In this document: positions 1-64,000 of the stretch, in pieces | Layout: each line of letters begins with the position of its first letter | How positions within the stretch are numbered: the first letter of the stretch is position 1 | Source: Isurus oxyrinchus | Taxonomy: Eukaryota | NCBI GenBank assembly: GCA_026770705.1 | Contig: JANJGN010000020.1 | Coordinates: 32,984,001 to 33,048,000 of the forward strand | DNA length: 64,000 nt | Direction: 5' to 3' | The notes under the pieces: model-generated | Told to the model about the DNA's origin: nothing | The model's database searches: none | What the model saw: the letters and a program-made list of their open reading frames with translations, nothing else | Program-made: the position numbers and the translations under genes

Positions 1-1000
1 ATGTGGTGAAATATATACTGTTTAAGGGGGTGGGACAGGTGAAGCTGGATAGGAGGCCAGTGATAGTTGGAGATTGCAAAAGATGTCATAAACAAAAGGT
101 TGAAGGGGTGCTAATGGTGGTGATATTGGCTAAAGGAGGTGCTAATGGTGACATTAAGAGTAGAAAGCAAAATGAGCAAGTGACAGATGGCCCTAGTGGG
201 ATTGGGGTTGGGGGAGAGGTGGCGTGGGAGAAAATATCAAAATAGGCTAAAAGGTGGGGATAAAACAATGAATGGAAATAAATTTTAAAAATAATAATAA
301 TAGAAATAGGTGGGGGAAAACTATATATATAAAAATTTAAAAATAAATATTGACAAAGGGGATCAACAAGGGGTGAGGATGGAGGAGAGAGCTCATGATC
401 TGAAGTTATTGAACTCAATGTCAAGTCCACAGCCTTGCAGACTTAACATTGAGTTCAACAGCTTCAGATTGTGAACTCTTTCCTCCATCCTCACCCCTTT
501 TTGATCCGCTTTTGTCAATATTTATTTTTTTAATTTTTATATATATTTTTTCCCACCTATTTCTATTATTATTTGTAAAATACATTTCCATTCATTGTTT
601 TGTCCCCAACTTTTAGCCTATTTCGACCCTTTTTCCCACACCATGCCCTCCCCCCACCCCACCCCCACTAGGTCCATCTGTCACTTGCTCATTCTGCTTT
701 CTACACTTAATGTCCCCACCAGCACCTCCTTTAGCCAATATCACCACCATCAACACCCCTTTCAGCCTTTTGCTTATAACATCTTTTGCAATCTCTCCTT
801 TGCCTTCACCAATCACTGGCCTCCTATCCAGCTTCACCTGTCCCACCCCCCTTAAACAGTATATATTTCACCGCATTTCTACTTCTCTTTCGTTCTGATG
901 AAGAGTCATATGGACTCGAAATGTTAACTCTGTCTTTCTCTCCACAGGTGCTGTCAGACCTGCTGAGTTTTTCCAGCAATTTTTGTTTTTGTTTCCAAAA
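1..1000. mobile_element. Penelope-like element (PLE) 3'-end/pLTR pair in head-to-head inverted arrangement (inverted arm 1-428, truncated by window edge; forward arm ~429-1000)
   Basis: 1-428 is the reverse complement of ~440-876. The forward arm starts with the end of a GIY-YIG ORF (…LNIEFNSFRL*, cf. GLNIEFNNFRS* at 27993) and ends in the same CCTGCTGAGTTTTTCCAG terminus as the PLE at 28470-28495. Confidence 0.85.
892..928 (+). ncRNA. Minimal type-I hammerhead ribozyme motif in PLE pLTR
   Basis: GTT-CTGATGA-A-GAGTC(atatg)GACTC-GAAA-TG-TT^AAC: canonical core, 5-bp stem II, GTT/AAC stem I; helix III ACGT decayed to ATGT. Confidence 0.7.
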
Positions 1001-1589
1001 CAAAGACTTTTCTGGCTTGAAGCTCAACAGCTGCTTCAGACTTCACACCTTGCATCAACACAGAACATCTCCCCCACACAGCCAACACATTTCAGCTACA
1101 TATCCTTCCTTAAATGTCTTTGTCCCCTTTTATCTTACATTCCATTGTTCTCAAACACCTCTTTTAACTCAACTTTTCCAAATATAAAAATTTTTCATGT
1201 TTTCCTATTGCCCCCACTTTCAGGTCAAATCAAATTTAGTAACCTTCCCTTGTTTACTTTTGAAACCTTTGTAAGTTGTAAAAGTCCCTTGTCACTTCTA
1301 AACTCCCCTTTGAAATTTAACAGCTGAAAAGTCAAGACCCTACCTGTAATCCAATGCAAATTTCAAACCCAACCTATTTAATTGTAATTCAACTTCACCA
1401 GAGCCTCTCATTACAGATGCATGCATCTAGCTCTTTACCTTTCATCTCTCAGTTCCTACAGATAAGCTGTCTTTACTAACCTTCCCCCAGTTTAATTAAT
1501 GACGGACACACACATACACAGCCTTCTTTACAGAACACCACCATATTCCCAAAAATATTTTTAAAAAATAACATCTATCTTCACAACTG

Positions 1590-1718
1590 AGACTAGCTTT
1601 ATAGTCCAGATTTATTAATTGAATTTAAATTTCACTAGCTGCCATGACAGGATTTGAACCTGTGATCCCAGAGCATTAGCCTGGGTCTCTGTATTACCAC
1701 TCCACCACCATCTCCCCT
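1590..1718 (-). mobile_element. tRNA-derived SINE fragment (same family as 50066-50380)
   Basis: Shares TTGAATTTAAATT-CAC-A-CTGCCATG-CAGGATT-GAACC…CCCCAGAGCATTA-CCTGGGTCTCTG with 50268-50340; B-box-like GGTTCAAATCC on the minus strand. Confidence 0.6.
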
Positions 1719-2299
1719 TAGTTATAAAATTGTTAATAAATGTTAGACCAAAAGAAAAAGGCCATAATCCGATTTGCTGCAGGAAACGTATTTATACTTT
1801 TATATTTTAAAAGACATCAAGACATTCAATTGTAGGGTATTTTTAACCCTAACAGTTTTGCAACGCCTGTCAGCCTTTTGGTTATATGATGTCAAACAGA
1901 GTCCAGGAGCATGGGTGCAGATGGTGCCAAACACCAGGGCCCAGGTTGGGTGGGGCGGGGTGGGGGCCTGGGCTCAGTTTTAAATGGAGTCTTTTGTCAT
2001 CCACACTGAGCAGCCAGAGCTTCAGACCTGACAGACCAGTTTAAGAAAAACAGATTTGTCAGACTGAAGTTCTAATTTTTAAAATTCCGGTCTATTAGTG
2101 TCAATATCATCGAGTTGCTGCACTGCTTCTGACCTTTGGGCAGCTTCACAGCTCCAATTTTTGTTTTGAAAAGCCCACCAGAAAACCAGGAAGCTGTCCA
2201 AATGTCAGCAGCAGCAGAGCAACTGTAAGGAGGAGATGCCCTCAATTAAATAATGGTAAGTCAAAACCCCGTAATTTTGGAAACAATTGGATGCTTTGT

Positions 2300-3105
2300 G
2301 TGTTGGTGGGTGGGGGGAGATTGGAGGAGGGGAATGGAGGAAGTTAGGGGGCTTGGAAGGAAACTGGAGGAAAGTTTGGGGGAGACAATGGAGGGGCGGA
2401 GGTTGGAGGGGAGATTGGAGGTGTGCTTGGAGGTATGGAGTGAGAGTTGGGGGGAGGTTGGAGGGGTAGGTTAGAGGCGGGAAGTTGGAGGGAAGTTTTG
2501 GGGTGGGTTGGAGGGAGGTTGGAAGAGATTGGAGGAGGTTTGAGGGGAGGTTGGAGGGGGAGATAAGAATGTGCTGGGGAAATTTTGGAGGGGGTTGGGG
2601 GAGCTTATTGGGGAGATTGGAGGGGATTGAGGGTGCTTGGGAAGGCTGGAGGGAGTTTTCAGGGGTAGTTGGAATGGGGGTTGGGCGATGGTTACAGTTG
2701 GTGTTAGAGCACAGTGGAGGGGGCCTCGGAAGAAGTTGGAGGGGAGTTTGGGCTGGGTTGGAGGGGTGGGTTGGAAGGGTGTTGGGAGGAAGAGGTTGGA
2801 GGGGGTTTGAGGGAATTTGGAGGGGGGAGATTGGAATGGGGTTGGGGGAATGTTGGAAGAGATTAGTGGGCTAGATTGGAGGGGATTGGGGAGATTGGAG
2901 GGAGTTTGCAGGGGTAGTTGGAATGGGGGTTGGGAGATGGTTAGAGGTGGTGTTTGGAGGGGGCATGGGGGAGGCTGGAGGGGGTTTGGGTGAGATTGGA
3001 GAGGGGAGTTGGGGTGAGGTTATATGGGGTGTGTTGGAGGGAGATTGGGGGTGAGGTTAGAGGGGCAGCTGGGAGATAGATTGGAGGCGGGGTGTTCAGG
3101 GAGGT
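2300..3105 (+). repeat. G-rich low-complexity tract (degenerate TTGGAGGGG-type units)
   Basis: About 800 bp of GGAGGGG/TTGGGG runs with strong G/C strand skew. Confidence 0.85.
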
Positions 3106-3239
3106 TAGCTATACTTACCCACTCTATCTTGTTGCTTTTTGAGATTTTTGAGGTATTGAAATACCATGATAAAGTTGTGTTGCCTAGTAGATCTGGAAAT
3201 TATATTATAGTGTAGTGAAAAGCAGTGAAAAGTAGACTT

Positions 3240-3810
3240 CAGACTTGCTGATCAAGAAAACACCAAGATCCCTCTGTTCTGCTCTGCAGTCTCTCCATTT
3301 AAATAATATTCTGCTTTTCTATTCTTCCTACCAAAGTATACAACCGCATATTTTCTCACATTATACTCCAACTGCCAATTCCTTGCCCACTCACTTACCC
3401 TATCCACATCCCTTAGCAGACTCTTTGCAACCTCCTCACAACTTGCTTTCCTACCTATCTTTGTATCATCAGTCAATTTGGCTGCAGTACAGCTGGTTCC
3501 TTCATCCAAGTCATTAATATAAATCGTAAGTAGTTGAGGCCCCAGCATTGATCCCTGTGGCACTTCAGTTTGCCAACCTGAAATTGATCCATTTATCCTG
3601 ACTCTGTTTCCTGTTTGTTAGCCAATCCTCTGTCCATCCTAATATATTGCCCCCAACAATAGGAGCTCTCATCTCATGCAGTAATTCTACATGGCACCTT
3701 ATCAAATACCATTTGGAAATCCAAATACTCTACATCTGCTGGTTCCCCTTTATCCATCCTGCTTGCTACACCCTCACAAAAACCTTTAATAAATTTGTCA
3801 AACACAGAAG
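3240..3810 (-). mobile_element. CR1 LINE reverse-transcriptase fragment
   Basis: ORF 3252..3563: PQGSMLGPQLLTIYINDLDEG…KLTDDTKIG…W(Q)LEYN is the CR1 RT core (PQGSVLGP…FADD). Confidence 0.9.
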
Positions 3811-3982
3811 CTGGAGAATTTGCCTGGCTTTCACAATCTTTATGAATTGCCATTATGTTCTTAGCTTAGTTTCAGTGGTGACTTTCAGGAAGCGTGGGAA
3901 GCCCAGGGATGTGCCATTAAGTTTGAAACTGTGTTGAAATGTCACTGCACTTGAGGCATTAGCGTACTTAGCTCACTAACAC

Positions 3983-5150
3983 TGTAGGAGGTGGTGGTGT
4001 GAGTTAGCTTCACCTCTGACTTCTGAGCGATCCGAATCGCTCCCACTCCCTGGGTTCGAGACCTTGGACTTATTTGGGGGTTGTGACAAAGTGCAGCAGA
4101 CAACTGGTTTTGGTGCAAGAATAAAAAAAACTGGGTTTACTGAAGTCACAAATGAACTTATAACATTAGGATTACACTGAGATTATACAGGCCTACAAAG
4201 TACACTTAGTTAAGAATGGGGAACACATGGCATAACAAGGGAAAATCACGCTACTAATCCCCTTTCTCTTGTCCCACCCCCAAAACCTAACTAAATTGAA
4301 CTAGGGGAGGTCAGGGATCATGCTCACCAACCAGGGCTCCTTAACAGTTCGGTATCCAGCCAGGTAAGCTGGTTGCAGTTTTGGGGTATGCTCTTTGTGT
4401 CCTCTGGAGCCTGACATCCCTACGTGGTCCTGGTCTGTGGAACCTGCGAAGGTTCTTCAGTTGGGTGGAGGGCGCGGTTGTGGGTGGTTGATCTTTGTGG
4501 AGGGCTGTGGTTGCAGCCTTGTTGTCTTCGGTTGAGCCTGCCACCCCGTGCTCCTTGCTATGATGTTGGCTGCGGGCCTGAAAACCTCCAGATCTCCTCC
4601 CTCCACTTAAACTCTGCTTAAACTCCGCTTCAACCGCTCCAAAACTGCTCACCCTCCTCCTTCGTAACTGGTGGCCCAGTTATACTATTTTTTCAAATTT
4701 ATTATCTGAAACCAAATCAAGGTTAGTTCTTTGTCTGATTTGGTTTTCTTCAGGTGATTGTTGTCTCGTTGTTTTTAATGGGCTCACATGATGTTTATCG
4801 TTGTCTGCCTGCTCCCCTAACTAGTCTTGAACTGAAAGCCATTGTATATGTGGAGTATTGACAGGTTCGCATAATTGCATTGATTGCTGCCTTTCTGCCT
4901 TAGTAGTTAGTAGCGATTATTTATGCAAGATTTTGATGGGCTTTAGTTTCGTGTAAGATGAAGTCTTTCTCTGGGTTGATTGTTTTAAAGGGAAGAATGC
5001 ATATTCTGTCTCCTCTTATTGTCTGGCTTCAGGCAACAATCCACACTGTACTATCAAAAGCCTGGGCATGTCCAGTCCTAGGCTTTCATGGGCCTAGCCC
5101 CCCTGTCTGCAGGGTTCTACACTTAACTCAGCAGTTGGGCCCTCTGCCAT
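3983..5150 (-). mobile_element. Probable solo LTR or LTR-like repeat (unclassified)
   Basis: TGT…ACA-like ends (3983 TGTAGG, 5121 …TCTACA), non-coding, TATA-like and polyA-like motifs on the minus strand. No clean TSD; boundaries uncertain. Confidence 0.35.
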
Positions 5151-5299
5151 AAAAAGTCATATCCTTGTTGATGATATGAAAAATGTGGGAATTTTGAAAA
5201 CCCTTCAACACTGCCTATCTCAAGGGGGTTGCACATAACCAGCCCAAAACATATAAGTCTAATTTTGCTTAATGACGCTCCTGTGAAATGCCTTGAGAT

Positions 5300-5450
5300 T
5301 TTTTTTAGTTCATTCACGGTATGTGGGCATCGCTGGCTAGGCCAGCATTTATTGCCCATCCCTAATTGCCCTTGAGAAGGCAGTGATGAGCTGCCTTCTT
5401 GAACCGCTGCAGTCTATGTGATGTAGGTACATCCACAGTGCTGTTAGGAT
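5300..5450 (-). mobile_element. 3' tail of a CR1-group LINE (family B)
   Basis: Reverse complement of GGGCAATTAGGGATGGGCAATAAATGCTGGCCTAGCCAGCGATGCCCACAT, matching 6530-6590. Confidence 0.75.
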
Positions 5451-5919
5451 GGTATTTTATTACATTAGAGGCACTGTATAAATATAAATTGTTGTTCTTG
5501 AGTTAAATCTGGAAGTCGGCACACTGTTCCCCAATGGGCTTACATTTTCAGCTAACTTAATCCCCACCTGCGCTTAAAGCTAGATGTTCTTCAATGTTAA
5601 AATTCTTACAACTGATTCTAAGGCAGAATTTAAAAGGTAGACATTGATTAAAGCTTCTAATGAGGCAAATCTGTATGCAATATGGTCAGTAATCTGAATC
5701 ACAATTTATCAGAAATGTATAATAAATATATATTGTTTTAAATTTTGGAGAGAAATGTACAAACCTATTTCCTACAACTGATAATGGAGAGTTCAGATGA
5801 TTGACAACAGCCTATAGCAAATTAAAGCCAACCATTAATTTGTGAAGTCTTCTGAAAGGAACATTGGGACAGCAGGAGGCCATTCAGGCACTCCAGGCTC
5901 GCCATTCTATCAGGGCATG

Positions 5920-6600
5920 TCATCACCATCACTGAATGCCCCACTATCAACATCCTGGGGGCTACCATTGACAAGAAACTGAACTGGAGTAGCCATATAA
6001 ATACTGTGGCTACAAGAGCAGGTCAGAGGCTAGGAATCCTGTGGTGACTAACTCACCTCTTGACTCCACAAAGCCTGTCCACCATCTATACAAGAACAAT
6101 TCAGGAGTGTGATGGAATACTCTCCATTTGTGTGGGTGAGTGCAGCTCCAAAAGCACTCAAGCTTGACATCATCTAGGACAAAGCAGCCCACTTGAATGC
6201 ACTCCATCCACAAACATTCACTCCCTCCACCACCGATGCGCAGTGGCAGCCAAGATGTACTGCAGGAACTCACCAAGGCTCCTTAGACAGCACCTTCCAA
6301 ACCCACGACCACTGCCATCTAGAAAGACTAGGGCAGCGGACACATGGGAACACCACCACTTGGAAGTTCCTTTCTAAGCCACTCCCCATTCTGACTTGGA
6401 ACTATATTGCCGTTCCTTCACTATCACTAGGTCAAATCCTGGAACTCCCTCCCAAACAGCACTGTGGGTATACCTACACCACAGAGAATGCAGTGGTTCA
6501 AGAAGGCAGCTCACCATCATCTTGTCAAGGGTAATTAGAGGATGGGCAATAAATGCTGGCCTAGCCAGCGACGCCCACATCCCATGAACGAATATAGATA
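5920..6600 (+). mobile_element. CR1-group LINE 3' portion (family B)
   Basis: Degenerate RT C-terminus (ILG.TIDKKLNW..HI…IRSVMEYS) homologous to 63480-64000, ending in the family tail and an A-rich end. Confidence 0.8.
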
Positions 6601-6705
6601 TAAAAAAAACCTTCACTCTATTTGATATATTTCAGTGATACCTTTACCTAAGCACAGTTGATTGATCCTGCACCCACTGCTTTTTGCAGGAAAGAAAGAA
6701 AAAGA

Positions 6706-6800
6706 AAGCCTTGCATTTATCTAACGCTCTTTACAACCTCAGGACAACCCAAAGCACTTTACAGTTAATGACAAACTTTCAAAGTGCAGTCACAGTGTAG
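6706..6800 (-). mobile_element. Deu-type SINE 3' end (SacSINE1/AmnSINE1-like)
   Basis: Minus strand reads AAAGTGCTTTGGGTTGTCCTGAGGTTGTAAAGAGCGTTAGATAAATGCAAG, resembling the DeuSINE tail; a similar relic lies at ~15955-16045. Confidence 0.55.
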
Positions 6801-6802
6801 GA

Positions 6803-7352
6803 CAGTGGTTCTCAAATGTTTTTGGTTGGAGATCCCTTTTCAAATGGATTAGTAATCATAAACCCACTCCATTTAAATTATATCACTATATAATACTCAT
6901 AATTTGAAAGCAATGCATATATAGAGAGTGTTTTAAGGAAATACATATTTACTTGCAAATGTCAGTCAGCTGGGTGAGCCCAGGGAGAGCAGAGCATGGA
7001 GAAAGCACCAGAGGAGCAAAGGAAGAGCAGGGGCACAGGGAAGCGCAGCACAGAGAGAACAGGAGAATGGGCAAAACAGAGCAGAGAGAAAGCAGAAGCC
7101 CAGAGAAAACAGGTGTACGGGGAGAACAGGTGTACGGGAGAGCAGGAGCATGGACAGAGCACTTGAGGAGAAGCACTAGAGGAGCCAGTAGAGTGTTGAA
7201 ATAAAGCACACCTCCAGCCATTGTTCAACTGCATACTCTTCACCATGGGCCCCTGGGAGGTCACCTACATTCACCATCCTAAGGCCAGCACTGTGTTACA
7301 GACCCCATGGGTAGTCCTTGCAGACCCCCAAGGGTCCATTTGAGAAGCATTG
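6803..7352. mobile_element. Non-autonomous hAT (Charlie-like) MITE
   Basis: TIRs CAGTGGTTCTCAAA … TTTGAGAAGCATTG; 8-bp TSD GTGTAGGA (6795-6802) / ATGTAGGA (7353-7360); purine-rich internal repeats. Confidence 0.8.
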
Positions 7353-8790
7353 ATGTAGGAGAGAATTCCACATTTCCACTACCCTTCGTGTGAAAAAGTG
7401 CTTCCTGATTACACTCCTAATGACCTAGCTTTGATTTTCCAATTGTGTCAGAGGAAATGGCTTCTATCTACTCCAATGGATCATTTTATCACTTTAAGCA
7501 CCTCATTTAGATCACTTCTCATTCACCTGAACTCAAAGAATAATTTAACCCTTTAAGCCTATGCATGATTCCAGTGAAATGGCACTGTACCCTTTCAAAG
7601 TTTAATGTATATTTCCTGAAGATATTGTTATAAAGCCATGCTTTGTATTACAGAATTATTAAGAAGGCCATTTGGCCCAGCTCTCTGAATGAGCAATATG
7701 ACTCAGTGCCTTTTTCCTGCCTTTTCCCCTTAACGCTGCACATTGTTTCTGTTTAAATAGTCATCTAATGTTCTCTTGAATGCCTTGATTGAACCTGCCT
7801 CCAACACACTTCCAGATGGAGCATTTCCAGTCACGAACCATTCACTGTGTGAAAAAGTTTTTCTCACATCACATTTTCTTCTTTCGCAAGCCACTTTAAA
7901 TCTCAATCCTTTTACAAGTGGGAACAGTTCCTCCCTATCTACTCTGTCCAGCCCCCTCATGATTTTGAACACCTCTATCAAATCTCCTCTTAGCCTTCTT
8001 CTCTCCAAGGAAAATAGTCCCAACTTCTCCAATCGATCTTCATAACTGGAGTTTCATCCCTGGAACCATTTTTGTAAATCTCTTCTGCACTCTCTCTCAT
8101 GCGTTTACATCCTTTCTAAAGTGTGGTGCCCAGAACTGTACACAATACCCCAGCTGAGGTCTAACTAGTATCCTATACAAGTTCAACATAACTTCCTTGC
8201 TCTTGTACTCTATGCCCCTATTAATAAAACCCAGAATACTGCATGTTTTATTAACCGCTCTCTCCACTTGTTCTGCTACCTTTAATGACTTATCCACATA
8301 TACACTCAGGTCCCTCTGCTCCTGCACAACATTTAAAGTTGTAGCCCTTATTTTATATTGTCTCACCATGTTCTTCTGACCAAAATGGATCACCTCATTT
8401 TTCTCTGCATTTAACTTCACCTGCCAGCTAACTGCCCACTCCAACTGTCCATTTGAAGTTCTACACTGTCCTCCTCACAGTTTACTTCCAAGTGCTTCCA
8501 AATTTTGTACCATTCACAAAGTTTGAAATTGCCCCCTGTACACCAAGATCTAGATCATTAATAAATATCAGAGAAAGCAAGGGTCCCAATACTGACCCAA
8601 TGCAGAACTCCACTATAAACCTCCCTCAAGCCTGAAAAATATCTGTTAACCATCACTCACTGTTTCCTATTACTCAGCAAATTTTGTATCAATGCTGCTA
8701 CTGTCCCTTTTATTCCACAACTATAGCTTTTCTCAAGTCTGTTGTGCGGCACTGTATCTACTGCCTTTTGGAACTCCATGTACATGTTTC

Positions 8791-11700
8791 TGTAGAAATT
8801 ATAGTTTTGATAAATGTAGGACTGTAGCTTTAAGAATAATCCTGTGTTGTAATTTCACATGATCGGTGTAAACCAATGAGTTAGCAGCATAGGGAACCTT
8901 TAGGAGGGAGTTCTTCTTTAGTTATAGAGTTTGATGTAGAGTACACATACAGTTGCTGCTGCTGTCTTGTAAATAAAGTTAAATGTGTCCACCAAGAAGA
9001 ATTGCCTGGAAAATCAACTTTACAACAAACTGGCGATGAGAATAAATCAGATCCACTACTGTTCCTCGCCCAGCAATTGAGTATCTAGCCTTAAAAAGAA
9101 AGGAAGATTTATTCATCTCAGATGCCACAGTTTGGCACAATCAATCCCTTTGAGCCAGCCACAGATGACTGGTCTCAATATATAGAATGTCTTGCATTCT
9201 TCTTTCAAGCAAACAAATTCACGGGGTAGGAAAAGAGGAGAGTGATTCTCCTGAGTATTTGTGGGAGCAGGACCTACAGTTTAATTTGAAGCTTGACCAC
9301 CACCCCCCGCGCCCCCCAACTCTGTGTCCCAGTTTCGAAGACCTTCAGTGAATTAGTAGACCTCGTTAAGGGACATTTTCAACCCAAGCCCTCAGTCACA
9401 ATGCAAAGGTTCAGGTACAATTCACGGAATAGAGCCCCAGGGAGACCATTGCTACCTACATGGCGAAATTAAAACAACTAATGGAACATTAATATTTCAG
9501 TGAAACCCTGAATGATATGCTCAGAGATCGTTTAGTATGTGGCGTGCAGGAAGACACTATTCAGAGATCGCTGGCTGAAGTGAACCTTGATTTTGAGAAA
9601 GCATTAGGAATAGTGCTTGCAATGGAAAGCACTGAGGAATTCACAAGTGATTCAAAGGGTGCAAAGTGGCGCCATCCTCTTAGTTGGGCAGGAACAGTCA
9701 GCCAAAAGCGGTGCAAAAAGCTGGAACTCCACCGCCAAGTGGGAAATAGATCCCGCCAACCGAAAATTGAGAAGAAACAGCTTAACAGCAAAGTTGAAAA
9801 CCCCCTAATTTTCATTGACATGGAAACAATCATACTCCTGACGTTTGGCAACTTAAAAAATTAGGGTGTTATTTTTGTCACAGGCGTGGACACATATTGC
9901 AACATTGCAAAGCGAGATTTAAACAGGCTTCCAGGCAGCAATCGAAGTCCAATGAAGTATATAGTGTGGAAGAGCCAGAAACAACCAATTCTGACATTTA
10001 TTCATTATTTAACATGAAAGTTGGGAAGACAAAGCCAATTATTTTCACAGTACGAGTGAATGGTAAACCATTAAAAATGGAAGTAGGCACTGGTGCTTCT
10101 ACCACTGTAATAGGAGTACACACTTTCAGATATTTAAAGGTGATCAACAATTAAATTTGGAATAAACATCTGCCAAGTTGAAAACATACACAGGCGAAGC
10201 AATCTAGGTAAACGGTATCACCAGAGTAACTGTTCATTATAGACACCAATTGGCACAGCTACCAGTGATGGTGGTAGAAGGTGAAGGACCAAGCCTTCTA
10301 GGTTGTCATTGGTTGAAAGAGATTAAACTAGTCCAATTGCGAGCAGGGGGACTGCCAAAGCTACTAAAAAAAAGTATGACACTGTCTTCAAGGATGAACT
10401 AGGAAACATCCAAGGCCAACAGACCAAGATTTACGTGGATCCAGAAGCAACCCCTCACTTCTTGAAAGCAAGACCGGTGCCATACACTTGAGAGAGAAGG
10501 TTGACGCTAAGCTGAAGCGGCTAGAGAGGCTGGGTACTATAAAAGCAGTTCAGTTCTCAGAGTGGGCAGCACCCATTGTCCCTGTCCTTAAACCAAACCA
10601 GACCATCCGGATCTGTGGGGACTATAAACTAATGGTCAACAAAGCAGCCAAACTGGACATTTAACCTATTCCCAAGATTGAAGACCTCTATGCCAAAATA
10701 GCAGGAGTGACAACGTGTACAAAGTTTGACATGCGTCACGCACATCAGCAACTGGAGCTGGATAATGCCTCCCGAGAATTTGTGACCATAAATATCCACA
10801 AAGGGTTAAATCGACATGCCTGCCCTTTGGTGTTTTGATCAGCCTATGTCATTTTTCAAAAGAAGATGGAGAGCTTGCTACAAGGACCACTGCAAGTTGT
10901 TGCCTACCTGGACGATGTACTAATAACTGGATTCACAGAAAAATGAACACTTGGCTAATCTACAGGGAGTCCTGAAACTATCTTTAGATGCAGGAATGTG
11001 CCTAAAGGAAGAAAAATGCACTTTTCAGGCAAATGAAGTCATTTATTTGGGCCAACAGGTACGTGCCCAAGGGTTACACCCTGTTGAAGAGAAGGTTAAA
11101 GCTATCAGAAAGGTACCTACACCTAAGAATGTCTCTGAACTTAAATCATTTTTAGGGATAGTAAATGATTATGGCTGATTTCTACCAAAGTTATCAAAAA
11201 TTCTAGCCCTGCTTTCTTCACTGCTAAAGAAAAACCTTCCTGCCTTTGTAGTTAGTAGCGATTATTTATGCAAGATTTTGATGGGCTTCAGTTTCGTGTA
11301 AGGTGGTTACCTGGTAAAGTAAGCTCTGTGACCGGAATCCCCCCATTGTCAAACCATGTGGAAATGGAGGGACGGATCACCCTTAAGCATGTGGATCATT
11401 TAAGAAAAAGGGAGATACCCCAATAAAATGATGTCCCGCCTGTAACCATTGCTGAATCTGTGGCTCCTGTTGAAGTTGCTCAACTAAAGACAGACATGCT
11501 CAATGTCTCTGTGGGAATGGAAGGCACTGAACTGCATGTGCCTTAAGAGGTACCTGATGTTAATGTGGTCCCAGAGAATGTGTTTCCTGTGAAAGAGTCA
11601 AGAGTCGTGGAGCTACAACGTTCCACACTGATCAGGAAACCACCTGAAAGACTGAACTTGTAATTTCATGACCTGTGTAAATATTGTAATGCTGTGAGGT

Positions 11701-11976
11701 AAATATCCTTGTAAATACAAAATATACAGGAAAGTTATAGGGGTAGGAATGTAGTAATTATAGTTTTGATAAATGTAGGACTGTAGCTTTAAAAATAATC
11801 CTGTTGTAAGATCACATGGTCTGTGTCAACCAATGAGTTAGCAGCACGTGGAACCTCTACAACTAAAGAACTCCCTCCTAGAGTTTGATGCACACATTTA
11901 GTTGCTGCTGCTGTCTTGAAAATAAAGTTAAATGTGCCCACCAAGAGAAGTTGCCTGGAAAATCATCTCTATAACA
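8791..11976 (+). mobile_element. Gypsy (Mag-clade) LTR retrotransposon, internally deleted (RNase H and most of integrase missing)
   Basis: LTRs 8791-9027 and 11750-11976 (TG…CA); perfect 5-bp TSD GTTTC; PBS TGGCGATGAG (9031, tRNA-Ser type); PPT 11731-11749; gag MLRDRLVCG, zinc knuckle, protease MEVGTGAS, RT WAAPIVPV…CGDYK…YLDDVLI. Confidence 0.95.
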
Positions 11977-13961
11977 GTTTCCCTCATCAGTCCTCTATTT
12001 CACCTCTTCAAAAAACTCCAGAAAGTTAGTTAAACATGATTTTACCTTAAGAAGTCCATGCTGGCACGTCCTAATTAACCCACATTTTTCCATGTGACTA
12101 TTAATTCTATCCAGAATAATTGTTTCTAGAAGCCTCCCCACCACCCAAGTTATACTGACTGGTCTGTAATTGCTGGGCTTATCGTTACAACCATTTTTTG
12201 AACAAATGTTTGCAATTCTCCAGTCCTCTGGCACCTTCCCTTAGTCTAGGGAAGATGGAAAGATTATGGCCAGTGCCCCTGCAATTCAATATCCTTGGAT
12301 GCACCTTATCCTGTCCCAGTGCCTTGTCAACTTCAAGTACTGACAGTTTCTCCAACACCTTTTTATAAATTTTGAGTCCTTCTAGTGACAGAGTTTCCTC
12401 CTTTGTCACCATGGCCAGTGTAGTATCTGCTTCCTTGATAAAGACAGATGAATTCATCGAACACCTCAGCCATGGTCCCTGCCTCCATGTGTAAATCCCC
12501 TTTTTGTCACGAATTATCCCTACTCCTTTTCCCACCCTTTTACTATTTATGTGCCAATAGAAGGCTTTGGGATTCCCCTTTATGTTGGCTGCCAGTCTTT
12601 TCTCATAATCCTTCCCCGCTTCTCTTATTTGCTTTGTCACCTCTCCTCTGAACCTTTTGTATTCAGCTTGGTTCTCAATTGTATTTTCTACCTGACACTT
12701 ATCATAAGCGTATTTTTTCTTCTTTATCTTAATTTCTATCTCTTTTTCCATCCAGGGAGCTCTGGATTTGTTTGCCCGACCTTTCCCTTTTGAAGGGATA
12801 TACCTCAACTGAGCTGGAACCATTTCTTCTTTGAAGGTAGCCCATTTTTCTACTACGGTTTTTCCCGCCAACCTTTGGTTGCCATCTATCCAGCCCAGTT
12901 CCGTTCTTGCCCCATTGAAGTCACTCTCCCCCAGTTAATTATTCTTACTTTGGATTGCCCATTGTCCTTTTCTACCTTCATCCTAAACCTTATGCTACAA
13001 AGATCACTGTCTCCTAAATGTTCCCCCACTAACATTTGATCTACTTGGCCCATCTCATTTCCAAGAAGCAGATCTAGTAGTGCCTCATTTCTTGTTGGAC
13101 TGGATACATACTGCTGTAGAAAATTCTCCTGGACACACTTTAGGATCTCTTTCCCCTCCCTGCTCTTTACACTAACACTATCCCAGTCTATATTTGGGTA
13201 ATTAAAGTCCCCAATTATAACGACTCTATAATGTCCACATCACTCTGTAATTTCCCTGTAGATGTGTTCCTCCACACCTTTCCCATTAGTTGGTGGCCTA
13301 TAGACTACAACGAGCAATGTAATTGTACCCTTTTTGTTCCTTAGCTCTAGCCAAATCGATTATGTCCTTGAACCCTCTGGGACATCCTCTTTCTCCAGCA
13401 CTACAATGCTCTCCTTGACAACACCGCCAGCCCTCCTCCTTCTTGTCCTATCTTTCCTGAACACCTTGTACCCAGGAATATTTAACACCCAGCCCTGTCC
13501 TTCCTTGAGCCAGGTCTCTGTTATCATCACAACTTCATAATTCCGCATGGCAATCTGCATCTGTAACTCAATCTTATTTACTATACTCTATTCCTTCACA
13601 TACAATGCAATATAACCCTGATTTAGTCTTCATTATTTTCTCCCTTACTCCAACTCCGTCTATTCACTTACTATTCTCTATTCTAGTGCTACTATCCTTC
13701 CCAGTATTTTGTGCACCTTGGTATTACTCTCTAGTATTCCCTCCTGGTTCCCACACCCATGCCAAGTTAGTTTAAAGCCCCCTATGCCCCCCACCCCCCC
13801 CCACCCCGACCCCACCACCACTCACAACCGCATCAGCAAAATGTCCTGCAAGGAACTCAGTCCCAACTCTGTTCAGGTGCACCCCTGTCCAGCTTGGACA
13901 GCTGCCATCTCCCCAACAGCCAGTCACAATGTCCCAGGAATCTAAAGCCTTCCCTCCTGCA

Positions 13962-14369
13962 TCATCTTTTCAGCCACACATTCATATGCTTTATCCTCCT
14001 ATCTCTATACTCACTTGAATGTAACATTGAGAGTAATCCAGAGGTTACTACTTTTGAAGTCCTACTTGCTAATTTTCTACCTAGTTCCCTAAATTCTGCC
14101 TGCAGGACCACATCCCCCTTTCCACCCAAGTCATTGGTACCAAAGTGGACCATGAACTCTGGCTGTTCACCCTCCCCCAGAAGAATGTCCTGCAACCACT
14201 CGGTGACATCCTTGACCCTGACACCAAGGAAACAAAATACCATCCTGGTGTCATGTCTACAGCCGCAGAATTGTGTGTTTGTTCCCCTCACTAACAAATC
14301 CCTATCACAATTGCTCTTTCTTTCTTCTTTGTCCCCTCCTGTATAGCTGAGCCACTCGTGGTACAACAA
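13962..14369 (-). pseudogene. CR1 ORF1 SGNH/GDSL esterase domain relic
   Basis: DLLVRG…FCG…RMVFCFLGVRVKDV…GEGEQPEFMVHFGTND matches the CR1 ORF1 esterase blocks (GDS…GTND). Confidence 0.85.
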
Positions 14370-17300
14370 ACTTGCTCAAACTTCACTCCACTGAGGAAAC
14401 AACGCCCCCACCAGTATCCAAAACAGGAAGCCAGTTAACAAACTCCTGCATTACTTGCCTGGTTCTCTTGGACTGCCTAAAGCGGCAATCACCCATTCTC
14501 TTTTGTCTCCATGCTCCTAACCTACGGTGTGACCACCTCTCTGAACGTGCTATCCATGTAGCTCTCAACTTCGTGGATATGCCACAGTGACTCCAGCTGC
14601 CGCTCAAGGTCCAAAACCTGGAGCTCAAGTTTCTGCAGCTGGCAGCACTTCCTGTGCATATGGTTAACTAGGTCACCAGTAGTGTCCACAACTTCACACA
14701 TATTACCGGACATGCATTCCACACAACTGAGCTGCCCTGCGTGTTAACTTTATTTCACTTTGGTTTACTTATGTTACTCCACATTACTGATCCTGACTTC
14801 CCCTTATTCCTAGTGTTTCTTACTCAAATTCAAAATAGTTACTACTTTAAGAATAATATGCTTTTCTAATTTATAACTATTTAAAGATACTCCCTAACAG
14901 CAGTTTCTTTCCAACCAGTGAACTTGCGGTTTTCCTGTGACATCACTGTTCATTTTTTTTCAAACTCAGCTCCGAACATGAGATTTACACCCAGGGTTAT
15001 TTCTGCTCAGCTATTCCTGTTCCTAACTTAGAATAATTCCTATGTATACCACACCTATTTCTCCTGTGCATCAGCCTAATTCACTACTCATTTGGTCTCT
15101 GTTTCACTCAGCATAGCTGCCTGGCTCCTTATGCGCCCCTTACTGACCATGCAGTTTGAAAGGCCTGTCTCTTTTATAGACCCTTTGATGAGTCACTAGC
15201 TAGTTTAGCTTCCTGCTACAGTGATTATTACCACTTGAAACACCACTGCTTTCAGGTGATTGACAGATAACTGCTACTCCAGGCTGTTCTCTACTTAACA
15301 AGCTAACCTAACTTACTTATGTCAGATCTTGATTCGTAATCTATCGTTAAACCTGAAAAGGACTTACCAAAACTTAGCACATCAGCCTAATTTTCTACTT
15401 ACTCAGTCTCCATATCAAAAATAACTTTATTTTATCATTTGACTGGAACCACCAGCGAGTTTTAAAAGATGTGTGTGTGCACGCGTGCCCTTGAAAGCAC
15501 GTGTGAGAGTTGGAGCATTTTTATTATTTTTACTTGGACCGGAAGTACAATAAATACTGTTCTCTTTTCTTTTTAAAAGCTTATAAGGAAACCTATATGT
15601 ATCTTTTACAGTTACAGCATGTAAACAATTAAACACTCACTGAATTAACAAGTATATCCTTTAAAAAAAAGCCTTGATGTGGTCAAACGAGGAATGGGAA
15701 AAGATGGGAGGCAGTCTACCCTTCCTCACCTGATCGTAACAGAATCAGTACCAAAGCAGGATGCAGTACTCCTGATGGAATCTGACCAAGTGTACAACAC
15801 AATCATCACTTCCTCATTTTTGTATTCCAACCCTCAGAAGATAAAGGCCAACATTTCATTCATCTTTTTGATTAAGTTTTGTTCCTGTGCCCAATCATTG
15901 ATAGTGTATGCTGAAAAGCTGAAGGCCCTGGGACTCAGATTCCTAAGGAAAGAAAGCTTTGCATTTATATGTCACCTATATTGATCACAGGATGTCTAAA
16001 AGTGATTTACATATTTGAAGTATAGACTCTGTTGTAATGTCGCTGGGGAACAACACTTGTTAAATCCTGCCAATCTGAGAATGTTCCATTTATCTCTAAT
16101 CTCTGTTCTTTACCTCTCAACTCATATCACAAGGTTACCTTCAACTCTGTGCACCTTTCGCTTTTGCTAATAATCCCTTGTGCAGTACCTTATGAAATGC
16201 CATCTGGGCATTCATATAGAGAACATCCATTGATACAAGGGTAGTAACATCCTCAAAAAAATCCAACTAGATTAATCAACATGTCCTACCCATCACAAGT
16301 GCATGTATCATTACAAATAGACATCACCAAAAAAGTAAACATTTGAAAAAAAGAATCAGTTGGTTGAGAGACCAGGCAACAGTGAGAAAGTGGTAAAAGT
16401 GGTTGTGGGTGATGAGGGGCAGGTGGTAGAAGAAATAGGTCCAGCATGCTTCCAGAGATATATGAGGAATTCAGATATTCATGGAGACGCTCTCAAACAC
16501 TGATACAAGGTTTCCATTATCTCGTAAATGGATCAGCTCATGGCAAAAAAGTTGGCAATACAGATGTCTCCTGTGGACTGCTGGAACATCTCTTTGACAT
16601 GAATACTGAGATTAGTGCATTAATGGTGGAATGTGAATGGCTACCTTTCCCTCTAGACTTTTTTAGACCATACTGGACATCTCAGTCTCAGCCTGCCTGC
16701 TGAGACTAGAATTCCTTATGCCCTGTTCCTTAGTCATACCCAGACAACTGTCAATGGAGAGGTATCTGCTGAGCATTGCGAATGGCCTGTGCCTTCTCCT
16801 CCTTCAGTGTTAGATAACTGCCAAATGCTGCTGCATCTGTGCACTAACATGAAAGCCTCCCCTATACTCGTATTTGCAGTCGTTGTTATGGTCACACTTC
16901 GAGGTCGTCTCTTCGCTGAGCTTTGTAATATTGTATCTGACCAGAGTTAAATTCTCTGCAGTTATGCATCTCTGCATCAGTTCTTATGATTCACCTTCTA
17001 CCATCTCTTCGTGATTTTAGATGGAAGCACAAAATACAGATAATTTTCTACTGATTTTGAACGCTTTTTACTTATACCTACATTTTTGTTAAAGTATAGT
17101 TAACTAGAAATAAATGCCAGAAATTGCAGGGGTTCTCCCAATTGGCTACCTTAACTTTAGTAGAAGATCAGTGGAAACCCCAGTTTTAGCATAAAATCAG
17201 AGCTTCTGCCAAAAGATCATCTGCCAAAGTTAAGGCTACTGATTGGGAAAACCTCAAAGGAAATCCCTAGTGTCAGATTTAATCAGTCATTACTTAATAA

Positions 17301-17596
17301 TCACAGGATCTTTTGCAATTATACCTCCCCAATGAAATAGTTCCTTATGTGCCTCAAATGAGACTTTACTGCTGTTTTTCACTTTTGTGATTCACACAAG
17401 TGGTTAGCCAGCTCATTCTGTAATATAAAAACCCATTTTTCCTCCACCTCCTCCTCCACTGTTGCCAAATGCTCCAACACCTATGCACTCAAGCAAAAGA
17501 CACCTCTGCATTAATCCTTTCAGGAAAAGGATATTACATACATTACAGTCAGTGAATTAATTAGACAAGTATAAAAAAAAGACCTTTTATCTTAAT

Positions 17597-18835
17597 GAAC
17601 AGATTTTTACAGTCCCTCGCTAGCGGGTTTGCAGGTGGTGGCAAGACCTGTAAAATTCTGCAGGTGTCCTTCCCACCAGCTACCTGCCTTCCCCTGACCT
17701 GGGAGCAGTTTTTCTGCACTAGGGCGGCCTGCCCACCCTCGCCCCAATTGAGATCCTTAAGTAGCCAGTTAACGGCCACCTTTTTTTAATCATTCATGGC
17801 ATGTGGGCACTGCTAGCTAGGCCCACATTTATTGCCCATCACGTCCCATCCAGCCACAATTTTTAGGCAGACCAAACGAGGCCAGGAACAGAGGGGGAAA
17901 CCTGGCAGGTTAGCCTGCTCGGGCTTCAGGCAGGGAGGGGAAGGAATGCCTCCCTTACCTTTGCCAATCACCACCACCCGCCCCCCACCTACAAGGTCTG
18001 CCCCGCTGTGTGTCTCCTCACATTGCAACCTGACACTCACCCTTCCTGAGCATCCTCTACTGGCCCCGTCAAGAGACCCCCAGACTACCTGTATCCTTAG
18101 CACCCGGCAATCGCTGTGTCTCCTGCCAATGCAAAATGGCCGCCGATACCCATCTGCACATGTGCAGAAATCCAGTGACGTCACTGCTGGAGTTTGCAGC
18201 CTGGAGCTGAGTGGCAGAAGGGAGAAGAATGAGGAGAGGCAATATAGTTTAATACTCACAGCAACCTACAATCCACTTATACTATTGGGATAGTGAGACA
18301 GAGTTTAGAAACACTGACCAACATGACTGTAGTAAAATATCCCACAAAGCTTTTACCTTCCAGTCTACAAATCTGTCCCTTCTAACCCCCTGTAAAAAGT
18401 TTCCAAAATCCATCACTGTCAGTCCAGGACAGAAATTCACAAAATTCTCTCCTCCTGATGCCAGGGGCAGTGATGACCACGAATGAGCCCTGCTGCACAT
18501 TGCCCCCTATAAAGTTGGCAGCCACTAACCTGGGTCTACCATCAGCATGGTGTTGGTAGCAAACAGAGCCCCCAGCAATTTGTTCTATAGGATTTGGTTT
18601 AGTCCCAGCAGTGGCCACCTTCCCTGGTATTGCTGCTGGGTCTAGAGAGCTGCCTGCCAGTCAGATGGCCAGTAGCTCTCCGAGGTGGAACTTCTTACCC
18701 AGTTAATTTTTACCCAATTAACCACAGAGCGTTAATTGGCTGCAGGGCAGCCATCAGGAGCAAGGTTGTGTTCCTTGATGACTTTTTGGTAACAAGACGG
18801 GAAGCCCTGCCATCTAAAAAAATTCTGTCTGCAGG
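17597..18835. mobile_element. GC-rich non-autonomous DNA-transposon-like repeat(s), with a family-B LINE tail inserted at ~17790-17840
   Basis: Ends ACAGATTTTT … AAAAATTCTGT are inverted; the internal CCAATT…CTTAAGT.GCCA.TTAA motif is shared with 52300-52912 and 59483-60127. Confidence 0.4.
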
Positions 18836-18994
18836 TTAGCAATATTCCATATCTAACCTAAGATTGTATATATGTCTGTAAAATGTTCTTTTCCATCAAT
18901 TACCCCACATACAAGAAAGTGAATATCATGCAGCATGTTTTAAACATTGTTTTGTGGCAATAGGTGCAAATCTCCAAAGACTATTCATAGTGTG

Positions 18995-19170
18995 TCATAG
19001 GAACATAGGACTAAGGAGCAAGAGTAGGCCATCAGCCCTTCGAGCCTGCTCTGTCATTCAATAAAATCATCACTGATCTGGTTGTGTCTCACTCCACTTA
19101 GCTGTCTGCCACCCCCCACCCACCCCCATAACCTTTGATTCCCTTGTCTATCAAAAATCTAACTTTGTCT
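18995..19170 (-). mobile_element. CR1 3' UTR fragment
   Basis: CATAGGAACATAGG…GAGTAGGCCAT.AGCCCTTCGAGCCTGCTC is the reverse complement of the CR1 tail also seen at 35930-35990. Confidence 0.7.
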
Positions 19171-21479
19171 GAACAAAGGAGCTATAACTGATTATTTTCC
19201 CTGGCGAGGGCTTTTTGTTATACCCTCAATGATTTTTTTTTCTGCTATAAGTTATATTGTTTTTCTTATTTCAGCACCAGAACAAACTATCCTAGATTTC
19301 TCATTAATTTTTGCTTTTTGCCAATCTTCAGCTCCCTTACTAAGCTGTATCTTTGAGAACTTCTGAACATTCCATTTTTCCATATAACTTTGAATCATTC
19401 ACTTGTAGCATTTTGTGCAGTTCTCTGGGGATTCCATCAGTCACATCTGCCCAATTAGAACTGTTACCATTGATATCTATCCTTGGTTTTCCATTGTCTA
19501 AACAATTAATAATTCACTGCTGCACTTCATATTAAATGCGACAAGCTTTCACTTTCATCATAAATCTCCTGTTAAGTACCTTTTCATTTATTGTGCGAGT
19601 GCCAAGAAACAAAGCAACCACCTTGCTTTGATTCACCAACTATAACATCCTCAAAGAATTTCAATAAATCCACTTTGGTTTTGATAAACTAACATTGATA
19701 TGGATTTTTTGCTGTTACTCTCAATATGCATTGAAGAATTGTTTCCTTTCTATTTGTCATGAATTGTAGTATTATTTGCATAGCATAGAAGCATTTCTTT
19801 TGTATTTTATGAAAGCCTCAATGGGATTTATGGCTTTTATAGATTGCAGGCCTTCTCTTAAGTTTATATTCTTGTATAAATCAATACACTCCTCCTCTCT
19901 CTGAAGGTGTATTCTGTTTACTACCCTTCCCTGTAATTAACATGAACAATTTAATTTAGGTGTATGTTTAGGTGATGCAAACATTTCAGCAGTAGATTAA
20001 TATGGTAATTTTGAGCAGCAGGAAACCAGTGGAGTGCAAGAACTAGTAGAATGGATAGGCCTGAGCTGTATCTAACATTTGGTTTGGACCTCAATATCAT
20101 CCATCTAGTGAGCTGGAGACAAGTTCATGGGCAGCTACAGGCAGCTAGCTAGGGAAGGTGCTTTGAAGATTGAGCTGCTGCACCACCAGAAAAGTGCCTA
20201 AAGCCTATTTCAGATGCAAGCTCCAGATAGCGATTTTATTTTGCCTCTATATGGTACTATGCAAATCCCTTGCCCATATTGAGCTTGTTCTTCCTGTCTG
20301 CCAACTTCGAGGTTTAGACACCTGTTTAGTGCCCAAAATAAAGGGTGTGGTGGTATAAGATTTCTAGGCCATAGCTTTGCCACATCATCACCCACAATGA
20401 GGTGCCATGCAAGTACACTTCAGAAATTCGCAGTTTACTGCCCGCAATTTCATTGTCCATTAACTTCGATGGGTGGAAAATCAGAGAGCTGAAGGATGCA
20501 ATTTTTCAATGAATGCTCATGGCACTGCAAGGTAAATTCCTCCAGATAAAGATTGGAAAAATATATGCTTAAGTATCAAAGTAATGCAATTAACAACAAC
20601 CATTTTCTTTTCTAAATATCTTATGCCTCCATATAAAACTCTCACAAGGATGTATCTGTATAGGTGACATAATGCATTTGAACAGCCCCTCAAACATTCA
20701 TGTCTATTTATGTAAATTATTTACTTAATCTGACAGATTTGCCCCAATCTGTAATCACTTTCCCTGACATTTGGAGAGCAAATACTATTTGGAACTAATC
20801 CAAAAGTAACTCATTACTGAGTAACATGTCTATGACCTTAATGGGAAAAGATAAATCAAAACTGATTAGCTGAAGCTTCTAAATAAAGTTTGGATAGTTA
20901 AATAAATACCTTTAACATGTAAATAATTTAAATATAAAGGCAAGAAAGTTAATGTTAAAACCAAATTCAACTAGCAAAGGGCACACTCAATGCTAATTTA
21001 AACATTTAAATAGATTAATGGAAGCAGTTCCAAAATATTTTGCTTTCAGTATTGACTATACTAACACAACCAATGCTAAATATTCTATGTTCGTACTATC
21101 ATTGAAATTCCTGATTATTAACATTGGTGCGCAGTATTTCATCACTCTCTTCCTGTTGTATACATTGATATGTGGCTCTTCAAACAGCCATAAAACTGCA
21201 CATATGGCAGACTCAGCTTTTTCTTTACAATGTGACTATTTCTCCGTCATCTGTGCATTGTGATTAATCCTAATTCCACTATGTGTTATCAATTAGTGTC
21301 ATTATTACAGATGCTCACAGTAAACACCGCTGGCATTTTGCAGCAGATATGAAAATTAGCTAAGAACTTATGAAAATTATTACCATCATGCAGCAGAAGG
21401 TTAACAAAGATTTTGGAGTAAAACAGAAGCATTTAAGACCGTAACTTGTAGATTTTCTTTAATTATCAGAAAATGGCAT

Positions 21480-22145
21480 CAAATCATGGCAATCATCGTG
21501 AAGTTTGTGGACTTGACTGTGCCACCTGACTTAATTGATTTGAATGTCCTGTCAGCCTCGTCTATCTTAACTGTGGTGGCTGTCCTGATTGAACATTAAC
21601 TTTAATTGCCTTGATGCATTTGCTGTCTTCACTTTTTTGGCTGCCTTAGCTGCCCTGACAACACTGACTGTCCAATCATCCTGTCATGGATGCATTCATT
21701 ATTTTGACTGTTTTTCTTTTGTCCATACTGTCTGCTTGTTTCAATTTGTATACCGATTGGCTCTATTTTGTTCATAGCCTTGACTTTCCTGACTACGTTG
21801 GCTGCCTCAGATGATCTGACTTGATTTACTATCATGAAGCCTAACTGTCTTGATTGTGTTGACGATCTCTGACTTTATTCACTGCTGCGATATAGATTGG
21901 ACTGTTTTGACTGCCTTCATGAATCTAACCTCTCTTATTTACTTTGACAGTCCCAGTTGTCTCACAACTTTAACTATATTGATTATCTTATTTGTGCTGG
22001 CTATCCTGACTGTCTTGCTTGTGTTGATTCTTCTGAATGGCCTGAGTATCCTAGCTATCTTGACAATTGCCTTCCTTGACTACATTAATTGTGTTGGTGG
22101 CCTCACCATTTTGACTGTTTTAACTATCTCAGCTGTCTTGCTTTC
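21480..22145. repeat. Highly decayed ~9-bp-period tandem repeat (unit ~TTGACTGTC)
   Basis: Recurrent (T/C)TGACT(G/A)T motifs about 9 nt apart; they give the (L-T-x)n pattern in ORF 21850..22170. Confidence 0.6.
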
Positions 22146-22319
22146 CCAGAGACTCAAAAGAGCAGAGTAGTATGTTACAAATAAATGACACCATCTAGAG
22201 AAAATACAAAAAAAATCAAAAACAGTAGGAAGCTGCATGAAACAGCCATATTATCCTAATCCAAACTGTTGGCCAATTCTTATTTAAAATCATCTTTGCC
22301 ATTTATTTTCTATTACATC

Positions 22320-22780
22320 TTTCATTCATTCACAAGATGTGGGCATTACTGGCAAGCATGTATTGCCTAACCCCAATTGTCCTTGAGAAGGTTGTGATGA
22401 GCTACCTGCTTAAACTGTTGCAGACTGTGTGGTGCAAGTACCACCATACTACTGTTAGGGACTGAGTTACAAGATTTTGACCCAATGATGATGAAGGAAC
22501 AGCAACATATTTTCTAGTCAGGATAGTATGTAACTTGGAGGGGAAATTGCAGGTGGTGGTGTTCCTCTGTGCATATTCCCTTGTCCTTCTAGGTGGTAGA
22601 GGTCACAGGTTTGGGAGGTACAGTTGAAGGAATGTAGTTGTTGCATTGCATATTGTATATGCACCATACAGCAGCCACATTGCAATGATGGTGGAAGGAA
22701 TGAATGTGTGCAGATCAAGCAGGGTACTTTGATGGGGAAGGTGTTGAGTTTCTCAAATGTTGTTGGAACTGTGCTCATAG
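22320..22780 (-). mobile_element. CR1-group LINE family B 3' fragment
   Basis: Reverse complement homologous to 6200-6590 and 63770-64000. Confidence 0.75.
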
Positions 22781-24120
22781 AATCATAAAATGATTGCATC
22801 ACAGGAGGAGGTCATTCAGCTCATTGAGTCCATGCTGGCTCCCTGCAAGAGAAATTTAGTTCCACTCCCCAAACCTCTTCCTATAGTCCTGTAAATCTTT
22901 TCCCTTCAGGTGCATATCCAATTTCCTTTAGAAAGTAAATATTGAATCTGCCCCCTAAACCTTTTCAGGCAATACATTCCAGATCATAATAACTTACTGC
23001 ATAAAAAAGATTTTCCTTATGCCACCTTTAGATCTTCTGCCAATTACTTTAAATTAGCGTCCTCTGGTACTCGACTCTTCTGCTAACGGGGACAGTTTCT
23101 CTCTCTATCTACTCTGTCTAGGCACCTCACAATTTTGAACACTTCTATCAAATCTCCTCTCGACCTTCCCTTCTCTAGGGAAAACAACCCCAGCTTCTTC
23201 ATTTTATCCACATAACTAAAGCCCCTTATCTCTGAAAACATTCTCGTAAACCTTTTCTGCAACATCCTGAATGCCTTCACATCTTTCTGAAAGTGTGATG
23301 CCCTGTGCTGGTTACAGACAGTATCTGTTAAAGAAGTCTTCATAGTCTTCTGTATTTCAATAGCAAGTCATAGAGTTATACAGCACAGAAACAGGCCCTT
23401 TGGCCCATCGTATCCATGCTGGCCATCAAGCACCTATCTATTCTAATCCAATTTTCCAGCTTTTGGCCCATAGCCCTTTTTGAAACTACTTGTAACTATA
23501 AACAAATGTACAAAGGGTACAGGCATAGAACTATCTCCATGTTAGAACTTAACAGGTCTCTGGCCCCCACCACACTGATCATAGGTTTAGGTCATGTGTC
23601 TTGTTACATCACTTTGTGGGTGGTGCTATACTCAGTCCCACATTAACCCTGTAGGCACCAGACTCTCCTACTACACCCAGAAAAGGACACAATACACCAG
23701 CTGAGATTGAACAAGTGTTTTGTGAATCTCAACATAATTTCCTTGCTTCTATACTCCCATGCCTCTATTTATAAAGCTCAGGATCACATATGCCTTTATA
23801 ACAACTTTCTCAACCCATTCTGCCCCCTTCAGAAATGTGCTCTTTAGCTTACATTGCCTCTCCTCATTCGATCAAACTTTACACTTCTCTGCATTAAATT
23901 GTATCTGGCATCTGTCCACCCATTCCAACAGCCTGTCTGTGTCCTCTTCAAGTCCATCACTATACTCCTTCACTACACTTCCAAGCATTGTGCTATATTC
24001 AAATTTTGCCCTGCACACACAAGTTTAGGTCATTAATATAGATCAAGAAAAGCAGTGGTCCTATTATTGACCCCTAGAAATTGTATCCCTTTCTTCTGTT
24101 CGAAAGCCAACCATTCCAAC
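22780..24120 (-). mobile_element. CR1 LINE 3'/RT fragments (interrupted by the PLE; continues ~28500-28580)
   Basis: ORF 23083..23343 KKLGLFSLEKGRSRGDLIEVFKI; RT relic 23690-24120; (CATAGAAT)-type tail at 22777. Confidence 0.8.
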
Positions 24121-24224
24121 CAGTAGATAAAAACAAAAAAACTGCGGATGCTGGAAATCCAAAACAAAAACAGAATTACCTGGAAAAACTCAGCAGGTCT
24201 GGCAGCATCGGCAGAGAAGAAAAG

Positions 24225-24263
24225 AGTTGACGTTTCGAGTCCTCATGACCCTTCGACAGAACT
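24225..24263 (-). ncRNA. Minimal hammerhead ribozyme motif, inverted pLTR copy
   Basis: Exact reverse complement of 28406-28444. Confidence 0.7.
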
Positions 24264-24319
24264 TGAGTGAGTCCAAGAAAGAGTTGAAATATAAGCTGGT
24301 TTAAGGTGTGTGGCGGGGG

Positions 24320-24350
<31 letters not shown>

Positions 24351-24661
24351 GGAGGGGGTTGGTGTGGTTGTAGGGACAAACAAGCAGTGATAGAAGCAAA
24401 TCATCAAAAGATGTCACAAACAACAGAACAAAAGAACACATAGATGTTAAAGTTGGTGATATTATCTAAACGAATGTGCTAATTAAGAATGGGTGGTAGG
24501 GCACTCAAGGTATAGCTCTAGTGGGGGTGGGGGGAGCATAAAATATTTAAAAATATTTAAAAATAATGGAAATAGTGGGAAAAGAAAAATCTATATAAAT
24601 TATTGGAAAAAAAACAAAAGGAAGGGGGAAACAGAAAGGGGATGGGGATGGAAGAGGGAGC

Positions 24662-25190
24662 TCAAGACCTAAAGTTGTTGAATTCAATATTCAGTCCAGA
24701 AGGCTGTAAAGTGCCTAGTCGGAAGATGAGGTGTTGTTCCTCCAGTTTGCGTTGGGCTTCACTGGAACAATGCAGCAAGCCAAGGACAGACATGTGGGCA
24801 AGAGAGCAGGGTGGAGTGTTAAAATGGCAAGCGACAGGGAGGTTTGGGTCATTCTTGCGGACAGACCGCAGGTGTTCTGCAAAGCGGTCGCCCAGTTTAC
24901 GTTTGGTCTCTCCAATGTAGAGGAGACCACATTGGGAGCAACGAATGCAGCAGACTAAGTTGGGGGAAATACAAGTGAAATGCTGCTTCACTTGAAAGGA
25001 GTGTTTGGGCCCTTGGACGGTGAGGAGAGAGGAAGTGAAGGGGCAGGTGTTGCATCTTTTGCATGGGCATGGGGTGGTGCCATAGGAGGGGGTTGAGGAG
25101 TAGGGGGTGATGGAGGAGTGGACCAGGGTGTCCCGGAGGGAACGATCCCTACGGAATGCCGACGGGGGGGGGGGGGGTGAAGGAAAGATG
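24662..25190 (-). pseudogene. Inverted duplicate of the PLE linker + GIY-YIG C-terminus
   Basis: ORF 24662..24991 is nearly identical to the last ~109 aa of the main ORF. Confidence 0.9.
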
Positions 25191-25239
25191 CAACGGTTTT
25201 TATCTCTGTGTTTAATTGACTGCCACTGCTCTTCAAGAA

Positions 25240-27993
25240 ATGCCTACCTCTTTGAAGAAGTTCTGGTCGTCTCTGCGACAAGATTTCTGTATCGCTGTTT
25301 TGCCTTGCTCACCTTCATTGCTTTCCATTTCTCTCCTGGTGTTTGACAAGCTGTTTACTAAAACCCGCTTTCGCAGCCATATCTCCTTTCTCAGTGACTG
25401 TCTCCATCTCCGACTTACCCCACGTGGATTTCAACTGAAATTCCACCCCTCATGTTTCGAACCCACCCAGGATTACAGGTATCTCCGGGACATAAAACGT
25501 TTCTCGGACTGCTGTTCCCGTCACATTCTGAAATCCACACTCAGTGCCATGCGTCGCCATATGAACACACTCGACCTCTCCCTCCAGCAGCACCGCCGTA
25601 CCCTTTCTCAAAGCTGCGCGTGCCCCCAGTTTCATTTTATTCTTCTGCTCATCCGACGCCTCAACAAGAAACTTTTTCTCTTTCTCTCAAGTGCTAAGGA
25701 ACGCAAGCTCCAACAACTCATCGACACCAACACCCATCTAGGACCCTCCACTCCTGTCCGTCCCTCCGTCCCCACCCAATCTTCCAATCCCAACCCCAGC
25801 CGTGTATTCACTATACCCCCTGACCTTCCCCTCTCTGATGCTGAACTTTCAGTGCTCAGCAAAGGACTTAGTTTCATACCCTTACGCCCTCACCTCAATG
25901 AATTTCGGGCTCGGCACGATGCTGAACTCTTCTTGCACCGTCTTCGTCTCCGGGCTCACTTCTTTGGGCTGGAGTCCTCTCCCCATTCAACGGATCCTTT
26001 TACCCACCTCCAATATTCTCCCTCCACCTGGACCCCTCCCTCTGGATTCTTACCTTCTCTTGATCTTTTCATTGAGAACTGTCGGCGCGACATTAGTCGT
26101 CTCAATTTCTCTGCTCCTCTCACCCATTCCAATCTCTCTCTCTCTGAACTTACTGCACTCCATTCTCTCAGGTCCAACCCTGACATTGTCATCAAACCCA
26201 CTGACAAGGGTGGTGCTGTTGTTGTCTGGCGCACTGATCTCTACCTCGCGGAGGCTGAGCGTCAACTCGCAGACACTTCCTCCTACCTCTCCCTGGACCA
26301 TGACCCCACCACTGAACATCAAGCCATTGTTTCCAGGACTGTCACTGACCTCATCTCCTCTGGGGATCTTCCTCCCACAGCTTCCAACCTGATAGTCGCC
26401 CAACCTCGGATGGCCCGCTTCTATCTCCTACCCAAAATCCACAAACAGAACTGCCCCAGTAGACCGATCGTCTCAGCTTGCTCCTGCCCCACAGAACTCA
26501 TTTCTCGTTATCTTGACTCCCTTCTCTCTCCCCTTGTCCAGTCCCTTCCCACCTACATCCGTGATTCCTCTGACACTTTACGTCACATCAACAATTTCCA
26601 GTTCCCTGGGCCCAACCGCTTCATCTTCACCATGGACGTCCAATCCCTCTACACCTCCATCCCCCACCAGGATGGTCTGAGGGCCCTTAGCTTCTTCCTC
26701 GAACAGAGGCCCGAACAATCCCCATCCACCACTACTCTCCTCCGTCTGACTGAACTTGTTCTCACACTGAACAATTTCTCCTTCAACTCCTCTCACTTAC
26801 TCCAAATAAAAGGTGTGGCTATGGGTACCCGCATGGGCCCCAGCTATGCCTGTCTCTTTATGGGGTATGTGGAACATTCCTTGTTCCAGTCCTACTCCAG
26901 CCCCCTTCCACAACTCTTTCTCCGGTACATTGATGATTACTTCGGTGCTGCTTCATGCTCTCGTCGGGACTTGGAAAAATTTATTAATTTTGCTTCCAAT
27001 CTCCACCCCTCCATCATTTTCACGTGGTCCATCTCTGACACTTCCCTTCCCTTCCTTGACCTCTCTGTCTCAATCTCTGGTGATAGACTGTCCACCAATA
27101 TCCATTACAAACCCACCGACTCCCACAGCTACCTCGACTACAGCTCCTCACACCCCGCTTCCTGTGAGGACTCCATCCCATTCTCTCAGTTCCTTCGCCT
27201 CTGTCGCATCTGTTCCGATGATGCTACCTTCAAAAACAGTTCCTCTGACATGTCCTCCTTCTTTCTTAACCAAAGTTTTCCACCCACGGTCGTTGACAGG
27301 GCCCTCAACTGTGTCCGGCCCATCTCCCGCGCATCCGCCCTCACGCCTTCTCCTCCCTCCCAGAAACATGATAGGGTCCCCCTTGTCCTCACTTATCACC
27401 CCACCAGCCTCCGCATTCAAAGGATCATCCTCCGCCATTTCCGCCAACTCCAGCATGATGCCACCAAACACATCTTCCCTTCACCCCCCCCGTCGGCATT
27501 CCGTAGGGATCGTTCCCTCCGGGACACCCTGGTCCACTCCTCCATCACCCCCTACTCCTCAACCTCCTCCTATGGCACCACCCCATGCCCATGCAAAAGA
27601 TGCAACACCTGCCCCTTCACTTCCTCTCTCCTCACTGTCCAAGGGCCCAAACACTCCTTTCAAGTGAAGCAGCATTTCACTTGTATTTCCCCCAAATTAG
27701 TCTACTGCATTCGTTGCTCCCAATGTGATCTTCTCTACATTGGAGAGACCAAACGTAAACTGGGCGAACGCTTTGCAGAACACCTGCAGTCTGTCCGCAA
27801 GAATGACCCAAACCTCCCTGTCGCTTGCCATTTTAACACTCCACCCTGCTCTCTTGCCCACATGTCTGTCCTTGGCTTGCTGCATTGTTCCAGTGAAGCC
27901 CAACGCAAACTGGAGGATCAACACCTCATCTTCCGACTAGGCACTTTACAGCCTTCTGGACTGAATATTGAATTCAATAACTTTAGGTCTTGA
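25240..27993 (+). CDS. PLE polyprotein: reverse transcriptase + Cys-rich linker + GIY-YIG endonuclease (917 aa from first ATG; ORF track starts at TTG 25216)
   Basis: KPTDKGG motif, FYLLPKIHK, RPIVS, MDVQSLYTSIP, GVAMGTRMGP, RYIDD catalytic motif, FLDL, CPCKRCNTC linker, LVYCIRC…LYIGETKR…RFAEH…GLN. No stops or frameshifts. Confidence 0.95.
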   Translation: MPTSLKKFWSSLRQDFCIAVLPCSPSLLSISLLVFDKLFTKTRFRSHISFLSDCLHLRLTPRGFQLKFHPSCFEPTQDYRYLRDIKRFSDCCSRHILKSTLSAMRRHMNTLDLSLQQHRRTLSQSCACPQFHFILLLIRRLNKKLFLFLSSAKERKLQQLIDTNTHLGPSTPVRPSVPTQSSNPNPSRVFTIPPDLPLSDAELSVLSKGLSFIPLRPHLNEFRARHDAELFLHRLRLRAHFFGLESSPHSTDPFTHLQYSPSTWTPPSGFLPSLDLFIENCRRDISRLNFSAPLTHSNLSLSELTALHSLRSNPDIVIKPTDKGGAVVVWRTDLYLAEAERQLADTSSYLSLDHDPTTEHQAIVSRTVTDLISSGDLPPTASNLIVAQPRMARFYLLPKIHKQNCPSRPIVSACSCPTELISRYLDSLLSPLVQSLPTYIRDSSDTLRHINNFQFPGPNRFIFTMDVQSLYTSIPHQDGLRALSFFLEQRPEQSPSTTTLLRLTELVLTLNNFSFNSSHLLQIKGVAMGTRMGPSYACLFMGYVEHSLFQSYSSPLPQLFLRYIDDYFGAASCSRRDLEKFINFASNLHPSIIFTWSISDTSLPFLDLSVSISGDRLSTNIHYKPTDSHSYLDYSSSHPASCEDSIPFSQFLRLCRICSDDATFKNSSSDMSSFFLNQSFPPTVVDRALNCVRPISRASALTPSPPSQKHDRVPLVLTYHPTSLRIQRIILRHFRQLQHDATKHIFPSPPPSAFRRDRSLRDTLVHSSITPYSSTSSYGTTPCPCKRCNTCPFTSSLLTVQGPKHSFQVKQHFTCISPKLVYCIRCSQCDLLYIGETKRKLGERFAEHLQSVRKNDPNLPVACHFNTPPCSLAHMSVLGLLHCSSEAQRKLEDQHLIFRLGTLQPSGLNIEFNNFRS

Positions 27994-28405
27994 GCTGCCT
28001 CCTCCATCCCCATCCCCTTTCTGTTTCCCCCTTCCTTTTGTTTTTTTTTCCAATAATTTATATAGATTTTTCTTTTCCCACCTATTTCCATTATTTTTAG
28101 ATATTTTTAAATATTTTATGCTCCCCCCAACCCCACTAGAGCTATACCTTGAGTGCCCTACCATCCAGTCTTAATTAGCACATTGGTTTAGATAATATCA
28201 CCAACTTTAACACCTATGTGTTCTTTTGTTCTGTTGTTTGTGACATCTTTTGATGATCTGCTTCTATCACTGCTTGTTTGTCCCTACAACCACACCAACC
28301 CCTTCCACTTCTCTCTCTCTCTCCCCCCCCACCCCCCCCCCCTCCCCCACCCCTTACACACCTTAAACCAGCTTATATTTCAACTCTTTCTTGGACTCGA
28401 ACTCA

Positions 28406-28444
28406 AGTTCTGTCGAAGGGTCATGAGGACTCGAAACGTCAACT
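28406..28444 (+). ncRNA. Minimal hammerhead ribozyme motif (variant core CUGUCGA)
   Basis: AGTT-CTGTCGA-A-GGGTC(atgag)GACTC-GAAA-CG-TC^AACT: stem I AGTT/AACT, palindromic helix III ACGT, GUC cleavage triplet. Confidence 0.7.
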
Positions 28445-28589
28445 CTTTTCTTCTCTGCTGATGTTGCCAGACCTGCTGAGTTTTTCCAGGTAATTCCATT
28501 CCAACCATTCACCACTTTCCTTTATCATCCGGCCCACTTCATATCCATGCTGCCACTGTCCCTTTTATCCCATGGGCTAACTATCCTCC

Positions 28590-30040
28590 TTTGTGCTAGG
28601 TATGATTCCAGTCAGTGGAAAGTTTTCCCCCGATTCCCATTGACTTCAATTTTGCTAGAGTTCCTGGATGCCACACTCGGTCAAACGCTGCATTGATGCC
28701 AAAGTAGGTCACTTTCATCTTACCTCTGGAATTCATCTCTTTTGTCCATGCTTGAACCAAGGCTGAAATGAGCTCTGCAGCTGAGTGGTCCTTGCAGAAC
28801 CCTAACTGAACATCAGTGAGCAGGTTATTGGTGAGTAAGTGCTGCTTGATAGCACTGTCAACAGCCCCTTTCATCATTTTGCTGATGACTTAAAGAAGGT
28901 TGATGGGGTAGTAATTGGTTGGATTGTATTTGTCCTGCTGTTTGTGGACAAGACATAGTTGGGCATTTTTTTTCACTTTGTCAGATAAAGCCAGTGTTGT
29001 AGCTCTATTGGAACAATTTGGAGGCATAGCTAGTATTGGCCTTCAGCACAACAGCAAAATGTTGTCAGAGTTTCTAGCCTTTGCTGTATCCTGTGTACTC
29101 AGCCATTTTTTGATATTAACTGGAGTGAATCAAATTGACTGAACACTGACACCTGTGATGGTGGTGACCTCAGGAGGCCAAGATGGATCATTCACTCAGC
29201 AATTATTGCTGAAGATGTTGCAAATGTTTAAACCTTGTCTTTTGCACTAACAGGCTGAAATCTGCCATCACTGAGGATGGGAATGTTCCCCTCCCATTTG
29301 TTGTTTAATTGCCCACCAACATTCATAACTGGATATGACAGGACTGGAGAACTTTGATCTAATCTGTTCATTGTGGGATCACTTAGCTCTGCCTTTAGCA
29401 TGTTGCTTCTGCTAATTAGAATGCATGTAGTCTGTGTTATAGCTTCACCAGATTGGTATCTCATTTTTAGGTACGCCCAGCGCTACTCCTGGCATGCTTT
29501 ACTACACTCCCGATTGAATTAGGGTTGAACGCTAGATTTGATAATAATGGCAGATTGAGAGATATGTTGGGATGTGAGGATACAGGTTCTGATTGAATAC
29601 AATTCTGCTGCTGCTGATGGCCAACTGTGCCTCATTGATGCCCAGTTTTGAGCTGCTAGATCTGTTCTGAATTGATCCCATTTAGCATAGTAGTATTGTC
29701 ACACAACGTGATAGAAAGTGTCCCCACAGTTAGAAGATGGGACTTTGTCTCCACAGGGGCTGTGCATTGATCATTCTCTCCCTACTATGGATATATGTTT
29801 CTGTGATAGACTGATGAGGACAATTGCAAGTAGGTTTTCCTTCATGCTCATTCTTTCACCACCCGTCTGGCAGCTATGTCCTTCAGGACTTGGACAGTTT
29901 GGTCAGTAGTGGCGCTACCAAGCAACTCTTGGCAATGAACATTGAAGTTTCCAACCCAGAGTACATTCTGTGCCCTTGCCACCTTCCATACTTCTTCCAA
30001 GTGGTGTTCGAAGTAGAGGAGCATGGTTTCATCAGTTGAG
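28590..30040 (-). mobile_element. CR1-group LINE family B ORF2 fragments
   Basis: ORF 28596..28877 HLLTNNLLTDVQLGF…INAAFDRVWH.G.LAKL is a non-LTR RT motif; more decayed upstream ORF2 follows. Confidence 0.8.
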
Positions 30041-30462
30041 GAACTTTGGATTACTATGTCGTAAATTTTTTTGGTGGTGTCCTATACATGTTCTTTTTAA
30101 ACTGCTTTTGAGCTTGACAGAGGCAGTGTGCCTCAAATATTCACCTATGGGATTTATATAACGATGTTAAGTGGTCTTGTCAACAAATATAAACCATGTA
30201 CATTGCTGTTCAATCATTCCTACTAATTAAAATATCTAATCGGAAACAATAACTGTTTCTCTCTCCAGAGACACTGCCAGGCCTGCTGAATGTTTTTATT
30301 TCAGATGGCCTAATAACTCTACATGATGGAGATGACACAGCTCTAAGATGGCTGCAATTATATGTCAACTCTACATTTAATGATTTCATAAACAAAACTA
30401 CAGGCAAAATTGATCAAAAGATATTTACAGCAATCCATTAAGCAACATGAAAAATGAATAGT

Positions 30463-33400
30463 GGCCTGAACTTTCTGAGGAGCGGCAATCACCTTCAGGT
30501 TGCTACTCCACTCCTACTTTTCTGCACCATGCCAGAGCACCGCAATTCTGGCCGGGACATTCAATCCCGACTTCTCCAGAAATGTGGAGTGCACCTGAAA
30601 GGGAACTGCTTCTTCGTAGTGCTAGATCATCGAGGGAAGAGAGCCATGCCCCTTCTTATGGCTCCATTTGCTGCATTCTGGTAAGTAAAGAGTTTGAATA
30701 TCCCAAAGCTTCTTTTGAGAAGCTACAGACGGAAAGTATAGTAATTACGGTTTTAGTCAGTATGCAATGTACCTTTAAGAATAGTACTTGTTAGATAAGG
30801 TCACATGATCTGTAGTAATCACTATGAGAGCAGCTCGAGCTACCTCAGGAGTCAGTGCAGAGATAGAGTTGGAGTTGAAAGCACACGTGTATTTGCTGTT
30901 GAGTATATTGTAAATAAACTTAATGTTTCCACCCAAAAAGTGTCTGCAGATCAACTATCATTAATAGCACAACTGAGCCACCCAACAACAAAGTGGCGAT
31001 GAGGATAAAACAGGATTGAACAGAAGAAATCAAGCTAGAAAGAAATCAGCACTGCACTTTGCCCAGTGATTGTAAGTAGCAAGCTCATTAGAATTGAAGA
31101 AGTTATCCCCTCTCAAAACGCCACAAATTAGGAGAATTGATCCATTTGAACCTGTCACAGACATTTGGTCTCAATACATAGAATGCCTCACCTTTTTTCA
31201 AGCAAACAAGGTTACGGGAGAAGAGAAGAGGTGAACAATCCTCTTGAGTACTTGTGGGAGTAAAACCTACAGCTTGATTCAAAGTTTGATGGCACCCAAT
31301 GCCCCAGATTTAAAGAATTTCGATGAGTTGGTGGACCTCCTGAAGGGTCATTTCCAAACCAAGTCCTCAGTCACGATGCAGAGGTTCAGGTTTAATTCAT
31401 GAAATAGAGCCCCAAGTGAGACAATTGCATGTTATGTGGCAAATTTGAAGCAGCTAACAAAACATTGAGAGTTCAGTACAACTCTGAATGACATGCTCAG
31501 AGGTCATTTAGTATGTGGTATGAAAGAGGACACTATTCACAAAAGATTATTGTCCAAAGTGAATCTGGATTTCAAGAAGGCACTAGAGATAGTGCTGGCC
31601 ACTGAAAACACTGTAAGAAATTCAAAAAGTGATACCAGGTGCACAAAATGGTCCCGTCCTCCACATCAGGTGGGAAACCTCAATCAAAAGTGGTGCAAAA
31701 AAAAAAAGAGACTCCGGCAAGAAGCGGGAAACAGACCCCACTAGCCGAAGCCAAATAAAGTAAAATAACTTAGCAGCAAAATCGAAGAATAATTTTAACA
31801 GAGGTGGAAACAGTCAGTTTTTTAGTGATTGGCAGTTTTTTAAAAATCGAATGCTACTATTGTCATAGAAACGGGCATATGATGAGGCAATGCAAGGAAA
31901 GATTCAAGCAGGCTTGTAAACAAAAGAAGAAGCCCAATGAAATCTACAATGTAGAACAGCCTGAAACAACAAATTGTGATAGTTATTCCTTGTTTAATCT
32001 GAAAGTTGGAAAGACAGGACCAATATTTCTCACAGTGAAAATGAACGGCAAAACTGTTAGAATAGAAATGGACACGGGAGCTTCCACTGCAGTAATTCGG
32101 AAACAGTCCTTTGGATACTTGAATAATGGTGAACATCAATTAAGTTTAGAAGAAACAGATGCCAAGCTAAAAACATATATGGGTGAAGACATTCAAGTAA
32201 AAGGCATAAATAGAGTAACCAATCAGCAAAGCTACCGTAGATGGTGGTAGCAGGTGAAGGGCCAAGCCTCCTGGGGTGGAATTGGTTAAAGGAAATTAAG
32301 TTAAAATGGGCTGAAATTTTTCAGTTGAGAGCAAGTGGGCTACCAGAGCTACTTAGAAAGTAGGCCACTGTCTTTAAGGATGAACTGGGGAAAATCCAGG
32401 ACCTGCAGGACAAGATTCATGCGGATTCGAAAGCAGCCCCTCACTTCATGAAGGCAAGATCGGTGCCATATGCCCTGCAAGAAAATGTTGACATTGAGCT
32501 GAACAGACTAGAGAAATTGGGCTTAATACAACCTGTTCAATTCTCAGAATGGGCAGAACCCATAGTCCCTGTCCTTAAATCCGATCAAAGCATCCAAATT
32601 TGTGGAGATTACAAACTGACAGTTAATAAAGTAGCTAAGCTAGACAGTCATCCCATTCCTAAAATTGAAGATCTGGCAGGAGGGACAACAAACACATGAC
32701 ATGAGTCATGCTTATCAATAACTAGAGTTGGATAATGCCTCCCAGTAATTTGTCACAATGAATACCCACAATAGGTTGTACCAATGTACAAAATTGCCTT
32801 TCAGTGTCTCCACTACTTATGCCATCTTTCAGAGAACAATGGAAAGCATACTGCAGGGACTGCCCCAGATTGTAGTCCATTTAGGCGATGTATTGGTGAC
32901 AGGATTCACTGAAAAAGAGCATTTGACAAACTTAGAAGAAGTCTTAAATGTTTCTTGCAAGCTGGAGTGTGTTTACAAAAAGAAAATTGCACATTCCAGG
33001 AGAGGGAAGTAATCTATCTGGGTCACTGGGTAGATTCACAGGGTCTCCTGATGGAGGAGAAAGTGAGAGCCATAAGACCTGTGCCAAAGAACACCTCAGA
33101 GCTCAAATCATTCCTAGAAATGATCAACTATTATGGGCAGCTCTTACCCAATTTGTCTACAGTGCTGGACCCCTGCATTCTCTACTCAAAAAGAACCAAC
33201 GTTGGTCTCGGGAGGTGCCCCAGAAAGAAACTTTCATAAAGGTGCACTCGTCCAATCTAGTAGTGCATTATGACCAGACGAAAGAATTGGTGCTGACATG
33301 TGACACATCTCCCTACAGAGTGGGAGCAGTGTTCTCTCATCGGATAGACCACAGCACCGAACAGCCAATAGGTTACATATCAAGAATGCTCACCACAGCG

Positions 33401-35760
33401 GAAAAGGAATACTCACTGATAAAAAAAGACCAGTCCATCATCTTTGGTGTCAAGAAATTTCACCAGTATGTATACAGCCAACATTGTACAATCGTTTCAG
33501 ACCACAAACCATTGCTAGGATTGTTTAGTGAAGACAAGGCTATACCACCCACAATCTCAGCAAGAATACAACGATGGGCTTTAACTCTGGCTTCATACAA
33601 ATACACTTTCATACATAGGCCTAGCAAGCAAGTCGCAAACGCTGATGCCCTTAGTTGTTTGCCTTTACAAGAAAATGATGAGTACGTCCCAGTTCCACAG
33701 GAACTTGTTTTACTGTTAAATTTCTTAGATTCCTTGCCAGAGTGTGCTCAACCAATCAGAGACTGGACAAGTTGGGACCCAGTCCTATCTCAAGAGAACA
33801 AGTGCTACATGGTTGGTCACAGGAGCCTGTATCTGACAAAATGAAACTGTACTTCAACAGAAGACATGAAAGTTCAGTATAATACTGTGTGCAATGTCAG
33901 CAACTGCAAAATTTGCCAGTGACAGTTCCGTTACACCCATGGGAGTGGCCAGGTAAACCAAGGGTTTACACATTGTTCCAAGGGATGGTCCAACTTAGGC
34001 AATGTTTCTGCTCATTGTCGATGCCCATTCAAAATGGTTGGACATATATGAGGTGAAGTCACCAACATCGGCCGCAACAAGTAAGAAACTATGTTAGAGT
34101 TTTGCCATTCACTGACTACCAGAAGTAGTAATTTCCAATAACGGCACAGCATTTACAAGTACGGAGTGTCAACAGTTTATCAGCCCCAACAGTTTCACTC
34201 ATGTGAAAATTGCACCATACCACCCTTAACTAAAATGGACTGGCCAAAAAGACAGTTCAAACGTTCAAGGCAGGCAAAAGAAAGCTAATTGGCGATTTCA
34301 TGGCAACCAAGCTAGCACACTTTGTTTTTCATTACAGCACAGCCCCTCATACAACAACAGGTGTCACACCTGCGGAGTTATTATTGAAACGCCATCTCAG
34401 GACGGGATTGAGCTTAATAATGCCAAGTTTTGAGGGGAAAGTGAAAAGAAGTCAGGAAAGCCAGAAAACTAGATACGACTGGCATAGTCGCAAGAGGAAA
34501 TTTACTGCGGGAGAGCCGGTATACGTAAAAAACTTCGGGGAAGGGCCAAAGTGGTTACCAGGTACAATAAGTGAGGTGATTGGACATATATCTCATCACA
34601 TGGAGGTGGAAGGCTGGATCATCCGGATCATTTAAGGAAGAAAGAGACAAATCACCAAGATTTGGTTCCGCCAATGATAGTGACTGGATCTGTGTTTCCT
34701 GTTGAGGATGTTCCTCCCAGGACTGACATGTCAGATGTTTCTGTAAGAGTTGAGGATACAGAACTGAAAGTGCCCACTGAAGCACCTGATGTTCAGGCAA
34801 CCCCGGAGAAGGAGGTTCCTGATGAAGAATCTGAAGTTGTGGAGCTGCAACATTCCACACGTCCCAGGAAACCACGTGAAAGACTGAACTTATAAATTCC
34901 TTACCCAGTGTAAATATTATGTTGTCTTGAAAAATGTGTATAGCCGAGTTAAAGGGGGAAGAATGTAGTAATTATGGTTTTATTTAGTGTGTAATGTACC
35001 TTTAAGAATAATACTTGTTAGGCAAAGGTCACTTGATCTTTAGAAACCAATAGGAGAATAGCTTGGGCTACCTCAAGAGTCAGTGCAGAGATAGATTTGG
35101 AGTTGAAAGCACACGTGTAGTTGCTGCTGAGTATATTGTAAATTAATTTAATGTTTCCACCCAAGAAATGTCTGCAGATCAACTCTATCATTAATAGCAC
35201 AACTCAGCTGCCCTACAACAGAAGTGGATAAGAGGGTAGGCTGGATAAAGGGGTAATGTGAATGAGGGGGGAATGTGAAGGGATAGGGTGGCAGGTGGGT
35301 GAATGGGTAAGTGGATCGAGTTGGGAGGGGTTGTCAGGTCAAAGGCTAGTCAGCTCGAGTTGAAGTCTGGTTGGATCAGGTCAGATGGAGTCCAGGGGTC
35401 AAAGAGGGAGTCAGGTGGTGGGGTCTAGTCAGGTCAGGTTGAGGGGAGGGAATTTTGGGTGACAGTGTGAGTGATTGGGGGTGTTAGTTGTATAATTACC
35501 CAAGTGTTAGACTCAGATTTTTCTACCTAACATTTCCTGGGTGACTATTCAGGGAAATTAACTTGGAACAATCTGAAGTCTCCAATTCTAGCCCAGAGTT
35601 GAAGGCTTTTTCAGAGAGTCCTGGGAAGCAGGGGTATTGCGCGCTGGAAGTTCAAGCTTCACAGGCAATTCCTATGGAGTCAGTGCTTTGGGACTTCCAA
35701 GGAGTGCAATAGCGCATCTTTGGGATTATGTCCGGTCACCAACCATCCGGAATAGTGGTC
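30463..35760 (+). mobile_element. Non-autonomous TIR-type repeat split by the Gypsy at 30737-35220; same family as 42024-42736
   Basis: 30463-30736 plus 35221-35760 align to the reverse complement of 42024-42736 (TTGC.ACTCCACTCCTA…CTTCTT.GTAGTGC..GATCATC…TTGAGAAGCTAC, then a G-rich tract). Confidence 0.65.
30737..35220 (+). mobile_element. Gypsy (Mag-clade) LTR retrotransposon, near-complete but degenerate gag-PR-RT-RH-IN
   Basis: LTRs 30737-30990 and 34964-35220; PBS TGGCGATGAGGAT (30994); PPT AAAGGGGGAAGAA; CYYCHRNGHMMRQC knuckle, MDTGAS protease, RT SEWAEPIVPV…CGDYK, RNase H LTCDTS…SDHKPL…NADALS, integrase VDAHSKW…PHTTTGVTPAELL. TSD unclear. Confidence 0.95.
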
Positions 35761-35829
35761 AGTTTTATTTTCATAAAATAAATTTTAATCAAAAGCTGAA
35801 AGAACTGGATATTGCAGTTTTAAGGCATA

Positions 35830-35995
35830 ATGTGTTCAAGACTGAGATTGATAGATTTCTACATATTAAAAACATCAAGGGATATGGGGATAGTGCAGGA
35901 AAATAGTGTTGAAGTAGAAGATCAGCCATGATCTCATTGAATGGTGGAATGGGCTTGAAGGGCTGAATGGCCTACTCCTGCTCCTACTTCTTAAA
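35830..35995 (+). mobile_element. CR1 3' end
   Basis: FKTEIDRFL..K.IKGYG followed by the tail GATCAGCCATGATCT…GGGCTGAATGGCCTACTCCTGCTCCT. Confidence 0.8.
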
Positions 35996-37829
35996 TTCTT
36001 AGGTAGTGAATTGGATACTGCAGCTTTAAGACATGGTGAATCAGATTCTGCGTTTTTAAAACATGGTGAATTGATAAGGCTATAGGAGTGAAATTGAAGT
36101 TAATGGGAAAGAAAATCAGGCATGGCATGAAATTGGCTGCCGAATTTGTGCTACTGGCGAGATCTAATTTCACTTCCAAGATGAAGAAGCCTTTATCAGG
36201 TTCATTAATCTCCATAAGGAAATTACATATTTTAATTGTTTTTTCATTTAGCAGCAATTGGTAAATTCTTTGAATTTTCTTTTTTTTGTGCACTAGAATG
36301 AACAAAGTGCATTGATAAAAATTTCTTTCTAAGCCCATATATAATTAAAAATGAATTGAACATCCCAAAAAGAGTAAGAGTTGCTAATGTTACTTCAGAA
36401 GTTTGCTTTTGAGCTGAGGGAATAACTTTTTTTCTTAACTTAGCACTTCTTCGTAATCAGACAGGAAAAGCCTGTTCCTATTGTTCCTTTGCATTCAACT
36501 AGTTATTTCTTAAAAATGCAACCAGTTATATGAATTTTAAAATGATTTTCTAGGAAAACAAGTAAAATTGATGCAGAGATAAAAATATTCATTTTAATGG
36601 GCTTTCCATTCATCTTTCTGTTGCTAAGAATAAATGCTATTTATTAGTTTTACAGACAGGCCAATTTCAAATTTATAGTTATAATATGCACTGTGTTTGT
36701 ATTAAAATTTAAATATAGTAAAACTGGTGGTTTGAAGGATTTCCACCAATTCATTTTAATTACAATAAAATTATGTAGGTTCATCTTTGGCCCTACTTGC
36801 CTAGTGGAAACCAGACAGATAAGCAACTAAAAATAAGCAGATTGTTTACATATTCAGATCCTAACCGTTTGTGATACTAACCTGTAGGGTCACACAGGTA
36901 GATTCCTCATAAATTCCTGCAAACAAGGTCTTGTTATGTCAGTAAGATCCCATTGCAGTTCTAACTGGGGGAGGCTGCAGACAGAAGATACTTACCCCTG
37001 AGACCAGGAGAAACACGAGTGCTCCATTAGGTCCACAAGGAAAGTCACAGCTTGCCCTAGACACACCTCCCTTACCGAAACTCTGCTCTGCCACAGACCT
37101 GAAAGCCGGCAGGTGGTCAGATCCCGCCCACTCTTCAGTCGCTGAAGGCCCACTTCATGTCCTTGCTGGTAGGAAGCAAAGGCGATGCCTTTAACTGAAG
37201 CCTAACAGTTAAAATCACCATCGCCCTCGTACTGCAGCTGCAAGGCAGAAGTTAACTCTCTCAAGCAAGCTTCTGCCGAAAATCCATTTCTAATTGTGGT
37301 CTTTCTTAATTTAATTGCGAGTTTGTAATTCTGAGTGAAATTAAAAATTAAACTTTGAAATTTTAGTTTTAAAAGATAATGGCTATGAAATTGGACTCCA
37401 AAGTGGTTCCGACACTATGGCAGCCGTAAAGACAGAAATTAGCTGTCAGAATACTTGCAGCCTCCTCCTGAGTGGCGGGTGAGACACTAAGCAGAGGTTC
37501 GCATGTGCCCGAAGTGGGCAGACTGTAACATTAATCAGCTTCTTCAGTTGGCTTGATACATTTTCTCTCAATTTGAAAAGAGCGGGTCCAGTTAATGCCT
37601 TTTCCAATACACTCACAGCCAAATATGCTTTCAGCTACAGAAGGAACCCCGCTCCCCCAACCAGCGCTATTTAAAGGGCCAATCATCCAACTTGCAGGTG
37701 GGATGCTTTTGATTTACTTCTGCTCTTGCAAGATTTGTGGAAATAGTATGGTGCGCTCCCAGAGCCTTTCCCCTCCCATAACCTCAGCCAAGAGCATTGC
37801 GTGAGGCACCAATGATTTGCCAAGGAGGT

Positions 37830-38560
37830 GATCACTGAACTCTGCCACATCCTTCAACAGGACCTATGTCTACACAATAGGGCAAAGATGGCACTGCTGT
37901 CACCTTCAACTTCTATACAAGCAGATCTTTTCAGGCAGGAGCAGACAATAGAGCCAACATTTCTCAGTTTGCTTTCCATTGCTGCATCAGGGAGGAGAAG
38001 AAGGTCCTGTACACCAAGAGAGGGGAGTTCATAGATTTCTCTCTCACCAGAGGGATGCAGCAGGAGTGAGCATATTGCTTTGCCAGGGCAATGCGATTTC
38101 CAATGGTGCAGGGAGCCATCGACTGCATGCTAGTCACTGTGCAGGGCCCATATGTAAAAAAAGATGTAATTAAGGGCTGCCACTATATCAATATCCAGTT
38201 AGTGTGTGTAACCATGTTGGTGAATGCCCACTATCTTGGCAGCAGCTATAATGCCTTTATCCTGAGGCAGTCAGCTGTTCCCATGTCGAACCAGAAGCTG
38301 GCTGTATGGTGGCAAATGATACCCTCCAGACAACTGGCTCCCCTCTGTGACCCAATCACACAAGGACAACTTGCCTTTAACGAGAGTTATGCAGTCACAA
38401 GAACATGGTGGAGCAAACCATTGCCATCCTGAAGCAGTGGTTCTATTGACTGGATGCCTGGGGAACCCCTCCAGGACTCACCTGTTCACGTTAATGGTGG
38501 TTTGTGCCATCCTCCACAATCCTTCTATCATGAGGGTGTAGCACTTGCCATCAGGCATTT
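37830..38560 (+). pseudogene. Harbinger DDE transposase relic
   Basis: FPMVQGAIDC…KGCHYINIQLVC…VNAHYLGSSYNAFILRQS…FNESY…MVVCAILHN are PIF/Harbinger (DDE_Tnp_4) motifs GAIDC, KG.HS.N.Q, GS.HD, C..LHN. Confidence 0.85.
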
Positions 38561-39105
38561 GGAGACCACCTCAGGAGGAGGAGGAAAAGCAGACAGGGCG
38601 GAGGGATCTGGGACACCTTTGCTCCGGACGTGTTTCCCTGAGCAGCTACTGACACTCCAGCTTCCCAAGACATCACCCCACCATCACCATTACTCCATAA
38701 TGTCCTATCTTTCAATCTATCTGCAACATCCCATCACAGTGTCCTATTTGCCAAAATTCTGAAATAAAATAAGCATTCCATAATAATTCAAACCAACAAC
38801 ACCTCCAATAATGCAAATAAAACTGAGCAATTCACCTTTGTGCATCCCCATAGTGCCTGTCTTACAGCTGCTTTTGGCCATCCTAATGCTCCTATGCACT
38901 GCTACCCCAGTGGATGCAACATGGCTGGTGGAAGGCTGCTGACTTTCAGTAGAGGAGACTGAAGATGGCCTTGCAGAATAAGTCAGCAGCTCAGGATCCT
39001 AAGGGCCTGGCTTTGGACTTCATCATCTCAGCATGGGCAGCAGCAGTCTGGGTTGGCTGTGAGGCAATATCAAGGGCACTGATTAAGTAGCAGCTGTAGG
39101 AGCAT

Positions 39106-39277
39106 AAAGATAAAAGCAAAAAACTGCGGATGCTGGAAATCCAAAACAAAAATAAAATAAAAATACCTGGAAAAACTCTTCAAAGAGTCATACGGGCTCG
39201 AAACGTTAACTGTGTTCCTGTCCGCAGATGCTGCCAGACCTGCTGAGTTTTTCCAGGTATTTTTCTTTTTATTTTTG
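39106..39277. mobile_element. Miniature hairpin PLE-end insertion
   Basis: Inverted PLE tail (ACTGCGGATGCTGGAAATCCAAAAC…TACCTGGAAAAACTC) joined to a forward pLTR end with 5'-truncated hammerhead GAGTCATACGGGCTCGAAACGTTAAC; TSD TGTAGGAGCAT/TGTAGGAACAT (39095, 39278). Confidence 0.8.
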
Positions 39278-39973
39278 TGTAGGAACATGAATGTTGTCAT
39301 CCTGAGAGGACAGCAGGTTCATCTTCCATGGTGCCACGCTCACTCCCACAGAGGGGCACCTCAGTAATCTTAATAATCTGTTGGACGATGGATTGCTGGA
39401 CTGCTAGGAGACCCTGAATGCCCCTTTGAACACTGAGATCCACCGCCATGATGCTAGCGGTCCAGTCTTCATGACAACGAGCATGAGTCTCATGGCCTCA
39501 GTCTGACTTCCACTGCAGCTCTGAGATGTTGGGTGGCTTCTGTCCGTGCTGCAATGGAAACTGAGCTACCAGATGCTGCATCATGGCTAAGTCTGCAAGT
39601 GTTGACCTTGAGTTGGTCATCGCACCACGCTGGGAGTGATGGACTCCAAACTCTGCACATTACCCTGTGCAAAATCAGAGCTAGACTGCTCCATTCTCCT
39701 TGACAGTAGCAGCAGGATATCCTGCAGGCCTGCCAATACACCAATCATCGTTTGTATGCTCATCAGTGTTCTCCTATATATCACCCCATTGATGTCCTCA
39801 TTTGAGTCCACTGCAGCAAAACCCATCTGTGACCTCACCATCCAAAGAGCTGGCACAAGAGGTGTCCTTTCTCACTGGCCTGGCTGCAGCCCACTCATGC
39901 TCAATGTTTGATCAGATGCAGATCTTGACTCTATACTACCCTCTAAGGTAAAAGCTGTGCCAGTATCTGAGCT

Positions 39974-40201
39974 TTTTGTTTATGATATCTTAGGCAATCT
40001 CCCCTTTGCCTCCACCTATCACTGGCCCTCTATCTAGCTCCACCTGTCCCAACCCCCTTAAACAGCTTATATTTCACCCCATTTCTTATTCCTCTTTAGT
40101 TCTGATGAAGAGTCATACGAACTCGAAACGTTAACACTGTCTTCCTTTCCACAGGTGCTGTCAGACCTGCTGAGTTTTTCCAGCAAATTTTGTTTTTGTT
40201 T
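39974..40201 (+). mobile_element. Solo PLE pLTR 3' fragment
   Basis: Homologous to ~768-995; perfect 13-bp TSD CAGTATCTGAGCT (39961-39973, 40202-40214). Confidence 0.88.
40099..40135 (+). ncRNA. Minimal hammerhead ribozyme motif
   Basis: GTT-CTGATGA-A-GAGT(catacga)ACTC-GAAA-CG-TT^AAC. Confidence 0.72.
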
Positions 40202-41075
40202 CAGTATCTGAGCTAATGGCTGCCATTATCTTATCAAGAGATGGTGCATTTTTCTCAGAGTTCTATAGCAGCTCTCACCTTCCTCATGGGGCTACACTGC
40301 CTGGCCAGAGGGCAGTACTTGTATCTGAAAGCAGAAATGCCGAAGGGGAGAGTTGGGGTGTGGGAAGGCAGGTTGTTTGGAAAGCAAGAGGTCCATGGTC
40401 ATCCCATCAACAGTTTTCACTACATGTCAGAGGTGGGATTTGAGAAGGGGCATACATTAGGAAGATACCATCAACCTGAATGATCTTGGTGATGAAGGAT
40501 GCAATGGGCTCTGTTACAGCTGGCCAGTGATTTGGAACGCCCTCCTCAGGAGGGCTCAGGTGATGCAGGCGTGTCTGTTCCCATCAAGTTCTTTGATGCT
40601 CTTTCCTGTTAAGGACCACCTTGTCCTGTAAAAGAGAGGGAAGATATCAATGATTGTGTTGCACTGTGTTTGGGCAATATGCATGCCATAGCTGAATAGC
40701 TGGAAGCATGTGAAAGCAGCAATAGGTGGTTGGAGGCTGGCAGTATTGGTATGTGTTTGAGGGTGAGGAGAAGTCTTTGAATATTAGGCATGTGCTTTAG
40801 TTGCTGATGGTATGTGGTGCATTGAGCAGTCTGAGAGGTTAGTGTGGTGGGTAGGCGATGTCATGTGAGGATGTATTCACTGACTTTGACTACCCGCATG
40901 AGGTCATTGACGTCTTGCGACACAGCTACCGGATCCTCAGGAATTTGGGAATTAACCAGCCTGGCCCCCTGCTGGAGCACTGCTTCCCTCCTCCTTTGTA
41001 CCTTCTGTACCAATTCCTCCAGCTTTGTGAGGGAAACCTCTCTCTTGCTGCTTCATTTGGTGAGCTTCTCCTTGT

Positions 41076-43007
41076 CCTTTTTTAGGTAGTCTCTCGGGAT
41101 CGAGGATAACTTGATTCCATTCCAGTTTGATGGGCCGCGAGGTGGCTGATAAGTCCAATGGTTGATCTGTGGACTCTGCCACATGCTTGGAGAGTCAGGT
41201 AGATGAGTTGCGGGAGGTTTGTGCACTCTCTCTAATGCCTCGACCTTGCGAGTTCATGCTAAAAACTCTCAATGTGTTCAAGGCCTTCCCGAATGAACCT
41301 TCTCCATTTGGTCTGTCACAAACCAGGGGCCCCCATAAGTGGGTGGGATATCTGATCTCTTCAGGGACGCTTTAAGGACATCACTAAACTGTCTCCATTG
41401 TCCTCCTGGGAACACTCCTGCCATGACCAAGTTCCAAGCAGACAAGTTGCTTCAGGAGTTTGGAGTCAGGTTTACAAAGGAGATGTCTAAGCATGATGTC
41501 CAAACAAGACATGCCAAGCATGGAGAGGTGCTCATCAAGGACACGAAGGCAGTCAGTACTTGCTGGAGACAATATTTTCGGAAAAACTCCTCAAGCAAGA
41601 ATGTTTCTTCAACTTAAACGTCCTCAACTCCATTCCTCAATATCCCATCAGGCTTAGTATCGGCACCACACCAGTCCAGAGTGAAGCTGAAAAATCATCG
41701 ACAGCTGAGAAACAACAAAGCTTCTGGAGCCTGCCAAAATTCTGAAACACAGCAGCGATGCGCTTCTGGCATGGCTAGACAAGCTCATATCCCTCATCTG
41801 GGAAGAGGAGTGAATGCCAGGATATCTCAGGGACCCTGTGATCATGACTATCTTCAAGAAGGGAGACAAGTCCGAAGTCCAATTGCAGTAACTACAAAGG
41901 AGATTCCCTGTCATCTACCACAGGGAAGGTCATTGCAAGGATTCTCCTTAACTACCTACTCCAGTGGCCAAAGAACTCATTCTAGAGTCGGTGTGTTTTT
42001 AACCCATTGAGCCTATCGACATAGGCCCAGAACTTCTGACCTCCTGATGGTCGTATTCTGGAGGTCCACCCCAAGATGCACTGGGGTCCCCTCAGAATTC
42101 CCTCAAACTGACAAAGCAGGAATTGTCCGGGAAGTTTGGACTTCCAATGGGCAATTCTCCCTTGAAACAAAGTCGGAGACTTTGGATGGTTCCAACTCAC
42201 TTCCCAGGAGAAGTTGGAGAGATTAAAACTAGTTCTAACTTCTGGGTAACTATACTATTACCACTGCACCCCTCCACTCCCGATTCTCCATTGGAACCCC
42301 TGACTAACTCCTGCCCATCTGACTACCTGACTACATGCCTCCGACCAACTACCCCTCACCCTCTCCAACCCTATCCCCTCACCTGAACCCCTCACCCACC
42401 CTACTGTCTCACCAACCCTACCCCCTCATCCATTTACTGGCCACCCTGCCCCCTCAGCCACTTACCTTACTCACTTACCTTCTCTCCGTAGCTTCTCAAG
42501 GTGGCTTTGCAACCTTTAAACTTACTGGAACAAAACATCTAGTGCGTTAAAAAGGGGAGCGTGTCTTGTCTTCGCTGATGATCCTGCACTACAAAGAAGG
42601 ACTCTATGCTCAGCGTTTCCAAGGAGGCCCAGTTCGGAAGCCCGGGCAAGAAATTTGGAGCTGTGGTGCAAAGTAAGTAAATAGGAGTGGAGTGGCAATC
42701 TGACAGTGATTTGCTACTCCTCGGAATATTTGGCCCTTGATCTTCACTACGCAGCAAATCCAAGAAAAATCTAAGGAACAGCACCAACTGCTGACATGGC
42801 CTTTCTTGACCTCGTAACAGAGTCTTTGACTCTGTTAGCCATGAAGGCTTATGGAGTATCCTCCTCAAATTTGGCTGCCCTCAGAAATTTGTCACCATCC
42901 TCCGCCTACTCCACGATGGAGCCTATGATCCTCGCCAAGTGGACCACCACATACCGTATCTCGGGGAAAACTGAGGTCGAACAGGGCTGTGTCATCACGC
43001 CAACCCT
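41076..43007 (-). mobile_element. RTE-clade LINE with 5' inversion (3' end minus at ~41085-41420; RT segment plus at ~41420-43015)
   Basis: Minus: PGGQWRQFSDVLK, CGRVHRSTIGLISHLAAH and an RTE tail. Plus: QLRNNKASG, IFKKGDKS, MAFLDL…LKFGCPQKFV, QGCVITPTLFS. 11-bp TSD CTTCTCCTTGT (41065-41075, 43008-43018). Confidence 0.85.
42024..42736 (-). mobile_element. Non-autonomous TIR repeat inserted in the RTE RT
   Basis: Imperfect TIRs GGCCCAGAACTT … GAATATTTGGCCC; interrupts RTE coding; homologous to 30463-35760. Confidence 0.65.
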
Positions 43008-45795
43008 CTTCTCCTTGTAATCACTTTCTCCACAGACAGTTTGCAGCTTCTGTGTAATGAATGCAGCTCTTGTTTAAGAGGGGCAGATAGCCTTTAAGGC
43101 ATGCAGTTAGCTGAAACACATGCTAGCCCTCCGCGCTGCTGGGCCCCCTTTTCAGCCAGCAGCAAGGGTTGCACTCAGCATGCTGAAATAATTCAAATCG
43201 GGAGGCAGCGTGAAGGCTGCATGCCACTTGTCGCAACAGAAGCAGATGCAGGGTAGCCGCGTATCTTCCTAAAACAAGCGTGCTCAAATCTATCCCCCAT
43301 TACTGAAAATTTGAAGCTACTAAAGATATTATAGAACATACTGAATTATTATTAGTAAAAAGTTTCTTCGTGCACTACTATGTTAGTCATCAAGTGGTGC
43401 CATGTTGGCTTCAGTAATGCAGCACCTGGGATTTCATTGGTGAAAATAGATTCGTCAGTGAAGAGCATAAATCTGAGAAATTACACTTAAAAAGTTCCAA
43501 CAGGTATATTAAAAATATTGGTTAATAAAGAAGATTCCCTAATGTTACAAATCTAATTCAAAAAAATAAACCAGAGTTGAGATTATTCTTTGGTGATTTG
43601 CTTTTATTAAAAAAAATGATTGTTGGAGTCAACTCCTATAATGAAAAAGTTTATCCTCATGAAACAAAAAGCTACTCTTAGTTGGAGTTAGTTCTATTCT
43701 GCTGTTGCTAATTGATCTGAAATAAAGGGGAAAGTTAGATTGCTTCTATACAGCAATCTGCAAAACATAGTACAGCATGTTAGTTACTGCAGATACCACC
43801 CAGAAAAACCATATGAGCATAACCATTTGTGGAACTGAAATAAAATGACACATTTATAATGAAGCTATTAGTACATGCTGAAGCTTTTGTTTTGATCACG
43901 ACTCATTATTAGCGATGAGCTGTGAAACATGACCCGAATTCCAATTCATCTGAGTTTGGCTGGTTTATTCCAAGTGAGAAGTTGAATATTTTCCTAATTT
44001 ATGGGAATGTGGCTATTCTAATGAAGACAATAGTGACCTGTACGCAGGTGGGTCACCTTGCCATTTTGATACATTCTGCACATATGAAATACAATGCTGA
44101 TAACACACAAAATTAAATTTACATGCCTCCATATTTATCTCATGCAGCAGGCAACTGGAAGGAAACTATACATATATTCTATTAATGAAAGATTGTCCTG
44201 AACTTTTTATTTTTCATCAATACCATCTGATTTCAAAGTGTTGATTCAAAAATGTTCTGCCTGCCTGTGACTAAGACGTCCAGAATGAACAGAGCACAAT
44301 GTGCCATCTTGATTAGCCTTTCTGGAGGACAGTTGGCATTTTCCAAAGTGTGGTGGCTCAGAGGTAGTAATTGAAACCATTACTAGATGGCCAAGTCCAA
44401 CTAATTGTAGAATAACTGCCAGAGTCTGGTGCTGATGTTCAGTATTCATATGGTTGTGTCCGTGTTTGCAGGGCTGACTGAGTTTGTTCCTTGGTTGCCT
44501 CAGAATATCCCATGATTATTTTCTGTGATGTGTGCAATCTGGAGGTTGTGTGCATGAGCAGTGTTGTGTATTCCATTCTGCCTTGTGTTGTGTGATGTCA
44601 TATGTGCCTGCATGCCATTGTAATATAAAGGTGTTCAGCAGAGCAAGGGTTAATGCGGGACTGGAGAACAGCACCATCCACGATATGATGTATAGAGTTA
44701 CATGGTAATAGACTGAGAAAATAGTATAGAGAGAACACTCTAAAAGCAGCCTACCTGCACAGTGAGCAGCACCATGCATGTCAATACCTGGGATCTGTAA
44801 ACAGTTAAAGACTACCAAAAAAGGGTTCATGTTTAAACACACAAGACCCTCTCATCAATGAGTCACAACAACCAAACTAATATTGCAACATGGTTGACAG
44901 CAGTGGACTACAATTTGATATGAAAGGTGGCAGCATTTTAAACAATGAATCCAGACCAGTATCCCAAGGTATGAAGCACTAAAGGCAGCTGAAGCCAGAC
45001 CAGGGAGTGGTATACCTAAGAAGAAAATTTGAAGAAACAGTTGAAGAAGCTTCATTACAAACTTGGAAGTGAGGAACCCACCAGAGTGAGTAGAAGTTGT
45101 TTGCAAGACCCCGGAGTGATGCAGGGTAAGAAAGAAAAAAAACCTGGTCAGATCACGAAGATGGGTGAGCAAAATTACAAAAATTGCAAAACCGTGAGTG
45201 ATGCAGTGTGGAGAATACTGAACAGTTCACAAGATGGTGAGTAGAAATTACAGAAAGAAGCTGTATTTATGTTATAGAATAGGTGGCAGTCCCAGGGCTC
45301 AGCATATCCATAGAGAAGCTGGAACACAACTGCAAGTAAAAAAAAAAGTTTATAAAAAACTGTAGAAAAATAAAAGATAAAGGAAAATCTGCAGAGCAAA
45401 AATTGCTGCTGTTCTGAAGGCTTTAAAAAAAAGGCAAGCAGAACACACAAAGAAGAGCTGCAGCTTTAATTTTTTTAAAAAGGGCCCCGATTGGACCATG
45501 AGCCTGCCAAAACTCCCAAAGCATGGGATGTCCAACATCAAAGGGACCCGCAGAGCTAAAAGAAACAACAGAAATAATCACCCAGAAAAGAGATGTTACT
45601 GTTTTGAAAGTTTTAAATAGTTTAGAAAAAGGCTAACGATCACTGGAGAGCCCACCAACATCAGAAAAGTGTGGGAAACCTACAGCAAAGAAAGCCGACA
45701 GCTGCAGAGACAGCCTGAGTGAAGAAAATGGATTCTGCCCTGACCATCTTAAAGCAGTAATAAAATTTAAAGCTGTAACTACAAGCAAACAAAAA

Positions 45796-46075
45796 ATGGC
45801 CATGGACAGCAACTTAGAAGAGCCACTGGCATTTCTGCTATGGAAAGAGCTAAACTGGATTCAAGAGTGGGAGTTTTGGAGAAGACAATTTTTACTGTAC
45901 AGGAGAAGTACAAGCTTAAATAAGGAGTTAGAAGAAGTGCAAGTTGATAATTTTGTATTCATCTTTGGCTTATTTGCTGATGAATTATTTCACAGCTGAC
46001 AAATAGATCAACACTCAACAACATTTGGTGAGTTCTTAAAAGGCTTTGACAGATATTTAAACCCCAAGGTGTGGA
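45796..46075 (+). pseudogene. Mag-type Gypsy gag N-terminal domain relic
   Basis: MDSNLEEP..F…WEFWRRQFLLYRRSTSLNKELEEVQV…IFG..ADELF…TFGEFLKGFDRYLNPK fits the Mag gag pattern W..W..RF..Y…S.L…QV…MG..A…FD.YF.PK. Confidence 0.65.
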
Positions 46076-46239
46076 GACCGCAGACCCCAGAAGATGGTCT
46101 AGCACACTCCCAATAAACCAGTGAGGCCAACAAGACACTCCAGAGAAAGGGCGACAAAAGACCCCGGAGTGACAGAGCCAAATGACCCCAGAGCAAGGGA
46201 GGCAGATGGCAATGCAGAGTGAGCAGATGGCTGTGAATG

Positions 46240-47270
46240 CAGAAAAGCTACCTGAGGGAATTCAAAAGAAGCAAAATGTGCAAAGCACAAATGAAGCTGT
46301 GCTGGAGGGAAATGCTCACATCAGAGCTGAACTGGAAGATTTGAAGCACAAGATCCAAGCTGAGTATATACCTCTGAAATGCATGATAAACTGAAGTCTT
46401 TAATGAGCCAAGCTGTTCAAGATCTGAGCAAACAAATTTCAGAGATGACACAAAGGCATCAGGAGGAAATAATGACTCTCAATTCCACAGTTGGCAACTC
46501 AAGGCAGGAGTTGGGAAAACTAAAGCAAATGTATAGCCAGACAAAACAGCAGGCAGAAAAGGCATGCAAAGAGGTTGCGACCCTGAAAGTCTTCTTGAAG
46601 AGTCAATATGTAGCCATGAGGACCGACAGAAATGTTGAATATAACCTAAGAAAAAGCTGTGTTGGAAATATCTGTAGCAATAAAACAATGGACTGAAGCC
46701 CTAAGTGAGTTGGCAAGAGGTTAACAAGAAAATGAACAGTTGAAAGAACAGTTGTGTCCTTCAAGGTCAAATACAAAAGGAATGCATAACCATTCAGCAA
46801 CATAAGACTGTCTTAAATGGCAGAATGGAAGCACAGCAGAAGAAATTAGAGGACCATCTGCTGAATTACAGGAAAGCGCAAAATGAAGCAAGTGAGCTTC
46901 GCATAGAAAAGGAAAACCTGTTGTAAGACCTTCATATAGTACAAGAATCATTTAGGTCAAAGTTTATTTCTCTGGCACATTACGAAGAGAAGGAAAATGA
47001 ATTTAAGGCCACACTGAAAAACTGAAGAACCAGTTGGCAGAGAAGGCTCAACAATGTTCTATATTTCAGGAGGAAGCCAAAAGCTACAGGAAACAGACTG
47101 AAGAGCTGAAGAAGAAGTTGAATGGAAAAGGAGAACTTTCCAAGCTGCAAGCAGATAATGAAACCATAAGTAGCACAATTGCAGAACTGAATCAAGTTAA
47201 CACTTCGGAGACAGACCAGGCCAACAGTACAACCAAAATGAGGGATAAGGACAAAATTCTACTGTGACCA
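46240..47270 (+). pseudogene. Frameshifted coiled-coil coding module resembling the UACA (UACA/RAI14/ANKRD24 family) central coiled coil
   Basis: Repeating (Y/F)(I/V)(P/S/A)L..H/YE motifs: IQAEYIPLK.HDKLK, LKSQYVAM, QGQIQKECITIQQHK…LLNYRKAQNE, RSKFISLAHYEEKENEFKATLK.LKNQLAEKAQQCSIFQEEAKSYRKQTEELKK. The similarity to UACA is judged from memory, not from a search. Confidence 0.65.
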
Positions 47271-48839
47271 GAGAACCAAAAGACAGAAATAAGATCAGAA
47301 AATATAAATCCGACACTGAAACACAAGGAACTAGAAGAAGAAAAAGCATTGGATGTCTCAGAGGTATTGAGAACCACTGAGCTGAATGAAAAGATTTATA
47401 AGCTTGTGAAACGCTTTGAAAATAGCACACAAATGTTTCGTGACATTGTGAAACAAGTGAAAATGAAGGTTCCATTTGCAAAACGCAAACGTCCTCAGCA
47501 AGAACATGGCGGACACCACAGAAAAGGAAAATTCAACTCCACTCCAAGAATGAATGGAGTGTACATTCCCCTTGGAAGGAATGGGAAAAACCCACATTGT
47601 CCGAAAAAAGGAGACAAGTTATTTATGAAGAGAATCCTAACTCGAAGGAGTGCAAAAAGCAAATCAAATGAAGATAGCCAAGTACCAGAAACACAGAGTA
47701 CATCTAACATTCTTCCAAATGTGACAGACCAAGGTGTGAAAGAACTGTGGAGCCTCAAGACCATCTGAATTTATACAGTCAGAGACTTGAAATGGGGGAG
47801 CAGGAATAGCAAGTAAAGATTGTATTGTAGTACTCTGTTGGAAGAGGGGAAAGTTTTCTTTGAAGAAAAAAGGGGGATGTTGTATGATGTTGTATGCGCC
47901 TGCATGTCATTGTAATGTAAAGGTGCTCAGCAGAGCAAGGGTTAATGTGGGACTGCAGAATTGCACTGCCTACGGTATGATATATAGAGTCACATGCTGA
48001 GAGAACAATCTAGAGAGAATACTCTAGAAGCAGCCTGTCTGCATGATGAGCAGCATCATGTATGACAATATCTGGGATCTGTAAATAGTTAAAGACTACC
48101 AATAAAGAGTTCATGTTTAAACACACAAGACCCTGTCATCAATGAGTCACAACTACCGAACCCACATTACAACACCTTGTTTTTCTAAAGTCACTGCGGA
48201 ATCCCTGCACTCCTCTGAGCATACTTATGCTGAAGCTTTTGCACATGCACAATGACACAAGTGTTGCATTTCCTGTATTTTGATCAGCTGGGTAAACAAG
48301 CATTAATAGATGCATGTAAGCGGTAGCCAAAACACACACTGTCACAATTGTGAAATCAACCAGGGATTCAAATTCAGAACTTAGAAAGAAATTAATATGC
48401 CAAGCTTTTTATTTGCTAGGGGAAATCTTATTCTCTGAAGCACAAAACAGATGCAAAAACAGGAGACACCCTGAAGCAGACTCTTCTCTATTTGCACTGT
48501 CCTAGGAATTCTGTGGTGTCTCTGAACAAATATTCAGATTGTGAAATAACAGCTCCACCCACCTCATTTTGTTCTCTGTACTCTTGATGGACACACACCA
48601 AGGACAGTCAGGCCTCATACCCTATCCCAGCCCCATTCAACATCAGAAGAATTAAGAAAAAGTAAGCAGCAAAAAGATAGAACCAGCAAAAATATTTTTT
48701 GGAAGGTTTCTTGCAACATCTTTGAGTTGAATGCTTATATGGATGCTGATTCGGGGCAGGTGCCACAGTGTTGGGATGTTGTGTCAGAGAAATGCCTGGC
48801 CTATTAAAATGAATTCATCAATAAAGGTGTGTTCAGTTG

Positions 48840-50062
48840 GGCCTAGACTCATTGGAGTTTAGAAGAATGAGAAGCGATCTTATTGAAACATATTACGTTC
48901 TGAGGGGACTTGACAGGGTAGATAGTGAGAGAATGTTTCCTCAGTTTAAAAATATGGGGTCTCCCATTTAGATGCTCTTCATCCGATTTTTACCCAGATA
49001 GCATAAGAGGAAAACTGGCCCACTGACTTTGGTGGATAGTCTGATACTACCATCAGTAGAGAGCCATGTTTCTTCTGATACCAGGAAATATCATATCCTG
49101 TGGGTCTTGCACTGGCTTCAAGCTTGAAGATAGAAGTGATCAAAGCATTGGGGAAGCTGCTGGCATGTAATATTTTAGATAGAACTTTCTGTTGCTTCAA
49201 AATAGCCAATTTGAAAATAATTATCTCTCAGATCTCCAGAATGCCAGAATTTTCTCCTGACATCAATCTGATCTTAATTGGAATGTACGCTATTTGGCCT
49301 GAAAGTACTTTGTGACGTCCTGAAGTTGAAAATGGAAGTTTTTCTGCATATGTTAAGAGGGTGGGCAAAAATATGCCAGATGGGATATAACGTGGGAAGA
49401 AGTGATGTTGTTCACATTAGCAGAAGAATAGAAAAGCAGAATATTATTTAAGTAGAGAGGGACCATAGAATGCTGCAGTACAGATGGATCTAGGTTTCCT
49501 TGTACAAGTCACAAAAAGATAGCATGCACGCACAGCAAGTATTTAGGAAGGCAAATTGCAAGGGGGATGGGGTATAAAAATAGGGATAAGTCTTGCTACA
49601 ACTGTACAGGGAATTGGTGAGAACACACCTATAGTACTGTGTATAGTTTTGGTAATCTTACTTAAGGAGGGATATACTTGCATTGGAAGCAGTTCAGAGA
49701 AGGTTCACTAGTCTGATTCTTGGGATGAGGGGTTTGTGTTATGAGGAAAGGTTGAACAGGTTGGGCCTAAACTCATTGGAGTTGAGAAGAATGAGAGATG
49801 ACCTAATTGAAATATATTAGATTCTGAGGGGCTTGACAGGGTACATACAGCCAAGTGGTTATGGTACTGGGTTTGTAACCCTAAGATCAAGAGTTCAAAT
49901 CTCACAATGGCAAACTATGAAACAATGTAACTTCATCTGAAACAGATGGAAATGGGTTTGTACTCGAAAGAGTTACATACAGTGTAGATAAACAGAGAGT
50001 GCCCTCTCTTGCAGGAGCACAGTTCAAAAATATGGAGTCTCCCATTTAAGATGGAGATTTTT
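48840..50062 (+). mobile_element. CR1 RT/3' fragments (with SINE insertion 49851-49973)
   Basis: LGL.SLE.RRMR.DLIE.Y.IL.GLDRV motifs at ~48840-48930 and ~49760-49845; upstream RT C-terminal relic from 49350. Confidence 0.75.
49851..49973 (+). mobile_element. Short tRNA-derived SINE (tRNA-Thr(UGU)-like head) with structured tail
   Basis: A-box-like GCCAAGTGG, anticodon-arm-like GGG-TTTGTAA-CCC, B-box GAGTTCAAATCTC; 9-bp TSD TACATACAG (49842-49850, 49974-49982). Confidence 0.7.
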
Positions 50063-50065
50063 TTG

Positions 50066-50380
50066 GATGTGGGCATTGTTGGCATTTATTGCCCATCCCT
50101 AATTGCCCTTGTTCAGAGAGCAACCACATTGTTGTGGGTCTGGAGTCACATGTAGGCCAGACCAGGTAAGGACATCAGATTCCCTTCCTTAGTGAACCAG
50201 ATGGATTTTTACAATTGACAATGGTTTCATGGTCATCATTAGACTTTTAGTTCCAGATTTTCTAAATTGAATTTAAATTCCACCATCTGCCATGGCAGGA
50301 TTCAAACCCAGGCCCCCAGAGCATTACCCTGGGTCTCTGGGTTACTAGTCCAGTGACAATACCACTATGCCATCACCCTC
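50066..50380 (-). mobile_element. tRNA-derived SINE sharing its 3' tail with CR1-group family B
   Basis: Minus strand: A-box TGGCATAGTGG, B-box GGTTTGAATCC, ending GGGCAATTAGGGATGGGCAATAAATGC. Confidence 0.75.
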
Positions 50381-50409
50381 CCACCCATTACAGAAGATGA
50401 AGAGGGATT

Positions 50410-50705
50410 TAGAACCATAGAAAAGTTACAGCACAGAAGGAGGTCATTCAGCCCATCTTGTCCATGCCAGCCCAAGGATATCAGGTGCCCTTTCTAATCC
50501 CAGCTTCCTGCACCCGGCCCGTAGCCATGCAGCTTACTTTAGGTGCAGATCCAGGTCCTTTTAAAAAGAGTTTAAAGTTTCTGCCTCTATCACCAACTTG
50601 GGCAGCAAATTCCAGACACCCACTACCCTCTGCATAAAAAATCTCTTCCTCATGTCCCCCCTACACCTTCTGCCACTTATCTTGAATCTATGTCCCCTGG
50701 TTCTT
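50410..50705 (-). mobile_element. CR1 3' end
   Basis: Reverse complement of a CR1 C-terminus and tail (…GGAGG.CATTCAGCCCATC). Confidence 0.7.
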
Positions 50706-50714
50706 CTTTTCTCA

Positions 50715-52300
50715 GAGGGCCAGTTAACTACAGATCAGTTAGCTTAACATCTGTCATAGGAAAAATTTTAGAAGCTATTATTAAAGATGTTATGGCAGGG
50801 CATTTAGATAAATTCAAGGTCATCAGGCACAGTCAACATGATTTTGTGAGGGGGAAATCACATTTATCCAATTTATTGGAGTCTTTGAAGAAGTAACATA
50901 TGCTGTAGATAAAGAGGATCTGGTGGGTACACTGCATTTAGATTTCCAGAAGGCATTTGATGAGTTAACACATCAAAGGTTATGGTGAAAAATAAAAGCT
51001 CATGACGTAGGGGAGTAACATATTGGCATGGATAGAAGATTAGCTAGCTAACAGGAAACAGAAAGTAGGCATAAATGGGTCATTTTCTGGTTGGCAGGAT
51101 GTGACGAGTGTTGTGCTACATAGATTAGTGCTGGGTCTCAACTTTTTACCATTCATATAAATGACTTGGATGAAGGGATTGAAGGTACAGTTGCTAAATT
51201 TGCTGAAGGTACAAAGATAGGTAGGAAAATAAGTTGTGAAGAGGACATAAGACTACAAAGGGATATGGATAGGTTAATTGAGTGGGCAAAGATCTGACAA
51301 ATGGAGTATAATGTGGGAAAATATGAAATTGTAAATTTTGGCAGGAAGAATAACAAAGAAGCATAATGTCTAAATGGTGAGAGATTGCAGAGCTCTGAGG
51401 TGAAGAGGGATCTGGGTGTCCTAGTACCTGAATCGCAAAAGGTTAGTACACAGGTACAGCAAGTAATTAGGAAAGCTAATAGAATGTTATTGTTTATTGT
51501 GAGGGGAATTTGAATACAAAAGTAGAGAGGCTATACTTCAGTTATACAGGCCATTGGTGAGACCGCAAATGGAGCACTGTGCACAGTACTTGTCTCCTTA
51601 ATTACGGAAGGATGTAAATGCGTTGAAGCAGTTTGGAGAATGTTTACTAGACCTGGAATGTGAGGGTTGTCTTATGAAGAAAGGTTGGACAGTCTAGGCT
51701 CGTATCTGCTGGAGTTTAGAAGTGTAAGAATCAACTTGATTGAAACATATAAGATCCTGAGGGGTCTTGTCAGGGTGGATGTGGAAAGGGTGCTCCTCTT
51801 GTGGGACAATCTATTGTCTGTTTAAAAATAAGGGGTCACCCATTTAAGAAAAAGATGAGGAGGGATATTTCTCTCAAGGTCCTGAGCATTTGGAAATCTC
51901 TTCCTCAAAAAGCAGTGGAAGCAGAGTCTTTGAATACTTTTTAAGGCAGAGCCAGATAGATTCTTAATAAGCAAGGGGGCGAGAGGTTATTCTGGGTAGG
52001 TAGGAATGTGGATTTGAGGTTACAATCAGATCAGCCACGATCTTATTGAACGGTGGAGCCAGATGGAGGGGCTCCTAAATCGTATGTTTAGAATTCTCTT
52101 CCCAGTGAGCATGGAGGCTGGTTCATTGAATATACTTAAGTCTGAGTAAAATACATTTTGATGGACAAGGGAGCCAAGGGTTATGAGGGGCAGGCAGGAA
52201 AGTGGATTTGAGGCCACATTCAGGTCAGCCATAACTTTACTGAATGGAGGAGCAGGCTCGGTTTGTCAGATGGCCTATTCGTGCTCCTATTTCTTATTGT
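50715..52300 (+). mobile_element. 5'-truncated CR1 LINE (RT to 3' UTR) plus a second 3' end
   Basis: NYRSVSLTSVIGKILE…SQHDF…DFQKAFD…YINDLDEG…KFAEGTK…; tail GATCAGCCA.GATCTTATTGAA. Confidence 0.9.
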
Positions 52301-52912
52301 CAGGATCTTCCGGACGGTGAGCGGGGGCAGGGCCGCTCGCCCACACGTAAGATGACACAGGGTGAAGTTGGGCAGGTTTCCCGACGTCACCGCGCATCAT
52401 TTAGATTGTCAGTTCGGCGGGCGCATAGCCGAGTCGGCTGCTTACCCACCAAACTGTCAACGGCCACTTAAGGCCTTTAAAAAAGTAATTAAGGTAATTA
52501 ATGGACCTGCTCATCCAACCTTATGTTGGCGGGCAGGCAAGGAGGCCAGGCGGCCTTTAGAAAAAGCATGAAACCTTATCCACGGGCGGGATGAGGTTTC
52601 ATGTGGGATTTAAAAATGGAAGAATATTTCAAAATAAAAGAAATGGACATGTCCCAACTGATGTAACAGTGTCACATGAGAGGACATGGCAGTGAAATTT
52701 TTTTCTCAGCTTCATTTAAAGTTTAACATCTGAGCCAATCTCCCTGAGGCAGCACTTTGCATAGCGCTTCCTGGTGGACATCATGCTGGGTGAGCCTTAA
52801 TTGGCCCACCCATGTAAAACAGCAGCACGACCCCGATCTGGGGCACCAATCGGGAAACCGCCTGCCCACGTCCACTGCCACACACCCCCCTGACGGGGGG
52901 AAAATGTTACCC
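52300..52912. mobile_element. GC/CpG-rich MITE-like repeat
   Basis: CpG-rich, palindromic TTAAGGCCTTTAA and TTAATTGGCC motifs, …GGAAAATGTTACCC terminus; similar in design to 59483-60127. Confidence 0.45.
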
Positions 52913-53422
52913 CATGTTCTCTTTTTCTCTTGGTCATGTATAATGAGCCAATCAGGTGGCTTCTGTGCTGGCATGCAATAAAAGAGCACCGGCCCTGTCT
53001 AAGCACTTAAGGCTTAAGAGGGAGATATAATTCAGAGATTATATCATTTACCCTTCACAGTTCAACAGATGTAAACTGTAACAAGGGGAAATTGAAGTTA
53101 AGTACACTGGAGGGGTTAATGTAAAATGAACTATCTGGGATGTGTGACATCTATCAACCATCATTGTGCTATTGCTACTCTAGGTAAGGGACAGAGGAAT
53201 AATGATAATGATCTTTAGAATGACCATTTTAGAATGATAATGTCAGGAGCCAACTTAGCTTGAAGTTTTATTTTCTGAAGCTGATTAATAGCTTAACAAA
53301 ATTACAAAGGGATCATCCAGATCAGAGGCTTTTAGGAAGATTATTTATCTTGGATGCTATGGAGACCCACAGAGTAATAGAAAGAAACGGGCCGTATTCT
53401 GCTTTTGTGAGGGACAGGTACA

Positions 53423-53459
53423 AGTTCTGATGAAAGGTCATCAACCTGAAACATTAACT
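53423..53459 (+). ncRNA. Minimal hammerhead motif in an old PLE-end fragment (~53420-53545)
   Basis: AGTT-CTGATGA-A-AGGT(catca)ACCT-GAAA-CA-TT^AACT followed by the PLE terminus GATGCTGCCTGA.CTGCTG.GTATTTCCAGCA. Confidence 0.6.
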
Positions 53460-54069
53460 CTGTTTCTCTCCCCAGAGATGCTGCCTGATCTGCTGTGTAT
53501 TTCCAGCACTTGCTGTTTTTATTTCAAATTTCCAGCATTTGCTTATGTACTCATGGTTGTGGTTTTATCAGTGTGTTGCAAGGCTCAATGGAAACCTATT
53601 CACACTGCTTTCATTCATTTGCATCTTAATTTAGTTAGTTGTTTTGGATTCCATAGCTGATAGCCGCTATGAGATCTGAGAGTGAGTAATAAGCAGTGAA
53701 GTTTGGAGTTCAACAGCATCCTCGCAAAAGGATGGCAGAGATGATTGTGTCTTTTGCATCGATTGACAATATACCAAGTGTCTCAGTTTGCACGCTCATC
53801 AGTATTTTCTGTTAGGCCGCCCCATCAAAGTTCTCATCTGAGTCCTCTGCAGCAGAATTCATCTGCAACTTCGCCCTCTGTTGATCTGGCACAAATTCTC
53901 CTTTCTCCCTGACTTAGCTGAACCACTTTCATGCTCAGTCACTCATCACCTGCCAATCTCAACACTCTACTGGCCTATAAGGTACATGAAGAACCAATAT
54001 CTGAACCTGGCTGTAACTGTCAGACCAAGTAACTATGTTTCTGCATCAATGGTGTGGAGTTGCTCTCAC

Positions 54070-54795
54070 TTTTTGTCCTGGGGTTGCTGTGGCTGGGCAG
54101 GTGGTAGACCTTGGGTACCTGAAAACAAAATAGGAAAGGAAGGTTTGTTGTGAGGGTGTGGGGTGTAAAGCAAACTGCTACACTGCAGCTTGCACATCAT
54201 GCTAGATAGCAGGTAGTGGGTGGGATAGGAGTTGAGACAGATAATTAGGCAGCAACTTTTCATCATCCTGAATGCTCTTAGTAATGCCATATGCTATGGA
54301 CTCTGTCCCTTCTTACACAGCACCACCTCCTCAGTCAGGCTCAGGGGATAAAGGCGTGCCTGTCCCCTGTCAGTTCAGTTTTGCACCCTTCTATTGTGGA
54401 CAACCTTGTACTGTAAGAGAGAGGGAAGAATGTCAATGATTGTGTTACACTGTGTTTGATTGATATGTCCGCAACAGCTGAATAGCTTGGGATATGTGGA
54501 AGCAGCAGGAGGTGGATGTAAGGCTGGCATTAAGGAAGTGTGTAGGGTGAGGTGGAATATCAGATGTTGAGTGTGAGCCCTGCTGTGTATAGTGACTGCT
54601 GGGTGAGTGTGCATTGAGCAGTGTGAGAGGTTGGCGATGCAATGGGTAGGAAATATCCTTTGAAGATACATTCACAAACCTTGATTACTAACATGCAGTC
54701 ATTAAACCTCTTCTGTTCCTGCTGTCAGGTCCTAGGGGCCAGACTCGGGGGGTTCACCGACCTGGCCACCTGGTTGAAACATGTGCTAACCTTGC
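54070..54795 (-). pseudogene. Second Harbinger Myb/SANT gene relic
   Basis: FNQVARSVNP..LAPRT*QQ.QKRFND..LVIK|gtttgt…ttacag|YKVVHNRRVQN…LSLTEE; same exon junctions as 40500-41000. Confidence 0.7.
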
Positions 54796-54919
54796 AACCA
54801 ATAACCCCTCCCCTCCACTCCCCTCCGCCCCCCCCCCCACCCCTTCCCTGTGAGTGGTGACAAGCTGCTCGTTGAAATAATTTATATGAGAAGGTAGCGT
54901 GAAATTTACGTGACCTATC

Positions 54920-57842
54920 TGTTGGAGAGCTAATCTTCACACAACTTTTCTTAGTGGAAGCAACTACACACGTCCATCAAACCCCATAACTAAAGAAGTA
55001 TTTCCCTCTTTAGAGGTTCCCCACACTGCTAACACATTGGTTTACACAGATCATGTGATCTTATAGCACAAGATTATTCTTAAAGCTATAGACCAACATT
55101 TCCCAAAACTATAATTACTACATTCCTCCCCCTTTAACTTTTCTGTACATTTTGTATTTACAAGGATATTTATCTCATGACATTAGAATATTTAGAAAAC
55201 ATCATGAAATGACAAGTTCAGTCTTTCAGGTGGTTTCCTGATCCGTGCGAAATGCTGCAGTTCCACAACTTCAGATTCTTTTGAGGAAACATATTCTCTG
55301 GAACCACATTAACATCAGGTACCTCATTAAGCACTTGCAGTTGATAGTCTGCCGCTCTGATAGAGACATCAGGCATGCCTGTCCTTGGCTGAGCATCTTC
55401 AACAGGAACCAGTGGTTCTGTATTGGTTACAGGTTGAACAATATCTTGTTGTGATTTCTCTCTTTTTCTTAAGTAATCCACTTGCTTATGGGTGATCTGG
55501 CCCTCCGCTTCCACATGGTAGAACAATGGTCCGATCACTGAACTTACTTTACCAGGTAACCACTCCAGCCCTCCACTGAAATTCTTTACATATACTGCAT
55601 AAATTTCTTTACATAAATTGTCTCTCACAACCATGTAAATCATGCATTGGTTTTTGATTCCCTTGACTTTTCTCCACCTTCTCCTCCAAATTGGGAAGTA
55701 TTAGGCTCAGTCTTGTCTGAAGATGGTGTCTCATCAGTAATTCAGCATCTTCTTTATACATGTTATCTTTTTACCACAAAATTTAGTCTCAGTTTCTTTT
55801 AGACCTCACTATTAGCCAGACTTCTCTCAGATGCAATCTCAACTTATTTTGGTTCAGTAGCTGAATCACTCAAGACTTCATTATCTGCTCACCTCTTGGA
55901 AAGTTCTACGACTTTTGCTTTCAAAGCCTCTTTAGCTTCATTTAGCTGATTCTTCAGTTCTGTCTCTTACTTGTATCTATTGGCTTCCTCCTGGAAACCT
56001 GAATATTACTACGTCTTCTCTGCCAACTGGTTCTTCAGTTTGTTCAGATAGGTGTCAGATTCTTCCTGTTTTTCTTTGTACTCTTCCAGAGGCACAAACT
56101 TTGACCTGAGGGAACCTTGCAGTGGGTGGGTCCCCTTGAGTTTCTTCTGCTGTTCTTCCAATGGCGTTGTTTAAGATAGTCTACATTTCTTCAGTTTGTT
56201 GAATCCTTACACACTCCTCTTTCATCCTATTACAGTTCTTGGACTCTCCAGGCTCTTTTTGAAATAGCTTGCCTTGCTGCTTTTCCAAGACAGGAACTCC
56301 TCCAGCTTCCTTTTGAAATCTCGCTGGCCAATCAAGGTTGATTTCCCTTAACCAATTCTTCTGTAGAAGGCTTGTACCTTTGCGTTTCCGTACCATCACT
56401 GGTAGATATGCCAATTGGTTTCTATAATGAACAGTTGCTTTGGTGATACCTGTTACTTAGATTTCTTTGCCTGTATGCGTTTTCAACTTGGCAGATGTTT
56501 GTTCAAAATTTAATTGTTGATCACCTTTATTTAAATATCTGAAAGTGTGTTCTCCTATTACAGTGATGGAAGCTCCCGTGTCTACTTCCATTTTTACTGG
56601 TTTACCATTCACTTGCATGGTAACAAATATTGGCTCTGTCTTCCCAACGTTCATGCTGAATAATGAATTAATGTCTGAATTGGATTTTCAGGCTCATCTA
56701 CACTATAGTCTTCATTAGACTCCATTTGTTGTTTGGAGGCCTGTTTAAAATCTTGCTCAGCACTGTCTCATTATGTGTCCACTTCTGTGACAAAAATAGC
56801 ATTCCACTTTTTTATATTGCCAATCGCTAGAAGAATGATTGTTTCCACTGTGCCGAAAGTTATTTTTCAATTTAGTTGCTAAGCTGCTTCCTCTCAGTTA
56901 GCGGGTGCTGTTTCCTGCTTCGCTCCAGAGCCCTGACTTTTCACACCACTTTCGGCTGACTGTTCCCACCTGATTTGGGGTATGGCACTGCTTTGCGCCC
57001 CTTGAATTGCTTGTGAATGCCTTACAGTGCTTTGCATCACCAGTGCTATTTTTAATGCTTTCTTAAATTCAAGATTCACTTCAGCCAGTAATCTTCACTG
57101 AATAGAATCCTCCTGCACACCACATACTAAACAATCTCTGAGCATGTCATTCAGGGTTTCACCAAGATCACAATATTCCGTTATTTGCTTTAATTTCACC
57201 ATGTAGGTAGCAATTGCCTCACCCAGAGCTCTACTTCATGAATTGAACCTGAACCTTTGACCGATGGCTCAGGTTGAAAATATCCCTTAACGAGGTCTAC
57301 TAATTCACTGAAAGTCACTAAATCTGGGGCGCTGGGGGATGTCAAACTTCGAATCAAACGGTAGGTTTTGCTCCCACAAGTATTTAGGAGAATCGCTGTC
57401 TTCTCTTGCCCGATGATGTTGTTTACTTGAAAGAAGAATTCAAGTCATTCTATATACTGAGATCAATCATCTGTGGCTGGCTCAGAGGGATCATTCTGCC
57501 AAACTGTGGCATTTCAGATGAGTATGTCTTCTGTTATTTTTAATGAACTTAAATACTCACAATCACTGGGCAAGGCACAGCACTAAATCTGATTTATCCT
57601 CATCACCAGTTTGTTGCAGAGTTGATCTTCAGGCAACTTTTCTTAGTGGAAACATTTGGCTTTATTTACAAGACAGCAGTAGCAACTAAACACATCCATC
57701 AAATTCTATAACTAAAGAAGTACTCCCCTCTGTAGAGGCTCCCTATGCTGCTAACATTGGTTTACACAGATCATGTGATCTTAGAGCACAGGATTATTCT
57801 TAAAGCTGCAGTCCAACATTTTCCAAAACAATAATTACTACA
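54920..57842 (-). mobile_element. Gypsy (Mag-clade) LTR element with RT, RNase H and IN core replaced by a UACA-like coiled-coil module
   Basis: LTRs 57612-57842 and 54920-55122 (same family as the 8791 element); TSD CTATC/CTACC; PBS TGGTGATGAGGAT; PPT; gag, CCHC knuckle, protease MEVDTGAS, then foreign segment 55747-56237, then IN C-terminus AELLMRHHLQTRLSLI. Confidence 0.92.
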
Positions 57843-59482
57843 CTACCACAAAGAGAATGGAATGGGTAGGGGCAGAATGTGAATCATGTCCTTGTGCCCG
57901 AAAATGGTAGCAAATGAATTTTTTCCATAAATACCCACGTGCACTGTTGCTGAAACTCACGTCCGTTTCCTTGGTTAGTTTCCTGATCCTCAGGGAAACA
58001 CAGGCTGCTCAAGTTAAATTTGGAACCAAGTAAAGAGCTGTTTAAAAAGAGTTCACCTTCTAAGATGATAAATTGTCCCACTAAAATAACTGTCTGCCTC
58101 CAATTATGAATTCACCGACTTTGGCCAGCTTGTTTCTCAATGACGTTCATTGGGAGTGGGAGGGCAACCCGGAACTGGATGCGCTGGAGCCGGGTTGCAC
58201 TCCCACTCTAAAGCTTACAAATCTTCACCATGTTTCCCCCACCCCACAACTGATTTCAACTCTCCTTGACCTCGGTGTTAAAAGTTCACTCAGGTGTCCA
58301 TGCAACTTAGGTCACAATGTTAGGTTCCACTGCATTTTTACAATTACTACTTCTTTTCACATATTATAGGTAACGTTCAATTTAAACAAACAAAGAATTA
58401 CAAAATGCGATCCCTAAAAGCATTAATAAAAAAATCTATAGGTGTCTTAAAGAGATGGCCATCACTTTAGTCATGGGTCAATTTGCAGGTTTGTTTGTGA
58501 GCTAGCTATTTTGATGCTATGTCATCTTATTTTTAAAAGTATTTGTCAGCCATCTGCAACTGGTTTCTATTATTGGCAGAAGCCTAGAAGATAATGTATG
58601 TCCAACATGTCTGTCATGCCTGTTGGGCTGAAGGTGATGTCTGTTCACACTTCTGGGCAGTCTGAGAAACATCTCTGTATGTACTACCTGATATCACTAG
58701 CTGTCTGGAGGCTGACCTCTTAGCATAGTGTTCAATTTTCTGGCAGTAAAGAAGTTTATGTCCGTATTTGGTATTCAATTTCTTTGGTCAACTAGAAAGC
58801 GATGTCTGTACATGGTGTTCAGTTTGCCTGGTAACCCTACAAAGCCATGTCTGTGCAATGCCTGATACCACTGGCAGCGCTACAAGTGAAATCGTTACCT
58901 GCTGTCTGCTTTCCAAGACAGTCCGGAGGGAAATGGATATACAGAGGATCTTCCTGGCAGAAAAGAATGTAAGACCGAGATTTTCCACTTTGGGCGCAAT
59001 CGATGAACAAACTACACCCAGAATTGCACTAGTTCAGCAAAATTAAATTTTGCTCAAGTTTCCTTTCATGCTCATTTGCATACCGTTGAACATAGAATCT
59101 TCCATAAACCAGCATAATTGGGCAGAGTATTAGAATATAGCATTTTTTAAAATATTTCATTAAAAATATTCTTTTGACATATTTAAGAGTGGTAACCTAG
59201 TGCCGTTCTATTAATGCAGCTGAAAATGGATTTCTCACAAGAAATGAGCGTTTTTAATCAGAGTGCCCAGTCTATCACCATAGAGTAATCCAGTTTTAAA
59301 TGACTGAAAATGACTTTAAAACCATTTATTAGTTACATTGATGTATAGTTCAGTTTCTCAGTAAATTAATTTTTTTTTATTTCAAATGTTCCGAGTAGTG
59401 CCCTTGCACCTAAAAAGCAACTTAACTTTAAAAGCTTCCTCACAGGCCCAGACTGGCTCAATTAAAGGAAATTCACAATGGT

Positions 59483-60127
59483 GGGCTGGATTTACCTGGC
59501 CCATTGGAGATGGGCTGGGAGGTAGGATGGCTGGCAACATGGCAGAAGGGGAGCCAGCAGTCTTCTCATCACCATGCCATATTGCCAGCAGTGGGAAACG
59601 TGGCAGTGCAGCCACTTGCCTGGTGGCCAATTAAGCCACTTAAATGGCCAATGAAGGGCCACTTCCCAGCTCCATCAGCATTTTTCCCACATCACTATGA
59701 CCCACCATTGTGAGGGGAGACCAACAGCAGGTTCCGGGATGGGGTGGGGAGCCTCCTTTCTGGATACTCCATGGGTCATGTAGGGGTCCTCCGATGGCAA
59801 TGGGGCTGCCGGTGCACCACCACACAGCCACCCCCTCCGATTGCCAGGGCCTGCCTGGCCATGATGTCCCCCATCTTTGAGGTTGCCCCACATTTGAGGC
59901 ACCCTCACCCTGGAGCTGCAGCCTCTACACTAGGCACTGCTAATGGTGGCACTGCAGAGGCTGCCAGCCCTCTGATTGGGTCAGCAGCTCTCTGCGACAA
60001 GCCACAATCCTTAATTAGCCAGCAGTGACAATATACTGCCCAGAATCCTGCTACTAGACGCAGCAGGGTCAGCTTCCACTTTTGGCCCTGGTAGCAAGAC
60101 ATCTACTTTAATGAGAAAATTCTGCCC
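59483..60127. mobile_element. MITE (possibly Harbinger-derived)
   Basis: TIRs GGGCTGGATTT … AAAATTCTGCCC; GC-rich; internal GCCAATTAAGCCACTTAAATGGCCAAT motif. Confidence 0.55.
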
Positions 60128-61339
60128 AGTGATTAATTTTAACTGGGGATGTTGTCAGTTTTTGGGTGTAGCAAACTTCTAGTGTGATGTTTTTAAACTA
60201 GTTCAAAAGATCACAGTAAGTCAATTAGTGTTGGATTTAATGGTTAAAACTCCTCAACCATTTGTTCTGATTTGGACAATTTTGGGCAAATTGCAATGAA
60301 AAACTCAGGACAACCTAGCAGAAACTCCAGGCACATGGCATAATGTCTATATAATGCCTGATTTTCCTTTGGGTTTAGAGTAGGCTGTCCTTTCACTGAG
60401 TGTACAGACACCCAGTTCTCTCTGACAACCCTTCATGCAATTGCTGTTCATTGGTTTCAAATTATTTGCGTAACATAAAGAACCTGTACGAAACCTTTAA
60501 AAAAAAATCTGAAATTTCATCTTCCATTATTGAAATGAAGCAAACTTTGGAAAAAGCTTACCTTAAATCACCATGGTTGTTTCACACCAAGAACATGCTA
60601 TTCATAAATAAAGCAGTTTAAACTCGTCTGATGGCTAGAAGTTTGTGAGTAAAAACTAACATCAATCAAATTGCTTTCAGGAGGAGTCTGTTGTTATCAG
60701 ATATGCTGTCATTTGGAGAAGCCTGTGCAAGCATTATCGCTGTTTATATCTACTGGCAATACAAAATTCAATCTAGAAGAGTACAGACTTGCACACTTAC
60801 ATCCAAACACACACCACACGTTGGATACAGAATGTGGAGACCTTCTGAACAGAATCATCTTATTTTGGCATTATTTCCTCAAATCACTGTTCAATAGCTC
60901 ATCGTTCATTTTTGGTTGACATTTTGGGGGCTAATTTGGATAACCCCTGAAAGTGGGCACAAGAAACACAATATGAGATTACGCAACCACATTGACAGGA
61001 ATCAGTGGTGTTTCCTGCTATTTTGAATGGTTTTAGCATTCAGCCAGCACTAACCATGCTGTTCATTGACTGAGCAGGAGGCCAATATCACAGGAGGCTT
61101 CTTCTTGAATTCCCTGCCCAAAGGCAGTCTGACCACCTTGTCTTGACCTCCACCAGGCTTAGGAAAGGGAGTCAGATCCCAGATCCACCCCAGGCAGAAC
61201 AGGGATTGAACCCAGTGTTGTTGGCACCAATCTGATTCACACCAGTCATCCAGCCAGCTAAGCCAACCAGTTCCCCAAGGGCTATGTGATGTAATCTAGA
61301 GCTACAAGTAGTGATGGTAGAGACTCTAAGTTTCTTTCC

Positions 61340-61545
61340 ATCAGAATAAAATGCTTGGTTCATTTGGAAGCCTGCCAGAAAGACTGCTGTCAATTTGAAG
61401 GAGCATTGAGGAGACTAGCAGCAACTTGGCACAGCTTGGAGCACAGCCATTCCAGCGTGGAAGTGGTGGCCAACTCCATTAGCACAAATGTTAACCCAAT
61501 CATGATGGTTGATATCTCAGCTGCCATTGCAGCACAAGCAACTTT
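61340..61545 (+). pseudogene. Harbinger Myb-gene C-terminal exon relic
   Basis: CCAGCGTGG…CCAACTC…CATGATG…CTCAG.T.CCATTGCAGCAC aligns to the reverse complement of ~39545-39635. Confidence 0.45.
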
Positions 61546-62699
61546 CACCCAGGGCCGGTGCAACTACTAGGCTAACTAGGTGGTCGCCTCGGGCAGCAAG
61601 GTTTGGGGGGTGGCAGCCATGACACACTGGCACCATAGCAAAAAACTGAAGTCTGAATTCTGAAACTTTAAGATGATATCAAGATGACTTTATGAGCATG
61701 AGCCACCTTACCGTGTGCCCAGGGGTGGTGCACTTTACAGTGTCAATTCAGTCCCTCCTCCTTTCCTCCCTGACTCCCTGTCTCTCTGGAATTTTCTAGC
61801 AGGCAAAAGCAGCGAGCAGCTCTTTTCTGGCCCCGCCTTCCCCAACCCGGAAATGCCCACAGCACCCCCCCAACCATTTCCCTCCCTGAAGTCAACAAAA
61901 TCTCCTTGAGTACCGCCACAATACTCCATATAAACTTGAGCAACTTTAAATAACTGTAGAAAGCACCAAACATGAATTGTAACATCAGTCAGAAGAAACC
62001 AAGCAGCAATTAACCTATAAGTAGCTGATAATCCCTTTAACTAGCACCAGTGGGAGCTCCTTTCTGCTGCTGAACACGTGTTCAGTTGTGCAAGGTTAAG
62101 GGAGGACATGGCGGGGTGTGTTGAGCTCCGAAAGTGGCAGTGTGGCAACAAATCAATGTTGCACACTGACGTCATGGTCTGCCTGTTCTGCACACTTCCA
62201 TTGCCCATTCACCCTGCACACGTGCTAATATCCTCACCAATATGGCATCCAGCACAACCATGGCTGCCACAACAAACGGCATCCAATCCACCCCAAAGAA
62301 TGGGCGCTTGCAATCCGGATTTCTCACTGTATCTCTTATTGATCTCCCTTTTGTTGTTTTGACATTTTGATGCACAGCTATACAGTTTATTACCACTTCC
62401 TTGTCATACCAGTCAAGTTTAGACATTGTCTATTGTTAGTGTAACATAAACAATATCAGAAAACCTCATAAAATGCTGGCAAAATGTACCTGATATATTT
62501 TAAACGTTGTCATATTTGTTTTACATTTTCTGAGCAGAATAAATAAAATCTTAAAAGTGTCACTTTTCATCAGTTGTAATTTGCTCAGTAAATGTAACAA
62601 AAACAGAAATCCGTTATATTGCACTTCTTGATCAGCTCTCTCAAAACATTTGTCTTAAAGCAAAAGCATCTACATTAATTGTTGAATTATGTATCTTGG

Positions 62700-62995
62700 T
62701 ACAGTCTGTCAGCTTGGTCCAGTCAATAATATGAAACCCTTTGGGTTTCAGCCCCACAACAGTTTAAGCAGGCAATCTAGGCTGCTACTCCAGTGCAGTA
62801 CTAAGGGAGTGCTAAAACGTATGAGGTGCTGCCCAGGGGATGAGACACATTAAATTGCTGCTGTGACTTAGATGAATTTTATAATTCCCATTTTATAAAG
62901 AAGAACGAGTTGTCCTGTGTGCTGGCCAACATTTCTGTGTCAAGTATTATAATCAAAAAAAAAATCATCAATTGTCTCATTTCTGTTTTTAGATA
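62700..62995 (+). mobile_element. Deu-type SINE (SacSINE1-like) head/core relic
   Basis: ATCTAGGCTG..ACTCCAGTGCAGTACT.AGGGAGTGCT…GAGGTGCTG…GATGAGAC…TGGCCAACATTT pattern. Confidence 0.55.
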
Positions 62996-63009
62996 CATTG
63001 TTGGTACAA

Positions 63010-64000
63010 GATGAGGTGAGAATGACTGCCCTTGACATCAAAGCAGCATTTGATCTAGGGTGGAATCAAGGGGCCCGAACAAATTGAATGGTACTCAGGG
63101 GGAAAACTCTCCACTGGTTGAAGGCACATTTAGTGCCAAGGAAGATGTTTGTAGTTATTGGGGGCTAAGCATCTCAGCCCCAGGATATCACTGCAGGAAT
63201 TCTTAGGGTAGCATCTTAGGCCAGTGATCTTCAGTTGCTTCATCAGTGACCTTTCCTCCATCATAAAGGCAGAAATGGGGATGTTTACTAATCTTTGTAC
63301 AATGTTCACCATTTGTGACTCCTCAGATACTGAAGCAGTCCATGTCTGCATGCAGCAAGACCTGTGCAACATTCAGCCTTCGGCTAGTAAGTAGCAAGTA
63401 ACATTTCCACTACGGATGTGCCAGGCAATGAGCAAGTCCAATAAGTGAGAATCTAACCAACTTCCCTTGACATTCAATGGCACTACCATCACTGAATTCC
63501 CCACCATCAACATCCTAGAGGCTACCATTGACTAGAAAATGAATTGAACCAGCCATATAAACACTGGCCAAATGAACAGATCAGAGGCTGGGAATTATGC
63601 TGTGAGTAACTCACTTCTTGACATCAAAGCCTGTCCACCATCTACAAGGCACAAGTTGAAAGATGGAATTGCCTGGATGAGTGCAGCTCCAACAACACTC
63701 AAGGAGCTCAACACAATCCCCAGGAAGAAGCAGTCCACTTGATCAGCACCCCATCCACCACTTTAAGCATTCACTCCCTCCACCATTGCTGCATAGGGGC
63801 AGCAGTATGTACCATATGCAAGATGCACTGCAGCAACTCACCAAGTATCCTTCCACCGCACCTTCCAAACCTCTGATCTCTACCATCTAGAAAGATAAGG
63901 ACAGCTAACACATGGGAACACCATCACCTGCAGGTTCCCCTCCAATTCAGTCACCATCCTTACTTGGAACCGTATCACCGATCCTTCAATGTCGCTGGTC
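63010..64000 (+). mobile_element. CR1-group LINE family B, RT to 3' region (runs off window)
   Basis: ALDIKAAFD…LGPVIFSCFISDLS…MQQDL.NIQ…; homologous to 5920-6440. Confidence 0.85.

Follow-up and report, generated by a model that had tools for sequence, protein, structure and literature searches.

A dead pol-less LTR retrotransposon in a lamnid shark belongs to a large family carrying UACA-derived and spliced TPR-derived sequence in one reading frame

The window analysed here is a stretch of 64,000 nucleotides from the lamnid shark Isurus oxyrinchus, and the element at positions 44586-48174 of its forward strand is a dead member of a large family of pol-less LTR retrotransposons. The element starts with a 305-bp 5' LTR (44586-44890), present in 40 of 40 scored genome matches out of 3141 candidates, and ends with a 297-bp 3' LTR (47878-48174). 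Both LTRs run from TG to CA, and 254 of 297 aligned bases are equal between them (85.5% alike, K2P 0.166). The target-site duplication CCTTG lies on either side (44581-44585 and 48175-48179) and a polypurine tract precedes the 3' LTR (47862-47877), so the paired LTRs of about 300 bp, the duplication and the tract of the original prediction can all be read directly from the sequence. Its primer-binding site was found as a tRNA-Leu-type site at 44891-44908, but a decayed one: the match is to the 3' end of a host tRNA-Leu and reaches 16 of 18 bases in the two best copies (L093 and L094), while a strict ungapped filter is passed by 8 of 77 copies and failed by the window copy.

The interior, all in the same orientation, opens with an A-rich leader that differs between copies (44909-45801), followed by a gag-like N-terminal domain of about 90 codons (45802-46070) and a linker of 24/48-bp tandem repeats (46071-46243), decayed in the window copy and frame-preserving across the family. 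Three pieces matching one exon of the host gene UACA come next: 46244-46466 (host exon L051:4053-4276, 77.6% DNA identity), 46452-47113 (L051:4364-5048, 75.9%), lying past a 102-bp family deletion, and 47110-47191 (L051:5516-5600, 82.3%), lying past a deletion of 471 bp in the window copy and 450 bp in most sister copies. A coiled-coil segment X continues in frame (47192-47376); donor searches with this segment and with segment Y0 found none. Two remnants of TPR follow, at 47377-47423 (about aa 341-357 in host numbering; 74%, E 0.03, weak alone) and, past a 186-bp family deletion, at 47429-47477 (about aa 422-438; 82%, E 9e-8), and these host stretches are matched in 41 and 50 copies, respectively. 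A basic tail and 3' region (47478-47861) contain a family-wide stop near 47675. No Pfam family of any kind matched the three forward frames of the interior at E<=0.001, and we therefore take reverse transcriptase, integrase and protease to be lacking, as had been predicted. The window copy is broken, its UACA part carrying three stops and five frameshifting indels. On the reverse strand, 55868-56225 is a fragment of another member of its subfamily, with UACA pieces 2 and 3.

The family is old and is represented by well over a hundred dead copies; scored matches number at least 150, and candidates run into the thousands. The copies are dispersed and have the same pol-less interior, and by its structure the family is a non-autonomous LTR retrotransposon. 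Five-bp target-site duplications were also found at loci L038 and L040 (L060 was left out as a near-duplicate of L059). The UACA piece is present in 36 of the 40 copies selected by their gag-like domain and is thus no single-copy insert. All sampled copies are dead and have probably decayed neutrally since insertion. The window insertion is orthologous in a second species, and the basking shark also has the family; such copies are carried in the basking shark annotation as uncharacterised genes. One contig set guessed to be RNA overlaps family sequence in short pieces and was not used. Host-derived sequence was mostly deleted step by step, and the retained pieces differ between subfamilies. 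Subfamily A, to which the window copy belongs, is the most expanded; it has lost about one third of its UACA cargo and the bulk of its TPR. In the literature searched, no report of this family was found.

The N-terminal domain is likely derived from a gag capsid. The ESM Atlas, a language model resource, placed it near gag-like clusters at 0.90-0.95, which we treat as a lead, and sequence search, a PDB profile and Pfam gave no match. A structure model (pLDDT 63) produced no clear match in a fold search. The "Mag-type" assignment originally proposed was thus not confirmed. Among 40 pol-bearing loci drawn from 24,475 integrase candidates, no helper related by gag or LTR was found, nor was a nucleocapsid motif seen that could explain packaging in cis.

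The identity of the coil is much clearer. The natural open frame of sister copy L029 gave 10 protein matches, the six best of which are all shark UACA (49-61% identity, E 2e-43 to 2e-30), and the window itself matches the host UACA exon at 76-82% DNA identity over 46244-47191. In the UACA tree, the element copies group as a single clade (100/100) nested in the galeomorph sequences. Specific homology and this nested position identify the coil as UACA-derived, and the coil peptides quoted in the original prediction are indeed UACA. Pfam and Atlas searches with the coil alone returned generic coils only; a compositional coiled-coil artefact is ruled out by the UACA-specific protein matches together with the DNA match to the host exon. 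The reverse derivation, of the host gene from the element, was rejected because UACA occurs in animals ranging from rays to reptiles and the element copies branch within sharks. The captured sequence came from within one host exon, with ends common to the subfamilies, so one cannot tell from it whether introns were absent.

The prediction that a non-autonomous LTR lineage carries part of a UACA exon in frame behind a gag-like N-terminus was borne out, but the picture of one capture was incomplete, as it missed a second host gene and the fact that sequence from this gene also occurs in an unrelated LTR lineage. A Pfam Nucleoprot-TPR match was found in the family (E 1.2e-10) and TPR matches were present in 60 of 77 copies. 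This piece is collinear with consecutive host TPR exons and its matches end at host AG/GT sites. Six introns were compared across the copies, and the junction was exact in 76 of 85 cases. On this evidence the second capture is of spliced TPR mRNA, with introns absent. In the family it spans about aa 98-442, of which roughly 100 bp are left in the window copy, and aa ~417-440 are kept by all subfamilies.

Nine of 20 loci selected by TPR lack the gag, LTR and UACA of the window family and are here called family T. They share a 96-bp TPR deletion (9/9) as well as the 186-bp deletion (exact in 4/9, within 2 bp in 8/9), retain more TPR at both ends (the capture ends at aa 465, against 442 in the window family), and run from protease end to TPR start in one frame in 5/9. 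The gag-protease of family T is up to 57% identical to that of pol-bearing loci; L155, at 57% in gag, has integrase upstream of reverse transcriptase and a SCAN match below the cut-off (E 3e-4). We take this backbone to be of the Gmr1 type of Gypsy elements, with integrase upstream of reverse transcriptase and a SCAN-like gag. Since a TPR piece with identical deletions occurs in an unrelated Gmr1-type family, the cassette was likely passed between the two lineages. The TPR tree leaves the direction unfixed, T as one clade not being rejected (p-AU 0.76); an indication that subfamily B nests in T did not hold.

Across copies, one frame of about 660 codons leads from the gag-like ATG (common to at least half of 23 aligned copies) through the repeat linker and the coil without a family-wide stop, so the continuous gag-coil frame that had been proposed exists at the family level. 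The only stops common to half of the copies are three codons with a CpG-decay pattern. Of 20 blocks, 18 have a modal length that keeps the frame, and a 30-bp length polymorphism accounts for the remaining two; natural stop-free frames cross from gag to UACA in 3 of 40 copies. Sister copies have linker arrays with a period of 24, 48, 72 or 96 in 43 of 55 cases. The gag-UACA distance peaks at the in-frame value modulo 24 (8/45, corrected P 0.012); a plain modulo-3 test is not significant (20/45, P 0.08). Where measurable, the UACA-TPR join is in frame in four of five cases.

The account we favour, and consider reasonably probable, is that of a pol-less family copied by a helper, which acquired UACA and spliced TPR in one frame by template switching and used the coils as a generic rod. 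A Gmr1-type element (family T) would have taken up spliced TPR mRNA and fused it in frame to its protease. Around the time when lamniforms and carcharhiniforms split, a short-LTR, tRNA-Leu-primed lineage would then have obtained TPR aa ~98-442 from family T, captured 1.55 kb lying within the large exon of UACA and likely duplicated this piece. Successive, mostly in-frame deletions would have led to subfamily A, with neutral decay of all sampled copies since. Copying was likely performed in trans by a helper Gypsy element, and the host pieces were likely gained as reverse transcriptase switched templates. The frame was probably retained because translation had to proceed through the whole element RNA, giving a putative fusion protein whose coils may have served as a self-associating rod and not as a mimic of either host protein. 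That different pieces were kept by different subfamilies supports such a generic role.

Selection bears on whether the frame mattered at all. It could be that only LTRs, primer-binding site, polypurine tract and leader did, the host pieces being neutral cargo left open by in-frame microhomology and few replication cycles, which we regard as rather unlikely. Microhomology alone predicts 58-79% of deletions in frame, which weakens the in-frame deletions as strong evidence: the frame is kept by 11 of the 12 large ones that copies share (P 0.02-0.09 for a null of 60-70%), a count that leaves out 12 small shared events of 9-19 bp, three of them frame-preserving, as well as four variants in length of the 102-bp and 450-bp deletions. 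Four internal deletion ends match at 10-11 of 14 bases, and one shared 148-bp deletion, in two copies, is out of frame. The neutral reading also draws on dN/dS values of 1.7 for gag-N between subfamilies A and B, about 1.0 for TPR between subfamily B and family T, both on internal branches, and 0.89 for UACA on the host-plus-stem branch, and the mutation and indel spectra of reverse transcription may differ from the post-insertion baseline. Against it, the suggested dN/dS check gave 0.55 for UACA on the subfamily A stem versus 0.97 on terminal branches (P 0.012; 0.58-0.59 on repeat analysis, P 0.02). With a stem dS of 0.12, neither a stop nor a net frameshift is shared across about 660 codons; shared stops number 0 versus 4.2 expected (P 0.016, or 0.066 at the lower dS bound), and the absence of shared frameshifts compares with about 6 per kb in each copy since it inserted. 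The in-frame joins of gag to UACA, UACA to TPR and protease to TPR point the same way. Given the gag-N and TPR values, amino-acid constraint is demonstrated for UACA alone, where it is only moderate. The orthologous insertion might suggest that the shark kept the window copy as a domesticated Gag-UACA gene; the stops and frameshifts in its coil, the terminal dN/dS and LTRs 14.5% apart refute this and leave it scarcely credible.

A function of the coils as host mimics is unlikely in our judgement: the TPR coil would dock at or disturb the nuclear basket, which might ease entry into the nucleus or the export of element RNA that is unspliced, or the UACA coil would pair with its host counterpart, acting as a tether or dominant negative. 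The purifying selection on UACA fits such a role, as does the in-frame presence of TPR in two unrelated backbones. Human and shark TPR numbering presumably differ by about 2. The universally kept TPR stretch overlaps aa 415-444 (human numbering), described as the predicted contact with the ZC3HC1 clamp (bioRxiv 10.64898/2026.10.08.757499), and TPR is described as regulating export of unspliced CTE RNA, its N-terminal part being important (PMC3258255). However, that stretch is also just the one next to the 3' capture junction. With ends at 442 and 465, the captures include little or nothing of the pore-binding domain (aa 450-606), the 186-bp deletion cuts into ZBD2 (386-481), Tpr 1-304 is described as failing to reach the pore (PMC2175216), and the SPOCD1 site (775-877) lies outside the captured part (PMC7618654). 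Subfamily A expanded most despite losing most of its TPR, most host sequence was progressively deleted, and gag-N lacks purifying selection. The tethering or dominant-negative role suggested for UACA is likewise not supported so far, in view of the third lost in subfamily A and the moderate constraint. A further-reaching reading, also unlikely, is that pol-less elements built Gag fusions from stolen coils, exchanged a TPR cassette across unrelated Gypsy lineages for its benefit to them, and used it to engage the nuclear basket, where unspliced RNA is policed. If true, retrotransposons would have their own counterpart to host mimicry by viruses, maintained for more than 100 million years through subfamily turnover. 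As TPR is a gatekeeper of unspliced RNA and, in mouse, a cofactor of piRNA silencing, the hypothesis is testable.

Most known cases of host-gene capture by LTR elements are young, low in copy number or from plants. Here a capture gave rise to a large vertebrate family whose fused frame was kept during its spread. The identically marked cassette in two unrelated LTR backbones speaks directly for an exchange of cargo between lineages of retrotransposons, and the slow decay of the shark genome keeps intermediates from which the order of capture, trimming and hand-over can be worked out and each step examined for selection.

Acutely transforming retroviruses are replication-defective and helper-dependent, with spliced host sequence, sometimes from two genes, fused in frame to Gag. 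The shark family resembles them in its gag-host fusion but is without env or kinase, and was amplified in the germline over evolutionary time and not selected in tumours. In the LTR-mediated retrocopies of animals, as described by Tan et al. 2016 (PMC5131818), host mRNA likewise replaces internal ORFs, introns are absent, and multi-gene chimeras arise that are mobilised again as non-autonomous elements. Those retrocopies are young, with only a few in each genome, and older ones mostly lose frame, whereas the shark chimera is a long-lived family with its frame kept over many replication cycles. Bdelloid retroelements also show one added ORF type in unrelated lineages, but by the account in PMC5408684 the added ORFs there stand by themselves, are of enzymatic or env type and belong to autonomous elements, unlike a cargo from one traceable capture of host mRNA, with identical deletions, fused to putative Gag in two pol-less lineages. 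The closest known system is maize Bs1 (Elrouby and Bureau 2001, 2010), described as an LTR element with exonic pieces of several unlinked host genes inside, the same switch points in all copies and secondary retroposition (PMC5131818, PMC7264820). Bs1 as described there has one to five copies and one piece out of frame; the shark family, with its far larger copy number, is vertebrate, has measured joins mostly in frame, forms serial subfamilies and shares its cargo with an unrelated LTR lineage.

The shark LTR family carrying UACA and TPR cargo is real, and the unit at 44586-48174 is a decayed member of it. As the original prediction held, this unit is an LTR element: its paired LTRs (305 bp at the 5' end and 297 bp at the 3' end, identical at 254 of 297 aligned bases, K2P 0.166) are flanked at each end by CCTTG, a purine tract lies immediately before the 3' LTR, and the primer site resembles the 3' end of a host tRNA-Leu, with 16 of 18 bases matching in the best copies. 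The site was read with what we take to be the tRNA-Leu 3'-end pattern, and tRNA-Leu was called in two of the three loci checked; at L158:1452-1522 ARAGORN called tRNA-Trp, though this locus carries a tRNA-Leu 3' end. No Pfam family matched the element interior, in agreement with the predicted lack of pol. The tail holds a second overlapping stop-free frame (47480-47790), ending in a motif that we regard as reminiscent of a Gypsy integrase C-terminus. Elsewhere in the window are a short remnant resembling the family LTR (23605-23650, minus strand) and a second fragment of subfamily A, the subfamily of the window copy, with an identical UACA deletion junction (55868-56225, minus strand).

The proposed UACA identity of the coiled coil was borne out: the natural open frame of copy L029 matches 10 proteins, the top six all being shark UACA (49-61% identity, E down to 2e-43). 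The host UACA exon lies on contig C25 in an open frame of 911 codons; with 98.8% identity to the white-shark protein, it marks the host as a lamnid shark. In every copy the captured UACA comes from L051:4051-5601, inside this exon, and both capture ends recur across subfamilies. Subfamily A has lost two stretches of UACA, one of 102 bp in 31 copies and one of 450 bp in 36 (471 bp in the window copy and L023); other subfamilies retain different pieces. In four copies a 3' piece precedes a second tract beginning at 4116, which argues for a tandem duplication of UACA whose full-length version is absent among the sampled copies. A protein tree built from 22 single copies and nine host sequences placed the copies in one clade (100/100), nested inside galeomorph UACA and branching at the lamniform-carcharhiniform node; the link of this clade to lamnids was weak (35/89).

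In longer copies the segment behind UACA matches Pfam Nucleoprot-TPR (E 1.2e-10). The copies align in order to coding exons 3-9 of the host TPR gene (contig C16), with match ends at AG and GT sites and exact junctions in 76 of 85 cases over six introns; fragments of exons 10 and 12 come next. The donor was therefore a spliced mRNA, of which aa about 98-442 were taken. The TPR match was found in 60/77 copies and survives in the window copy as remnants at 47377-47423 and 47429-47477; deletions of 33, 96, 117 and 186 bp within TPR are shared between copies. Between UACA and TPR, two segments named X and Y0 (L181:4824-5180; X at 47192-47376 in the window) add a coiled coil, in frame and about 120 codons long, that matches neither the UACA nor the TPR donor and is possibly a third captured host gene. 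On the host-plus-stem branch dS was 0.27 for TPR and 0.09 for UACA, suggesting that TPR was captured before UACA, unless this gap reflects local rate differences, as it may.

Among 20 loci selected by the TPR segment, nine carried UACA and two more had the same backbone with UACA deleted. The other nine (L188-L194, L196, L200) form family T, pol-less elements with gag-protease fused to spliced TPR, which are without the gag and LTRs of the UACA family and have LTRs of ~1.1 kb, a different primer site and, at L194, a 4-bp duplication. Their gag-protease shows up to 57% identity with pol-bearing loci in which integrase precedes RT, a backbone of the Gmr1 type. Family T (230 candidates, with 40/40 scored ones matching) carries TPR aa about 3-465, in frame with the protease end in 5/9 loci; a further region follows aa 465. 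The 96-bp TPR deletion is present in 9/9 loci and the 186-bp deletion, within 2 bp, in 8/9. Deletions identical in both lineages point to one TPR capture. T is the proposed source of the cassette because of its longer TPR and because its junction falls at the TPR start; the tree does not bear on this.

The coil DNA retrieved 3637 candidates, the LTR 3141 and the gag-like part 4265, candidate numbers not being copy numbers; all scored candidates matched for the coil (40/40; 75-81% identity for the 39 other than the window copy itself) and the gag-like part (150/150). The same short interior was seen in 20 coil-selected copies. UACA lay downstream of the gag-like part in 36/40 gag-selected copies, and no pol was seen in the other four; gag and coil thus recur together as predicted, and not as a single insert. 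LTR pairs of 14 short-LTR copies diverged by K2P 0.11-0.18, with one at 0.30. In a second species, contigs span both ends of the window insertion with 72 differences in 3443 bases, making the insertion ~8x older than the species split. Two predicted basking shark proteins derive from the family and have the same deletion junction. We infer a Mesozoic age, uncalibrated in absolute terms. Neighbouring L059 and L060 (G000:C21:104057500-104077300) are near-identical and have the same flanks, from either segmental duplication or duplication in the assembly. At L092:2-5401 (minus strand), a sequence resembling histone H2B (Pfam Histone, E 2.5e-7) sits close to a truncated copy.

The single gag-coil frame that had been anticipated was recovered. 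Across an alignment of 23 A copies, the frame that starts with the ATG at 45802 runs to ~47675 with no stop common to half of them, except at codons with the TGA/CAA/CGA mix typical of CpG decay; 3/40 copies read stop-free from gag into UACA. A register shift near 47330 was rejected as only apparent, reflecting a 30-bp length polymorphism. The linker consists of 24/48-bp repeats (43/55 arrays); the distance between gag and UACA keeps the frame in 20/45 copies (P 0.08) and, modulo 24, peaks at one in-frame value (8/45, corrected P 0.012). An insertion-like sequence common to the repeat linkers of L099, L100, L104, L107, L110 and L115 may be a nested element with targeted insertion, or may mark a sub-lineage. 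In a pairwise decomposition of 42 A and 13 B copies over 290 codons, UACA dN/dS was 0.55 on the A stem versus 0.97 after insertion (P 0.012), and 0.89 on the host-plus-stem branch. No shared stops were seen versus 4.2 expected (P 0.016), nor any shared frameshifts, while single copies gained ~6 per kb. Two observations count against a constrained frame: dN/dS is 1.7 for gag-N between A and B and 1.0 for TPR between B and T, and the in-frame state of 11/12 large shared deletions compares with 58-79% given by microhomology alone. The gag-like domain (45802-46070) stays open at its dN/dS of 1.7, which possibly reflects fast adaptive change in response to host restriction or to a helper that itself changes.

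The family anatomy, together with the template-switch model as outlined in PMC5131818, would fit an element RNA packaged and copied by a helper, with host mRNAs taken up through template switching. The likely reason for keeping the frame is that translation had to run along the whole RNA, for stability or co-translational loading, and the coil would be an exchangeable rod. No helper was found among 40 pol-bearing loci. For the putative Mag-type gag, sequence, PDB-profile and Pfam searches gave no hit and a fold search (model pLDDT 63) no clear match, and a language-model lead points to gag-like clusters (0.90-0.95). The cargo may also be neutral. A bolder reading is that the fusion protein would mimic TPR or UACA: the TPR piece common to all subfamilies overlaps a predicted ZC3HC1 contact, but the TPR pore-binding domain is missing, going by the account in PMC2175216, and the SPOCD1 site, as placed in PMC7618654, falls outside the captured TPR.

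Our literature searches, with repeat databases outside their scope, returned no published report of a shark UACA/TPR LTR family. In the descriptions available to us, maize Bs1 and animal LTR retrocopies (PMC5131818) work alike, and the shared ORFs of bdelloid elements recall the cargo shared between the shark lineages. From all three, as so described, the shark family differs in its scale, its age, its kept frame and its traceable exchange of cargo.

What the first reader, a model, noticed from the sequence alone, without database searches (positions are those of the whole stretch)
55747..56237. The same UACA-like module in a second, different LTR family, fused in frame after the protease
Seen: on the minus strand the Gypsy protease region reads straight on (SLLQKNWLREINLDW…LFQKEPGESK-NCNRMKEECVRIQQTEEM) into DNA homologous to ~46775-47265. 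An example is AGGTCAAAGTTT.T..CTCTGG…AAACTGAAGAACCAGTTGGCAGAGAAG…CAGGAGGAAGCCAA. The element then resumes at the integrase C-terminus (AELLMRHHL). Its LTRs and Ser-type PBS differ from the 44586 element, and the two coil copies are clearly diverged. Inference: a captured host-derived module moves between LTR lineages, probably by RT template switching, and is kept in sense and in frame with gag, which hints at selection.
Basis: partly seen in the sequence, partly recalled or inferred. Interest (0 to 1): 0.8.

Follow-up and report, generated by a model that had tools for sequence, protein, structure and literature searches.

The report
Host coiled-coil cassette swapped between retrotransposons
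A piece of a host membrane-shaping gene was captured by a jumping gene and passed between unrelated jumping-gene families, probably in a shark, but whether it ever did a job for them is not shown.

Summary
The shared module is real. A Gypsy-type element (57842-54920, minus) has about 2 kb of RT-RNaseH-integrase replaced by about 490 bp. That DNA is 71-72% identical to the coil in the unrelated 44586 element (E 7e-25) and maps in order onto a UACA protein.

Three results favour transfer between elements over a local patch or two captures. The modules are closer to each other (52-71% aa) than to UACA (37-43%) and share an internal skip. Basking shark gene models carry both module types. About 120 bp just before the coil is not from this element's own family (synonymous divergence from its sister 0.83, against 0.19 in the protease), so the coil probably arrived with flanks of a third Gypsy lineage.

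'Fused in frame and selected' is weak. The protease frame runs only 14 codons into the coil before a stop and a frameshift. The coil has 7 stops in 142 codons against 8 in 499 elsewhere in the element. dN/dS is 0.58 (0.33-1.07). No protease-coil fusion protein was found; both shark relatives are stand-alone models.

Verdict: a new variant of LTR-mediated host-gene capture, with selection unproven.

The parts
57612..57842 (-). 5' LTR of E55
   Evidence: 177/201 identical to the 3' LTR; flanked by a 5-bp target duplication with 4 of 5 bases matching, 57847-57843 and 54919-54915
57595..57608 (-). Primer binding site shared with E8 and E30; tRNA-Ser type (assignment recalled)
   Evidence: sequence; differs from the E44 site
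56690..57512 (-). gag with CCHC zinc knuckle (56801-56760), broken by stops and several frameshifts
   Evidence: frames; homologous to E8 and E30, dN/dS 0.44 and 0.25; the zf-CCHC Pfam hit (below cut-off) was on the E30 counterpart
56366..56689 (-). Aspartic protease, E8-family backbone
   Evidence: PF13975 E 1e-7; 234/276 identical to E8
56240..56365 (-). Protease end and RT linker from a more distant Gypsy lineage, open in the protease frame
   Evidence: identity to E8 falls from 234/276 to 45/81 (56335-56240), p 1.7e-7; pS 0.83 against 0.19, Fisher p 1e-4; no such drop between E8 and E30
55795..56237 (-). UACA-derived coil module: about P0009 904-1030 joined to about 1172-1223, with a 75-nt in-frame deletion relative to E44; first clearly homologous codon at 56225; 7 stops and 2 frame changes
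55748..55794 (-). End of the module and about 30 nt of A-rich flank that seems shared with E44 and P0007, not detectably UACA
   Evidence: The P0007 tail fits E44 47263 best of 14017 positions and E55 55778 within the top 4; direct DNA match of E55 to E44 here is not significant, 820 of 2226 windows score as high
55215..55747 (-). Integrase C-terminal remnant, out of frame with the coil tail in this copy
   Evidence: aligns to E30 from 34371; 55563 onward about 80% identical to E8; 55746-55618 pS 0.89 to E30 against 0.55 downstream, p 0.11
55123..55136 (-). Polypurine tract
   Evidence: sequence
54920..55122 (-). 3' LTR of E55 (lacks 30 nt present in the 5' LTR)
46248..47267 (+). Longer copy of the module in E44: P0009 691-1030 then about 1175-1214; its frame ends at the same stop position as P0008
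44586..48174 (+). E44, unrelated LTR element carrying the module; LTRs 254/297 identical, perfect 5-bp target duplication
8791..11977 (+). E8, closest sister of E55, without the module (comparison copy)
   Evidence: no module hit
30735..35220 (+). E30, decayed near-full-length relative with RNaseH and integrase, without the module (comparison copy)
   Evidence: Pfam RT_RNaseH E 1e-25, rve E 5e-6, below its cut-off

Best explanation
Step 1 (donor shown, route inferred): a stretch of host UACA mRNA coding for coiled coil was captured once by an LTR retrotransposon and lost an internal part of about 140 codons.

Step 2 (shown): it split into two subfamilies, E44/P0008-like and E55/P0007-like.

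Step 3 (mosaic shown, mechanism inferred): reverse transcriptase switched templates between co-packaged element RNAs. The module first replaced the RT-RNaseH-integrase core of a Gypsy lineage X. The block of protease end, linker, coil and perhaps an integrase piece then crossed into the E8-family backbone through conserved protease and integrase sequence.

Step 4 (inferred): the result is a non-autonomous element with LTRs, PBS and PPT, moved by a helper. The coil frame was probably kept open for part of its history, most likely as a short ORF as in both basking shark models, but in the E55 line it looks like decaying cargo. A selected protease-coil fusion is possible but not shown.
For: - Modules 52-71% identical to each other and 37-43% to P0009; E55 groups with P0007 at 97/96.
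- All four tails fit P0009 1170-1223; 0-4 of 500 shuffles reach the score.
- E55 keeps 9 nt and an eight-codon stretch that E44 lacks and P0008 has, so the E44 copy is not the donor.
- Module divergence (JC 0.35) exceeds the 0.145 expected from LTR ages.
- Foreign linker: pS 0.83 and pN 0.39 to E8, while E8 and E30 differ there by pN 0.11.
- About 30 nt of flank past the coil is shared.
- About 1970 nt replaced by 490 nt, no insertion pattern. This is the structure reported for LTR-mediated capture (PMC5131818, passages).
- Excess stops in the E55 coil.
Against: - The DNA around P0007 and P0008 was not seen, so it is not known that they lie in LTR elements.
- No second copy with E55's junctions was seen.
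- P0009's species is unknown. A shark UACA could be closer to the modules and could itself lack the skipped stretch.
- Local alignments can also run the modules straight through P0009 to 1070-1084 without the skip.
- Lineage X has no module-free member in the window, and the 3' foreign piece is only suggestive (p 0.11).
- The direct DNA match for the 30-nt flank is not significant.
Confidence: 0.7

Rival explanations
1. Selected fusion: the family made a Gag-PR-coil polyprotein in which the coil served as a self-association or tethering domain, and lineages that picked it up spread better.
For: - Open frame from the protease into the coil over 91 codons, and the foreign linker is open.
- Two open models 58% identical to each other; 4.7 stops expected along 0.21 substitutions per site, P(0) 0.009.
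- dN/dS point value 0.58; 5 of 8 indels are multiples of three.
- P0007 folds as three long helices, mean pLDDT 85.
- The coil of the relative Ankrd24 mediates self-association (PMC13712265, passages).
Against: - 7 stops in 142 coil codons against 8 in 499 in E55's Gypsy genes: p 0.052 corrected for opportunity, 0.029 raw. 1.4 were expected from LTR age.
- The dN/dS interval 0.33-1.07 includes 1, a shifted frame gave 0.33, and third-position excess is not significant (p 0.16). Gag and PR controls give 0.25-0.29.
- In-frame indel controls are 3 of 12, 5 of 12 and 10 of 23.
- No fused protein among the 4 hits in 1.84 billion representatives or among 641 longer candidates (weak by the tool's own note).
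- An alternative alignment near 56244 puts the Gypsy frame out of register, ending in two stops just before the coil.
Confidence: 0.2
2. Stand-alone accessory ORF: the coil is a separate short protein kept by selection on element or host, not a fusion.
For: - Both database relatives are stand-alone models of 168 and 177 aa.
- P0008 starts at the codon matching E55 56225 and ends at E44's stop position.
- E44's coil has 1 stop in 285 codons against 3.3 expected.
Against: - Gene predictors select open frames, can splice round breaks and can truncate.
- Only 2 of 3454 candidates passed.
- No expression data; E55 has excess stops.
Confidence: 0.3
3. One-off DNA repair patch copied from the neighbouring E44 copy into a break in E55.
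For: The two copies are only 9 kb apart, and the E55 junctions have been seen once.
Against: - E55 has codons that E44 lacks.
- E55 groups with P0007 rather than E44.
- Divergence is more than twice the LTR-based age.
- The foreign linker has no match in E44.
Confidence: 0.03
4. Two independent captures of the same UACA region by two families, perhaps from a short splice form.
For: No shark UACA was available, and the skip could be a host splice form or a lineage-specific deletion.
Against: - The modules are much closer to each other than to P0009.
- They share a 3' end and a flank not detectably UACA.
Confidence: 0.08

Closest known systems
LTR-mediated retrocopies in animals (Tan et al. 2016, PMC5131818; passages read)
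   Same: A host mRNA piece replaces internal ORFs between two LTRs; template switching; further cycles as a non-autonomous element; often sense and in frame
   Different: In the passages read each retrocopy sits in one element; here one module is in two unrelated LTR families and comes with flanks of a third lineage
Maize Bs1 (as described in PMC5131818, and named in PMC7264820, part 1 of 3)
   Same: Captured host fragments in an LTR element, copies share switch points, partly in frame
   Different: Plant, one family, three donor genes; here one donor gene in several families and function not shown
Crocodilian ERV capture of KIT-ligand and nectin3 (PMC4299795; passages)
   Same: Vertebrate retroelement lineages carrying a host ORF over long times and across species
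   Different: Retroviridae, whole soluble form or full-length ORF, significant purifying selection, one ERV group each; here Gypsy-type, an internal coil fragment, selection not significant
ORF3 pool shared among bdelloid rotifer retroelements (PMC5408684; abstract, section 3.4 and passages)
   Same: Extra ORFs, including coiled-coil types, exchanged between unrelated retroelements; template switching proposed
   Different: Separate third ORFs downstream of pol with no close host donor; here a traceable vertebrate donor and replacement of pol
Acutely transforming retroviruses with gag-onc fusions (recalled; search listed 0 papers; defective capture is mentioned in PMC11905727, passages)
   Same: gag-host-delta-pol anatomy, helper dependent
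   Different: Infectious retroviruses with signalling genes and shown activity; here a structural coil without the ankyrin module

Membership tests
Gypsy-type LTR retrotransposon, non-autonomous derivative (E55) | Two LTRs, target-site duplication, PBS, PPT | tested here: met
   duplication matches 4 of 5 bases
Gypsy-type LTR retrotransposon, non-autonomous derivative (E55) | Order gag-PR-RT-RNaseH-IN in the family | tested here: met
   relative E30 has PR, RNaseH, then rve; E55 is collinear with it outside the insert
Gypsy-type LTR retrotransposon, non-autonomous derivative (E55) | Placement in the Gypsy clade by an RT tree | not tested
   E55 has no RT; no reference RT set on hand
LTR-mediated retrocopy | Host coding sequence replaces internal ORFs rather than inserting | tested here: met
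   about 1970 nt replaced by about 490 nt
LTR-mediated retrocopy | Donor is a conserved host gene | tested here: met
   P0009 named UACA; collinear blocks; shuffle controls
LTR-mediated retrocopy | Microsimilarity at the switch points | tested here: inconclusive
   junction segments fit both partners weakly; donor DNA not available
LTR-mediated retrocopy | Intron loss showing an mRNA template | not testable with these tools
   no host UACA genomic DNA; the region may lie in one large exon (recalled)
LTR-mediated retrocopy | Dispersed copies sharing switch points | not testable with these tools
   no shark genome DNA in any collection; only two protein models
Selected accessory ORF or gag fusion (Bs1, CrocERV29/31 type) | Significant purifying selection on the captured frame | tested here: inconclusive
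   dN/dS 0.58, interval 0.33-1.07; excess stops in E55 but open relatives
Selected accessory ORF or gag fusion (Bs1, CrocERV29/31 type) | An intact fused gag-PR-cargo frame in some copy | tested here: not met
   broken here; none; library representatives can hide fusions
N-Ank protein UACA | N-terminal amphipathic helix plus ankyrin repeats | tested here: not met
   the modules map only to the coil, P0009 691-1223; no Ank hit in any module piece

The most novel reading that the evidence does not exclude
Sharks have a host-derived UACA coiled-coil cassette that acts as a tradable accessory gene of Gypsy retrotransposons. It was captured once, kept open by selection, passed through at least three LTR lineages, and in one lineage was made as a Gag-PR-coil fusion that adds a self-association or host-tethering domain, letting pol-less elements compete for helper particles.
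Probability: 0.2. Interest if true: 0.8.

Novelty: new variant of a known kind. Interest (0 to 1): 0.55.

Why it matters
Host-gene capture by LTR elements is known, but the cases I read about each sit in one element family or group. A traceable host fragment with subfamilies, shared junctions and foreign flanks would let one order the exchanges between LTR lineages in a vertebrate germ line. It would also allow a direct test of whether captured cargo spreads by selection or by hitch-hiking. In practice, shark gene models like LOC144682709 and LOC144678955 may be retroelement cargo rather than host genes.

Tried and rejected
- Word-index searches for longer relatives found nothing: P0001, 0 of 641 candidates; P0005, 0 of 25.
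- Pfam names no family above cut-off for any module piece. The Atlas gave only generic look-alikes for P0005 at low recognition. No PDB sequence relative of P0007.
- P0010 is a repeat protein hit by chance and was left out of all comparisons.
- I tested whether P0007's tail shows the same coil-integrase junction as E55. Rejected: it fits E44 DNA past the module better.
- A gag N-terminus in E44 (45802-46074) looks plausible from recall but was not confirmed: no Pfam hit, hhalign probability 0.5%, shuffles not beaten.
- E44's 166-codon tail matches neither E30 integrase nor P0009.
- A third UACA piece (P0009 459-477) at the 5' junction: 1 of 500 shuffles for 15 residues, but these overlap codons already explained by P0008; left open.
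- In-frame indel excess was rejected as evidence because controls are similar.
- Cluster members of the four hits could not be looked up. Viral and metagenome contigs stayed unchecked. GTDB, phage and plasmid collections were not searched, as they hold no shark DNA.
- The single-sequence fold of P0007 (pTM 0.35) was not used for a fold search. No complex was predicted.

Full report
Setting. The window is repeat-rich vertebrate DNA, probably a shark; this is inferred from the nearest named proteins, which are basking shark models. It holds four decayed LTR elements: E55 (57842-54920, minus), its sister E8 (8791-11977), a more distant relative E30 (30735-35220) and the unrelated E44 (44586-48174). 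LTR pairs are 85-88% identical, so all four are of similar age. E55, E8 and E30 share a PBS; E44's differs. The tRNA assignments (Ser, probably Leu) are recalled. E44's LTRs give no blastn hit to E55's, and its interior has no significant tblastx match to E8 or E30.

The observation. E55 follows E30 through gag, zinc knuckle and protease (PF13975) to about 56244, and again from 55747. About 1970 nt of RT-RNaseH-integrase is replaced by about 490 nt. That DNA matches E44 at 71-72% (E 7e-25; alignment score 221 against at most 64 in 60 shuffles). No third copy is in the window. The protease frame is open from 56456 to 56184 and includes 14 coil codons; a stop and a frame change near 56160 follow. 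The coil body has six more stops and a frame change near 55797, and the integrase remnant is in another frame. So this copy is in register at the 5' join but is not an intact fusion. An alternative DNA alignment with a one-base gap near 56244 would put the Gypsy frame out of register and end it in two stops just before the coil. One copy cannot decide between the two.

What the module is. phmmer with the E55 coil frame against 1.84 billion representatives gave 4 hits: P0007 (168 aa, 66%), P0008 (177 aa, 52%), P0009 (1404 aa) and a chance repeat protein. P0009 has ankyrin repeats and its Atlas neighbours at 0.99 are UACA clusters. E44 maps in order onto P0009 691-1030 and E55 onto about 904-1035. 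No plain or seven-residue-block shuffle of five pieces reached the real score (0 of 300 each). The tails of E55, E44, P0007 and P0008 all fit P0009 1170-1223 best (0-4 of 500 shuffles), which implies a shared skip of about 140 residues. Against this, local alignments can also run straight on to 1070-1084, and P0009's species is unknown, so a shark UACA might lack the stretch. P0007 and P0008 are stand-alone NCBI models, LOC144682709 and LOC144678955 of Cetorhinus maximus, the only 2 of 3454 near-length candidates. P0007 folds as three long helices (pLDDT 85, pTM 0.35).

One capture, two subfamilies. The modules are 52-71% identical to each other and 37-43% to P0009. E55 groups with P0007 (97/96), and E44 is 71% identical to P0008 (five rows, the UACA branch is long). 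E55 keeps 9 nt and an eight-codon stretch that E44 lacks, while E44 keeps 75 nt that E55 lacks, so neither copy derives from the other. Module divergence (JC 0.35) is well above the 0.145 expected from LTR ages. P0007's C-terminal tail fits E44 DNA just past the module's stop best of 14017 positions, and E55's within the top four. The module thus seems to travel with about 30 nt of flank, although the direct DNA match there is not significant.

Identity of E55 to its sister E8 drops from 234/276 in the protease to 45/81 in the linker (p 1.7e-7), starting near 56365, about 130 nt before the coil. E8 and E30 show no drop there (61/77, p 0.30). In that stretch synonymous divergence from E8 is 0.83 against 0.19 (8 of 11 against 8 of 63 same-residue codons, p 1e-4), and pN is 0.39, while E8 and E30 differ by pN 0.11. 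Neutral drift would not raise synonymous change fourfold in 120 nt, so the simplest reading is that it comes from a third Gypsy lineage (inference). The integrase piece just after the coil points the same way but not significantly (pS 0.89 against 0.55, p 0.11). The module therefore probably moved as a cassette with Gypsy flanks, by homologous template switching.

Selection. Against: dN/dS between the two copies is 0.58 (0.33-1.07), third-position excess is not significant (p 0.16), and a shifted frame gave 0.33. Gag and protease of E55 against E30 give 0.25 and 0.29; the protease against the close sister E8 gave 0.69, not significant. E55's coil has 7 stops in 142 codons against 8 in 499 in its Gypsy genes (p 0.052 corrected for opportunity; 0.029 raw); 1.4 were expected from LTR age. 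In-frame indels (5 of 8) do not differ clearly from controls. No fused protein appeared; one search covered only 45-310 residues, and cluster representatives can hide fusions. For: P0007 and P0008 are both open at 58% identity, where 4.7 stops would be expected along the neutral path between the subfamilies (P about 0.009), and E44's coil has only 1 stop in 285 codons. Gene models are chosen for being open and may be spliced, and I could not see their DNA. The balance suggests some past maintenance of the coil frame, decay in the E55 line, and no evidence that a protease fusion was the selected form.

Mechanism, by status. Shown: donor identity, replacement of pol, two subfamilies, discordant linker. 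Inferred: mRNA capture, template switching between co-packaged RNAs, helper-dependent spread. Speculative: the coil as a self-association domain, by analogy with Ankrd24, a member of the same N-Ank subfamily (PMC13712265, passages).

Known systems. Capture with replacement of internal ORFs, switch-point microsimilarity and secondary spread are described for animals, with Bs1 as the plant case (PMC5131818, passages; PMC7264820, first third). Crocodilian ERVs kept KIT-ligand and nectin3 under purifying selection (PMC4299795, passages). Rotifer retroelements exchange extra ORFs (PMC5408684, abstract, section 3.4 and passages). No paper on a UACA-derived module in retroelements appeared in the listings (listings only; for, 15 of 105 shown). 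No supplements were read, and Repbase and Dfam could not be checked; repeat libraries or supplementary tables may hold these families without comment.

Verdict. A real, host-derived cassette shared by unrelated LTR families, with good evidence for element-to-element transfer and a probable third lineage. The in-frame fusion is partial in this copy and selection is unproven. New variant of a known kind; interest 0.55.

Noticed in passing
window 47268-47768 (+): A 166-codon open frame follows E44's coil in the same frame after a single stop that P0008 shares by position. No Pfam, UACA or E30 integrase match; origin unexplained (second ORF remnant or read-through).
   Followed up: partly
window 45802-46074 (+): Looks like a Gypsy gag N-terminus of another subgroup (recalled motif); not confirmed by Pfam or hhalign.
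   Followed up: partly
window 56285-56187 (-): The 5' junction peptide also aligns to P0009 445-487 (0 of 500 shuffles), so a third small UACA piece cannot be excluded.
   Followed up: partly
window 56225 (-): The first clearly homologous coil codon is a Met matching P0008's predicted start, and two stops lie just before it in another frame; a stop-restart arrangement is conceivable.
   Followed up: no
window 11240-11302 (+): E8 has its own deletion of RNaseH and integrase core, with about 60 nt of unassigned sequence at the join.
   Followed up: no
window 46379-46648 (+): E44's coil lacks 34 residues of P0009 (about 761-794) in frame, a further internal skip.
   Followed up: no
window 24292-28365: A 925-codon open frame (25216-27993) with RT-like and GIY-YIG-like motifs (recalled) and inverted repeats of 90-98%; probably a young Penelope-like element.
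   Followed up: no
window 1640-1714 (-): ARAGORN calls tRNA-Ile inside a dispersed repeat also at 50259-50352; probably a tRNA-derived SINE.
   Followed up: no
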